Below the pieces are notes generated by a model. That model was not told the origin of the DNA. It did not search any database and saw only the letters and a list, made by a program, of their open reading frames with translations. A stretch of DNA of 64,000 nt, taken from assembly GCA_964057225.1 (NCBI GenBank), contig OZ059899.1, positions 10,602,001-10,666,000 on the forward strand, given 5' to 3'. Below, piece by piece: positions 1-64,000 of the stretch. The stretch is from Auanema rhodensis. Taxonomy: Eukaryota > Animalia > Nematoda. A program made the position numbers and the translations under genes. How positions within the stretch are numbered: the first letter of the stretch is position 1; every line of letters begins with the position of its first letter.

Positions 1-3000
1 TTTTTTTCTCATAAGAGTTTCTGAAATTTTAGGTGATCAAGGCCGTATATATTTTTTTCTGGAATTCGAAAGCATTTGGGATGGAATTTATAAAGAAAAG
101 AACTAGTTTTTCCTATTTTAAAACAAACAAAAAAAAATAAAATGAAAAAGATTGTTAGATATCCATCTTAAACTTATACATTTACTTCGATAAAGAGCCT
201 ATTAGTTTGAAATTTTATGTCTTACAGTTCTCCAACAGAACAGACTGATCCTGATTTCTCTATGATTACATCAAACTCTCGTTTGATATAAAAAAGAAGA
301 GGAATAACGTTTCCAGGATGTCATTGATATCGAATCTAGTGATATTGTAAAAAAATGTAATGTCAGCTCCATAGGTTTTCTCTTAATTTCTCTCATCACA
401 ATTGTCTTAGTTTTTTTTCTCATAAGAGTTTCTGAAATCTTAGGTGAACAAGGCCGTATATATTTTTTTCTGGAATTCGAAAGCATTTGGGATGGAAATT
501 AGAAAGAAAAGAACTAGTTTTTCCTATTTTAAAACAAACAAAAAAAAATAAAATGAAAAAGATTGTTAGATATCCAATTTAAACTTATACATTTACTTCG
601 ATAAAGAGCCTATTAGTTTGAAATTTTATGTCTTACAGTTCTCCAACAGAACAGACTGATCCTGATTTCTCTATGATTATATAAAACTCTCGTTTGATAT
701 AAAAAAAGAAGAGGAATAACGTTTCCAGGATGTCAATGATATCGAATCTAGTGATATTGTAGAAAAATGTAATGTCAGCTCCATAGGTTTTCTCTTAATT
801 TCTCTCATCACAATTGTCTTAGTTTTTTTTCTCATAAGAGTTTCTGAAATCTTAGGTGAACAAGGCCGTATATATTTTTTTCTGGAATTCGAAAGCATTT
901 GGGATGGAAATTAGAAAGAAAAGAACTAGTTTTTCCTATTCTAAAACAAACAAAAAAAAATAAAATGAAAAAGATTGTTAGATATCCATCTTAAACTTAT
1001 ACATTTACTTCGATAAAGAGCCTATTAGTTTGAAATTTTATGTCTTACAGTTCTCCAACAGAACAGACTGATCCTGATTTCTCTATGATTACATCAAACT
1101 CTCGTTTGATATAAAAAAGAAGAGGAATAACGTTTCCAGGATGTCATTGATATCGAATCTAGTGATATTGTAAAAAAATGTAATGTCAGCTCCATAGGTT
1201 TTCTCTTAATTTCTCTCATCACAATTGTCTTAGTTTTTTTTCTCATAAGAGTTTCTGAAATCTTAGGTGAACAAGGCCGTATATATTTTTTTCTGGAATT
1301 CGAAAGCATTTGGGATGGAAATTAGAAAGAAAAGAACTAGTTTTTCCTATTTTAAAACAAACAAAAAAAAATAAAATGAAAAAGATTGTTAGATATCCAA
1401 TTTAAACTTATACATTTACTTCGATAAAGAGCCTATTAGTTTGAAATTTTATGTCTTACAGTTCTCCAACAGAACAGACTGATCCTGATTTCTCTATGAT
1501 TATATAAAACTCTCGTTTGATATAAAAAAAGAAGAGGAATAACGTTTCCAGGATGTCAATGATATCGAATCTAGTGATATTGTAGAAAAATGTAATGTCA
1601 GCTCCATAGGTTTTCTCTTAATTTCTCTCATCACAATTGTCTTAGTTTTTTTTCTCATAAGAGTTTCTGAAATCTTAGGTGAACAAGGCCGTATATATTT
1701 TTTTCTGGAAATCGAAAGCATTTGGGATGGAAATTAGAAAGAAAAGAACTAGTTTTTCCTATTTTAAAACAAACAAAAAAAAATAAAATGAAAAAGATTG
1801 TTAGATATCCAATTTAAACTTATACATTTACTTCGATAAAGAGCCTATTAGTTTGAAATTTTATGTCTTACAGTTCTCCAACAGAACAGACTGATCCTGA
1901 TTTCTCTATGATTATATAAAACTCTCGTTTGATATAAAAAAAGAAGAGGAATAACGTTTCCAGGATGTCAATGATATCGAATCTAGTGATATTGTAGAAG
2001 AATGTAATGTCAGCTCCATAGGTTTTCTCTTAATTTCTCTCATCACAATTGTCTTAGTTTTTTTTCTCATAAGAGTTTCTGAAATCTTAGGTGAACAAGG
2101 CCGTATATATTTTTTTCTGGAATTCGAAAGCATTTGGGATGGAAATTAGAAAGAAAAGAACTAGTTTTTCCTATTCTAAAACAAACAAAAAAAAATAAAA
2201 TGAAAAAGATTGTTAGATATCCAATTTAAACTTATACATTTACTTCGATAAAGAGCCCATTAGTTTGAAATTTTATGTCTTACAGTTCTCCAACAGAACA
2301 GACTGATCCTGATTTCTCTATGATTACATAAAACTCTCGTTTGATATAAAAAAGAAGAGGAATAACGTTTCCAGGATGTCATTGATATCGAATCTAGTGA
2401 TATTGTAAAAAAATGTAATGTCAGCTCCATAGGTTTTCTCTTAATTTCTCTCATCACAATTGTCTTAGTTTTTTTTCTCATAAGAGTTTCTGAAATCTTA
2501 GGTGAACAAGGCCGTATATATTTTTTTCTGGAATTCGAAAGCATTTGGGATGGAAATTAGAAAGAAAAGAACTAGTTTTTCCTATTCTAAAACAAACAAA
2601 AAAAAATAAAATGAAAAAGATTGTTAGATATCCAATTTAAACTTATACATTTACTTCGATAAAGAGCCCATTAGTTTGAAATTTTATGTCTTACAGTTCT
2701 CCAACAGAACAGACTGATCCTGATTTCTCTATGATTACATAAAACTCTCGTTTGATATAAAAAAGAAGAGGAATAACGTTTCCAGGATGTCAATGATATC
2801 GAATCTAGTGATATTGTAGAAAAATGTAATGTCAGCTCCATAGGTTTTCTCTTAATTTCTCTCATCACAATTGTCTTAGTTTTTTTTCTCATAAGAGTTT
2901 CTGAAATCTTAGGTGAACAAGGCCGTATATATTTTTTTCTGGAATTCGAAAGCATTTGGGATGGAAATTACAAAGAAAAGAACTAGTTTTTCCTATTTTA

Positions 3001-6000
3001 AAACAAACAAAAAAAAATAAAATGAAAAAGATTGTTAGATATCCAATTTAAACTTATACATTTACTTCGATAAAGAGCCTATTAGTTTGAAATTTTATGT
3101 CTTACAGTTCTCCAACAGAACAGACTGATCCTGATTTCTCTATGATTATATAAAACTCTCGTTTGATATGAAAAAAGAAGAGGAATAACGTTTCCAGGAT
3201 GTCAATGATATCGAATCTAGTGATATTGTAGAAAAATGTAATGTCAGCTCCATAGGTTTCTCTTAATTTCTCTCATCACAATTGTCTTAGTTTTTTTTCT
3301 CATAAGAGTTTCTGAAATCTTAGGTGAACAAGGCCGTATATATTTTTTTCTGGAATTCGAAAGCATTTGGGATGGAAATTAGAAAGAAAAGAACTAGTTT
3401 TTCCTATTTTAAAACAAACAAAAAAAATAAAATGAAAAAGATTGTTAGATATCCAATTTAAACTTATACATTTACTTCGATAAAGAGCCCATTAGTTTGA
3501 AATTTTATGTCTTACAGTTCTCCAACAGAACAGACTGATCCTGATTTCTCTATGATTACATAAAACTCTCGTTTGATATAAAAAAAGAAGAGGAATAACG
3601 TTTCCAGGATGTCATTGATATCGAATCTAGTGATATTGTAAAAAAATGTAATGTCAGCTCCATAGGTTTTCTCTTAATTTCTCTCATCACAATTGTCTTA
3701 GTTTTTTTTCTCATAAGAGTTTCTGAAATCTTAGGTGAACAAGGCCGTATATATTTTTTTCTGGAATTCGAAAGCATTTGGGATGGAAATTAGAAAGAAA
3801 AGAACTAGTTTTTCCTATTTTAAAACAAACAAAAAAAAATAAAATGAAAAAGATTGTTAGATATCCAATTTAAACTCATACATTTACTTTGATAAAGAGC
3901 CTATTAGTTTAAAATTTTATGTCTTACAGTTCTCCAACAGAACAGACTGATCCTGATTTCTCTATGATTACATAAAACTCTCGTTTGATATAAAAAAAGA
4001 AGAGGAATAACGTTTCCAGGATGTCAATGATATCGAATCTAGTGATATTGTAGAAAAATGTAATGTCAGCTCCATAGGTTTTCTCTTAATTTCTTTCATC
4101 ACAATTGTCTTAGTTTTTTTTCTCATAAGAGTTTCTGAAATCTCAGGTGAACAAGGCCGTATATATTTTTTTCTGGAATTCGAAAGCATTTGGGATGGAA
4201 ATTGGAAAGAAAAGAACTAGTTTTTCCTACTTTAAAACAAACAATAAGAAATAAAATAAAAAAGATTGTTAGATATCCAATTTAAACTCATACATTTACT
4301 TTGATAAAGAGCCTATTAGTTTAAAATTTTATGTCTTACAGTTCTCCAACAGAACAGACTGATCCTGATTTCTCTATGATTACATAAAACTCTCGTTTGA
4401 TATAAAAAAAGAAGAGGAATAACGTTTCCAGGATGTCAATGATATCGAATCTAGTGATATTGTAAAAAAATGTAATGTCAGCTCCATAGGTTTTCTCTTA
4501 ATTTCTCTCATCACAATTGTCTTAGTTTTTTTTCTCATAAGAGTTTCTGAAATCTTAGGTGAACAAGGCCGTATATATTTTTTTCTGGAATTCGAAAGCA
4601 TTTGGGATGGAAATTAGAAAGAAAAGAACTAGTTTTTCCTATTTTAAAACAAACAAAAAAAAATAAAATGAAAAAGATTGTTAGATATTCAATTTAAACT
4701 TATACATTTACTTCGATAAAGAGCCTATTAGTTTGAAATTTTATGTCTTACAGTTCTCCAACAGAACAGACTGATCCTGATTTCTCTATGATTACATCAA
4801 ACTCTCGTTTGATATAAAAAAAAGAAGAGGAATAACGTTTCCAGGATGTCATTGATATCGCATCTAGTGATATTGTAGAAAAATGTAATGTCAGCTCCAT
4901 AGGTTTTCTCTTAATTTCTCTCATCACAATTGTCTTAGTTTTTTTTCTCATAAGAGTTTCTGAAATCTTAGGTGAACAAGGCCGTATATATTTTTTTCTG
5001 GAATTCGAAAGCATTTGGGATGGAAATTGGAAAGAAAAGAACTAGTTTTTCCTACTTTAAAACAAACAATAAGAAATAAAATAAAAAAGATTGTTAGATA
5101 TCCAATTTAAACTCATACATTTACTTTGATAAAGAGCCTATTAGTTAAAAATTTTATGTCTTACAGTTCTCCAACAGAACAGACTGATCCTGATTTCTCT
5201 ATGATTACATAAAACTCTCGTTTGATATAAAAAAAGAAGAGGAATAACGTTTCCAGGATGTCAATGATATCGAATCTAGTGATATTGTAAAAAAATGTAA
5301 TGTCAGCTCCATAGGTTTTCTCTTAATTTCTCTCATCACAATTGTCTTAGTTTTTTTTCTCATAAGAGTTTCTGAAATCTTAGGTGAACAAGGCCGTATA
5401 TATTTTTTTCTGGAATTCGAAAGCATTTGGGATGGAAATTAGAAAGAAAAGAACTAGTTTTTCTTATTTTAAAACAAACAAAAAAAAATAAAATGAAAAA
5501 GATTGTTAGATATTCAATTTAAACTTATACATTTACTTCGATAAAGAGCCTATTAGTTTGAAATTTCATGTCTTACAGTTCTCCAACAGAACAGACTGAT
5601 CCTGATTTCTCTATGATTACATCAAACTCTCGTTTGATATAAAAAAAAGAAGAGGAATAACGTTTCCAGGATGTCATTGATATCGAATCTAGTGATATTG
5701 TAGAAAAATGTAATGTCAGCTCCATAGGTTTTCTCTTAATTTCTCTCATCACAATTGTCTTAATTTTTTTTCTCATAAGAGTTTCTGAAATCTTAGGTGA
5801 ACAAGGCCGTATATATTTTTTTCTGGAATTCGAAAGCATTTGGGATGGAAATTGGAAAGAAAAGAACTAGTTTTTCCTACTTTAAAACAAACAATAAGAA
5901 ATAAAATAAAAAAGATTGTTAGATATCCAATTTAAACTCATACATTTACTTTGATAAAGAGCCTATTAGTTTAAAATTTTATGTCTTACAGTTCTCCAAC

Positions 6001-9000
6001 AGAACAGACTGATCCTGATTTCTCTATGATTACATAAAACTCTCGTTTGATATAAAAAAAGAAGAGGAATAACGTTTCCAGGATGTCAATGATATCGAAT
6101 CTAGTGATATTGTAGAAAAATGTAATGTCAGCTCCATAGGTTTTCTCTTAATTTCTCTCATCACAATTGTCTTAGTTTTTTTTTCTCATAAGAGTTTCTG
6201 AAATTTTAGGTGATCAAGGCCGTATATATTTTTTTCTGGAATTCGAAAGCATTTGGGATGGAAATTATAAAGAAAAGAACTAGTTTTTCCTATTTTAAAA
6301 CAAACAAAAAAAAATGAAATGAAAAAGATTGTTAGATATCCATCTTAAACTTATACATTTACTTCGATAAAGAGCCTATTAGTTTGAAATTTTATGTCTT
6401 ACAGTTCTCCAACAGAACAGACTGATCCTGATTTCTCTATGATTACATCAAACTCTCGTTTGATATAAAAAAGAAGAGGAATAACGTTTCCAGGATGTCA
6501 TTGATATCGAATCTAGTGATATTGTAAAAAAATGTAATGTCAGCTCCATAGGTTTTCTCTTAATTTCTCTCATCACAATTGTCTTAGTTTTTTTTCTCAT
6601 AAGAGTTTCTGAAATCTTAGGTGAACAAGGCCGTATATAATTTTTTCTGTTATTCGAAAGCATTTGGGATGGATATTAGAAGGAAAAGAACTAGTTTTTC
6701 CTACTTTAAAACAAACAATAAGAAATAAAATAAAAAAGAATGTTAGATATCCAATTTAAACTTATACATTTACTTTGATAAAGAGCCTATTAGTTTGAAA
6801 TTTTATGTCTTACAGTTCTCCAACAGAACAGACTGATCCTGATTTCTCTATGATTATATAAAACTCTCGTTTGGTATAAAAAAAGAAGAGGAATAACGTT
6901 TCCAGGATGTCAATGATATCGAATCTAGTGATATTGTAGAAAAATGTAATGTCAGCTCCATAGGTTTTCTCTTAATTTCTCTCATCACAATTGTCTTAGT
7001 TTTTTTTCTCATAAGAGTTTCTGAAATCTTAGGTGAACAAGGCCGTATATATTTCTTTCTGGAATTCGAAAGCATTTGTGATGGAAATTAGAAAGAAAAG
7101 AACTAGTTTTTCCTATTTTAAAACAAACAAAAAAAAATAAAATGAAAAAGATTGTTAGATATCCAATTTAAACTTATACATTTACTTCGATAAAGAGCCT
7201 ATTAGTTTGAAATTTTATGTCTTACAGTTCTCCAACAGAACAGACTGATCCTGATTTCTCTATGATTATATAAAACTCTCGTTTGATATAAAAAAAGAAG
7301 AGGAATAACGTTTCCAGGATGTCAATGATATCGAATCTAGTGATATTGTAGAAAAATGTAATGTCAGCTCCATAGGTTTTCTCTTAATTTCTCTCATCAC
7401 AATTGTCTTAGTTTTTTTTTCTCATAAGAGTTTCTGAAATCTTAGGTGAACAAGGCCGTATATATTTTTTTCTGGAATTCGAAAGCATTTGGGATGGAAA
7501 TTAGAAAGAAAAGAACTAGTTTTTCCTATTTTAAAACAAACAAAAAAAAATAAAATGAAAAAGATTGTTAGATATCCAATTTAAACTTATACATTTACTT
7601 CGATAAAGACCCTATTAATTTGAAATTTTATGTCTTACAGTTCTCCAACAGAACAGACTGATCCTGATTTCTCTATGATTACATAAAACTCTCGTTTGAT
7701 ATAAAAAAAGAAGAGGAATAACGTTTCCAGGATGTCAATGATATCGAATCTAGTGATATTGTAGAAAAATGTAATGTCAGCTCCATAGGTTTTCTCTTAA
7801 TTTCTCTCATCACAATTGTCTTAGTTTTTTTTCTCATAAGAGTTTCTGAAATCTTAGGTGAACAAGGCCGTATATATTTTTTTCTGGAATTCGAAAGCAT
7901 TTGGGATGGAAATTAGAAAGAAAAGAACTAGTTTTTCCTATTTTAAAACAAACAAAAAAAAATAAAATGAAAAAGATTGTTAGATATCCAATTTAAACTT
8001 ATACATTTACTTCGATAAAGAGCCTATTAGTTTGAAATTTTATGTCTTACAGTTCTCCAACAGAACAGACTGATCCTGATTTCTCTATGATTATATAAAA
8101 CTCTCGTTTGATATAAAAAAAGAAGAGGAATAACGTTTCCAGGATGTCAATGATATCGAATCTAGTGATATTGTAGAAAAATGTAATGTCAGCTCCATAG
8201 GTTTTCTCTTAATTTCTCTCATCACAATTGTCTTAGTTTTTTTTCTCATAAGAGTTTCTGAAATCTTAGGTGAACAAGGCCGTATATATTTTTTTCTGGA
8301 ATTCGAAAGCATTTGGGATGGAAATTAGAAAGAAAAGAACTAGTTTTTCCTATTTTAAAACAAACAAAAAAAAATAAAATGAAAAAGATTGTTAGATATC
8401 CATCTTAAACTTATACATTTACTTCGATAAAGAGCCTATTAGTTTGAAATTTTATGTCTTACAGTTCTCCAACAGAACAGACTGATCCTGATTTCTCTAT
8501 GATTACATCAAACTCTCGTTTGATATAAAAAAGAAGAGGAATAACGTTTCCAGGATGTCATTGATATCGAATCTAGTGATATTGTAAAAAAATGTAATGT
8601 CAGCTCCATAGGTTTTCTCTTAATTTCTCTCATCACAATTGTCTTAGTTTTTTTTCTCATAAGAGTTTCTGAAATCTTAGGTGAACAAGGCCGTATATAT
8701 TTTTTTCTGGAATTCGAAAGCATTTGGGATGGATATTAGAAGGAAAAGAACTAGTTTTTCCTACTTTAAAACAAACAATAAGAAATAAAATAAAAAAGAA
8801 TGTTAGATATCCAATTTAAACTTATACATTTACTTTGATAAAGAGCCTATTAGTTTGAAATTTTATGTCTTACAGTTCTCCAACAGAACAGACTGATCCT
8901 GATTTCTCTATGATTATATAAAACTCTCGTTTGGTATAAAAAAAGAAGAGGAATAACGTTTCCAGGATGTCAATGATATCGAATCTAGTGATATTGTAGA

Positions 9001-12000
9001 AAAATGTAATGTCAGCTCCATAGGTTTTCTCTTAATTTCTCTCATCACAATTGTCTTAGTTTTTTTTCTCATAAGAGTTTCTGAAATCTTAGGTGAACAA
9101 GGCCGTATATATTTTTTTCTGGAATTCGAAAGCATTTGGGATGGAAATTAGAAAGAAAAGAACTAGTTTTTCCTATTTTAAAACAAACAAAAAAAAATAA
9201 AATGAAAAAGATTGTTAGATATCCAATTTAAACTTATACATTTACTTCGATAAAGAGCCTATTAGTTTGAAATTTTATGTCTTACAGTTCTCCAACAGAA
9301 CAGACTGATCCTGATTTTTCTATGATTATATAAAACTCTCGTTTGATATAAAAAAAGAAGAGGAATAACGTTTCCAGGATGTCAATGATATCGAATCTAG
9401 TGATATTGTAGAAAAATGTAATGTCAGCTCCATAGGTTTTCTCTTAATTTCTCTCATCACAATTGTCTTAGTTTTTTTTTCTCATAAGAGTTTCTGAAAT
9501 CTTAGGTGAACAAGGCCGTATATATTTTTTTCTGGAATTCGAAAGCATTTGGGATGGAAATTAGAAAGAAAAGAACTAGTTTTTCCTATTTTAAAACAAA
9601 CAAAAAAAAATAAAATGAAAAAGATTGTTAGATATCCAATTTAAACTTATACATTTACTTCGATAAAGACCCTATTAATTTGAAATTTTATGTCTTACAG
9701 TTCTCCAACAGAACAGACTGATCCTGATTTCTCTATGATTACATAAAACTCTCGTTTGATATAAAAAAAGAAGAGGAATAACGTTTCCAGGATGTCAATG
9801 ATATCGAATCTAGTGATATTGTAGAAAAATGTAATGTCAGCTCCATAGGTTTTCTCTTAATTTCTCTCATCACAATTGTCTTAGTTTTTTTTCTCATAAG
9901 AGTTTCTGAAATCTTAGGTGAACAAGGCCGTATATATTTTTTTCTGGAATTCGAAAGCATTTGGGATGGAAATTAGAAAGAAAAGAACTAGTTTTTCCTA
10001 TTTTAAAACAAACAAAAAAAAATAAAATGAAAAAGATTGTTAGATATCCAATTTAAACTTATACATTTCCTTCGATAAAGAGCCTATTAGTTTGAAATTT
10101 TATGTCTTACAGTTCTCCAACAGAACAGACTGATCCTGATTTCTCTATGATTATATAAAACTCTCGTTTGATATAAAAAAAGAAGAGGAATAACGTTTCC
10201 AGGATGTCAATGATATCGAATCTAGTGATATTGTAGAAAAATGTAATGTCAGCTCCATAGGTTTTCTCTTAATTTCTCTCATCACAATTGTCTTAGTTTT
10301 TTTTTCTCATAAGAGTTTCTGAAATCTTAGGTGAACAAGGCCGTATATATTTTTTTCTGGAATTCGAAAACATTTGGGATGGAAATTAGAAAGAAAAGAA
10401 CTAGTTTTTCCTATTTTAAAACAAACAAAAAAAAAATGAAAAAGATTGTTAGATATCCAATTTAAACTTATACATTTACTTCGATAAAGAGCCTATTAGT
10501 TTGAAATTTTATGTCTTACAGTTCTCCAACAGAACAGACTGATCCTGATTTCTCTATGATTACATAAAACTCTCGTTTGATATAAAAAAAGAAGAGGAAT
10601 AACGTTTCCAGGATGTCAATGATATCGAATCTAGTGATATTGTAGAAAAATGTAATGTCAGCTCCATAGGTTTTCTCTTAATTTCTCTCATCACAATTGT
10701 CTTAGTTTTTTTTCTCATAAGAGTTTCTGAAATCTTAGGTGAACAAGGCCGTATATATTTTTTTCTGGAATTCGAAAGCATTTAGGATGGAAATTGGAAA
10801 GAAAAGAACTAGTTTTTCCTACTTTAAAACAAACAATAAGAAATAAAATAAAAAAGATTGTTAGATATCCAATTTAAACTCATACATTTACTTTGATAAA
10901 GAGCCTATTAGTTTAAAATTTTATGTCTTACAGTTCTCCAACAGAACAGACTGATCCTGATTTCTCTATGATTACATAAAACTCTCGTTTGATATAAAAA
11001 AAGAAGAGGAATAACGTTTCCAGGATGTCAATGATATCGAATCTAGTGATATTGTAAAAAAATGTAATGTCAGCTCCATAGGTTTTCTCTTAATTTCTCT
11101 CATCACAATTGTCTTAGTTTTTTTTCTCATAAGAGTTTCTGAAATCTTAGGTGAACAAGGCCGTATATATTTTTTTCTGGAATTCGAAAGCATTTGGGAT
11201 GGATATTAGAAGGAAAAGAACTAGTTTTTCCTACTTTAAAACAAACAATAAGAAATAAAATAAAAAAGATTGTTAGATATCCAATTTAAACTTATACATT
11301 TACTTTGATAAAGAGTCTATTAGTTTGAAATTTTATGTCTTACAGTTCTCCAACAGAACAGACTGATCCTGATTTCTCTATGATTACATAAAACTCTCGT
11401 TTGATATAAAAAAAGAAGAGGAATAACGTTTCCAGGATGTCAATGATATCGAATCTAGTGATATTGTAGAAAAATGTAATGTCAGCTCCATAGGTTTTCT
11501 CTTAATTTCTCTCATCACAATTGTCTTAGTTTTTTTTCTCATTAGAGTTTCTGAAATCTTAGGTGAACAAGGCCGTATATATTTTTTTCTGGAATTCGAA
11601 AGCATTTGGGATGAACATTAGAAGGAAAAGAACTAGTTTTTCCTACTTTAAAACAAACAATAAGAAATAAAATAAAAAAGATTGTTAGATATCCAATTTA
11701 AACTTATACATTTACTTCGATAAAGAGCCTATTAGTTTGAAATTTTATGTCTTACAGTTCTCCAACAGAACAGACTGATCCTGATTTCTCTATGATTACA
11801 CAAAACTCTCGTTTGATATACAAAAAGGAGAGGAATAACGTTTCCAGGATATCAATGATATCGAATCTAGTGATATTGTAAAAAAATGTAATGTCAGCTC
11901 CATAGGTTTTCTCTTAATTTCTCTCATCACAATTGTCTTAGTTTTTTTTCTCATAAGAGTTTCTGAAATCTTAGGTGAACAAGGCCGTATATATTTTTTT

Positions 12001-14862
12001 CTGGAATTCGAAAGCATTTGGGATGGATATTAGAAGGAAAAGAACTAGTTTTTCCTACTTTAAAACAAACAATAAGAAATAAAATAAAAAAGATTGTTAG
12101 ATATCCAATTTAAACTTATACATTTACTTTGATAAAGAGCCTATTAGTTTGAAATTTTATGTCTTACAGTTCTCCAACAGAACAGACTGATCCTGATTTC
12201 TCTATGATTACATAAAACTCTCGTTTGATATAAAAAAAGAAGAGGAATAACGTTTCCAGGATGTCAATGATATCGAATCTAGTGATATTGTAGAAAAATG
12301 TAATGTCAGCTCCATAGGTTTTCTCTTAATTTCTCTCATCACAATTGTCTTAGTTTTTTTTCTCATTAGAGTTTCTGAAATCTTAGGTGAACAAGGCCGT
12401 ATATATTTTTTTCTGGAATTCGAAAGCATTTGGGATGGACATTAGAAGGAAAAGAACTAGTTTTTCCTACTTTAAAACAAACAATAAGAAATAAAATAAA
12501 AAAGATTGTTAGATATCCAATTTAAACTTATACATTTACTTCGATAAAGAGCCTATTAGTTTGAAATTTTATGTCTTACAGTTCTCCAACAGAACAGACT
12601 GATCCTGATTTCTCTATGATTACACAAAACTCTCGTTTGATATACAAAAAGGAGAGGAATAACGTTTCCAGGATATCAATGATATCGAATCTAGTGATAT
12701 TGTAAAAAAATGTAATGTCAGCTCCATAGGTTTTCTCTTAATTTCTCTCATCACAATTGTCTTAGTTTTTTTTCTCATAAGAGTTTCTGAAATCTTAGGT
12801 GAACAAGGCCGTATATATTTTTTTCTGGAATTCGAAAGCATTTGGGATGGATATTAGAAGGAAAAGAACTAGTTTTTCCTACTTTAAAACAAACAATAAG
12901 AAATAAAATAAAAAAGATTGTTAGATATCCAATTTAAACTTATACATTTACTTTGATAAAGAGCCTATTAGTTTGAAATTTTATGTCTTACAGTTCTCCA
13001 ACAGAACAGACTGATCCTGATTTCTCTATGATTACATAAAACTCTCGTTTGATATAAAAAAAGAAGAGGAATAACGTTTCCAGGATGTCAATGATATCGA
13101 ATCTAGTGATATTGTAGAAAAATGTAATGTCAGCTCCATAGGTTTTCTCTTAATTTCTCTCATCACAATTGTCTTAGTTTTTTTTCTCATTAGAGTTTCT
13201 GAAATCTTAGGTGAACAAGGCCGTATATATTTTTTTCTGGAATTCGAAAGCATTTGGGATGGACATTAGAAGGAAAAGAACTAGTTTTTCCTACTTTAAA
13301 ACAAACAATAAGAAATAAAATAAAAAAGATTGTTAGATATCCAATTTAAACTTATACATTTACTTCGATAAAGAGCCTATTAGTTTGAAATTTTATGTCT
13401 TACAGTTCTCCAACAGAACAGACTGATCCTGATTTCTCTATGATTACACAAAACTCTCGTTTGATATACAAAAAGGAGAGGAATAACGTTTCCAGGATAT
13501 CAATGATATCGAATCTAGTGATATTGTAAAAAAATGTAATGTCAGCTCCATAGGTTTTCTCTTAATTTCTCTCATCACAATTGTCTTAGTTTTTTTTCTC
13601 ATAAGAGTTTCTGAAATCTTAGGTGAACAAGGCCGTATATATTTTTTTCTGGAATTCGAAAGCATTTGGGATGGATATTAGAAGGAAAAGAACTAGTTTT
13701 TCCTACTTTAAAACAAACAATAAGAAATAAAATAAAAAAGATTGTTAGATATCCAATTTAAACTTATACATTTACTTTGATAAAGAGCCTATTAGTTTGA
13801 AATTTTATGTCTTACAGTTCTCCAACAGAACAGACTGATCCTGATTTCTCTATGATTACATAAAACTCTCGTTTGATATAAAAAAAGAAGAGGAATAACG
13901 TTTCCAGGATGTCAATGATATCGAATCTAGTGATATTGTAGAAAAATGTAATGTCAGCTCCATAGGTTTTCTCTTAATTTCTCTCATCACAATTGTCTTA
14001 GTTTTTTTTCTCATTAGAGTTTCTGAAATCTTAGGTGAACAAGGCCGTATATATTTTTTTCTGGAATTCGAAAGCATTTGGGATGGACATTAGAAGGAAA
14101 AGAACTAGTTTTTCCTACTTTAAAACAAACAATAAGAAATAAAATAAAAAAGATTGTTAGATATCCAATTTAAACTTATACATTTACTTCGATAAAGAGC
14201 CTATTAGTTTGAAATTTTATGTCTTACAGTTCTCCAACAGAACAGACTGATCCTGATTTCTCTATGATTACACAAAACTCTCGTTTGATATACAAAAAGG
14301 AGAGGAATAACGTTTCCAGGATATCAATGATATCGAATCTAGTGATATTGTAGAAAAATGTAATGTCAGCTCCATAGTTTTTCTCTAAATTTCTCTCATC
14401 ACAATAGTCTTATTTTTTTTTCATAAGAGTTTCTGAAATCTTAGTTGAACAAGGCCGTATATATTTTTTTCTGGAATTCGAAAGCATTTGGGATGGATAT
14501 TAGAAGGAAAAGAACTAGTTTTTCCTACTTTAAAACAAACAATAAGAAATAAAATAAAAAAGATTGTTAGATATCCAATTTAAACTTATACATTTACTTT
14601 GATAAAGAGCCTATTAGTTTGAAATTTTATGTCTTACAGTTCTCCAACAGAACAGACTGATCCTGATTTCTCTATGATTACATAAAACTCTCGTTTGATA
14701 TAAAAAAAGAAGAGGAATAACGTTTCCAGGATGTCAATGATATCGAATCTAGTGATATTGTAGAAAAATGTAATGTCAGCTCCATAGGTTTTCTCTTAAT
14801 TTCTCTCATCACAATAGTCTTATTTTTTTTTCATAAGAGTTTCTGAAATCTTAGTTGAACAA

Positions 14863-14935
14863 GGCCGCGTGGCGCAATGGATAACGCGTCTGCCTACGGA
14901 GCAGAAGATTGTAGGTTCGAATCCTGCCGTGGTCG
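14863..14935 (+). tRNA. trnR-ACG: tRNA-Arg(ACG), intact allele
   Basis: 73-nt cloverleaf GGCCGCGTGGCGCAATGGATAACGCG TCTGC-CT-ACG-GA-GCAGA AGATT GTAGG-TTCGAAT-CCTGC CGTGGTCG. A box TGGCGCAATGG, B box GGTTCGAATCC, and an oligo-T Pol III terminator immediately downstream. Confidence 0.96.
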
Positions 14936-17115
14936 TAAATTTTTTTCATTTCACTTGTCATTTACAAAAATCAAATTTATCTTCTTCAACGATTATTTTT
15001 GCAATGTGTCATGAAAATTTCTTAATTGAACAAAACGTTTTTTGAGAAGTTTTTTTGTTGTCAACATATATATTTTCCTGGAATTCGAAAGCATTTGGGA
15101 TGGAAATTAGAAAGAAAAGAACTAGTTTTTCCTACTTTAAAACAAACAATAAGAAATAAAATGAAAAAGATTGTTAGATATCCAATTTAAACTTATACAT
15201 TTACTTCGATAAAGAGCCTATTAGTTTGAAATTTTATGTCTTACAGTTCTCCAACAGAACAGACTGATCCTGATTTCTCTATGATTACATAAAACTCTCG
15301 TTTGATATAAAAAAAGAAGAGGAATAACGTTTCCAGGATGTCAATGATATCGAATCTAGTGATATCGTAGAAAAATGTAATGTCAGCTCCATAGGTTTTC
15401 TCTTAATTTCTCTCATCACAATTGTCTTAGTTTTTTTTCTCATAAGAGTTTCTGAAATCTTACGTGAACAAGGCCGTATATATTTTTTTCTGGAATTCGA
15501 AAGCATTTGGGATGGAAATTAGAAAGAAAAGAACTAGTTTTTCCTACTTTAAAACAAACAATAAGAAATAAAATAAAAAAGATTGTTAGATATCCAATTT
15601 AAACTTATACATTTACTTCGATAAAGAGCCTATTAGTTTGAAATTTTATGTCTTACAGTTCTCCAACAGAACAGACTGATCCTGATTTCTCTATGATTAC
15701 ATAAAACTCTCGTTTGATATAAAAAAAGAAGAGGAATAACGTTTCCAGGATGTCAATGATATCGAATCTAGTGATATCGTAGAAAAATGTAATGTCAGCT
15801 CCATAGGTTTTCTCTTAATTTCTCTCATCACAATTGTCTTAGTTTTTTTTCTCATAAGAGTTTCTGAAATCTTACGTGAACAAGGCCGTATATATTTTTT
15901 TCTGGAATTCGAAAGCATTTGGGATGGAAATTAGAAAGAAAAGAACTAGTTTTTCCTACTTTAAAACAAACAATAAGAAATAAAATAAAAAAGATTGTTA
16001 GATATCCAATTTAAACTTATACATTTACTTCGATAAAGAGCCTATTAGTTTGAAATTTTATGTCTTACAGTTCTCCAACAGAACAGACTGATCCTGATTT
16101 CTCTATGATTACATAAAACTCTCGTTTGATATACAAAAAGGAGAGGAATAACGTTTCCAGGATGTCAATGATATCGAATCTAGTGATATTGTAGAAAAAT
16201 GTAATGTCAGCTCCATAGGTTTTCTCTTAATTTCTCTCATCACAATTGTCTTAGTTTTTTTTCTCATTAGAGTTTCTGAAATCTTAGGTGAACAAGGCCG
16301 TATATATTTTTTTCTGGAATTCGAAAGCATTTGGGATGGACATTAGAAGGAAAAGAACTAGTTTTTCCTACTTTAAAACAAACAATAAGAAATAAAATAA
16401 AAAAGATTGTTAGATATCCAATTTAAACTTATACATTTACTTCGATAAAGAGCCTATTAGTTTGAAATTTTATGTCTTACAGTTCTCCAACAGAACAGAC
16501 TGATCCTGATTTCTCTATGATTACACAAAACTCTCGTTTGATATACAAAAAGGAGAGGAATAACGTTTCCAGGATATCAATGATATCGAATCTAGTGATA
16601 TTGTAGAAAAATGTAATGTCAGCTCCATAGTTTTTCTCTAAATTTCTCTCATCACAATAGTCTTATTTTTTTTTCATAAGAGTTTCTGAAATCTTAGTTG
16701 AACAAGGCCGTATATATTTTTTTCTGGAATTCGAAAGCATTTGGGATGGATATTAGAAGGAAAAGAACTAGTTTTTCCTACTTTAAAACAAACAATAAGA
16801 AATAAAATAAAAAAGATTGTTAGATATCCAATTTAAACTTATACATTTACTTTGATAAAGAGCCTATTAGTTTGAAATTTTATGTCTTACAGTTCTCCAA
16901 CAGAACAGACTGATCCTGATTTCTCTATGATTACATAAAACTCTCGTTTGATATAAAAAAAGAAGAGGAATAACGTTTCCAGGATGTCAATGATATCGAA
17001 TCTAGTGATATTGTAGAAAAATGTAATGTCAGCTCCATAGGTTTTCTCTTAATTTCTCTCATCACAATAGTCTTATTTTTTTTTCATAAGAGTTTCTGAA
17101 ATCTTAGTTGAACAA

Positions 17116-17188
17116 GGCCGCGTGGCGCAATGGATAACGCGTCTGCCTACGGAGCAGAAGATTGTAGGTTCGAATCCTGCCGTGGTCG
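17116..17188 (+). tRNA. trnR-ACG: tRNA-Arg(ACG), intact allele
   Basis: Identical to the 14863 copy. Confidence 0.95.
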
Positions 17189-18546
17189 TAAATTTTTTTC
17201 ATTTCACTTGTCATTTACAAAAATCAAATTTATCTTCTTCAACGATTATTTTTGCAATGTGTCATGAAAATTTCTTAATTGAACAAAACGTTTTTTGAGA
17301 AGTTTTTTTGTTGTCAACATATATATTTTCCTGGAATTCGAAAGCATTTGGGATGGAAATTAGAAAGAAAAGAACTAGTTTTTCCTACTTTAAAACAAAC
17401 AATAAGAAATAAAATGAAAAAGATTGTTAGATATCCAATTTAAACTTATACATTTACTTCGATAAAGAGCCTATTAGTTTGAAATTTTATGTCTTACAGT
17501 TCTCCAACAGAACAGACTGATCCTGATTTCTCTATGATTACATAAAACTCTCGTTTGATATAAAAAAAGAAGAGGAATAACGTTTCCAGGATGTCAATGA
17601 TATCGAATCTAGTGATATCGTAGAAAAATGTAATGTCAGCTCCATAGGTTTTCTCTTAATTTCTCTCATCACAATTGTCTTAGTTTTTTTTCTCATAAGA
17701 GTTTCTGAAATCTTACGTGAACAAGGCCGTATATATTTTTTTCTGGAATTCGAAAGCATTTGGGATGGAAATTAGAAAGAAAAGAACTAGTTTTTCCTAC
17801 TTTAAAACAAACAATAAGAAATAAAATAAAAAAGATTGTTAGATATCCAATTTAAACTTATACATTTACTTCGATAAAGAGCCTATTAGTTTGAAATTTT
17901 ATGTCTTACAGTTCTCCAACAGAACAGACTGATCCTGATTTCTCTATGATTACATAAAACTCTCGTTTGATATAAAAAAAGAAGAGGAATAACGTTTCCA
18001 GGATGTCAATGATATCGAATCTAGTGATATCGTAGAAAAATGTAATGTCAGCTCCATAGGTTTTCTCTTAATTTCTCTCATCACAATTGTCTTAGTTTTT
18101 TTTCTCATAAGAGTTTCTGAAATCTTACGTGAACAAGGCCGTATATATTTTTTTCTGGAATTCGAAAGCATTTGGGATGGAAATTAGAAAGAAAAGAACT
18201 AGTTTTTCCTACTTTAAAACAAACAATAAGAAATAAAATAAAAAAGATTGTTAGATATCCAATTTAAACTTATACATTTACTTCGATAAAGAGCCTATTA
18301 GTTTGAAATTTTATGTCTTACAGTTCTCCAACAGAACAGACTGATCCTGATTTCTCTATGATTACATAAAACTCTCGTTTGATATACAAAAAGGAGAGGA
18401 ATAATGTTTCCAGGATATCAATGATATCGAATCTAGTGATATTGTAGAAAAATGTAATGTCAGCTCCATAGTTTTTCTCTTAATTTCTCTCATCACAATA
18501 GTCTTAGTTTTTTCTCATAAGAGTTTCTGAAATCTTAGTTGAACAA

Positions 18547-18619
18547 GGCCGCGTGGCGCAATGGATAACGCGTCTGCCTACGGAGCAGAAGATTGTAGGT
18601 TCGAATCCTGTCGTGGTCG
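18547..18619 (+). tRNA. trnR-ACG: tRNA-Arg(ACG), T-stem variant (CCTGT; G49-U65 wobble)
   Basis: One substitution relative to 14863; A and B boxes intact. Confidence 0.9.
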
Positions 18620-19977
18620 TAAATTTTTTTCATTTCACTTGTCATTTACAAAAATCAAATTTATCTTCTTCAACGATTATTTTTGCAATGTGTCATGAAA
18701 ATTTCTTAATTGAACAAAACGTTTTTTGAGAAGTTTTTTTGTTGTCAACATATATATTTTCCTGGAATTCGAAAGCATTTGGGATGGAAATTAGAAAGAA
18801 AAGAACTAGTTTTTCCTACTTTAAAACAAACAATAAGAAATAAAATGAAAAAGATTGTTAGATATCCAATTTAAACTTATACATTTACTTCGATAAAGAG
18901 CCTATTAGTTTGAAATTTTATGTCTTACAGTTCTCCAACAGAACAGACTGATCCTGATTTCTCTATGATTACATAAAACTCTCGTTTGATATAAAAAAAG
19001 AAGAGGAATAACGTTTCCAGGATGTCAATGATATCGAATCTAGTGATATCGTAGAAAAATGTAATGTCAGCTCCATAGGTTTTCTCTTAATTTCTCTCAT
19101 CACAATTGTCTTAGTTTTTTTTCTCATAAGAGTTTCTGAAATCTTACGTGAACAAGGCCGTATATATTTTTTTCTGGAATTCGAAAGCATTTGGGATGGA
19201 AATTAGAAAGAAAAGAACTAGTTTTTCCTACTTTAAAACAAACAATAAGAAATAAAATAAAAAAGATTGTTAGATATCCAATTTAAACTTATACATTTAC
19301 TTCGATAAAGAGCCTATTAGTTTGAAATTTTATGTCTTACAGTTCTCCAACAGAACAGACTGATCCTGATTTCTCTATGATCACATAAAACTCTCGTTTG
19401 ATATGAAAAAAGAAGAGGAATAACGTTTCCAGGATGTCAATGATATCGAATCTAGTGATATTGTAGAAAAATGTAATGTCAGCTCCATAGGTTTTCTCTC
19501 AATTTCTCTCATCACAATTGTCTTAGTTTTTTTTCTCATAAGAGTTTCTGAAATCTTAGGTGAACAAGGCCGTATATATTTTTTTCTGGAATTCGAAAGC
19601 ATTTGGGATGGAAATTAGAAGGAAAAGAACTAGTTTTTCCTACTTTAAAACAAACAATAAGAAATAAAATAAAAAAGATTGTTAGATATCCAATTTAAAC
19701 TTATACATTTACTTTGATAAAGAGCCTATTAGTTTGAAATTTTATGTCTTACAGTTCTCTAACAGAACAGACTGATTCTGATTTCTCTATGATTACATAA
19801 AATTCTCGTTTGATATACACAAAGGAGAGGAATAACGTTTCCAGGATATCAATGATATCGAATCTAGTGATATTGTAGAAAAATGTAATGTCAGCTCCAT
19901 AGTTTTTCTCTTAATTTCTCTCATCACAATAGTCTTATTTTTTTTTCATAAGAGTTTCTGAAATCTTAGTTGAACAA

Positions 19978-20050
19978 GGCCGCGTGGCGCAATGGATAAC
20001 GCGTCTGCCTACGGAGCAGAAGATTGTAGGGTCGAATCCTGCCGTGGTCG
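19978..20050 (+). tRNA. trnR-ACG: tRNA-Arg(ACG), B-box mutant (T54G), possibly pseudogene
   Basis: GTAGGGTCGAATCC instead of GTAGGTTCGAATCC. Confidence 0.8.
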
Positions 20051-21820
20051 TAAATTTTTTTCATTTCACTTGTCATTCACAAAAATCAAATTTATCTTCT
20101 TCAACGATTATTTTTGCAATGTTTCATAAAAATTTCACAGTTGAACAAAACGTTTTTTAAGAATTTTTTTTGTTGTCAACATATATATTTTCCTGGAATT
20201 CGAAAGCATTTGGGATGGAAATTAGAAAGAAAAGAACTAGTTTTTCCTATTTTAAAACAAACAAAAAAAAATAAAATGAAAAAGATTGTTAGATATCCAA
20301 TTTAAACTTATACATTTACTTCGATAAAGAGCCTATTAGTTTGAAATTTTATGTCTTACAGTTCTCCAACAGAACAGACTGATCCTGATTTCTCTATGAT
20401 TACATAAAACTCTCGTTTGATATAAAAAAAGAAGAGGAATAACGTTTCCAGGATGTCAATGATATCGAATCTAGTGATATTGTAGAAAAATGTAATGTCA
20501 GCTCCATAGGTTTTCTCTTAATTTCTCTCATCACAATTGTCTTAGTTTTTTTTCTCATAAGAGTTTTCGAAATCTTAGGTGAACAAGGCCGTATATATTT
20601 TTTTCTGGAATTCGAAAGCATTTGGGATGGAAATTAGAAAGAAAAAAACTAGTTTTTCCTACTTTAAAACAAACAATAAGAAATAAAATGAAAAAGATTG
20701 TTAGATATCCAATTTAAACTTATACATTTACTTCGATAAAGAGCCTATTAGTTTGAAATTTTATGTCTTACAGTTCTCCAACAGAACAGACTGATCCTGA
20801 TTTCTCTATGATTACATAAAACTCTCGTTTGATATAAAAAAAGAAGAGGAATAACGTTTCCAGGATGTCAATGATATCGAATCTAGTGATATCGTAGAAA
20901 AATGTAATGTCAGCTCCATAGGTTTTCTCTTAAGTTCTCTCATCACAATTGTCTTAGTTTTTTTTCTCATAAGAGTTTCTGAAATCTTACGTGAACAAGG
21001 CCGTATATATTTTTTTCTGGAATTCGAAAGCATTTGGGATGGAAATTAGAAAGAAAAGAACTAGTTTTTCCTACTTTAAAACAAACAATAAGAAATAAAA
21101 TAAAAAAGATTGTTAGATATCCAATTTAAACTTATACATTTACTTCGATAAAGAGCCTATTAGTTTGAAATTTTATGTCTTACAGTTCTCCAACAGAACA
21201 GACTGATCCTGATTTCTCTATGATCACATAAAACTCTCGTTTGATATGAAAAAAGAAGAGGAATAACGTTTCCAGGATGTCAATGATATCGAATCTAGTG
21301 ATATTGTAGAAAAATGTAATGTCAGCTCCATAGGTTTTCTCTCAATTTCTCTCATCACAATTGTCTTAGTTTTTTTTCTCATAAGAGTTTCTGAAATCTT
21401 AGGTGAACAAGGCCGTATATTTTTTTTTCTGGAATTCGAAAGCATTTGGGATGGAAATTAGAAGGAAAAGAACTAGTTTTTCCTACTTTAAAACAAACAA
21501 TAAGAAATAAAATAAAAAAGATTGTTAGATATCCAATTTAAACTTATACATTTACTTTGATAAAGAGCCTATTAGTTTGAAATTTTATGTCTTACAGTTC
21601 TCTAACAGAACAGACTGATTCTGATTTCTCTATGATTACATAAAATTCTCGTTTGATATACACAAAGGAGAGGAATAACGTTTCCAGGATATCAATGATA
21701 TCGAATCTAGTGATATTGTAGAAAAATGTAATGTCAGCTCCATAGTTTTTCTCTTAATTTCTCTCATCACAATAGTCTTATTTTTTTTTCATAAGAGTTT
21801 CTGAAATCTTAGTTGAACAA

Positions 21821-21893
21821 GGCCGCGTGGCGCAATGGATAACGCGTCTGCCTACGGAGCAGAAGATTGTAGGGTCGAATCCTGCCGTGGTCG
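21821..21893 (+). tRNA. trnR-ACG: tRNA-Arg(ACG), B-box mutant (T54G), possibly pseudogene
   Basis: Same allele as 19978. Confidence 0.8.
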
Positions 21894-23249
21894 TAAATTT
21901 TTTTCATTTCACTTGTCATTCACAAAAATCAAATTTATCTTCTTCAACGATTATTTTTGCAATGTTTCATAAAAATTTCACAGTTGAACAAAACGTTTTT
22001 TAAGAATTTTTTTTGTTGTCAACATATATATTTTCCTGGAATTCGAAAGCATTTGGGATGGAAATTAGAAAGAAAAGAACTAGTTTTTCCTATTTTAAAA
22101 CAAACAAAAAAAAATAAAATGAAAAAGATTGTTAGATATCCAATTTAAACTTATACATTTACTTCGATAAAGAGCCTATTAGTTTGAAATTTTATGTCTT
22201 ACAGTTCTCCAACAGAACAGACTGATCCTGATTTCTCTATGATTACATAAAACTCTCGTTTGATATACAAAAAGGAGAGGAATAACGTTTCCAGGATGTC
22301 AATGATATCGAATCTAGTGATATTGTAGAAAAATGTAATGTCAGCTCCATAGGTTTTCTCTTAATTTCTCTCATCACAATTGTCTTAGTTTTTTTTCTCA
22401 TTAGAGTTTCTGAAATCTTAGGTGAACAAGGCCGTATATATTTTTTTCTGGAATTCGAAAGCATTTGGGATGGACATTAGAAGGAAAAGAACTAGTTTTT
22501 CCTACTTTAAAACAAACAATAAGAAATAAAATAAAAAAGATTGTTAGATATCCAATTTAAACTTATACATTTACTTCGATAAAGAGCCTATTAGTTTGAA
22601 ATTTTATGTCTTACAGTTCTCCAACAGAACAGACTGATCCTGATTTCTCTATGATTACACAAAACTCTCGTTTGATATACAAAAAGGAGAGGAATAACGT
22701 TTCCAGGATATCAATGATATCGAATCTAGTGATATTGTAGAAAAATGTAATGTCAGCTCCATAGTTTTTCTCTAAATTTCTCTCATCACAATAGTCTTAT
22801 TTTTTTTTCATAAGAGTTTCTGAAATCTTAGTTGAACAAGGCCGTATATATTTTTTTCTGGAATTCGAAAGCATTTGGGATGGATATTAGAAGGAAAAGA
22901 ACTAGTTTTTCCTACTTTAAAACAAACAATAAGAAATAAAATAAAAAAGATTGTTAGATATCCAATTTAAACTTATACATTTACTTTGATAAAGAGCCTA
23001 TTAGTTTGAAATTTTATGTCTTACAGTTCTCCAACAGAACAGACTGATCCTGATTTCTCTATGATTACATAAAACTCTCGTTTGATATAAAAAAAGAAGA
23101 GGAATAACGTTTCCAGGATGTCAATGATATCGAATCTAGTGATATTGTAGAAAAATGTAATGTCAGCTCCATAGGTTTTCTCTTAATTTCTCTCATCACA
23201 ATAGTCTTATTTTTTTTTCATAAGAGTTTCTGAAATCTTAGTTGAACAA

Positions 23250-23322
23250 GGCCGCGTGGCGCAATGGATAACGCGTCTGCCTACGGAGCAGAAGATTGTA
23301 GGTTCGAATCCTGCCGTGGTCG
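23250..23322 (+). tRNA. trnR-ACG: tRNA-Arg(ACG), intact allele
   Basis: Identical to the 14863 copy. Confidence 0.95.
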
Positions 23323-24680
23323 TAAATTTTTTTCATTTCACTTGTCATTTACAAAAATCAAATTTATCTTCTTCAACGATTATTTTTGCAATGTGTCATG
23401 AAAATTTCTTAATTGAACAAAACGTTTTTTGAGAAGTTTTTTTGTTGTCAACATATATATTTTCCTGGAATTCGAAAGCATTTGGGATGGAAATTAGAAA
23501 GAAAAGAACTAGTTTTTCCTACTTTAAAACAAACAATAAGAAATAAAATGAAAAAGATTGTTAGATATCCAATTTAAACTTATACATTTACTTCGATAAA
23601 GAGCCTATTAGTTTGAAATTTTATGTCTTACAGTTCTCCAACAGAACAGACTGATCCTGATTTCTCTATGATTACATAAAACTCTCGTTTGATATAAAAA
23701 AAGAAGAGGAATAACGTTTCCAGGATGTCAATGATATCGAATCTAGTGATATCGTAGAAAAATGTAATGTCAGCTCCATAGGTTTTCTCTTAATTTCTCT
23801 CATCACAATTGTCTTAGTTTTTTTTCTCATAAGAGTTTCTGAAATCTTACGTGAACAAGGCCGTATATATTTTTTTCTGGAATTCGAAAGCATTTGGGAT
23901 GGAAATTAGAAAGAAAAGAACTAGTTTTTCCTACTTTAAAACAAACAATAAGAAATAAAATAAAAAAGATTGTTAGATATCCAATTTAAACTTATACATT
24001 TACTTCGATAAAGAGCCTATTAGTTTGAAATTTTATGTCTTACAGTTCTCCAACAGAACAGACTGATCCTGATTTCTCTATGATTACATAAAACTCTCGT
24101 TTGATATAAAAAAAGAAGAGCAATAACGTTTCCAGGATGTCAATGATATCGAATCTAGTGATATCGTAGAAAAATGTAATGTCAGCTCCATAGGTTTTCT
24201 CTTAATTTCTCTCATCACAATTGTCTTAGTTTTTTTTCTCATAAGAGTTTCTGAAATCTTACGTGAACAAGGCCGTATATATTTTTTTCTGGAATTCGAA
24301 AGCATTTGGGATGGAAATTAGAAAGAAAAGAACTAGTTTTTCCTACTTTAAAACAAACAATAAGAAATAAAATAAAAAAGATTGTTAGATATCCAATTTA
24401 AACTTATACATTTACTTCGATAAAGAGCCTATTAGTTTGAAATTTTATGTCTTACAGTTCTCCAACAGAACAGACTGATCCTGATTTCTCTATGATTACA
24501 TAAAACTCTCGTTTGATATACAAAAAGGAGAGGAATAATGTTTCCAGGATATCAATGATATCGAATCTAGTGATATTGTAGAAAAATGTAATGTCAGCTC
24601 CATAGTTTTTCTCTTAATTTCTCTCATCACAATAGTCTTAGTTTTTTCTCATAAGAGTTTCTGAAATCTTAGTTGAACAA

Positions 24681-24753
24681 GGCCGCGTGGCGCAATGGAT
24701 AACGCGTCTGCCTACGGAGCAGAAGATTGTAGGTTCGAATCCTGTCGTGGTCG
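24681..24753 (+). tRNA. trnR-ACG: tRNA-Arg(ACG), T-stem variant (CCTGT)
   Basis: Same allele as 18547. Confidence 0.9.
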
Positions 24754-26111
24754 TAAATTTTTTTCATTTCACTTGTCATTTACAAAAATCAAATTTATCT
24801 TCTTCAACGATTATTTTTGCAATGTGTCATGAAAATTTCTTAATTGAACAAAACGTTTTTTGAGAAGTTTTTTTGTTGTCAACATATATATTTTCCTGGA
24901 ATTCGAAAGCATTTGGGATGGAAATTAGAAAGAAAAGAACTAGTTTTTCCTACTTTAAAACAAACAATAAGAAATAAAATGAAAAAGATTGTTAGATATC
25001 CAATTTAAACTTATACATTTACTTCGATAAAGAGCCTATTAGTTTGAAATTTTATGTCTTACAGTTCTCCAACAGAACAGACTGATCCTGATTTCTCTAT
25101 GATTACATAAAACTCTCGTTTGATATAAAAAAAGAAGAGGAATAACGTTTCCAGGATGTCAATGATATCGAATCTAGTGATATCGTAGAAAAATGTAATG
25201 TCAGCTCCATAGGTTTTCTCTTAATTTCTCTCATCACAATTGTCTTAGTTTTTTTTCTCATAAGAGTTTCTGAAATCTTACGTGAACAAGGCCGTATATA
25301 TTTTTTTCTGGAATTCGAAAGCATTTGGGATGGAAATTAGAAAGAAAAGAACTAGTTTTTCCTACTTTAAAACAAACAATAAGAAATAAAATAAAAAAGA
25401 TTGTTAGATATCCAATTTAAACTTATACATTTACTTCGATAAAGAGCCTATTAGTTTGAAATTTTATGTCTTACAGTTCTCCAACAGAACAGACTGATCC
25501 TGATTTCTCTATGATCACATAAAACTCTCGTTTGATATGAAAAAAGAAGAGGAATAACGTTTCCAGGATGTCAATGATATCGAATCTAGTGATATTGTAG
25601 AAAAATGTAATGTCAGCTCCATAGGTTTTCTCTCAATTTCTCTCATCACAATTGTCTTAGTTTTTTTTCTCATAAGAGTTTCTGAAATCTTAGGTGAACA
25701 AGGCCGTATATATTTTTTTCTGGAATTCGAAAGCATTTGGGATGGAAATTAGAAGGAAAAGAACTAGTTTTTCCTACTTTAAAACAAACAATAAGAAATA
25801 AAATAAAAAAGATTGTTAGATATCCAATTTAAACTTATACATTTACTTTGATAAAGAGCCTATTAGTTTGAAATTTTATGTCTTACAGTTCTCTAACAGA
25901 ACAGACTGATTCTGATTTCTCTATGATTACATAAAATTCTCGTTTGATATACACAAAGGAGAGGAATAACGTTTCCAGGATATCAATGATATCGAATCTA
26001 GTGATATTGTAGAAAAATGTAATGTCAGCTCCATAGTTTTTCTCTTAATTTCTCTCATCACAATAGTCTTATTTTTTTTTCATAAGAGTTTCTGAAATCT
26101 TAGTTGAACAA

Positions 26112-26184
26112 GGCCGCGTGGCGCAATGGATAACGCGTCTGCCTACGGAGCAGAAGATTGTAGGGTCGAATCCTGCCGTGGTCG
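26112..26184 (+). tRNA. trnR-ACG: tRNA-Arg(ACG), B-box mutant (T54G)
   Basis: Same allele as 19978. Confidence 0.8.
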
Positions 26185-27130
26185 TAAATTTTTTTCATTT
26201 CACTTGTCATTCACAAAAATCAAATTTATCTTCTTCAACGATTATTTTTGCAATGTTTCATAAAAATTTCACAGTTGAACAAAACGTTTTTTAAGAATTT
26301 TTTTTGTTGTCAACATATATATTTTCCTGGAATTCGAAAGCATTTGGGATGGAAATTAGAAAGAAAAGAACTAGTTTTTCCTATTTTAAAACAAACAAAA
26401 AAAAATAAAATGAAAAAGATTGTTAGATATCCAATTTAAACTTATACATTTACTTCGATAAAGAGCCTATTAGTTTGAAATTTTATGTCTTACAGTTCTC
26501 CAACAGAACAGACTGATCCTGATTTCTCTATGATTACATAAAACTCTCGTTTGATATGAAAAAAGAAGAGGAATAACGTTTCCAGGATGTCAATGATATC
26601 GAATCTAGTGATATTGTAGAAAAATGTAATGTCAGCTCCATAGGTTTTCTCTCAATTTCTCTCATCACAATTGTCTTAGTTTTTTTTCTCATAAGAGTTT
26701 CTGAAATCTTAGGTGAACAAGGCCGTATATATTTTTTTCTGGAATTCGAAAGCATTTGGGATGGAAATTAGAAGGAAAAGAACTAGTTTTTCCTACTTTA
26801 AAACAAACAATAAGAAATAAAATAAAAAAGATTGTTAGATATCCAATTTAAACTTATACATTTACTTTGATAAAGAGCCTATTAGTTTGAAATTTTATGT
26901 CTTACAGTTCTCTAACAGAACAGACTGATTCTGATTTCTCTATGATTACATAAAATTCTCGTTTGATATACACAAAGGAGAGGAATAACGTTTCCAGGAT
27001 ATCAATGATATCGAATCTAGTGATATTGTAGAAAAATGTAATGTCAGCTCCATAGTTTTTCTCTTAATTTCTCTCATCACAATAGTCTTATTTTTTTTTC
27101 ATAAGAGTTTCTGAAATCTTAGTTGAACAA

Positions 27131-27203
27131 GGCCGCGTGGCGCAATGGATAACGCGTCTGCCTACGGAGCAGAAGATTGTAGGGTCGAATCCTGCCGTGG
27201 TCG
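27131..27203 (+). tRNA. trnR-ACG: tRNA-Arg(ACG), B-box mutant (T54G)
   Basis: Same allele as 19978. Confidence 0.8.
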
Positions 27204-28973
27204 TAAATTTTTTTCATTTCACTTGTCATTCACAAAAATCAAATTTATCTTCTTCAACGATTATTTTTGCAATGTTTCATAAAAATTTCACAGTTGAACA
27301 AAACGTTTTTTAAGAATTTTTTTTGTTGTCAACATATATATTTTCCTGGAATTCGAAAGCATTTGGGATGGAAATTAGAAAGAAAAGAACTAGTTTTTCC
27401 TATTTTAAAACAAACAAAAAAAAATAAAATGAAAAAGATTGTTAGATATCCAATTTAAACTTATACATTTACTTCGATAAAGAGCCTATTAGTTTGAAAT
27501 TTTATGTCTTACAGTTCTCCAACAGAACAGACTGATCCTGATTTCTCTATGATTACATAAAACTCTCGTTTGATATAAAAAAAGAAGAGGAATAACGTTT
27601 CCAGGATGTCAATGATATCGAATCTAGTGATATTGTAGAAAAATGTAATGTCAGCTCCATAGGTTTTCTCTTAATTTCTCTCATCACAATTGTCTTAGTT
27701 TTTTTTCTCATAAGAGTTTTCGAAATCTTAGGTGAACAAGGCCGTATATATTTTTTTCTGGAATTCGAAAGCATTTGGGATGGAAATTAGAAAGAAAAAA
27801 ACTAGTTTTTCCTACTTTAAAACAAACAATAAGAAATAAAATGAAAAAGATTGTTAGATATCCAATTTAAACTTATACATTTACTTCGATAAAGAGCCTA
27901 TTAGTTTGAAATTTTATGTCTTACAGTTCTCCAACAGAACAGACTGATCCTGATTTCTCTATGATTACATAAAACTCTCGTTTGATATAAAAAAAGAAGA
28001 GGAATAACGTTTCCAGGATGTCAATGATATCGAATCTAGTGATATCGTAGAAAAATGTAATGTCAGCTCCATAGGTTTTCTCTTAATTTCTCTCATCACA
28101 ATTGTCTTAGTTTTTTTTCTCATAAGAGTTTCTGAAATCTTACGTGAACAAGGCCGTATATATTTTTTTCTGGAATTCGAAAGCATTTGGGATGGAAATT
28201 AGAAAGAAAAGAACTAGTTTTTCCTACTTTAAAACAAACAATAAGAAATAAAATAAAAAAGATTGTTAGATATCCAATTTAAACTTATACATTTACTTCG
28301 ATAAAGAGCCTATTAGTTTGAAATTTTATGTCTTACAGTTCTCCAACAGAACAGACTGATCCTGATTTCTCTATGATCACATAAAACTCTCGTTTGATAT
28401 GAAAAAAGAAGAGGAATAACGTTTCCAGGATGTCAATGATATCGAATCTAGTGATATTGTAGAAAAATGTAATGTCAGCTCCATAGGTTTTCTCTCAATT
28501 TCTCTCATCACAATTGTCTTAGTTTTTTTTCTCATAAGAGTTTCTGAAATCTTAGGTGAACAAGGCCGTATATATTTTTTTCTGGAATTCGAAAGCATTT
28601 GGGATGGAAATTAGAAGGAAAAGAACTAGTTTTTCCTACTTTAAAACAAACAATAAGAAATAAAATAAAAAAGATTGTTAGATATCCAATTTAAACTTAT
28701 ACATTTACTTTGATAAAGAGCCTATTAGTTTGAAATTTTATGTCTTACAGTTCTCTAACAGAACAGACTGATTCTGATTTCTCTATGATTACATAAAATT
28801 CTCGTTTGATATACACAAAGGAGAGGAATAACGTTTCCAGGATATCAATGATATCGAATCTAGTGATATTGTAGAAAAATGTAATGTCAGCTCCATAGTT
28901 TTTCTCTTAATTTCTCTCATCACAATAGTCTTATTTTTTTTTCATAAGAGTTTCTGAAATCTTAGTTGAACAA

Positions 28974-29046
28974 GGCCGCGTGGCGCAATGGATAACGCGT
29001 CTGCCTACGGAGCAGAAGATTGTAGGGTCGAATCCTGCCGTGGTCG
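28974..29046 (+). tRNA. trnR-ACG: tRNA-Arg(ACG), B-box mutant (T54G)
   Basis: Same allele as 19978. Confidence 0.8.
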
Positions 29047-30816
29047 TAAATTTTTTTCATTTCACTTGTCATTCACAAAAATCAAATTTATCTTCTTCAA
29101 CGATTATTTTTGCAATGTTTCATAAAAATTTCACAGTTGAACAAAACGTTTTTTAAGAATTTTTTTTGTTGTCAACATATATATTTTCCTGGAATTCGAA
29201 AGCATTTGGGATGGAAATTAGAAAGAAAAGAACTAGTTTTTCCTATTTTAAAACAAACAAAAAAAAATAAAATGAAAAAGATTGTTAGATATCCAATTTA
29301 AACTTATACATTTACTTCGATAAAGAGCCTATTAGTTTGAAATTTTATGTCTTACAGTTCTCCAACAGAACAGACTGATCCTGATTTCTCTATGATTACA
29401 TAAAACTCTCGTTTGATATAAAAAAAGAAGAGGAATAACGTTTCCAGGATGTCAATGATATCGAATCTAGTGATATTGTAGAAAAATGTAATGTCAGCTC
29501 CATAGGTTTTCTCTTAATTTCTCTCATCACAATTGTCTTAGTTTTTTTTCTCATAAGAGTTTTCGAAATCTTAGGTGAACAAGGCCGTATATATTTTTTT
29601 CTGGAATTCGAAAGCATTTGGGATGGAAATTAGAAAGAAAAAAACTAGTTTTTCCTACTTTAAAACAAACAATAAGAAATAAAATGAAAAAGATTGTTAG
29701 ATATCCAATTTAAACTTATACATTTACTTCGATAAAGAGCCTATTAGTTTGAAATTTTATGTCTTACAGTTCTCCAACAGAACAGACTGATCCTGATTTC
29801 TCTATGATTACATAAAACTCTCGTTTGATATAAAAAAAGAAGAGGAATAACGTTTCCAGGATGTCAATGATATCGAATCTAGTGATATCGTAGAAAAATG
29901 TAATGTCAGCTCCATAGGTTTTCTCTTAATTTCTCTCATCACAATTGTCTTAGTTTTTTTTCTCATAAGAGTTTCTGAAATCTTACGTGAACAAGGCCGT
30001 ATATATTTTTTTCTGGAATTCGAAAGCATTTGGGATGGAAATTAGAAAGAAAAGAACTAGTTTTTCCTACTTTAAAACAAACAATAAGAAATAAAATAAA
30101 AAAGATTGTTAGATATCCAATTTAAACTTATACATTTACTTCGATAAAGAGCCTATTAGTTTGAAATTTTATGTCTTACAGTTCTCCAACAGAACAGACT
30201 GATCCTGATTTCTCTATGATCACATAAAACTCTCGTTTGATATGAAAAAAGAAGAGGAATAACGTTTCCAGGATGTCAATGATATCGAATCTAGTGATAT
30301 TGTAGAAAAATGTAATGTCAGCTCCATAGGTTTTCTCTCAATTTCTCTCATCACAATTGTCTTAGTTTTTTTTCTCATAAGAGTTTCTGAAATCTTAGGT
30401 GAACAAGGCCGTATATATTTTTTTCTGGAATTCGAAAGCATTTGGGATGGAAATTAGAAGGAAAAGAACTAGTTTTTCCTACTTTAAAACAAACAATAAG
30501 AAATAAAATAAAAAAGATTGTTAGATATCCAATTTAAACTTATACATTTACTTTGATAAAGAGCCTATTAGTTTGAAATTTTATGTCTTACAGTTCTCTA
30601 ACAGAACAGACTGATTCTGATTTCTCTATGATTACATAAAATTCTCGTTTGATATACACAAAGGAGAGGAATAACGTTTCCAGGATATCAATGATATCGA
30701 ATCTAGTGATATTGTAGAAAAATGTAATGTCAGCTCCATAGTTTTTCTCTTAATTTCTCTCATCACAATAGTCTTATTTTTTTTTCATAAGAGTTTCTGA
30801 AATCTTAGTTGAACAA

Positions 30817-30889
30817 GGCCGCGTGGCGCAATGGATAACGCGTCTGCCTACGGAGCAGAAGATTGTAGGGTCGAATCCTGCCGTGGTCG
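30817..30889 (+). tRNA. trnR-ACG: tRNA-Arg(ACG), B-box mutant (T54G)
   Basis: Same allele as 19978. Confidence 0.8.
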
Positions 30890-32247
30890 TAAATTTTTTT
30901 CATTTCACTTGTCATTCACAAAAATCAAATTTATCTTCTTCAACGATTATTTTTGCAATGTTTCATAAAAATTTCACAGTTGAACAAAACGTTTTTTAAG
31001 AATTTTTTTTGTTGTCAACATATATATTTTCCTGGAATTCGAAAGCATTTGGGATGGAAATTAGAAAGAAAAGAACTAGTTTTTCCTATTTTAAAACAAA
31101 CAAAAAAAAATAAAATGAAAAAGATTGTTAGATATCCAATTTAAACTTATACATTTACTTCGATAAAGAGCCTATTAGTTTGAAATTTTATGTCTTACAG
31201 TTCTCCAACAGAACAGACTGATCCTGATTTCTCTATGATTACATAAAACTCTCGTTTGATATAAAAAAAGAAGAGGAATAACGTTTCCAGGATGTCAATG
31301 ATATCGAATCTAGTGATATTGTAGAAAAATGTAATGTCAGCTCCATAGGTTTTCTCTTAATTTCTCTCATCACAATTGTCTTAGTTTTTTTTCTCATAAG
31401 AGTTTTCGAAATCTTAGGTGAACAAGGCCGTATATATTTTTTTCTGGAATTCGAAAGCATTTGGGATGGAAATTAGAAAGAAAAGAACTAGTTTTTCCTA
31501 CTTTAAAACAAACAATAAGAAATAAAATAAAAAAGATTGTTAGATATTCAATTTAAACTTATACATTTACTTCGATAAAGAGCCTATTAGTTTGAAATTT
31601 TATGTCTTACAGTTCTCCAACAGAACAGACTGATCCTGATTTCTCTATGATTACATAAAACTCTCGTTTGATATAAAAAAAGAAGAGGAATAACGTTTCC
31701 AGGATGTCAATGATATCGAATCTAGTGATATTGTAGAAAAATGTAATGTCAGCTCCATAGGTTTTCTCTTAATTTCTCTCATCACAATTGTCTTAGTTTT
31801 TTTTCTCATAAGAGTTTCTGAAATCTTAGGTGAACAAGGCCGTATATATTTTTTTCTGGAATTCGAAAGCATTTGGGATGGATATTAGAAGAAAAAGAAC
31901 TAGTTTTTCCTACTTTAAAACAAACAATAAGAAATAAAATAAAAAAGATTGTTAGATATCCAATTTAAACTTATACATTTACTTCGATAAAGAGCCTATT
32001 AGTTTGAAATTTCATGTCTTACAGTTCTCCAACAGAACAGACTGATCCTGATTTCTCTATGATTACATAAAACTCTCGTTTGATATACAAAAAGGAGAGG
32101 AATAACGTTTCCAGGATATCAATGATATCGAATCTAGTGATATTGTAGAAAAATGTAATGTCAGCTCCATAGTTTTTCTCTTAATTTCTCTCATCACAAT
32201 AGTCTTAGTTTTTTCTCATAAGAGTTTCTGAAATCTTAGTTGAACAA

Positions 32248-32320
32248 GGCCGCGTGGCGCAATGGATAACGCGTCTGCCTACGGAGCAGAAGATTGTAGG
32301 TTCGAATCCTGTCGTGGTCG
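32248..32320 (+). tRNA. trnR-ACG: tRNA-Arg(ACG), T-stem variant (CCTGT)
   Basis: Same allele as 18547. Confidence 0.9.
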
Positions 32321-34912
32321 TAAATTTTTTTCATTTCACTTGTCATTTACAAAAATCAAATTTATCTTCTTCAACGATTATTTTTGCAATGTGTCATAAA
32401 AATTTCACAGTTGAACGAAACGTTTTTTAAGAATTTTTTTTGTTGTCAACATATATATTTTCCTGGAATTCGAAAGCATTTGGGATGGAAATTAGAAAGA
32501 AAAGAACTAGTTTTTCCTACTTTAAAACAAACAATAAGAAATAAAATGAAAAAGATTGTTAGAAATCTAATTTAAACTTATACATTTACTTTAATAAAGA
32601 GCCTATTAGATTGAAATTTTATGTCTTACAGTTCTCCAACAGAACAGACTGATCCTGATTTCTCTATAATCACATAAAACTCTCGTTTGATATAAAAAAA
32701 GAAGAGGAATAACGTTTCCAGGATGTCAATGATATCGAATCTAGTGATATTGTAGAAAAATATAATGTCAGCTCCATAGGTTTTCTTTTAATTTCTCTCA
32801 TCACAATTGTCTTAGTTTTTTTTCTCATAAGAGTTTCTGAAATCTTAGGTGTACAAGGCCGTATATATTTTCCTGGAATTCGAAAGCATTTGGGATGGAA
32901 ATTAGAAAGAAAAGAACTAGTTTTTCCTACTTTAAAACAAATAATAAGAAATAAAATGAAAAAGATTGTTAGATATCTAATTTAAACTTATACATTTACT
33001 TCGATAAAAAGCCTATTAGATTGAAATTTTATGTCTTACAGTTCTCCAACAGAACAGACTGATCCTGATTTCTCTATGCTTACATAAAACTCTCGTTTGA
33101 TATAAAAAAAGAAGAGGAATAACGTTTCCAGGATGTCAATGATATCGAATCTAGTGATATTGTAGAAAAATGTAATGTCAGCTCCATAGGTTTTCTCTTA
33201 ATTTCTCTCATCACAATTGTCTTAGTTTTTTTTCTCATAAGAGTTTCTGAAATCTTAGGTGAACAAGGCCGTATATATTTTTTTCTGGAATTCGAAAGCA
33301 TTTGGGATGGAAATTATAAAGAAAAGAACGAGTTTTTCCTATTTTAAAACAAACAAAAAAAAATAAAATGAAAAAGATTGTTAGATATCCAATTTAAACT
33401 TATACATTTACTTTGATAAAGAGCCTATTAGTTTGAAATTTTATGTCTTACAGTTCTCCAACAGAACAGACTGATCCTGATTTCTCTATGATTACATAAA
33501 ACTCTCGTTTGATATAAAAAAAGAAGAGGAATAACGTTTCCAGGATGTCAATGATATCGAATCTAGTGATATTGTAGAAAAATGTAATGTCAGCTCCATA
33601 GGTTTTCTCTTAATTTCTCTCATCACAATTGTCTTAGTTTTTTTTCTCATAAGAGTTTTCGAAATCTTAGGTGAACAAGGCCGTATATATTTTTTTCTGG
33701 AATTCGAAAGCATTTGGGATGGAAATTAGAAAGAAAAAAACTAGTTTTTCCTACTTTAAAACAAACAATAAGAAATAAAATGAAAAAGATTGTTAGATAT
33801 CCAATTTAAACTTATACATTTACTTCGATAAAGAGCCTATTAGTTTGAAATTTTATGTCTTACAGTTCTCCAACAGAACAGACTGATCCTGATTTCTCTA
33901 TGATTACATAAAACTCTCGTTTGATATAAAAAAAGAAGAGGAATAACGTTTCCAGGATGTCAATGATATCGAATCTAGTGATATCGTAGAAAAATGTAAT
34001 GTCAGCTCCATAGGTTTTCTCTTAATTTCTCTCATCACAATTGTCTTAGTTTTTTTTCTCATAAGAGTTTCTGAAATCTTACGTGAACAAGGCCGTATAT
34101 ATTTTTTTCTGGAATTCGAAAGCATTTGGGATGGAAATTAGAAAGAAAAGAACTAGTTTTTCCTACTTTAAAACAAACAATAAGAAATAAAATAAAAAAG
34201 ATTGTTAGATATCCAATTTAAACTTATACATTTACTTCGATAAAGAGCCTATTAGTTTGAAATTTTATGTCTTACAGTTCTCCAACAGAACAGACTGATC
34301 CTGATTTCTCTATGATCACATAAAACTCTCGTTTGATATGAAAAAAGAAGAGGAATAACGTTTCCAGGATGTCAATGATATCGAATCTAGTGATATTGTA
34401 GAAAAATGTAATGTCAGCTCCATAGGTTTTCTCTCAATTTCTCTCATCACAATTGTCTTAGTTTTTTTTCTCATAAGAGTTTCTGAAATCTTAGGTGAAC
34501 AAGGCCGTATATATTTTTTTCTGGAATTCGAAAGCATTTGGGATGGAAATTAGAAGGAAAAGAACTAGTTTTTCCTACTTTAAAACAAACAATAAGAAAT
34601 AAAATAAAAAAGATTGTTAGATATCCAATTTAAACTTATACATTTACTTTGATAAAGAGCCTATTAGTTTGAAATTTTATGTCTTACAGTTCTCTAACAG
34701 AACAGACTGATTCTGATTTCTCTATGATTACATAAAATTCTCGTTTGATATACACAAAGGAGAGGAATAACGTTTCCAGGATATCAATGATATCGAATCT
34801 AGTGATATTGTAGAAAAATGTAATGTCAGCTCCATAGTTTTTCTCTTAATTTCTCTCATCACAATAGTCTTATTTTTTTTTCATAAGAGTTTCTGAAATC
34901 TTAGTTGAACAA

Positions 34913-34985
34913 GGCCGCGTGGCGCAATGGATAACGCGTCTGCCTACGGAGCAGAAGATTGTAGGGTCGAATCCTGCCGTGGTCG
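34913..34985 (+). tRNA. trnR-ACG: tRNA-Arg(ACG), B-box mutant (T54G)
   Basis: Same allele as 19978. Confidence 0.8.
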
Positions 34986-36343
34986 TAAATTTTTTTCATT
35001 TCACTTGTCATTCACAAAAATCAAATTTATCTTCTTCAACGATTATTTTTGCAATGTTTCATAAAAATTTCACAGTTGAACAAAACGTTTTTTAAGAATT
35101 TTTTTTGTTGTCAACATATATATTTTCCTGGAATTCGAAAGCATTTGGGATGGAAATTAGAAAGAAAAGAACTAGTTTTTCCTATTTTAAAACAAACAAA
35201 AAAAAATAAAATGAAAAAGATTGTTAGATATCCAATTTAAACTTATACATTTACTTCGATAAAGAGCCTATTAGTTTGAAATTTTATGTCTTACAGTTCT
35301 CCAACAGAACAGACTGATCCTGATTTCTCTATGATTACATAAAACTCTCGTTTGATATAAAAAAAGAAGAGGAATAACGTTTCCAGGATGTCAATGATAT
35401 CGAATCTAGTGATATTGTAGAAAAATGTAATGTCAGCTCCATAGGTTTTCTCTTAATTTCTCTCATCACAATTGTCTTAGTTTTTTTTCTCATAAGAGTT
35501 TTCGAAATCTTAGGTGAACAAGGCCGTATATATTTTTTTCTGGAATTCGAAAGCATTTGGGATGGAAATTAGAAAGAAAAGAACTAGTTTTTCCTACTTT
35601 AAAACAAACAATAAGAAATAAAATAAAAAAGATTGTTAGATATTCAATTTAAACTTATACATTTACTTCGATAAAGAGCCTATTAGTTTGAAATTTTATG
35701 TCTTACAGTTCTCCAACAGAACAGACTGATCCTGATTTCTCTATGATTACATAAAACTCTCGTTTGATATAAAAAAAGAAGAGGAATAACGTTTCCAGGA
35801 TGTCAATGATATCGAATCTAGTGATATTGTAGAAAAATGTAATGTCAGCTCCATAGGTTTTCTCTTAATTTCTCTCATCACAATTGTCTTAGTTTTTTTT
35901 CTCATAAGAGTTTCTGAAATCTTAGGTGAACAAGGCCGTATATATTTTTTTCTGGAATTCGAAAGCATTTGGGATGGATATTAGAAGAAAAAGAACTAGT
36001 TTTTCCTACTTTAAAACAAACAATAAGAAATAAAATAAAAAAGATTGTTAGATATCCAATTTAAACTTATACATTTACTTCGATAAAGAGCCTATTAGTT
36101 TGAAATTTCATGTCTTACAGTTCTCCAACAGAACAGACTGATCCTGATTTCTCTATGATTACATAAAACTCTCGTTTGATATACAAAAAGGAGAGGAATA
36201 ACGTTTCCAGGATATCAATGATATCGAATCTAGTGATATTGTAGAAAAATGTAATGTCAGCTCCATAGTTTTTCTCTTAATTTCTCTCATCACAATAGTC
36301 TTAGTTTTTTCTCATAAGAGTTTCTGAAATCTTAGTTGAACAA

Positions 36344-36416
36344 GGCCGCGTGGCGCAATGGATAACGCGTCTGCCTACGGAGCAGAAGATTGTAGGTTCG
36401 AATCCTGTCGTGGTCG
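36344..36416 (+). tRNA. trnR-ACG: tRNA-Arg(ACG), T-stem variant (CCTGT)
   Basis: Same allele as 18547. Confidence 0.9.
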
Positions 36417-37362
36417 TAAATTTTTTTCATTTCACTTGTCATTTACAAAAATCAAATTTATCTTCTTCAACGATTATTTTTGCAATGTGTCATAAAAATT
36501 TCACAGTTGAACGAAACGTTTTTTAAGAATTTTTTTTGTTGTCAACATATATATTTTCCTGGAATTCGAAAGCATTTGGGATGGAAATTAGAAAGAAAAG
36601 AACTAGTTTTTCCTACTTTAAAACAAACAATAAGAAATAAAATGAAAAAGATTGTTAGAAATCTAATTTAAACTTATACATTTACTTTAATAAAGAGCCT
36701 ATTAGATTGAAATTTTATGTCTTACAGTTCTCCAACAGAACAGACTGATCCTGATTTCTCTATAATCACATAAAACTCTCGTTTGATATAAAAAAAGAAG
36801 AGGAATAACGTTTCCAGGATGTCAATGATATCGAATCTAGTGATATTGTAGAAAAATATAATGTCAGCTCCATAGGTTTTCTTTTAATTTCTCTCATCAC
36901 AATTGTCTTAGTTTTTTTTCTCATAAGAGTTTCTGAAATCTTAGGTGTACAAGGCCGTATATATTTTCCTGGAATTCGAAAGCATTTGGGATGGAAATTA
37001 GAAAGAAAAGAACTAGTTTTTCCTACTTTAAAACAAATAATAAGAAATAAAATGAAAAAGATTGTTAGATATCTAATTTAAACTTATACATTTACTTCGA
37101 TAAAAAGCCTATTAGATTGAAATTTTATGTCTTACAGTTCTCCAACAGAACAGACTGATCCTGATTTCTCTATGCTTACATAAAACTCTCGTTTGATATA
37201 AAAAAAGAAGAGGAATAACGTTTCCAGGATGTCAATGATATCGAATCTAGTGATATTGTAGAAAAATGTAATGTCAGCTCCATAGGTTTTCTATTAATTT
37301 CTCTCATCACAATTGTCTTAGTTTTTTTTCTCATAAGAGTTTCTGAAATCTTAGTTGAACAA

Positions 37363-37435
37363 GGCCGCGTGGCGCAATGGATAACGCGTCTGCCTACGGA
37401 GCAGAAGATTGTAGGTTCGAATCCTACCGTGTTCG
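37363..37435 (+). tRNA. trnR-ACG: tRNA-Arg(ACG), edge allele (fully Watson-Crick T-stem CCTAC; C3-U70 acceptor mismatch)
   Basis: 3' half reads GTAGGTTCGAATCCTACCGTGTTCG. Confidence 0.8.
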
Positions 37436-37810
37436 TAAATTTTTTCATTTCACTTGTCATTCACAAAAATCTAATTTATCTTCTTCAACGATTATTTTTG
37501 CACTGTGTTATAAGAATTTCACAGTTGAACAGAACGTTTTTTAAGAAGTTTTTTTGTTGTCAACATATATATTTTCCTGGAATTCGAAAGCATTTGGGAT
37601 GGAAATTAGAAAGAAAAGAACTAGTTTTTCCTACTTTAAAACAAACAATAAAAACTAAAATGAAAAAGATTGTTAGATATCCAATTTAAACTTATACATT
37701 TACTTTGATAAAGAGCCTATTAGATTGAAATTTTATGTCTTACAGTTCTCCAACAGAACAGACTGATCCTGATTTCTCTATAATTACATAAAACTCTCGT
37801 TTGATATACA

Positions 37811-38951
37811 TAGCTAGTGTCCTTAGTATCCATGCTGTAATTGATTCTCCTATGTATCCAAAGAAATTTGTGATTTGTTTCTCCGCGTTGTTTGATATGT
37901 TATCTGCTATCATTAATGTCGTTCCAACTGTTCCTCCTATAATTCCTATTGGATTCAGATTGGATAGTCCAGAATGTTTGAAGACTGGTTTCAATTTTCC
38001 TGGCATAGTTGCTTGTAAAGATGCTAGGCTGGAGCCGTAGGAAATAGCCAGTGCCATTGGAAATGTTGACTCCGTGAGGTTTGAAAATATGTTGGAATTG
38101 TTAAACTTAATGTGATCAATTTTTACAGATGTGAGTTCATCCGAAAATGAGAAGTTAGTCACATTCAATGTTGAATTATCTTTCATCCATTGATTGTTTC
38201 TCTGTAGGGATCTGATGTAGCCATATCGCATGCTATGATGTGGGCATATGGTGTTAAATCTCTTGATCCTGGTATGATGAAGAGTTTTCCGTGATGTTCC
38301 GTGTCTACCGGTGTCTCCAGGTAACATTTATCGTCTCGTTTGTGATCCGAGTATACACGTGTTACTTGTGCAGGGGTGCATGGCATGACGTAAATAAGAT
38401 GTTCTCCAACAAACTTTGCTGAAATATCCTGTCGACGAAGCATAGTGCGAATTCCTATAGTCGGATTAATCTGCAGGATAGCCCACCAGGTAAGTAGCTG
38501 CTTATTTTGCATTCTGCATACGCTTTTTTTTGTTATTTGGAAAGATTGTAAGATTTCCTCCTCTAGTTTTGACGTAGAGTATTGGAGGTGGGACCTTGTA
38601 TCTTGTTGGCGTAGTTGATCGTCGTATTTTTGAATGATATCTGCTCGTGTTCGTAGGAAATTGAGGTGTGCTTGTGATCCAGTGTGAGATTTGATTTCCT
38701 CAATCGGTTGGGTCGTTGTTGCTCGCTTTGTAGTAGTCCGAGTTGTTGGAAGTGTCCTAGTAGATTCCCTGCGGGATGTGGTGGTGAGAGGACGTGGTGG
38801 TGGAGTTACTGGAGTTGTTGTACTCTGGTAATAATAATATCTCCTTGGTGTAGTTGTAGGTTGAGGTGGAGACGTCCGATGAGTAGTAGTTGTCGGGGCA
38901 GTTGTTGTGGTAGTCGATGTAGTGGTTGTGGTGGTTGTAGTAGGGGTGGTT
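37811..38951 (-). pseudogene. env: env-like glycoprotein, C-terminal part (copy B): Thr-rich linker plus gB-like domain III/IV, truncated just before the TM
   Basis: Contains SHLQYSTSKLEEEILQSFQITKKSVCRMQNKQLLTWWAILQINPTIGIRTMLRRQDISAKFVGEHLIYVMPC. There is a 1-nt deletion near 38197 relative to copy A, and it ends at WILRTLA fused to satellite. Confidence 0.8.
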
Positions 38952-40568
38952 GTGAAAACGGACGCTGGGGCTTCTTGTGCGATCTCTGTGCCTGTTATGT
39001 GGTCCATATGAAGTGCTGCGATTTCGTTGTTGAAATCCGCGATCAGGACAGTTTCCGCAGTTGTATCGGTCGTTTCCTCTGTGCTCCTGTCGATCATTCC
39101 TTTTGCTATCATATCGATCGTTTCCTCTGCTGTTGTATCGATCATTGTATCTATCGTACCGTTGGGGGCTACGATAATTGTTGTATCCTCGTTGATATCC
39201 ATTGTTTCTGTTATCCTGTCTGAAGTTGTGACGGTTATTTTGTCGATCCTCTTGGTATCTTGGTGAGCGGTATCCTCCTCTTCTTTGATTCCATTGCTCT
39301 TGTGGGTGTTGTGGTCTTGATTGATTTCCATAGAATGTTCTGGATTGGTGTGTTTGTGGTCCGTCATAGATTTTCTCCTGTTGTGATGCTCTCATGTGGT
39401 TTATGAGACCGTTTTTAATCTCTAGTTGTTCCACGTCTTTAATCAAGTTGTTGACCAAGAGCGAAGGATCCTCGTCAGCTTCCACAGTTTCGGCAATAGT
39501 CACGGCTGCATCAAATGTGATAGGGCTGCGGTTATTGACATGTGTTCTTAAATTCTTTCGTAGTCCTCCTAAGAATGAAACTCGTAGTATTTTTTCATCG
39601 GCTGTCGAGTCCATGTTGCATGATTCGTAGGCAAGGTTTCTGCAGCGTTGAGCGAAATTTTGTACTGTTTCGTGCTCTCCTTGTTTCAAATGAGTGAGTT
39701 TTGTGAATGCTGCATCTCTCTTTTCTGGAGGTTGTAATTTCTCCGATAGTATGCGTTTGACATGGTTCCATCCCTGGCGTAAGTCTTCTGCTGGTATAGT
39801 TCGAAGAGCTTCAGCGGCTCTATCCGTTCCGAGAAGTAGATAGAGATGGGAAAGCCTCTCGGCAATAGGGACTTGAAGGGCATCGAAATATCCTTCTAGT
39901 CTTTGCATGTAGAGGTTGAATGGAACCGATCCATCATAAAGCGTAGGTTTGTGATGGCGAATAGAAACGTTGTGGGCTCTTGCAATAGGAGAGTTGTCTT
40001 GCTCCATCTGCTCTGCCATTTGAGGGCGACTTCTCTGCTCTGTAACATTCGAAGTCAAATTTACGTTATTGTCTGACGAAGAAGAGACAGGAGACAGAGA
40101 GTGCCCGTGCAAAGATTGATCAGTGGAAGAGGGAGAGTTTCTAGGAATAGGAGAGGTGAGGATTTCCGCATTTGCGGTTTGAACAAGGCGTTGAGGAGAA
40201 GTGTGATTTGGAGGACAAGTGTTAGTGCCGGTATTAACAACTGTTTTTGGAGAGTGAGAAGAGCGTTTGGGCGTAGATTTACTGGATGATGTTTTATTCT
40301 TATTCAAGCTAATTGCATGCCTAGTAGTTTTAATAGCAGTAGTATAAAGTTTCTTAGCAGTTAGCGGTGTACCCGGAATAGGGGGTAATTTCTTTGATTT
40401 CGCGTTCGTTTTCGGATATTTCGCATCTGGTCGGAATGCATCCGGTGGTCCTCTTTTTCTTTGGTTTCTATGCAGTGTTGCTTCCACTGTCTGAGTTTTC
40501 TCTGCGCTATTCGTAGCATTTTGGGCAATATTTCCCGGCGGAGGATTTTGATTCGCTGCGTCAGCCAT
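38952..40568 (-). CDS. gag: Gag (copy B, with native ATG); capsid domain plus R/N/D/Y-rich tail, fused out of frame to env by a deletion
   Basis: KPTLYDGSVPFNLYMQRLEGYF…LTHLKQGEHETVQNFAQRCRNLA…FLGGLRKNLR…PITFDAAVTIAETVE is a retrotransposon Gag capsid pattern. No CCHC knuckle seen. Confidence 0.88.
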
Positions 40569-41677
40569 CTTTGTTGGTTTCCTGGAAGGAAATTATTAAC
40601 CAACGAAGACTGAGCTTATATTATACAAAACGTAAGAGACAATATGGGGTTGGTATGCGCGACTCCTGTTCCTGTCAGGGGGCCAGCCTGCAGCGGGTCT
40701 CTAGTCGGAGAATAGCCTGGTCAGGTTCATACACGAGTCCGCAACTACGTGTGACCTTTAGCAAAGGACCAAGTTCTTATCTCTCGAAGAGGCATGAGAT
40801 ATGAGACAGTGGTCTGTGTATTGCTCCTTTTCAGTCATGGACAAGATCAGGTACACAGGCTTCTCATACTCACTTTTCCAGACTTCTCTTACCTAAGCAA
40901 ACCCCCAAAAGACGTTCCCTTTTAACGTTACTTCTGTTCCCCTGGGTCTTGCTAGGTGGGACCACTCAACTTCAAAATATTCTTTAATTCTCATATGGGA
41001 CCAAAAAGGGTTAATTTCAGATGATTGCGCGTCTTATATCAAAAAGTGTACGCCTCCGCGCGATGTCCCGAGAATGTCTGGTATTGTTTCTTACGGGGCT
41101 TTCTCATAAAAATGCGTTAGATATCAAGAATAGTGGTTTTGTTTATGAATCAATGTTTTCAGAATGATTTATGAATAGGTATTTTCAAAATTAGCTTGTG
41201 ATAAGATGTTTTCAAGATGATTTATGGGTAAGTGTTGCGATATGAATAAATGTCTTTAAGATATTTCATGAATTGATAGTTTTTTAATATTATTCGTGGT
41301 TAAATATTTTGATATGCTTGTTCCAAAAAGAGTTTTCATGCATTATATGCTTTTAACATACAGGAAAGTAGAGGAATAAAGTAGGAATATAGATTGTAAT
41401 AGATAATATGTATAAGACATTTTTTTCAAATAGATATATCAGAAATGATGTTAGAAAAATAATATTTAGAGATAAATTCGAATTACTAGATTAAATTGAA
41501 GTTTTTTTTTAGATACAAAATTGACTTGAAAGTTTGAAATATAAAATTAAATTAGAATTTTGGATATGAAATCAAGATGAATTTTTAGAGTAGAAATAGA
41601 TTTCAAAGAAAGAGAAAGTAATTTAAAGGTAAGAAAAGTAGCGGCAATGGTCCATAGAGATTCGTCCCTTATAGACG

Positions 41678-41696
41678 AATCTCGGTGGAACCTCCA
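41678..41696 (-). promoter_or_regulatory. Primer-binding site complementary to the tRNA-Gln 3' end
   Basis: Minus strand TGGAGGTTCCACCGAGATT directly after the LTR; the plus strand AATCTCGGTGGAACCTCCA equals the conserved 3' end (with CCA) of animal tRNA-Gln as I recall it. Confidence 0.9.
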
Positions 41697-42036
41697 CGTT
41701 CCATATTGGTTCCTAGGGTTCCAGCTAGGTAACCATATGGACTTTAATAGTGTGAATGCCATTGTAAAAGTAACAGAGAGTAGAGAAAAAGAAGTTTATT
41801 CAGAATATGGAAATACAACTATAAAAGCAAAAATACAATAATCAAATAAATGAAACTACATGTTATGAGAAAGCCAACCTAGTTGCTTTCTCAGGGGTTT
41901 ATATGACAAAATATTAATTACAAATATAATTGAATTTATACAAAAAGTAGTTCAGGTCTAGTTTCTTATTGAATTCTATTAACCAAAAGTCGGTTGACGT
42001 TGTCAACCGCCTTCTTTATAAGACACGTATGGAACA
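41697..42036 (-). repeat. Long terminal repeat (340 bp), shared between the two tandem copies
   Basis: Minus strand begins TGTTCCATA and ends TATGGAACG (9-nt terminal inverted repeat, last base not the canonical A). It contains TATAAA (~41898-41903) and AATAAA (~41795-41800) and abuts the PBS. There is no second LTR in the window to confirm the boundaries. Confidence 0.82.
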
Positions 42037-42255
42037 TGCCTTATATTGAAAAAGTAGCTGACCTCAGCTATAAGAAATTAGACCTTTTAAGAAAAAGAAA
42101 CAAAAGAGAAAAATATATATATGAATGAATTAGAATTAGAATACTAGAATAGGAATAATAGTGTAATAGGAATAATATAAAAAAAAATGAAAACAATATA
42201 AAAAGAAAAAGAAAAGAAAAGAAAAGAAAAACTATGAATTCACCTCGTGCAGCTG

Positions 42256-42883
42256 TTATCCTTCTTCCTCCTCGATTTGTCCCAGCTGGAAGTCGGTCAC
42301 GGGTTGCCGGTCGGCGACCGTCCATATGTGGAACAGGCTGACGTCTGTCAGCAGTTCCGTCGCCTGGACTGCTATCATCATTTTCTTTCTTTTCTGGTCC
42401 GGAGTGGTGGCGCGCGTCGCCATTAGTATCCTTAAGGCCTGGCTGATCAGGTCTCCCGCCTTCCTAATCGACTGGTTGGTCGATTCCATCATACTTTCTT
42501 CTGTCCAGCTCTTGTGGATCTCTTCCGCGGCCCATCTTGGGATGAGATCCGCGCTAGCTACATTTTCGGAGGCTGGATAGCCTAGTTCTTCGCGTAGTTT
42601 GTTGATGGTGGCCTTGGTGCGGGTAGTGGCCTCGGACCAGTTTTGCGCCATTTTGGCCATCTCTTCTTCATCATTGTTACATGAACATTGTAACCTTTCC
42701 AGAGTCTTTATTAATAGAGTAACTCTGGCTAAATTCTTCGAAAATGATTCTTATCTTTTTAGTACGGTTGTTTGTTGTCTCCAGTTGTTGTAGTTCTATC
42801 TGGAGCGAATGTATCTTGATCCATTTTTCCTTGATCATCGCAATAGGTGTCTCGCAGGCTGGTGGAGGGAAGACGAGTGCCAT
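42256..42883 (-). pseudogene. Accessory ORF 3' of pol (~200 aa, helical/coiled-coil-like, one frameshift near 42755)
   Basis: MALVFPPPACETP…TTNNRTKK overlaps an open frame ESFSKNLARVTLLIKTLERLQCSCNNDEEEMAKMAQNW…EEEEG*. It is a GC-richer island between AT-rich spacers, inside the element. Confidence 0.55.
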
Positions 42884-43107
42884 TCTTGTGGTGCTGGGAG
42901 TTTTTCTGCTTGAGGTGAATTTCGAGCTTATATAGGGTGAAAAAAATAGGTAAGTATATATTTTGTGATATATAGATATTAAGATTGATGATTGGGGAAA
43001 ACATTGTTTTTGTTGTTTGGGTAGCAGATAGAATGAATTATTGTAAATTAATAAAAAAAAAAAAATTAATGAATAAAGTTATTTTCTCAAAAAGTTTCTA
43101 TTTTTGA

Positions 43108-46100
43108 TTAAATGGTTGTTTTTGCTCCAATCACTGTTGAAGGTCGTTTCTTTCGTACAACTGGTGTTTTTGGTGAGTTGAAATGAGCATCAGGTATCTG
43201 AGAGCGTGTGAGCCTGTTTTTAGACTCTAAGGTGGGTATCACACTGTTGTACCTTATTGGTACGTGAAATGGTTTTGGAGCGGTTATAGGATTTTTGTCT
43301 TCTATTCCAAGTGCCAACTTGAGGGCTGAGCTCCATCTTTTGTTTGTAGGTATCTCTTTACGTTTTTCTTCATAGAGCTCTTTTCTTGTCTCTTCTCCAA
43401 TTTTATCGACAAGTTGTTGAAATAAGTTGTTTTCGTCCTTGTCCGTAGCTGACTTGTCTGTCGTATTCGGTCCGGTTTCTGCTTGGTAATTGTCCTGTTG
43501 TGTTTCCCGCGTAATTTCCTGTGGTGCTCTTGTTTCTTGTGGTGTTATTGAAAGTCGGCTTTGTTCGTAGAATTCGTCCACGATGTCGCTTTCTGAATCA
43601 GAGATTGATGTTGTGGTGGACGTGCTATTTTTAGCGCGCGTATTTTCCGTATCCTGCTGTGAGCCGTCGCTATAAATGGCGGGTGCGGAGTCGTTTCTGT
43701 TGTGCTCGCTTTCTTCGACGTTGTTATCGTCGGGTGGAAAGTATCTTATATTATTCTTGTGAGCTATAATCGTATTCCCTTCGCTATCTGCTAATATTAC
43801 GTTATTTCCTTTTATTTCCTTGATTATATATGGTCCATCGCTTGTTGTTTGTAATTTATTTGCTGGCTTTGCTCGCTTGACGAGTGCTCTATTTTCCACG
43901 AAGATCTCTCTTTCCTGCGTCCTGTGTTTTTCGTCGTATTTCTTCTTCATTCTTTCATTATTCAACTCAATCCTTTCATGAATCTTCTCGTGTAAGTCCG
44001 GGGCGTTCTTGATTGTGGCTCCTGGGGTTTCTAAGTCCTTATCTATTGGTAACCAAGCTGTTTGTCCAAACAGACAATCGTAGGGTGGTGTGCGAGTAGT
44101 AGCGTTTGGTAGTCGATTCATCGTAAAAACAATTTTTGGTAGAATGATATCCCAATTGTCTTGATCGTCATTAACGTAGGAAGTTAATGCTTCTTCCAGT
44201 GTTCTGTGTAGCCGTTCCACTTGACCATTTGCGTTTTTGTAGTATGGCATAGTTGTGTGATGTTCCGATCCAAGATCATCACACATGTTTTTGAATTCCT
44301 TTGAAACAAAATTTGCTCCATTGTCTGTGATGATTTTCTTGGGGGGTCCAAAAACATAGAACAAGTGTGTCTTAATAGCCGCTATTATTTCTTCTGATGT
44401 TTGACGAATGAGCGGTATCGCTATGATCCATTTTGAAAAAGCGTCTTGTATTGATAAAATGTATATTTTATCATTTGCGGTCCGAGGTAGTGGTCCAAGT
44501 ATATCCATGTGAACCCTTTCCCATGGATGGGTTACTGTTGGAAAATTTCTCATTGGCTCAACAGTGGCTTCGTGTGGGTTGTTTTTCCTCTTTGCACAGT
44601 CGAGACATCTGTTGACGTATTGTGTGATGTCGTCCTGTATTCCGGTCCAAGTATACCGCCGCAAAATGGAATCTTGAGTCTTATTGATTCCTAGATGCGC
44701 TCCGAGAATTGGGTCCTTATGAAATTTTTCTATAATTGGTGTTGTGATTGCTGGATCGTTTGGTAGAATGGCTCGCGGAGTTTGTAAAGCTGTTTTGGGC
44801 TTTGCATACAGAGCGTCGTTCACAACGATATATCGATCCATTAGTTGCCTTCCTGCTGTTTTGTTCCGAATTTTTTTTTTTGTTTCCATGATCCATTCTG
44901 TATTGCCTTGAATGGTCCAAAGGTCCGTAATAGTTGAAATAGTCGAGATTTTGTGCGTAGGAGATTCTTTTGGTTTTTTCTTTCTTTCCTTGGCTTCGTT
45001 GACTTCGTCTTCAAAATATCGTGAAAGTGCATCATCAAAGGTACATTTCTTAAGCTTGATTTTTAATCCTAGCTCTGCTGATGCGTTCAGTACTTCGTCG
45101 ATATCTTGTAAATGTTTCGTCGTTGATTCCGATATGAGAAGTAGATCGTCGAGATAGACGAAGAGCTTGCATCGTACGTGTTGTTGTAAATATCGTACAG
45201 CATTTTGGAATGTGTGTGGAGCTCCGCAGAGTCCCATCGGCATTCTGCAGTATTGATAAGTTCCGCTCGTAGTAGTGAATGCGGTGAGGTGTCTATCTTC
45301 TGATCTAAGAGGGATTTGAAAGAATCCAGATACTAGATCAAAGTTACTGAAGATACGCGCTCCGGCTGCTAGGTCCAAGATGTCTTGAATGTTAGATATA
45401 ACGTAGATTTGTTTTTGCGTTATTGCGTTGAGTGCTCGAAAATCAGTCACAAATCTGTACGTTTTATCCTTTTTCTTGACCAATATTACGGGACTGGTAG
45501 TCATAGAAAAAGATGGCTCAATTATTCCTTGTTCTAACATTTCCTCCACTTGTTTTTCTACTTCTTCTTGTTGTGATAGAGGTATTCTGTACGTGATCTT
45601 GAAAGATGGAACTTTTCCTTCGATGATCGGGATGCTATGTTCCACTGGTCCATTGAAAAGTCCAATATTGCGATCCTCGTTTAAGAAAGCTTCCTTGTTT
45701 CTGAGCACTATTTTCTTTAACTGTTGTCTCTCTAGCTGAGTAAAGATGGTGTTTGTTACATCGAGGTCTTTTATAAAGTCCTCTGGGAAGTATGGTAGTT
45801 GATCTTCCCATCTTGCTTCTGGTGGCACATATTGTCCTTTTTGCTCCTCCGTGTTTCTCGGGATAGCGTAAGCTGTTCCAATGCCTTGATTTGTCTGTAC
45901 TACAATTGTGTCTGGAGAGATATTTGTAGCAAATATCTGAACTCCATATCCCGTTGGGGTGAAAGTAGGGGCGAAACTCATTTTTCCTGTCCGCTGTGAG
46001 CTTCTAATGAAAACTTGTTCGTAAGAGGCGGGATCGTCTACTTCCAATGTAAGCGATCTGGTTTCTCCTGGGTAGAACTGTTTAGTTTCCAGGCTTACGA

Positions 46101-46917
46101 CGTGTGCTATCGTGTGGTTTTCAGTCCATGGCGCGTAGTCTTGTGCTAAAGGTACTATTGTGTCTCCAATTAGTAGTGAATTTTGTAGTGGTCGTAAGGA
46201 AGTATTTATTCCTATTTTGTTGAGAGCTTCTATAAAGTCTATTCCTAATAGTATTGGTGCTGGGCAGTGGTTGTTGGCAGAAATCAGTACTTTGTGCTCG
46301 ATTTCTGTCTTCCCGATAATAATTGGGATTCTTGTGTAGCCCAGGAAAGAAAATCGTGATTTGTTTGCTACAATGGCTGTTGTCTTTTCCATAACCATTG
46401 TTGCTGCCGGTAGTTGTTGAAATGTACTTTCCTTCATATATGATATAGAAGCTCCTGTGTCCCATAAAGCAGTAAAGATCTGATTGTGAATGGAGAGAGG
46501 TATGAAAGGTAGTCGTGATCCTCCGATGTAGTTAATCCTTGATTCTTTCATAGCGTACCGTGGTAGATAGGCGAAAAAGTCATTATCTGATAGTGGGGCG
46601 TCGGGGTGGTATCGAGAGGTTCTTGTATATAATTTCTCTTGTTGAGAAGTGACTAGTGGTTTTAATTCGAATTGTTTGTCCTCTCCTCTTGGTTCTTCGT
46701 CTTGTTCGTTGAATGTAATTTGATTGATTGGTATCCTTGTGGTACATGCATATATTTTTAATGCCCAAATGGTAACAGTTATGAGTCCTATTGTGACGAT
46801 GATTGCTCCAATAATAGCTAGTGTCCTTAGTATCCATGCTGTAATTGATTCTCCTATGTATCCAAAGAAATTTGTGATTTGTTTCTCCGCGTTGTTTGAT
46901 ATGTTATCTGCTATCAT
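43108..46917 (-). CDS. pol: Env C-terminus (TM) fused in frame to Pol: aspartic protease, reverse transcriptase, integrase; RT thumb and RNase H deleted
   Basis: TM LAIIGAIIVTIGLITVTIWAL; protease ALWDTGAS; RT SPVILVKKKD…DFRALN…FDLVSGFFQI…MPMGL…YLDDLL; integrase H-x7-H…CLDC, VHMDILGP, ITDNGANF, NGQVER, GPY. KKCTF is joined directly to DDALSR. Confidence 0.95.
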   Translation of the reverse strand: MIADNISNNAEKQITNFFGYIGESITAWILRTLAIIGAIIVTIGLITVTIWALKIYACTTRIPINQITFNEQDEEPRGEDKQFELKPLVTSQQEKLYTRTSRYHPDAPLSDNDFFAYLPRYAMKESRINYIGGSRLPFIPLSIHNQIFTALWDTGASISYMKESTFQQLPAATMVMEKTTAIVANKSRFSFLGYTRIPIIIGKTEIEHKVLISANNHCPAPILLGIDFIEALNKIGINTSLRPLQNSLLIGDTIVPLAQDYAPWTENHTIAHVVSLETKQFYPGETRSLTLEVDDPASYEQVFIRSSQRTGKMSFAPTFTPTGYGVQIFATNISPDTIVVQTNQGIGTAYAIPRNTEEQKGQYVPPEARWEDQLPYFPEDFIKDLDVTNTIFTQLERQQLKKIVLRNKEAFLNEDRNIGLFNGPVEHSIPIIEGKVPSFKITYRIPLSQQEEVEKQVEEMLEQGIIEPSFSMTTSPVILVKKKDKTYRFVTDFRALNAITQKQIYVISNIQDILDLAAGARIFSNFDLVSGFFQIPLRSEDRHLTAFTTTSGTYQYCRMPMGLCGAPHTFQNAVRYLQQHVRCKLFVYLDDLLLISESTTKHLQDIDEVLNASAELGLKIKLKKCTFDDALSRYFEDEVNEAKERKKKPKESPTHKISTISTITDLWTIQGNTEWIMETKKKIRNKTAGRQLMDRYIVVNDALYAKPKTALQTPRAILPNDPAITTPIIEKFHKDPILGAHLGINKTQDSILRRYTWTGIQDDITQYVNRCLDCAKRKNNPHEATVEPMRNFPTVTHPWERVHMDILGPLPRTANDKIYILSIQDAFSKWIIAIPLIRQTSEEIIAAIKTHLFYVFGPPKKIITDNGANFVSKEFKNMCDDLGSEHHTTMPYYKNANGQVERLHRTLEEALTSYVNDDQDNWDIILPKIVFTMNRLPNATTRTPPYDCLFGQTAWLPIDKDLETPGATIKNAPDLHEKIHERIELNNERMKKKYDEKHRTQEREIFVENRALVKRAKPANKLQTTSDGPYIIKEIKGNNVILADSEGNTIIAHKNNIRYFPPDDNNVEESEHNRNDSAPAIYSDGSQQDTENTRAKNSTSTTTSISDSESDIVDEFYEQSRLSITPQETRAPQEITRETQQDNYQAETGPNTTDKSATDKDENNLFQQLVDKIGEETRKELYEEKRKEIPTNKRWSSALKLALGIEDKNPITAPKPFHVPIRYNSVIPTLESKNRLTRSQIPDAHFNSPKTPVVRKKRPSTVIGAKTTI

Positions 46918-48075
46918 TAATGTCGTTCCAACTGTTCCTCCTATAATTCCTATTGGATTCAGATTGGATAGTCCAGAATGTTTGAAGACGCCATTGGAAA
47001 TGTTGACTCCGTGAGGTTTGAAAATATGTTGGAATTGTTAAACTTAATGTGATCAATTTTTACAGATGTGAGTTCATCCGAAAATGAGAAGTTAGTCACA
47101 TTCAATGTTGAATTATCTTTCATCCATTGATTGTTTTCTCTGTAGGGATCTGATGTAGCCATATCGCATGCTATGATGTGGGCAAATGGTGTTAAATCTC
47201 TTGATCCTGGTGTGATGAAGAGTTTTCCGTGATGTTCCGTGTCTACCGGTGTCTCCAGGTAACATTTATCGTCTCGTTTGTGATCCGAGTATACACGTGT
47301 TACTTGTACAGGGGTGCATGGCATGACGTAAATAAGATGTTCTCCAACAAACTTTGCTGAAATATCCTGTCGATGAAGCATAGTGCGAATTCCTATAGTT
47401 GGATTAATCTGCAGGATTGCCCACCAGGTAAGTAGCTGCTTATTTTGCATTCTGCATACGTTTTTCTTTGTTATTTGGAAAGATTGTAAGATTTCCTCTT
47501 CTAGTTTTGACGTAGAGTATTGGAGGTGGGACCTTGTATCTTGTTGGCGTAGTTGATCGTCGTATTTTTGAATGATATCTGCTCGTGTTCGTAGGAAATT
47601 GAGGTGTGCTTGTGATCCAGTGTGAGATTTGATTTCCTCAATCGGTTGGGTCGTTGTTGCTCGCTTTGTAGTAGTCCGAGTTGTTGGAAGTGTCCTAGTA
47701 GATTCCCTGCGGGATGTGGTGGTGAGAGGACGTGGTGGTGGAGTTACTGGTGTTGTTGTACTCTGGTAATAATAATATCTCCTTGGTGTAGTTGTAGGTT
47801 GAGGTGGAGACGTCCGATGAGTAGTAGTTGTCGGGGCAGTTGATGTGGTAGTCGATGTAGTGGTTGTGGTGGTTGTAGTAGTGGTTTTTGTATGCATAGT
47901 CTGAGCAGGTGGTTGGGCGAGGTGGTTCGAGGAAAATACCTCCTCGTTTGCCAATGCAGAGTTGATAGTTGTCTGCCTGGCAAGGTATCATAGATAGGGC
48001 GATGACGGATAAGAATAGCGGTATGAACGGAAGTGTCTTCTTTGTTTTGACTGTTTCCTTTTCTACTTTGTTAAC
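46918..48075 (-). pseudogene. env: env-like class III fusion glycoprotein (copy A): internal signal peptide, N-terminal Cys motif, Thr-rich linker, gB-like domain III/IV; two frameshifting deletions
   Basis: In frame with gag: …SVRFHVNKVEKETVKTKKTLPFIPLFLSVIALSMIPCQA-DNYQLCIGKRGGIFLEPPRPTTCSD. The frame changes at ~47885, and there is a 67-bp deletion at 46989/46990 relative to copy B (37986-38052). Confidence 0.82.
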
Positions 48076-49311
48076 GTGAAAACGGACGCTGGGGCTTCTT
48101 GTGCGATCTCTGTGCCTGTTATGTGGTCCATATGAAGTGCTGCGATTTCGTTGTTGAAATCCGCGATCAGGACAGTTTCCGCGGTTGTATCGGTCGTTTC
48201 CTCTGTGCTCCTGCCAATCATTCCTTCTGCTATCATATCAATCGTTTCCTCTGCTGTTGTATCGATCATTGTATCTATCGTACCGTTGGGGGCTACGATA
48301 ATTGTTGTGTCCTCGTTGATATCCATTGTTTCTGTTATCCTGTCTGAAGTTGTGACGGTTATTTTGTCGATCCTCTTGGTATCTTGGTGAGCGGTATCCT
48401 CCTCTTCTTTGATTCCATTGCTCTTGTGGGTGTTGTGGTCTTGATTGATTTCCATAGAATGTTCTGGATTGGTGTGTTTGTGGTCCGTCATAGATTTTTT
48501 CCTGTTGTGATGCTCTCATGTGGTTTATGAGACCGTTTTTAATCTCTAGTTGTTCCACGTCTTTAATCAAGTTGTTGACCAAGAGCGAAGGATCCTCGTC
48601 AGCTTCCACAGTTTCGGCAATAGTCACGGCTGCATCAAATGTGATAGGGCTGCGGTTATTGACATGTGTTCTTAAATTCTTTCGTAGTCCTCCTAAGAAT
48701 GAAACTCGTAGTATTTTTTCATCGGCTGTCGAGTCCATGTTGCATGATTCGTAGGCAAGGTTTCTGCAGCGTTGAGCGAAATTTTGTACCGTTTCGTGCT
48801 CTCCTTGTTTCAAATGAGTGAGTTTTGTGAATGCTGCATCTCTCTTTTCTGGAAGTTGTAATTTCTCCGATAGTATGCGTTTGACGTGGTTCCATCCCTG
48901 GCGTAAGTCTTCTGCTGGTATAGTTCGAAGAGCTTCAGCGGCTCTATCCGTTCCGAGAAGTAGATAGAGATGGGAAAGTCTCTCGGCAATAGGGACTTGA
49001 AGGGCATCGAAATATCCTTCTAGTCTTTGCATGTAGAGGTTGAATGGAACCGATCCATCATAAAGCGTAGGTTTGTGATGGCGAATAGAAACGTTGTGGG
49101 CTCTTGCAATAGGAGAGTTGTCTTGCTCCATCTGCTCTGCCATTTGAGGGCGACTTCTCTGCTCTGTAACATTCGAAGTCAAATTTACGTTATTGTCTGA
49201 CGAAGAAGAGACAGGAGACAGAGAGTGCCCGTGCAAAGATTGATCAGTGGAAGAGGGAGAGTTTCTAGGAATAGGAGAGGTGAGGATTTCCGCATTTGCG
49301 GTTTGAACAAG
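48076..49311 (-). pseudogene. gag: Gag (copy A), 5'-truncated, premature stop at 48238 (CGA>TGA)
   Basis: Near-identical to 38952-40187; homology ends at …gtttgaacaag|actaagata (49311). Confidence 0.88.
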
Positions 49312-49348
49312 ACTAAGATATATAAACTTTATACTATTTTGAAAAACT

Positions 49349-50403
49349 ATGAGTAAGTTTTTAAAACGTTTTAATGAGCCAATGTAAGCTATGAGTTTTC
49401 TCTAAATATTAATGTATCATTATTAGTGACACCGAAGAAATTTTTGATAAAGTACCTCGGATCGATGAGTTTAAGAAGGGTGAATACTTTTTTTTCTTGA
49501 ATAAAAATAAGGTTATAAATTGTGATGATTTGTCTTACGATCCGTATAAACCTTGGACAGGAGAGGGTATTTACTTCAATGATATAATTGTTTTGTCGAC
49601 TTTGTTCATTTCAGATGAGCGTGGTGTTCGTGTTACCGCAAAAAGTACTAACTATTATTTAGTTTTTGTGAATGGCGAGTGGGTGCTTGATAAAACATCA
49701 AAATGTTTCCAAATGAAAGTTATGAAATATGCTCATGCTAGAGCTCCGGGTTTCAGAAGAGAAGTGTTTTATTATTTTTCAATGAATATATTATCGTTTC
49801 CAACTAAGATTGCTTTCGTCTCTGATATGAACAAGAATCTTCTCTCTCACGTATTATTCGTGTATATAGCTGAGGTTAGTTATCTACAGGTACTTAATGA
49901 TGACATTGAATAAAAACCATTTAGAAAGATTTGCAAGCTCCTGAAGAACTATCAAATCGAATTTTACCTTCATCTTCTAAGGCCGTGAAATTGGCACTAC
50001 ATTACAGATCATCTTCGGAAGCTAAAAAACTACTAGCTTCAAATGGAGTTTCCGTCACTTCCGCAAAGGTAAACATTTTTTATCAAAAAAAAAAAAATAT
50101 ATATATATATATCCCATGGCTTAAATTATTGCATTCATCTTCAATGGAAACTAATATTTGTAATCTTTCAGATTTCTAGTTTATCTCGCTCAGTAGAAAC
50201 TCATGTTAAAAGTAATATAGGAAGAAAACCTCCATCTAATTATTATAAGATAATGGACAGATATTTGCTTAAACATCATCTAGAAGAAAGACTAGAAAAA
50301 CCCTATATAGAGGTCAATGGTAAGTTTTTATTTTTTTTTGTTTTGTGATGTCTATTCCAGAAAGTGGAAAAATAGTGCTACGTATTTTGATGGGATATCC
50401 ATC
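49349..50403 (+). pseudogene. Spliced gene fragment of unknown function (possibly the N-terminus of a DNA-transposon protein), interrupted at its 3' end
   Basis: ATG at 49349 and successive open exons (…DLSYDPYKPW…YAHARAPGFRREVFYY…VLFVYIAE / KDLQAPEELSNRILP… / ISSLSRSVETH…) separated by GT…AG introns. Confidence 0.5.
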
Positions 50404-50443
50404 AGTAGAGAGCCATGCCGAATTTACTAACCACGCCCCCAAA

Positions 50444-50579
50444 CAGTTGCTAAAAACATACTTTTGAGGGCGTCAGCTGCTAAAAACATACTTTTGGGAG
50501 CGTCAGCTGTCAAAATCATATTTTCGGCGTCAGCTGTCAAAAATATACTTTTCCTCCCGAGGCAGGCTCTCGAGCCTGC
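50444..50579. repeat. Four ~27-30-bp direct repeats plus a GC hairpin (putative subterminal/TIR repeats)
   Basis: CAG(T/C)TG-ctaaaaacatacttttg…gcgt x4, then GCAGGCTC-tc-GAGCCTGC (50562-50579). Confidence 0.75.
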
Positions 50580-50947
50580 GCATGGATCAAAATGCATGAT
50601 TTTTTTTTAAAATCATTTTTAAAATTATTTTTTAATGTATTTTTAAATGAATTTTTATTATTTATATATTTGTTAATTGTATTTGTAAATATTTTTAAAA
50701 TTGTTTCTTTTTAAATATATTTTTAATATTTATATATGTTTTAAATATTATTATTTAATTATTTCTTTTTAAATATATTTTATATATTTTTAAAATATTA
50801 TTAAAATTATCTCCTTTTAAATGTATTTTTAATATTTATACATTTGAATAAACTTTTTAATATATATTGTTTTTGTTTTAATTTATAAAATTTGAATATA
50901 TATAAAAGCTAATTAATATGTTCACCGTACCTCTTATGGGTTAATCA

Positions 50948-51930
50948 ATGGAACTCATATCGAAGGTTAATTCGATAAGTTATATTTTATATATTTATTT
51001 TTTAATTTTATTTGTTTACATTGTTTATAGATTGTGTTTATTATAGTTTATAATTATTAATTTAATTTTTAAAAAGTTTGTTGTTTATCTAGGCGAACCA
51101 TTTTGTTCACCGTACCTCTTATAGGTAAATCAATGGAACACATATCGAAAGTTAATTCGATAAGAACGATATGGAATACAAAAGTTAATGGAACACATAT
51201 CGAAGGTTAATTCGATAAGATCGTTAAAACAGGTGCACTGACCCACACAAGAACCACATGGCAAACGTTTTGTTCATAAAAATATGATAAATAGCTGTAC
51301 ACCACAAGTACTAAGTTGTCTAATATTTTCAAATTACATGAAAGAATAGTTTAAAGAACCTTTTTTTTTAATTTTATATTAATATATTCTAATATACTAA
51401 CTCAATAAAACACATATCGAAGGTTAATTCGATAGGATTCACAAACAATTGTGTTGTTTCCAATGGAACACATATCGAAGATTAATTCGATAAGATCGTT
51501 AAAACAGGTGCGCTGACCCACACATGTACCACATGGCAAAAGTTTTGTTCATAAAAATATGATAAATAGCTGTACAGCACAAGTACCCATAACGCTAAAG
51601 AATACTTACTATGCCAAGGGGTCATGGGTATATACTTTTCAAATATCAAAAATGTTAATGGAACACATATCGAATATAAATTCGATAAGATTGGTGAAAC
51701 AGATACGTTGACCTACAATGAACCAAATAGCAAAGCACTTGTTCATTAAAGTATAACAAATAGCTGTATAGCATATGCATCAAGATTTCTAATATTCTCA
51801 AATTACGTGGAAAGAAGAGTATATAGAAAAAGTTTTAGTGTGTATATTACTAATATTCTAATACACTAACTCAATAGAACACATATCGAAGATTAATTCG
51901 ATAAGATTGTTTAAACAGGTGCGCTGACCA
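50948..51930. repeat. Seven copies of the palindromic element TATCGAA-N6-TTCGATA within longer imperfect direct repeats
   Basis: Cores at about 50958, 51143, 51198, 51415, 51473, 51668 and 51884, mostly preceded by aatggaacaca. Confidence 0.9.
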
Positions 51931-51984
51931 CAACAATACATGCGTATTTATTAACAACGGATTGGCAACTGCCACTGTTGACAG

Positions 51985-52623
51985 CTGTAATTAGAGTAGA
52001 GAATCCACTTCTCATCTCCAGTCACTAACCCTTTAAAAAAAACCCTTCTTCGGCTCAAATTCAGAAGATTTTGAGCTGAATCAACTCTTGTTCTGAGATT
52101 GCTCTCAGACAGGAGATGCGGGGAAAATGGAGAAAATTTATGAATTTTCCCCATTTTTTTAAGCCGATGTGAAACAGCAACTCTGCTGACTTTCAGTTTT
52201 TTCCCGATCTGGAGTTGGGTTGCTCCAAGATTCTGATCGAGAGCATTCTGAAGGTCAGAATCACTGAACTTCTGAACGGCACCGGGTCGCAGACGATCTG
52301 CAAGATCGATCTCGCCGGATTTAAAGCGGGCGAACCACTTTTTACATGTGCTGTAGACTGGAGAAGAAACACCACTTTCAAAATGAGAAAGAAGGACGTG
52401 GCGCATATGCGTTACATCCATAACAAAAAACGAGAACAAAATAGAAGCAAAAAAAAAAGTTTTTTAAAGCAAAAAAAAATTAAATTTTTAAACTTTTTTA
52501 AATTTTATTATATTTAAATATATTCAAATTTCGTAATTCATTTAAAAAAATTTTAAATTTTGTAAAATTAGCATAATTTTTTCAAATTCTAACCGGTGGC
52601 CGCGTTTCAACTTACACACCTAA
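51985..52623 (-). mobile_element. mariner (Tc1/mariner) element, 5' half only: one TIR and a truncated transposase
   Basis: Minus strand TA|TTAGGTGTGTAAGTTGAAACGCGG is a mariner-type TIR. ORF 52439-51951 has TCKKWFARFKSGEIDLADRLRPG, a second HTH, FSPHLL (WVPHEL-equivalent) and LVTGDEKWILYSN. No second TIR and no rest of the catalytic domain. Confidence 0.9.
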
Positions 52624-52772
52624 TATGATACAATGTTGAGTGTTGGCAACATTGTTACGTGACAATAAAACAACTGACTGTTCTTGCAATGAAGTGTAAT
52701 ATAAATGTGTAAAATGAAATATGGATAACTAACTAGCTCAGAGTTTGCATAATTTTATTCTAACAAGATACA

Positions 52773-55700
52773 ATGGCTGCTAACAGGTTGTGTTTTTTCC
52801 TATCTTTTTTTTTTTAATTAAAATATTTATTTTCAGTTATAAGCGTGTATGTGAAGAGTTGGGGTTCGATTATGAGGAAATTTATCAACTCAGGTAATTT
52901 AACAATATTTTTAAAATATACATCTTTGTTTTTTTTAGTAAGCGCATAAAGCTTACCGAGAGTGGTGGTGTTGAGCTGTGTGACTCCGCAATAACCACTT
53001 CCAATAGTGGTCCCTCGTCATCAAGGGTTATTGAAGTTATCACCTTGGATGACAGCGATAATGAGTAAGCTATCGTATAATGAAAAAGCATGAAATTTTT
53101 TTTTCAGAGAATGGAATCCCGAGATGCCATCAACTAGTGGAGAACAATTAGGAGGCGGTTCATCCTTCAACGATATTTGTCAAATAAAGGTACGAGCTTT
53201 TAACTTTTTTTTTTTTTCATGTTACAATTCTTTTCACTCTATATCTTTTATTTGATTACATATCTTGAACAATTTTGAATTCTGCCATCTATTTTTAAAC
53301 AAATCATCATACATTTGGAGGCTTTTTGAAAAATAAAATTAAATCTTACCCCAAATCCATGCCATAATATCATTTATTAAATTTTTAATCATTAAAATAC
53401 ACTTAAATTTAAATATTTTGATGCTCAAAAACTGACAATATTTTGTATTTTCTAAACCATTTCACTTCATCTTTTTTATTTAATCCCATATTTTAAACAA
53501 TTTTATAAGTCTACTATTATTTAATTTTTATTTATTAAATTTTTAATCATTAAATTACACTTAAATTTAAATATTTTGATGCGCAAAAACAAAAACAAAA
53601 ACATTTAAATATTTTGTTTTATCTAAACCATTTCACCTCATCTATTTTAAACAATTTTATATTTCTACCACTATTTCATAATTTCATTTTTTAAATTTTT
53701 AATCATAAAAAAAAACATTTAAATTTCAATATTGTGATGCTCAAAAACTGAAACATGAAACAGATTTATATTTTCCAAGCCATTTCACTTCATCTCTTTT
53801 ATTTAATCATATATCTTGAACAAATTTAAATTTCTATCACTTTTTCATAATTTCGTTTATTAAAAAACATTTGAATTTTAATATTGTGATGCTCAAAAAC
53901 TGAAACATTTAAATATTTTGTATTTTTTAAACTGTTTCACTCCATCTCTTTTATTTAATCCCATATTTTAAACAATTTTATAATTCTACTGTTATTTAAT
54001 TTTTATTTATTAAATTTTTAAACATTAAAAAAAAAAATTGATGCTCAAAAACTGAAACGTTTAAATATTTTGTATTTTTCTAATCGTTTTGAAACAAACT
54101 AAACATTTATTTGAAACCATTTCAATTAAATAAAAAATAACGACTATAACAAACAAAGAGACATAATAATTTTAAGCAAAAGATGAAACAATTCATATAT
54201 ATTCTCAAAACTATTTTTATTTAAACTTTAAAAAAAAATAAAAAAAAAAGCATGTAAACTATTATAAATGTTGTTTATTATAGTGGTCACACCGGCGTAT
54301 AAAACGCACCGGTCGTTTTACCAACGTGGTCGTTCGATCGCTCACGTTCCCACACTTGGAAAATGTTGATGAACCAATGCATGTTATCATGCCGCGGTTA
54401 TTCAACGAATTCCTTGATCGTTGTCTTGCTGAAAGCGGTGTGCCTGATAAGCAAAAAGCCTTATTTTGTTTATCAATTGAGCACCCTTCCTTTGAAAAGG
54501 GCTCCATATTTATGGACTTTCGTAGAAAGGAGCATCTGGATGGCGTAGCCATTATGAATGCCATCAGCAAGGTGCAGCAATCAAAACGAGAGGCTGTAAT
54601 CAGCCAGGCAATGAATATTGAGATGTATGTGTTTGATGAAAGGCCAGCGCAGCCAAGCCTGATGCCTGGTGAAGGTAGAGTCGGGTTTTATTTTGACCCC
54701 GAACTCAAAATACCTGGAACCATTGCCAACACTGACTCACATTGTCTGGCTAGATCAGCAGTTGTGGGAATGTGGAAAGCTGACGAGCTGGCCACTGAAG
54801 ATGGCGATGAGAAGCGAAGGCTGCAAAACCTTCGTCGCAATTACATCTTATTGCCAAATCAGCCACACCATATCAATTTATTAAATAGGTGTGGTATTTC
54901 TGTAGATTTACCAAATTATAATTTAATTCATTTAAACATTATTGCCAGCTGTAATACAAACTATAAGTTTGTAGTATATGCTAGACCGCCTGGACAGCGT
55001 ATGTACACTATCCAGAAAATATTTAATGAAGCGGCTAGCAAATTGGTAACACTAGGTTACCGAAATAATCACTATGATTGTATTACAGCTGGTAGTCGTT
55101 CGAAAATTTTTGACGGTATTATATGTCAACACTGTAAGTTATCTTACAATACAGTGTTGCTTAGATGTAAAGCCAAATGTAAAAAATGCCACACCTATAA
55201 TTGTAATGCGATGGGGAATGTGGTTGAGAGTAGCGTGAGGTGTGATAGTTGTAGAGTTTTGTTTAAAACTCAACAATGCTTCGATAGGCATTTGCGAAAA
55301 GCCTGCCGAAAATTCAAGGTATTTTGTGAAAATTTAAAGTTGTACATAACAAGCTTAAATTCAGACATGTGTGGCGTGTGATCACTATCACATGCTCCGT
55401 GCTGATAGACCGCACAATTGCAATGGAAAATTCTGCAAAAAGTGCGGTCAGACAAAGCCTGAAGAGCACTCTTGTTGTTGGGTTCCACCTAACGACAAGA
55501 AGAAGGCTCAACTAAAAAAGAAGCAAGAAAAGTTCAAGGTTTGTATTTAACATCTTTACAAGTGTAATGCTTAATTGTTTAAGATTATATTTTGTGACTT
55601 TGAAACAGTTGTGTTAAAAAACGGCACAAATGTTCATGAATATGCAGATGAACAATGGCCCAATATGGTTGTGTATAACAAATTTTGTGAAAGTTGTATA

Positions 55701-58283
55701 GATGCCAATTCCTGTGAAAAATGCACAACCAAGGAGGGCCATTTTGGGTACCAACAAGGTGATAGTGAATGGTCTGTAACAGATCGTTTCCTTGATTGGT
55801 TACTCAACTTTTCTGAGAATGATAATGCAATTTTGATTGCGCACAACGGGTCGCGCTTTGACATACATTTCTTGGTGTCTAGGCTGATAAACCGTGGAAT
55901 ATATCCTGACCCCATTTTAAATGGGACCAAGATTATTAGCATGGTTGTCAAGCCTTTAAGAGGTCAAAACATTAACCATTTATGTTTTGAAGATAGTTAT
56001 TTACTAGTGCCTTTACCCTTATCAGCGTTACCCAAGGCATTTGGTGTACCTGATATGAGTAAAGGACAGTTTCCATACCTCTTTAACCACCCAATAAATT
56101 ATGGCAAAGTGCTACCATCCTTGCCACCAAAGCATTACTATTGTACTGCTAGAATGAAAGTAGAAGACCTAGCTTCATTCAATATTTGGTATGAGGAGCG
56201 TAATCAAAGTGTGTTTGATTTTGATGAGGAGCTTCTGGAATATTGTAGGACAGATGTCCGTATTTTAACCAACTGTATGAAAGTGTACATGAAGTTGGCC
56301 ACCGCCACCACTGGCTGGAATCCTGTCATACAATGTATGACATTTGCCAGTTTCTCTTTATTCCAGGCAAGTTTTTTAAAATACAAACATTTTCAAAACT
56401 AGTATATTACAGTTGAAAATGAACCACATTAAAGAGAACCAAGGGGGTATTCTGCCTGAGACTGGTTATTATGCCGGCCAGAAGCAGAGTATAATTGCCA
56501 TAAAATACATAAAATGGCTAGAACACGGATTAGGCCGCCCATTAATGCATAAGCTTAATGGTGGTGAATTTGTTGTGAGAGTAGATGGCCAACGCTATCT
56601 ACTTGATGCTTATGACAGTGTGGCTAATCACGGCTATGAGGTGAGTAATTTGTAATAAATGTAAAAAATGAAAAATTTTGTAGTTTAATGGCTGTATTTA
56701 TCATGGTTGTCCCCAGTGCACCAACAAGACTGCTATTGCACCAGGCAGAAATGGTGAAACAATGGAAGAGGTAACCAATACTTTTTTAAATCATTTTAAG
56801 CTGAAACATTTAGGTTTATGAAAAAACCATGAAAAGGCTTGAGGCTATTCAAAGCCAGGGCATTAGTGTAACCACTGTGTGGGAACACGAAATTACTGCT
56901 CAAATGTCATCAAATGAGCAAATGGCAAATTTTATGAAGGACACTGAGGTTGTAACTCGATTGGCACCTCGAGATGCCTTCACCGGCGGCCGAACTCAAA
57001 CATATAAGCTTCTGGCCCAAGCTTCGGATAGCTACTCACTAGAGTATGTGGACTTTTGTTCACTTTATCCATATGTAACGGCATTTGATGCCTATTACCC
57101 TATGGGTAATCCTAAAGTGATTACTGAGGGCTTTGAGAGTTTTCAGGCATGCTGCCCATACAAGGGCCTTGTGAAATGTGACGTGCTTGCACCCACAAAT
57201 TTGTTGTATCCTGTATTAGGAACACGCATAGGCGGTAAATTAATTTTTACAAACTGCCGCACATGTGCAAACAGAGGCAAAAATGTAACATGCCCGCACC
57301 AAGATGATGAAGACGCTCGAAAGCTGCATCTGACTGTAACGCATGTAGAGCTCGAATGTGCCATACAGCGTGACTACAAAGTGCTTCATGTTTATGAGGT
57401 TTGGCACTGGGATGAATGGCAGCAAGGAGGCCTATTCAAGGATTTTGTACAAAAGTACATAAAAATTAAGCAAGAGGCATCGGGCTGGCCTAAGCCAAAT
57501 ATGACAGAGGCTGAAAAGGTATGTGTCATGAAAAGTATGGCAAATGGCAGGATCCTGAAATTGGTAGGATCATAACTGATCCTGCAAGGGAACTCACGGG
57601 CTTCAAAATTGTGGACGATGTGGCGTACTGTACAACAGTGCCAGAAGACTCACATTTGGCACCAGCGCGGTTTACAAATGTAGCCATAGCGGCTTATACA
57701 ACCGCTCATGCAAGGCTACTATTGTATAAGGCAATGGAAAAAATTGAAAAGAACTTGGTGTATACAGGTAATTTTATACTTTGTATACAATTTAAACGTA
57801 CATCATTTAGACACCGATTCTCTAATTTATTTAAAATGCCTCGATCAGCCTGATCCAATTGAGGATATGAAGGGTGAATGGTTAGGTAAACTAACCTCAG
57901 AAATACCCGATGGTTGGTCAATGACCAAATTTGTTTCACCAGCTGCAAAAATTTATAGTTATGAGCTAGTAAATGCAGCTGGTCAGGTCAAGTATATCAC
58001 CAAAGCAAAGGGAGTGGTAAGTATAAAAATATATTATTGAGAAACTTTTTAAAATTACAGACGCTGGACCACACGACAGCCACCGTGGTAAACTATCAAA
58101 GTATGGAACGATTGGTTCGAGGACTCGTGATGGATGGAGAAAAATTGGTTTTAAAAACCAAAATTAAAGAGGCAGCTTGGTGCCATATCCACGATGGACA
58201 TGACAAAGAGTACCAAGGTCGTAATGGATAAACTTTGTTATCTAGACGATTTTAGTACTTTACCCTATGGTTATTGTGAATAA
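52773..58283 (+). pseudogene. polB: Protein-primed family B DNA polymerase of the Maverick, 12 introns, inactivated by deletions
   Basis: Phase-consistent exons: 52773-52786, 52837-52893, 52939-53064, 53108-53189, 54284-55318, 55365-55538, 55584-56366, 56413-56640, 56684-56770, 56814-57518, (damaged)-57767, 57811-58016, 58061-58283. Motifs: IFCDFET, AHNGSRFD, YCRTDV, YE/FNGCIYHGC, FTGGRT, VDFCSLYP, YT/DTDS, TLPYGY. Motif B (KxxxNSxxGK) is absent and there is a frameshift near 58163. Confidence 0.93.
53330..54090. repeat. Degenerate AT-rich tandem repeat (~150-160 bp period) inside the 1094-nt polB intron 4
   Basis: The motif aatatt(t/g)tgatgctcaaaaactg…aaaccatttcac…catct recurs about five times. 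Confidence 0.65.
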
Positions 58284-58418
58284 TTTTTAATATATTTGAA
58301 TTTATAAATTTTATTATTGCGTGTATATTTGTATATGGTTGTATTTATAGATTTTTAAGTATAGTTGTAATAAATTTTATTCTTCTCATCAAATGTTTTA
58401 AAGAGTTTATTACATACA

Positions 58419-59753
58419 TTACAAACTGGTATCAATATATGGAGCACGATTGTTGTCAATTGAAAGAATAGAGTCATATTCTGCATAAATAATAGCATAT
58501 AATCCCTCTTGCGGCGTTTGTTGACCAAATTCCAATTTCAGGGCCACATTACCTTGTCGTATAACATCAAATAACTCGGACGAGTGTACAGTCGGTGAAA
58601 TATCAAATACAAAAAATGTGAACCCAGCTTTATACATTGCTGGTGTAATACCATTAGATGAATCTGTACGACCAAGGCCCAAACCTTCCAACATGTCAAT
58701 ATATGCTGTGGCATAGGAAGAACGTTATTCTAAATTATAAGGGCGGGTAGGTATTACCCGATTGTTGAGCGTCAAGTATATATTTTTCAATTTAAACGGT
58801 TTAAAGTAGAATGGCGAATGTTTAAAAGTACCATTATAGGCGTGTGCGCCGACAAGACCTACTACAACACGTTTCGGTGTATGCGACGTGAATAATATGT
58901 TATTGGGTGAATCCAAACGGCCTCCTTCTATGAAATAAGAGCGCATTTTCACTGATGTCATGGGGTAGTGTATTCGATTCTTTGCGAGTTTATCTTCTAT
59001 AGCCATAGCTAATCCAGCGTTTAGATCAAACTCTTGAATGAGCAAATGTACATCGCTGATATCTACTTTCAAATTTGGAAACTCCTCCTTTAATGTAGTA
59101 TCCTTGTTTTCATTATTCCAGCCTAGAGTGTCAATTAAAAAGTTATCACGGTTTGGATATGCAGTTAGCTCCATTTTTGAATAGTTTACAAACAGTCGCT
59201 CTTGATTAAATAGGTCGATACTGACGGGAGCAGCCATCTCACACAATATGCCATTTTTTACAAGCGCTTGATGCGTTCTAAATCCAGCACTGGATGCATT
59301 ATCTATATATCTATCCGCATAATAGACTGATATGGCAAGTTTGCTCTCTTTAACATCGTTGCTATACATTAGAATATTCTCAATATATGTTTTGTAGGCA
59401 TGATTTACGGTAGAGTCATACACGCTAACATCACCAATTTTTAAATGATACGAGTGTATCAAACTGGCTGCAAATTGTTGGCATGGTGCAAAAACAAGGT
59501 TGTCTGGTACTGGATCACCGTTTGTGGTTACAATTTTGAATTTTACATTCAACCAACACCTTCTCAGATTAAGAAATGGTTTGGAATTTTGGGCTATAAC
59601 AAATTCCCATGGTCCTTGAGGAAGAAAAGTATTTTTTAAAGGAACTTGTACAGTACGAGTGGATTCAACACCTAATGCCGACGCCGGTATGTCACTTTAA
59701 TTAATATTAGGTAAAAGTGCTTGTGCTGATTTTGAATCTATCAATTTAGCCAT
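58419..59753 (-). pseudogene. Maverick major capsid protein (PY, double jelly-roll), two in-frame stops
   Basis: One frame from ATG 59753 (MAKLIDSKS…GPWEF…FLNLRR) to …FFVFDISPT…KLEF…IIYAEYDSILSID, with TAA at ~59697 and 58725. About 445 codons, intronless. Confidence 0.85.
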
Positions 59754-60206
59754 TTAAATACGATACGACCGCTCACGAGTTATGCACAGACGCTTATGAG
59801 GTTTTGTGGTTTTGCGTCGTCGCCGCTTGCCCAAACCGGTAAGATCTCGTATAGCCTGCCGGCCGGCTGTTTTAAGAGTTTGCTTGATATTATCGCCCTT
59901 GAGCACCCCATCAACAATTTCATTGCTAGTTTTTAGCAACTGTCCGCCAAGAGGTGAATTTACAACTGGACTATTGCTTACAGCACTGGATAATGCATTC
60001 CTTCCAGCATTGATGAGATTTTGGGCTATAGGTGATTGAATAATGCGAGGTAAAAACGATGCCAAAGTTGCCAGTATACCACCCAGGCCATGACCTCTCT
60101 GCATACCACGTTGAAACATCAGTCCACTAAATGGTGCCCCACCCATTTGTTGATTCAAAAGTGTTGTCCATTGAATAGAGTTCAAGTCTAGAAGGAGGTG
60201 TGGCAT
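59754..60206 (-). CDS. Maverick small conserved virion/core protein (QxGG…QRGHGLGG type, basic C-terminus)
   Basis: QQMGGAPFSGLMFQRGMQRGHGLGGILATLASFL and TGLGKRRRRK; its stop abuts the MCP start (TAAATG). Confidence 0.75.
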   Translation of the reverse strand: MPHLLLDLNSIQWTTLLNQQMGGAPFSGLMFQRGMQRGHGLGGILATLASFLPRIIQSPIAQNLINAGRNALSSAVSNSPVVNSPLGGQLLKTSNEIVDGVLKGDNIKQTLKTAGRQAIRDLTGLGKRRRRKTTKPHKRLCITRERSYRI

Positions 60207-60256
60207 ATTGAACCGCACGTGCGCAATACAAAAGTTACACTAGATCATTTTACTAA

Positions 60257-60707
60257 ATGTATTCGTCTGAAATAGCGTCACTATTGCGATCTGTCCGCAT
60301 CACTCGAAAACTATTCCTCGGTGTATTTAGCGCCGATACTCTACCCAAAACACGTCGAAAGAACTTTTGTTGTAAATACTGACACACACGATAAACCGGG
60401 CACACATTGGCAAGTCATCTTTGTACGTAATGATCAAGCATACTTTTTCTGTAGCTTGGGTTATAAAATGAACAAGTACATTCGTCATTATCTGGCCAAA
60501 TATAAAAATGTAAAAGTTAATACTTGCAAACCACAACGCATAATTGAATACACTTGTGGTGGTTATGCAATATTTGTAATACTAATGTTGTCAGCTGGTA
60601 ATACATTTGAAAGCATTTGTTCATTTTTTAAACTACTACAAAACGATGATGTCTTTATTAAAGCGTTTATGCATAAAGTATTCGACTATAAATTATCTAG
60701 CATATGA
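60257..60707 (+). pseudogene. Adenain-like cysteine protease, frameshifted near 60365
   Basis: MYSSEI…FLGVFSADTLP in one frame, then VVNTDTHDKPGTHW…FFCSLG…PQ…TCGGY in the next (catalytic His and Cys, oxyanion Gln). Confidence 0.88.
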
Positions 60708-60753
60708 TCAACTTCGCCATTAAAACGTCACCTGCTACATTAGGTGGTCAGTT

Positions 60754-60924
60754 ATGAATATTCCCTGTCACTGTGAATTATGTATAAGATACACATTGGA
60801 ACAATCTGTGCCAACACCCCTGTACAAAAAGATTTTGAAACGTATTTCAGTGCCATTCATTAAAGGAATATCTCTGGGACTAGGCTTTTGTACAACATTA
60901 GTCATTATTCCACTCATTATATAA
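60754..60924 (+). CDS. 56-aa putative tail-anchored membrane protein with CxCxxC
   Basis: MNIPCHCELCIRYTLEQSVPTPLYKKILKRISVPFIKGISLGLGFCTTLVIIPLII*; it fills the gap between the protease and zinc-finger genes and is not in the ORF track. Confidence 0.5.
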   Translation: MNIPCHCELCIRYTLEQSVPTPLYKKILKRISVPFIKGISLGLGFCTTLVIIPLII

Positions 60925-60965
60925 AAGTGAGTTGACTGTGTGTGGTTGTTTTTTATTTTCCTCTA

Positions 60966-61430
60966 ATGGAACTTTTATGTAACAAGTATTGTGTTACGTG
61001 CAAGGAAATATTTTCATCAGCCAAGCATTTTAGTGATCACATATTGAAAAGACATGACGGGATTCAACCCGTATGTAACAGTTATATCAGCAATGCTGAC
61101 TTTATTCAAAAATATGGACATTTGGATGGTGTTCGTAGACGTTTGTGCCCTTATTGTAGTGAAACTTTTGGAACAAGATTCAATTGTCAGCGTCATATTC
61201 GGCGTCTTCATAATAGTAATGGAACGAATGGTAAAGATGGTGATGGAAATGATACCAGCGAACCCTCTGAAAAAACTGAGGAGTTTGTACAGTCAACCGA
61301 ACCAAAACGATGCCGCTGCAATAGTAACCGAGAATATTCACAACACGAGCCGCGCATCGAACAAAACGGCGCTGAACTACTTTTTAAACCTTTGAAAATC
61401 GTAATGTGGTCTTGTATAACTGTTGAATAA
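60966..61430 (+). CDS. C2H2 zinc-finger protein (two fingers)
   Basis: CVTCKEIFSSAKHFSDHILKRH and CPYCSETFGTRFNCQRHIRRLH. Confidence 0.8.
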   Translation: MELLCNKYCVTCKEIFSSAKHFSDHILKRHDGIQPVCNSYISNADFIQKYGHLDGVRRRLCPYCSETFGTRFNCQRHIRRLHNSNGTNGKDGDGNDTSEPSEKTEEFVQSTEPKRCRCNSNREYSQHEPRIEQNGAELLFKPLKIVMWSCITVE

Positions 61431-61435
61431 AACAT

Positions 61436-62293
61436 TTATTTCACATTTTTAACATGTAATGTAACAACTGTAGAACCATAATTAAATTGCATAGGACGAC
61501 CAAATTCATCTAAAATTTCAATACGTATAGTATCGAGTGTTTGCTTAGTGATTGGTACATAACGAATAGGATGAAATGTTTTGGCAATCATTTTACCAAA
61601 TTCAGTGGGAGGTGGTACAGGTAAACATGCAAGTAAATTAGCTTTCAAATTACCGAGAATGGAATATTCTACAATATCACAATATATATACATTGTATTA
61701 ATGTTATTTGAAAAATCAATGGGGCGCCTGGCTATTAACTTGTCGTTGATAATTTTATTCTCAAAGCCAAGAAAATATGCGAGAGCATCACCGAGTGTTG
61801 CATTCAATAATAGCCGCTTACTCGTTACAAACTCTATGCGTTGTAGTGTTTTGTTAAACCGAAACGTGGCGTCTGCCAGCATTTCCTTGACAAGTTTAGC
61901 CTCAGCTTGTCGATTACTATACCACTTTTTCACATCTTCATCTTTATCTATCAAACCCTTTATACGTGCTTCTTCCTCAGCTCCAAGAGGTTTGGTGCTG
62001 CTAGCAATAAATTGTTCTTTTCCAGCATTGATTCCGCGTATTATTTCATCACCATTTGCATAGTTACCTTTGGGTAAGTGCAGAATAAACTTTCTGTTGG
62101 AAAAACGTAGTGTATAAGAAAGATTTTCTTGTACATTTAATATCGAACACGGAAAAATTATGTCTGTCAGCCCAATGCAATATCTGTTATTGCGTAGCCT
62201 CAATGTTTCAGGTAACCTGGTAAGAAACACTGATAAAGTATTACTTTTTTCAGAGTCAACTGATGACGGCAAAGTAATGTAAAAATCATCCAT
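61436..62293 (-). CDS. Maverick minor capsid protein (PX/penton-like), intact ORF
   Basis: MDDFYITLPSS…NTLSVFLTRLP…LTDIIFP and MYIYCDIVE…YVPI…IRIEILDEFGRPMQF…VVTLH. Confidence 0.85.
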   Translation of the reverse strand: MDDFYITLPSSVDSEKSNTLSVFLTRLPETLRLRNNRYCIGLTDIIFPCSILNVQENLSYTLRFSNRKFILHLPKGNYANGDEIIRGINAGKEQFIASSTKPLGAEEEARIKGLIDKDEDVKKWYSNRQAEAKLVKEMLADATFRFNKTLQRIEFVTSKRLLLNATLGDALAYFLGFENKIINDKLIARRPIDFSNNINTMYIYCDIVEYSILGNLKANLLACLPVPPPTEFGKMIAKTFHPIRYVPITKQTLDTIRIEILDEFGRPMQFNYGSTVVTLHVKNVK

Positions 62294-62372
62294 CAGAGAC
62301 CACCACCTGATGCGTGCACACTAGTATAAATGAAATCATTTGCATTATAGGTACATTTACGAGTGGTTGATT

Positions 62373-63021
62373 ATGGTTTTCAGCTTCAAACTACCCAGTC
62401 AGACAACTGTAATAGGGGCAACGCAATGTGGTAAAACTACCCTTATAAAACGTATATGTGAAAATACTGAAAAAGTTTTTCAACGTCCCCATTGATAGAA
62501 TATTCTGGTTCAGTCAATGTGGAGCATCGTCAGGTGTTCCATTAAATGATGATCGTTTATTAGTTATTCAAGGACCACCTGATCCGGATATAATAAAAGA
62601 GCAAAAGGGAGTAAACACCATACTAGTGCTGGATGATTTGATGAATTTTTTCTCATCGAATAAAGCGGCTAAAGAATTACTCAACAACATTTTTACAGTG
62701 TGGGCACATCACTGGAATTTGGCAGTGTTCAATCTTGTGCAAGCTGCATTTCAGCTAGACAGGACCAGTCGAATTAATAGTACATATATAATACTGATAA
62801 AAAGTCATTCGGATATATTACAAATACGTAATTGTCTGCAACAATTATTTGGCCCCCGCTTTAAAAATGCTCTAGAAGCATATGATGATGCAATGTCTAC
62901 ACCCTATAGTCATTTACTGATTGACAACCATTCTTTAACAAATGAGAAACAGCGTATACTATCAGATATAACAGCGGAGCACCCTATTGTTTATGTAGCC
63001 AGAAATATATTCAGTGTTTAA
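62373..63021 (+). pseudogene. A32/FtsK-like DNA packaging ATPase, frameshifted near 62478
   Basis: MVFSFKLPSQTTVIGATQCGKTT (Walker A) in one frame; LVLDDLM (Walker B), AHHWN and PYSHLLID in the next. Confidence 0.9.
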
Positions 63022-63100
63022 TGTGCATGTTCAATGAGTGGTCGTATTTTGTCAAATTACAACTTTTTATCTTCTTGTGCCAAAACCCCTTGTTCTGTTT

Positions 63101-64000
63101 AAAACTCTACAACTATCACACCTCACGCTACTCTCAACCACATTCCCCATCGCATTACAATTATAGGTGTGGCATTTTTTACATTTGGCTTTACATCTAA
63201 GCAACACTGTATTGTAAGATAACTTACAGTGTTGACATATAATACCGTCAAAAATTTTCGAACGACTACCAGCTGTAATACAATCATAGTGATTATTTCG
63301 GTAACCTAGTGTTACCAATTTGCTAGCCGCTTCATTAAATATTTTCTGGATAGTGTACATACGCTGTCCAGGCGGTCTAGCATATACTACAAACTTATAG
63401 TTTGTATTACAGCTGGCAATAATGTTTAAATGAATTAAATTATAATTTGGTAAATCTACAGAAATACCACACCTATTTAATAAATTGATATGGTGTGGCT
63501 GATTTGGCAATAAGATGTAATTGCGACGAAGGTTTTGCAGCCTTCGCTTCTCATCGCCATCTTCAGTGGCCAGCTCGTCAGCTTTCCACATTCCCACAAC
63601 TGCTGATCTAGCCAGACAATGTGAGTCAGTGTTGGCAATGGTTCCAGGTATTTTGAGTTCGGGGTCAAAATAAAACCCGACTCTACCTTCACCAGGCATC
63701 AGGCTTGGCTGCGCTGGCCTTTCATCAAACACATACATCTCAATATTCATTGCCTGGCTGATTACAGCCTCTCGTTTTGATTGCTGCACCTTGCTGATGG
63801 CATTCATAATGGCTACGCCATCCAGATGCTCCCTTCTACGAAAGTCCATAAATATGGAGCCCTTTTCAAAGGAAGGGTGCTCAATTGATAAACAAAATAA
63901 GGCTTTTTGCTTATCAGGCACACCGCTTTCAGCAAGACAACGATCAAGGAATTCGTTGAATAACCGCGGCATGATAACATGCATTGGTTCATCAACATTT
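63101..64000 (-). pseudogene. polB: Inverted near-identical copy of polB exon 5 (matches 54361-55260); continues off the right window edge
   Basis: The translation is identical to ORF 54326-55381 except RRKEH/RRREH; homology stops at …gtagagtttt (55260/63101). Confidence 0.95.

Follow-up and report, generated by a model that had tools for sequence, protein, structure and literature searches.

A decayed head-to-tail pair of Ty3/gypsy elements with a herpesvirus gB-type env between gag and pol in Auanema rhodensis

Introduction

Ty3/gypsy elements that combine the gene order GAG-ENV-POL with an HSV/gB-type ENV (HSV, herpes simplex virus) have been described as "errantiviruses" in Nematoda, Bryozoa, and Platyhelminthes (Chary and Hayashi, eLife 2026; PMC13524379). 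Supplement 1 of that paper tabulates 36 nematode elements, every one of which is ENV_HSV, and ectodomains lying between two membrane segments are already in print there. How elements with a gB-type env enter cells is stated in the same source to be unknown. The paper credits Sacco et al. 2022 (J Gen Virol 103:1739), which it cites for nematode endogenous retroviruses with flipped env and pol and for a glycoprotein captured by a metavirus.

Elements of this kind raise the question of how a capsid, a fusogen, and enzymes encoded in one frame are sorted across the endoplasmic reticulum (ER) and reach a workable Gag:Pol ratio. Equimolar Gag and Pol are unusual among Ty3/gypsy elements. The locus analyzed here, from the nematode Auanema rhodensis, is one more family, in broken form, for this already published kind. 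A preliminary description had left open whether the layout was novel; GAG-ENV-POL order with an HSV/gB env in nematodes is already published (PMC13524379) and is not new here.

Organization of the element pair

The minus strand of the window (the whole 64,000-nucleotide stretch that was analyzed) carries two Ty3/gypsy copies, A and B, which are arranged head-to-tail, are 1.0% divergent, and have one 340-bp LTR in common (Table 1). In copy A, ORFs and Pfam matches give the order gag, signal-like segment, gB-type env, transmembrane (TM) helix, protease (PR), reverse transcriptase (RT), and integrase (IN); tblastn likewise places env between gag and pol. RNase H is deleted from this series and sits at the corresponding place in relatives. 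Pfam matches in the element include RVT_1, Retrotrans_gag, and Integrase_H2C2, and a Pfam search for BEL/Pao and copia domains (Peptidase_A17, DUF1758/1759, RVT_2) found none in it. A BEL/Pao identity was rejected because BEL/Pao domains are absent and env lies ahead of pol, not behind integrase.

The locus is very probably a decayed head-to-tail LTR pair of the published GAG-ENV-POL, HSV/gB-env kind, whose intact members likely encode one Gag-Env-Pol polyprotein with two predicted crossings of the ER membrane. Tandem integration or recombination between LTRs is the likely origin of the pair; deletions and the spread of satellite sequence into copy B likely came afterwards. Its surroundings are repeat-rich, with a satellite array and a Maverick adjoining the two copies.

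Table 1. Features of the element pair (positions in the window; all on the minus strand)
Feature	Position	Strand	Evidence or remark
Copy A gag remnant, 5′-truncated at 49311	48241..49311	-	ORF; PF03732 E 2.7e-5
Gag C-terminal RG/N-rich part, signal-like segment, and env YQLC-x16-C motif, all in gag frame	47888..48237	-	
Junction: env domains II/I missing, frame switches	47885..47888	-	ORFs, profile search; loose run-contig ends on both sides
Thr/Pro-rich linker, 40 Thr in 85 residues	47637..47888	-	Also precedes core helix in relatives
gB-type env domains III-IV (long core helix, beta crown)	46992..47636	-	Pfam, model, Foldseek
67-nt gap of copy A, at env ORF/pol ORF frame change	46989..46990	-	Alignment to copy B; run-contig joints
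Env membrane-proximal region and TM helix (46824-46768)	46768..46989	-	Hydropathy 2.5; tblastn with P0002/P0004
Aspartic protease, ALWDTGAS at 46470	46222..46509	-	PF00077, PF13975
RT core, YLDD at 45156	45037..45480	-	PF00078 E 8.7e-30
Integrase and tail to stop; H2C2 zinc finger 44754-44581, core 44532-44239	43108..44754	-	PF17921, PF00665
Small 3′ accessory ORF(s) between pol and LTR	42256..42883	-	Frame change near 42750
340-bp LTR, inverted ends (9 nt, 1 mismatch)	41697..42036	-	Serves A at its 3′ end and B at its 5′ end
Primer-binding site (PBS), 12 nt, directly after LTR	41685..41696	-	Complement identity to published 12-mer
Copy B leader and gag, ATG 40568	38757..41684	-	ORFs, Pfam, alignment to copy A
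Copy B env remnant: linker, domains III-IV, stalk	37810..38950	-	Alignment to copy A

Similarity between the copies stops at 49311, and the gag of copy A contains an in-frame stop at 48238-48240 that is absent from copy B. Downstream of the stop, copy A's gag frame proceeds as first described, from RTRSPSVRFH (48105) through a hydrophobic, signal-like segment (48036-47980; Kyte-Doolittle 19-mer hydropathy 1.98) into YQLC...C (47967-47905), although the cysteine spacing is C-x16-C rather than C-x15-C. This frame closes at 47697 without passing into that of the Thr-linker and env, and copy B's gag frame likewise closes at this out-of-frame stop. The single Gag-Env-Pol frame that had been claimed is thus not present in the window, being interrupted by the gag stop and by the frame change near 47885-47888.

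The claim that the env TM leads straight into protease, RT, and integrase proved correct, as these and the env stalk form one 1309-codon frame (47037-43108) in copy A. Within it, the RT thumb, connection, and RNase H are gone in frame at 45037/45036, a loss of ~220 aa by which residues 1819 to 2040 of the relative P0002 are skipped. The small 3′ ORF has no weighty Pfam match and no Atlas match, and no family was assigned to it. A continuous gag-env-pro-pol ORF plus small accessory ORFs is reportedly a feature of the elements of Sacco and colleagues. The 340-bp LTR noted earlier is the single survivor in the pair, and depth is raised there in public runs, contig depth ratios being hints only. 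The PBS is the complement of the 12-mer given for Clat_4 and Ctro_1 ("Gln" class, Caenorhabditis; PMC13524379 supplement 1); the search returned one match, against a shuffle mean of 0.11 at up to 1 mismatch.

The env remnant

The ectodomain is bracketed by two hydropathy peaks, at 48036-47980 and 46824-46768, and the signal and TM were assigned from hydropathy alone. The env piece matches PF24664 (E 3.6e-17) and PF00606 (E 7.8e-8), the latter below its curated cut-off (32.5 vs 43 bits), and a profile from 62 sequences recovers gB chains in a PDB sequence search (E 1.5e-9). The model of domains III-IV has a pLDDT of 88. In Foldseek, the env piece matches herpes gB with E 5.4e-4 and prob 1.00, with TM-scores that are modest for this fragment (TMq 0.39-0.44), and its structure matches in BFVD are chuvirus-like G and gB (best E 5.9e-8). 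The gB likeness that had been proposed from alignment by eye is therefore upheld for domains III-IV by Pfam, PDB sequence search, and fold.

Env domains I/II, in which the cysteine-bridge classes (C1a/d, C2a/c) of the published elements are defined, are missing. YQLC and HLQY are separated by 146 codons in copy A, 85 of which are low-complexity linker, compared with 272-555 aa in those relatives (15 of 32) where both marks could be located. No significant match to the env domain II/I or RT thumb-RNase H profiles turned up in the six frames of 36000-54000, a search in which a control profile recovered both env copies (E 6e-51 and 2e-44).

Lesions and other copies of the family

The env of copy A has two frame changes and lacks domains I/II, which hold the fusion loops. 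Copy B lacks 186 nt that encode the signal segment and YQLC motif, is missing 1 nt relative to copy A near 38199, and is broken off inside the TM by a 412-bp satellite array. The proposal that the lesions of the two copies complement each other stands in so far as A is without 67 nt of B and B without 1 nt of A, but no whole element results, since neither copy offers in-frame env domains I/II or RNase H. Because both lack a fusion-loop domain and RNase H, the window copies are unable to act alone.

Neither copy has the five-domain ectodomain with fusion loops or the unbroken ORFs of an intact element, which excludes these two copies as intact elements and not the family. Public-run contigs do not match copy A at the gag stop, have 67 extra letters at 46989/46990, and continue into other sequence at both deletion junctions. 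These contigs suggest that other family copies carry more sequence at the lesion sites of copy A, where they appear to be richer.

Relatives and phylogeny

The nearest RTs are nematode gypsy-type proteins, specifically Caenorhabditis proteins with env ahead of pol (56-66% identity). For example, P0002 (C. auriculariae CAD6186088.1) is 66% identical to the window in RT and 47% in integrase, and P0004 (C. remanei CRE_05815) is 62% and 41% identical, respectively. The RT phylogeny called for by the preliminary description places the window with four Caenorhabditis env-pol proteins (SH-aLRT 99), a clade nested in eight rows that all have env before pol (SH-aLRT 98); this tree was built quickly, with neither bootstrap nor outgroup, and 9 of the 69 proteins were dropped (<80% query coverage).

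In the nematode polyproteins P0002, P0004, P0073 (C. brenneri), P0083 (C. nigoni), and P0104 (Acrobeloides nanus), Gag-signal-Env-TM(-PR-RT-RNase H-IN) occurs in one protein. They share 26-32% identity with the window in env domains III-IV and, unlike the window copies, still possess RNase H, a furin-type site, and env domains I/II; the window family is distinct from these Caenorhabditis and other nematode relatives. A model of P0073 (Gag-Env) matches HSV-1 gB over ~750-840 columns (E 1.6e-14). Such relatives support the identity of the locus as a Ty3/gypsy element in which a class III, gB-like env sits between gag and pol. They also support the proposed ancestral Gag-SP-Env-TM-PR-RT-RH-IN polyprotein, since single relative proteins read so, but the window has no such ORF and RNase H is absent from it.

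A full HMMER scan with env gave 182 matches, whereas none was found at E 0.001 when env residues 110-335 were searched by words against longer proteins. Pol domains stand behind env in one protein in 48 of 150 env matches, gag stands ahead in 27, and both apply in 16. Among 13 long proteins picked from 69 matches, env precedes pol in 11. Many relatives are eukaryotic gene models and possibly spliced; P0005 and P0007 are clearly chimeric, and in P0078 and P0114 env is followed straight by RNase H. Two Logan short-contig relatives are uninterrupted as one protein, namely P0023 (2338 aa/7928 nt) and P0139 (2486 aa/8161 nt). A metagenome contig scan produced 29 candidate stretches that reduced to one locus with a distant, unrelated RT/IN match (29%).

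Alternative explanations

The change of frame near 47885 could be a programmed frameshift or splice point that uncouples gag from env in the living family and yields excess Gag and little Env-Pol. The gag frames of A and B do share one out-of-frame stop, and the rarity of equimolar Gag and Pol in Ty3/gypsy would fit such a device. However, the change coincides with 125-400 env residues missing vs relatives, and contigs of runs X1, X2, X4, X5, and X7, as far as listed, continue differently on both sides of it. It also lies inside env, behind the signal segment, and therefore would supply no free Gag. Given, in addition, that P0023 and P0139 read through this region as one protein, uncoupling is very unlikely. 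That a shortened env, in which a mucin-like stalk bears the core helix and crown, has been kept on purpose as a non-fusogenic or host-adopted protein is very improbable. Both copies have domains III-IV, which are open and well folded (pLDDT 88), yet in each the junction breaks the reading frame and a further frameshift is found, and B is without the signal segment; relatives retain the full ectodomain, run contigs suggest that the complete env is present in most genomic copies, and the 1% A-B divergence points to young, decaying insertions.

A gB-like gene from a neighboring Maverick or BEL/Pao element might instead have dropped between gag and pol, by nested insertion or mis-assembly. The repeat-rich setting and the gB-like genes borne by nematode Mavericks and BEL/Pao elements invite this explanation of the env position, which is already largely refuted. 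No repeat or target duplication surrounds env, gag-signal and TM-protease are each joined in frame, and one run X1 contig covers 47773-45829, from env to past the protease. Moreover, Caenorhabditis, Oesophagostomum, and Acrobeloides proteins share the gag-env-pol order.

Proposed topology and processing

If intact members encode one Gag-Env-Pol polyprotein, Gag would be synthesized in the cytosol, and the internal hydrophobic segment would act as a signal that directs Env into the ER lumen and is cleaved by signal peptidase. The Env TM would then halt transfer, leaving PR-RT-RNase H-IN back in the cytosol to be released by the element's own protease. Furin-type sites, present in many relatives, would prime Env, and particles would bud carrying Env trimers and move from cell to cell. 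Equimolar products, signal-peptidase release, and infectivity are predictions. A hydrophobic segment directly ahead of the env motif is kept in 23 of 32 relatives, which fits the predicted release of Gag by signal peptidase.

More tentatively, and as a possibility below an even chance, maturation may resemble that of flavi- and hepaciviruses. The signal would hold the Gag C-terminus at the ER until the host peptidase acts, so that a single membrane would link capsid assembly with the packaging of Env and Pol, no matrix domain being needed, and suspected abundant copies reduced to gag by deletion could furnish the additional Gag that a one-ORF element lacks. A literature search, with Sacco et al. 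2022 outside its coverage, found no paper joining signal peptidase, polyprotein, and nematode gypsy LTR retrotransposon. The conserved internal segment renders the ER-sorting question testable, and the full-length Caenorhabditis relatives are better material than the window for questions of processing.

Comparison with known systems

A class III, gB-like fold is shared by the window env and the fusogens of BEL/Pao elements (Tas of Ascaris; PMC9094657) and of nematode Mavericks (MFUS-1; bioRxiv 10.1101/2022.07.12.499685). BEL/Pao elements and Mavericks have the gB-like env behind integrase or as a separate gene, whereas the window env lies between gag and pol. Of 12 proteins picked from among the env matches, 7 are of BEL/Pao type and carry this env family C-terminally.

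The elements of PMC13524379 and the window are alike in gene order, gB-type env, two flanking hydrophobic segments, and an LTR with adjacent PBS, the window PBS being that of two of the eight "Gln"-class Caenorhabditis rows. The word "polyprotein" is absent from the main text of that paper. Unlike its elements, the window copies have been shaped by deletion and would not pass its intactness test. The window family is likened to the published elements by their described features and by the PBS.

Organization of the two copies

Two copies of one Ty3/gypsy element (copies A and B) lie head to tail on the minus strand behind a satellite array, in the order gag-env-pol; their alignment over 2311 bases shows 23 differences. 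Since one LTR separates them, the 3′ LTR of A is also the 5′ LTR of B. The adjacent primer-binding site perfectly complements the 12-mer given for two Caenorhabditis elements in supplement 1 of PMC13524379 (Chary and Hayashi, eLife 2026). The match occurs once in the window; at ≤1 mismatch, shuffled sequences averaged 0.11 matches, with a match in 11 of 100 shuffles. A chance match is unlikely because the site adjoins the LTR end. Satellite sequence interrupts the env of copy B inside the transmembrane (TM) segment, and the small ORF(s) between pol and LTR had no Pfam or Atlas match.

Features of the element and its neighborhood (window positions)
Feature	Position	Strand	Details
412-bp satellite array	1-37808 (about the first 37.8 kb)		at least 85 copies; ~29% GC
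Copy B	gag from 40568, env remnant to 37810	minus	1.1-kb leader
Primer-binding site	41696-41685	minus	12 nt, directly behind LTR
Single LTR	42036-41697	minus	340 bp, inverted ends
Small accessory ORF region	42256-42883	minus	between pol and LTR; frame change near 42750
Copy A	49311 to 43108	minus	abrupt start inside gag; ends at pol stop
ORF, weak DUF7747 match	49413-49913	plus	E 0.0013
Mariner-like transposase remnant	51951-52463	minus	HTH_48, E 1.4e-5
Maverick/Polinton protein-primed PolB pieces	within 54284-64000		PF03175
Maverick/Polinton adenain-like protease	60276-60707		

The DUF7747-matching ORF is perhaps a host exon adjoining the truncated end of copy A. A broken Maverick/Polinton occupies 54284-64000, where further ORFs resemble capsid and ATPase genes; a 900-nt perfect inverted duplication (54361-55260 and 63101-64000) is also present.

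Lesions and the reading frame

The preliminary description proposed that the lesions of A and B complement each other to leave one frame from the Thr linker to integrase, and that the ancestor made a single Gag-Env-Pol polyprotein. Several of its components are borne out. The gag frame of A does run through a hydrophobic segment into the YQLC motif, with a cysteine spacing of C-x16-C rather than x15; ORF and Pfam analysis places the env stalk, TM, protease, RT and integrase in a single 1309-codon frame; and comparison of A with B recovers both the 67-nt and the 1-nt gap.

Nevertheless, the copies do not sum to a whole, and the window holds no complete polyprotein. The gag of copy A has a stop at 48238-48240, and its gag-signal frame is not continuous with the Thr linker, the frame changing near 47885-47888. 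The gag frame of copy B terminates at the same out-of-frame stop as that of A, and B lacks 186 nt containing the signal segment. The distance from motif to LQY is 146 codons in the window versus 272-555 aa in relatives (the 15 of 32 in which both marks were found), and ~220 aa of pol are missing at 45037/45036. Profiles for env domains II/I and for RT thumb-RNase H gave no significant match in six frames of 36000-54000, while a control profile detected both env copies; neither copy therefore has fusion loops or RNase H.

Copies in public sequencing runs

The stretch was present, whole or in part, in 12 of 14 listed runs from four studies; one of these runs is perhaps the source sample. Contigs unlike A at the gag stop occurred in all four runs of a first set and in three of four of a second (no contig of run X12 was placed), and contigs of these same runs carry the 67 letters at 46989/46990. 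In runs X2, X5 and X7, contigs extend into unlike sequence from either side of 47885-47888 and likewise of 45034-45036; further length differences in 44850-48450 are of three letters each, among those listed. These contigs suggest that the lesions of the window are not typical of the family. They do not establish that the frame stays open through the parts that the window copies lack. Contigs cover the element ~7 to 40 times as deeply as the flank (49549-49800), an excess that hints at a multi-copy family without giving a copy number.

Within DNA-run contigs, the gag part is about twice as deep as the env-pol part, and in X1 a contig passes directly from 48221 to 42522, with a short side of 26 letters. 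Together these hint weakly at a subfamily of gag-only deletion copies. A second joint, 45871-47299, is seen in X2 and X5.

Likeness of env to herpesvirus gB

The reported likeness of the env piece to gB is upheld by Pfam (PF24664, E 3.6e-17, over cut-off; PF00606, E 7.8e-8, under it), by PDB sequence search (KSHV gB, E 2.6e-5 with a single sequence and 1.5e-9 with a 62-sequence profile) and by predicted fold. An AlphaFold model of 47636-46992 (pLDDT 88, pTM 0.60) predicts a 72-residue helix and a beta crown. With this model, all Foldseek matches listed from the PDB were herpes gB (best E 5.4e-4, TMq ~0.4), and those from BFVD were chuvirus-like, rhabdo-like and herpes glycoproteins (best E 5.9e-8). 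The modeled Gag-Env protein P0073 of C. brenneri (pLDDT 71) matched HSV-1 gB over the whole ectodomain (E 1.6e-14). Unlike herpes gB, the env of P0073, P0079, P0002 and P0076 has an extra helical insert of 100-200 aa, located between a furin-type site and the env Thr/Pro linker.

Predicted membrane topology and processing

In 23 of 32 relatives, the 45 residues preceding the env motif include a 15-mer of hydropathy ≥1.8; the window value is 2.24. The motif itself was found in 29 of 32, and in some relatives without such a 15-mer the motif pattern had been placed inside the hydrophobic stretch.

Internal signals and stop-transfer helices direct topology in viral polyproteins. By analogy, Gag would stay in the cytosol while Env is directed into the ER, signal peptidase would release the Env N-terminus, and the Env TM would bring Pol back to the cytosol, with the remaining cuts made by the aspartic protease. 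Equal amounts of Gag, Env and Pol, budding and infectivity would be putative further properties of such an element. Gene order and hydrophobic segments are the observed part of this model; the processing steps themselves we infer. Such processing is best studied in natural relatives. Sacco et al. are said to have reported a continuous gag-env-pro-pol ORF in 2022.

Relatives and RT phylogeny

An RT-IN search of long proteins gave 69 matches. Thirteen were picked for Pfam, with env ahead of pol in 11, env behind integrase in P0056, and no gB-type env in one. A search with the env piece gave 182 cluster representatives; among the 150 matches listed, pol lay behind env in one protein in 48, gag ahead in 27 and both in 16, while 90 had env only (as judged with gypsy probes) and the one left over was not recovered. 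Pfam on 12 picked env matches revealed seven BEL/Pao-type polyproteins with C-terminal env (P0113, P0148, P0153, P0169, P0189, P0193 and P0208) and one, P0122, with env behind an Upf1-like AAA helicase, so the env family is common to different element types.

The named relatives come from nematodes (Caenorhabditis, Auanema, Acrobeloides, Oesophagostomum), which points to a nematode host. NCBI gene models among the relatives are possibly spliced, and some chimeric. Two Logan proteins each take up the greater part of a short contig, which, as judged from the proteins, favors unspliced frames. On metagenome contig L001, two gypsy-like units with matching ORF layout lie in tandem (305-5200 and 5645-10228); they are only distantly similar to the element described here.

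A quick RT tree (61 rows) places the window RT with P0002 (C. auriculariae CAD6186088.1), P0004 (C. remanei CRE_05815), P0005 and P0007 (SH-aLRT 99), nested in a group of eight rows, each with env preceding pol (SH-aLRT 98). Four further env-pol rows are placed elsewhere. This scatter agrees with PMC13524379, by which GAG-ENV-POL HSV/gB errantiviruses are not monophyletic.

Comparison with known elements

The preliminary description cited gB-like genes in Tas and in Mavericks, as PMC9094657 and bioRxiv 10.1101/2022.07.12.499685 confirm. The layout itself is not new: GAG-ENV-POL with HSV/gB-type ENV in nematodes is already in PMC13524379. According to that paper, errantiviruses of Nematoda, Bryozoa and Platyhelminthes have only HSV/gB-type ENV in this order, the ectodomain can have a transmembrane domain on either side (two), 36 nematode elements are included in supplement 1, and Sacco et al. 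2022 are credited for nematode elements with flipped env and pol. The window element is a new but broken addition to these published GAG-ENV-POL HSV/gB elements.
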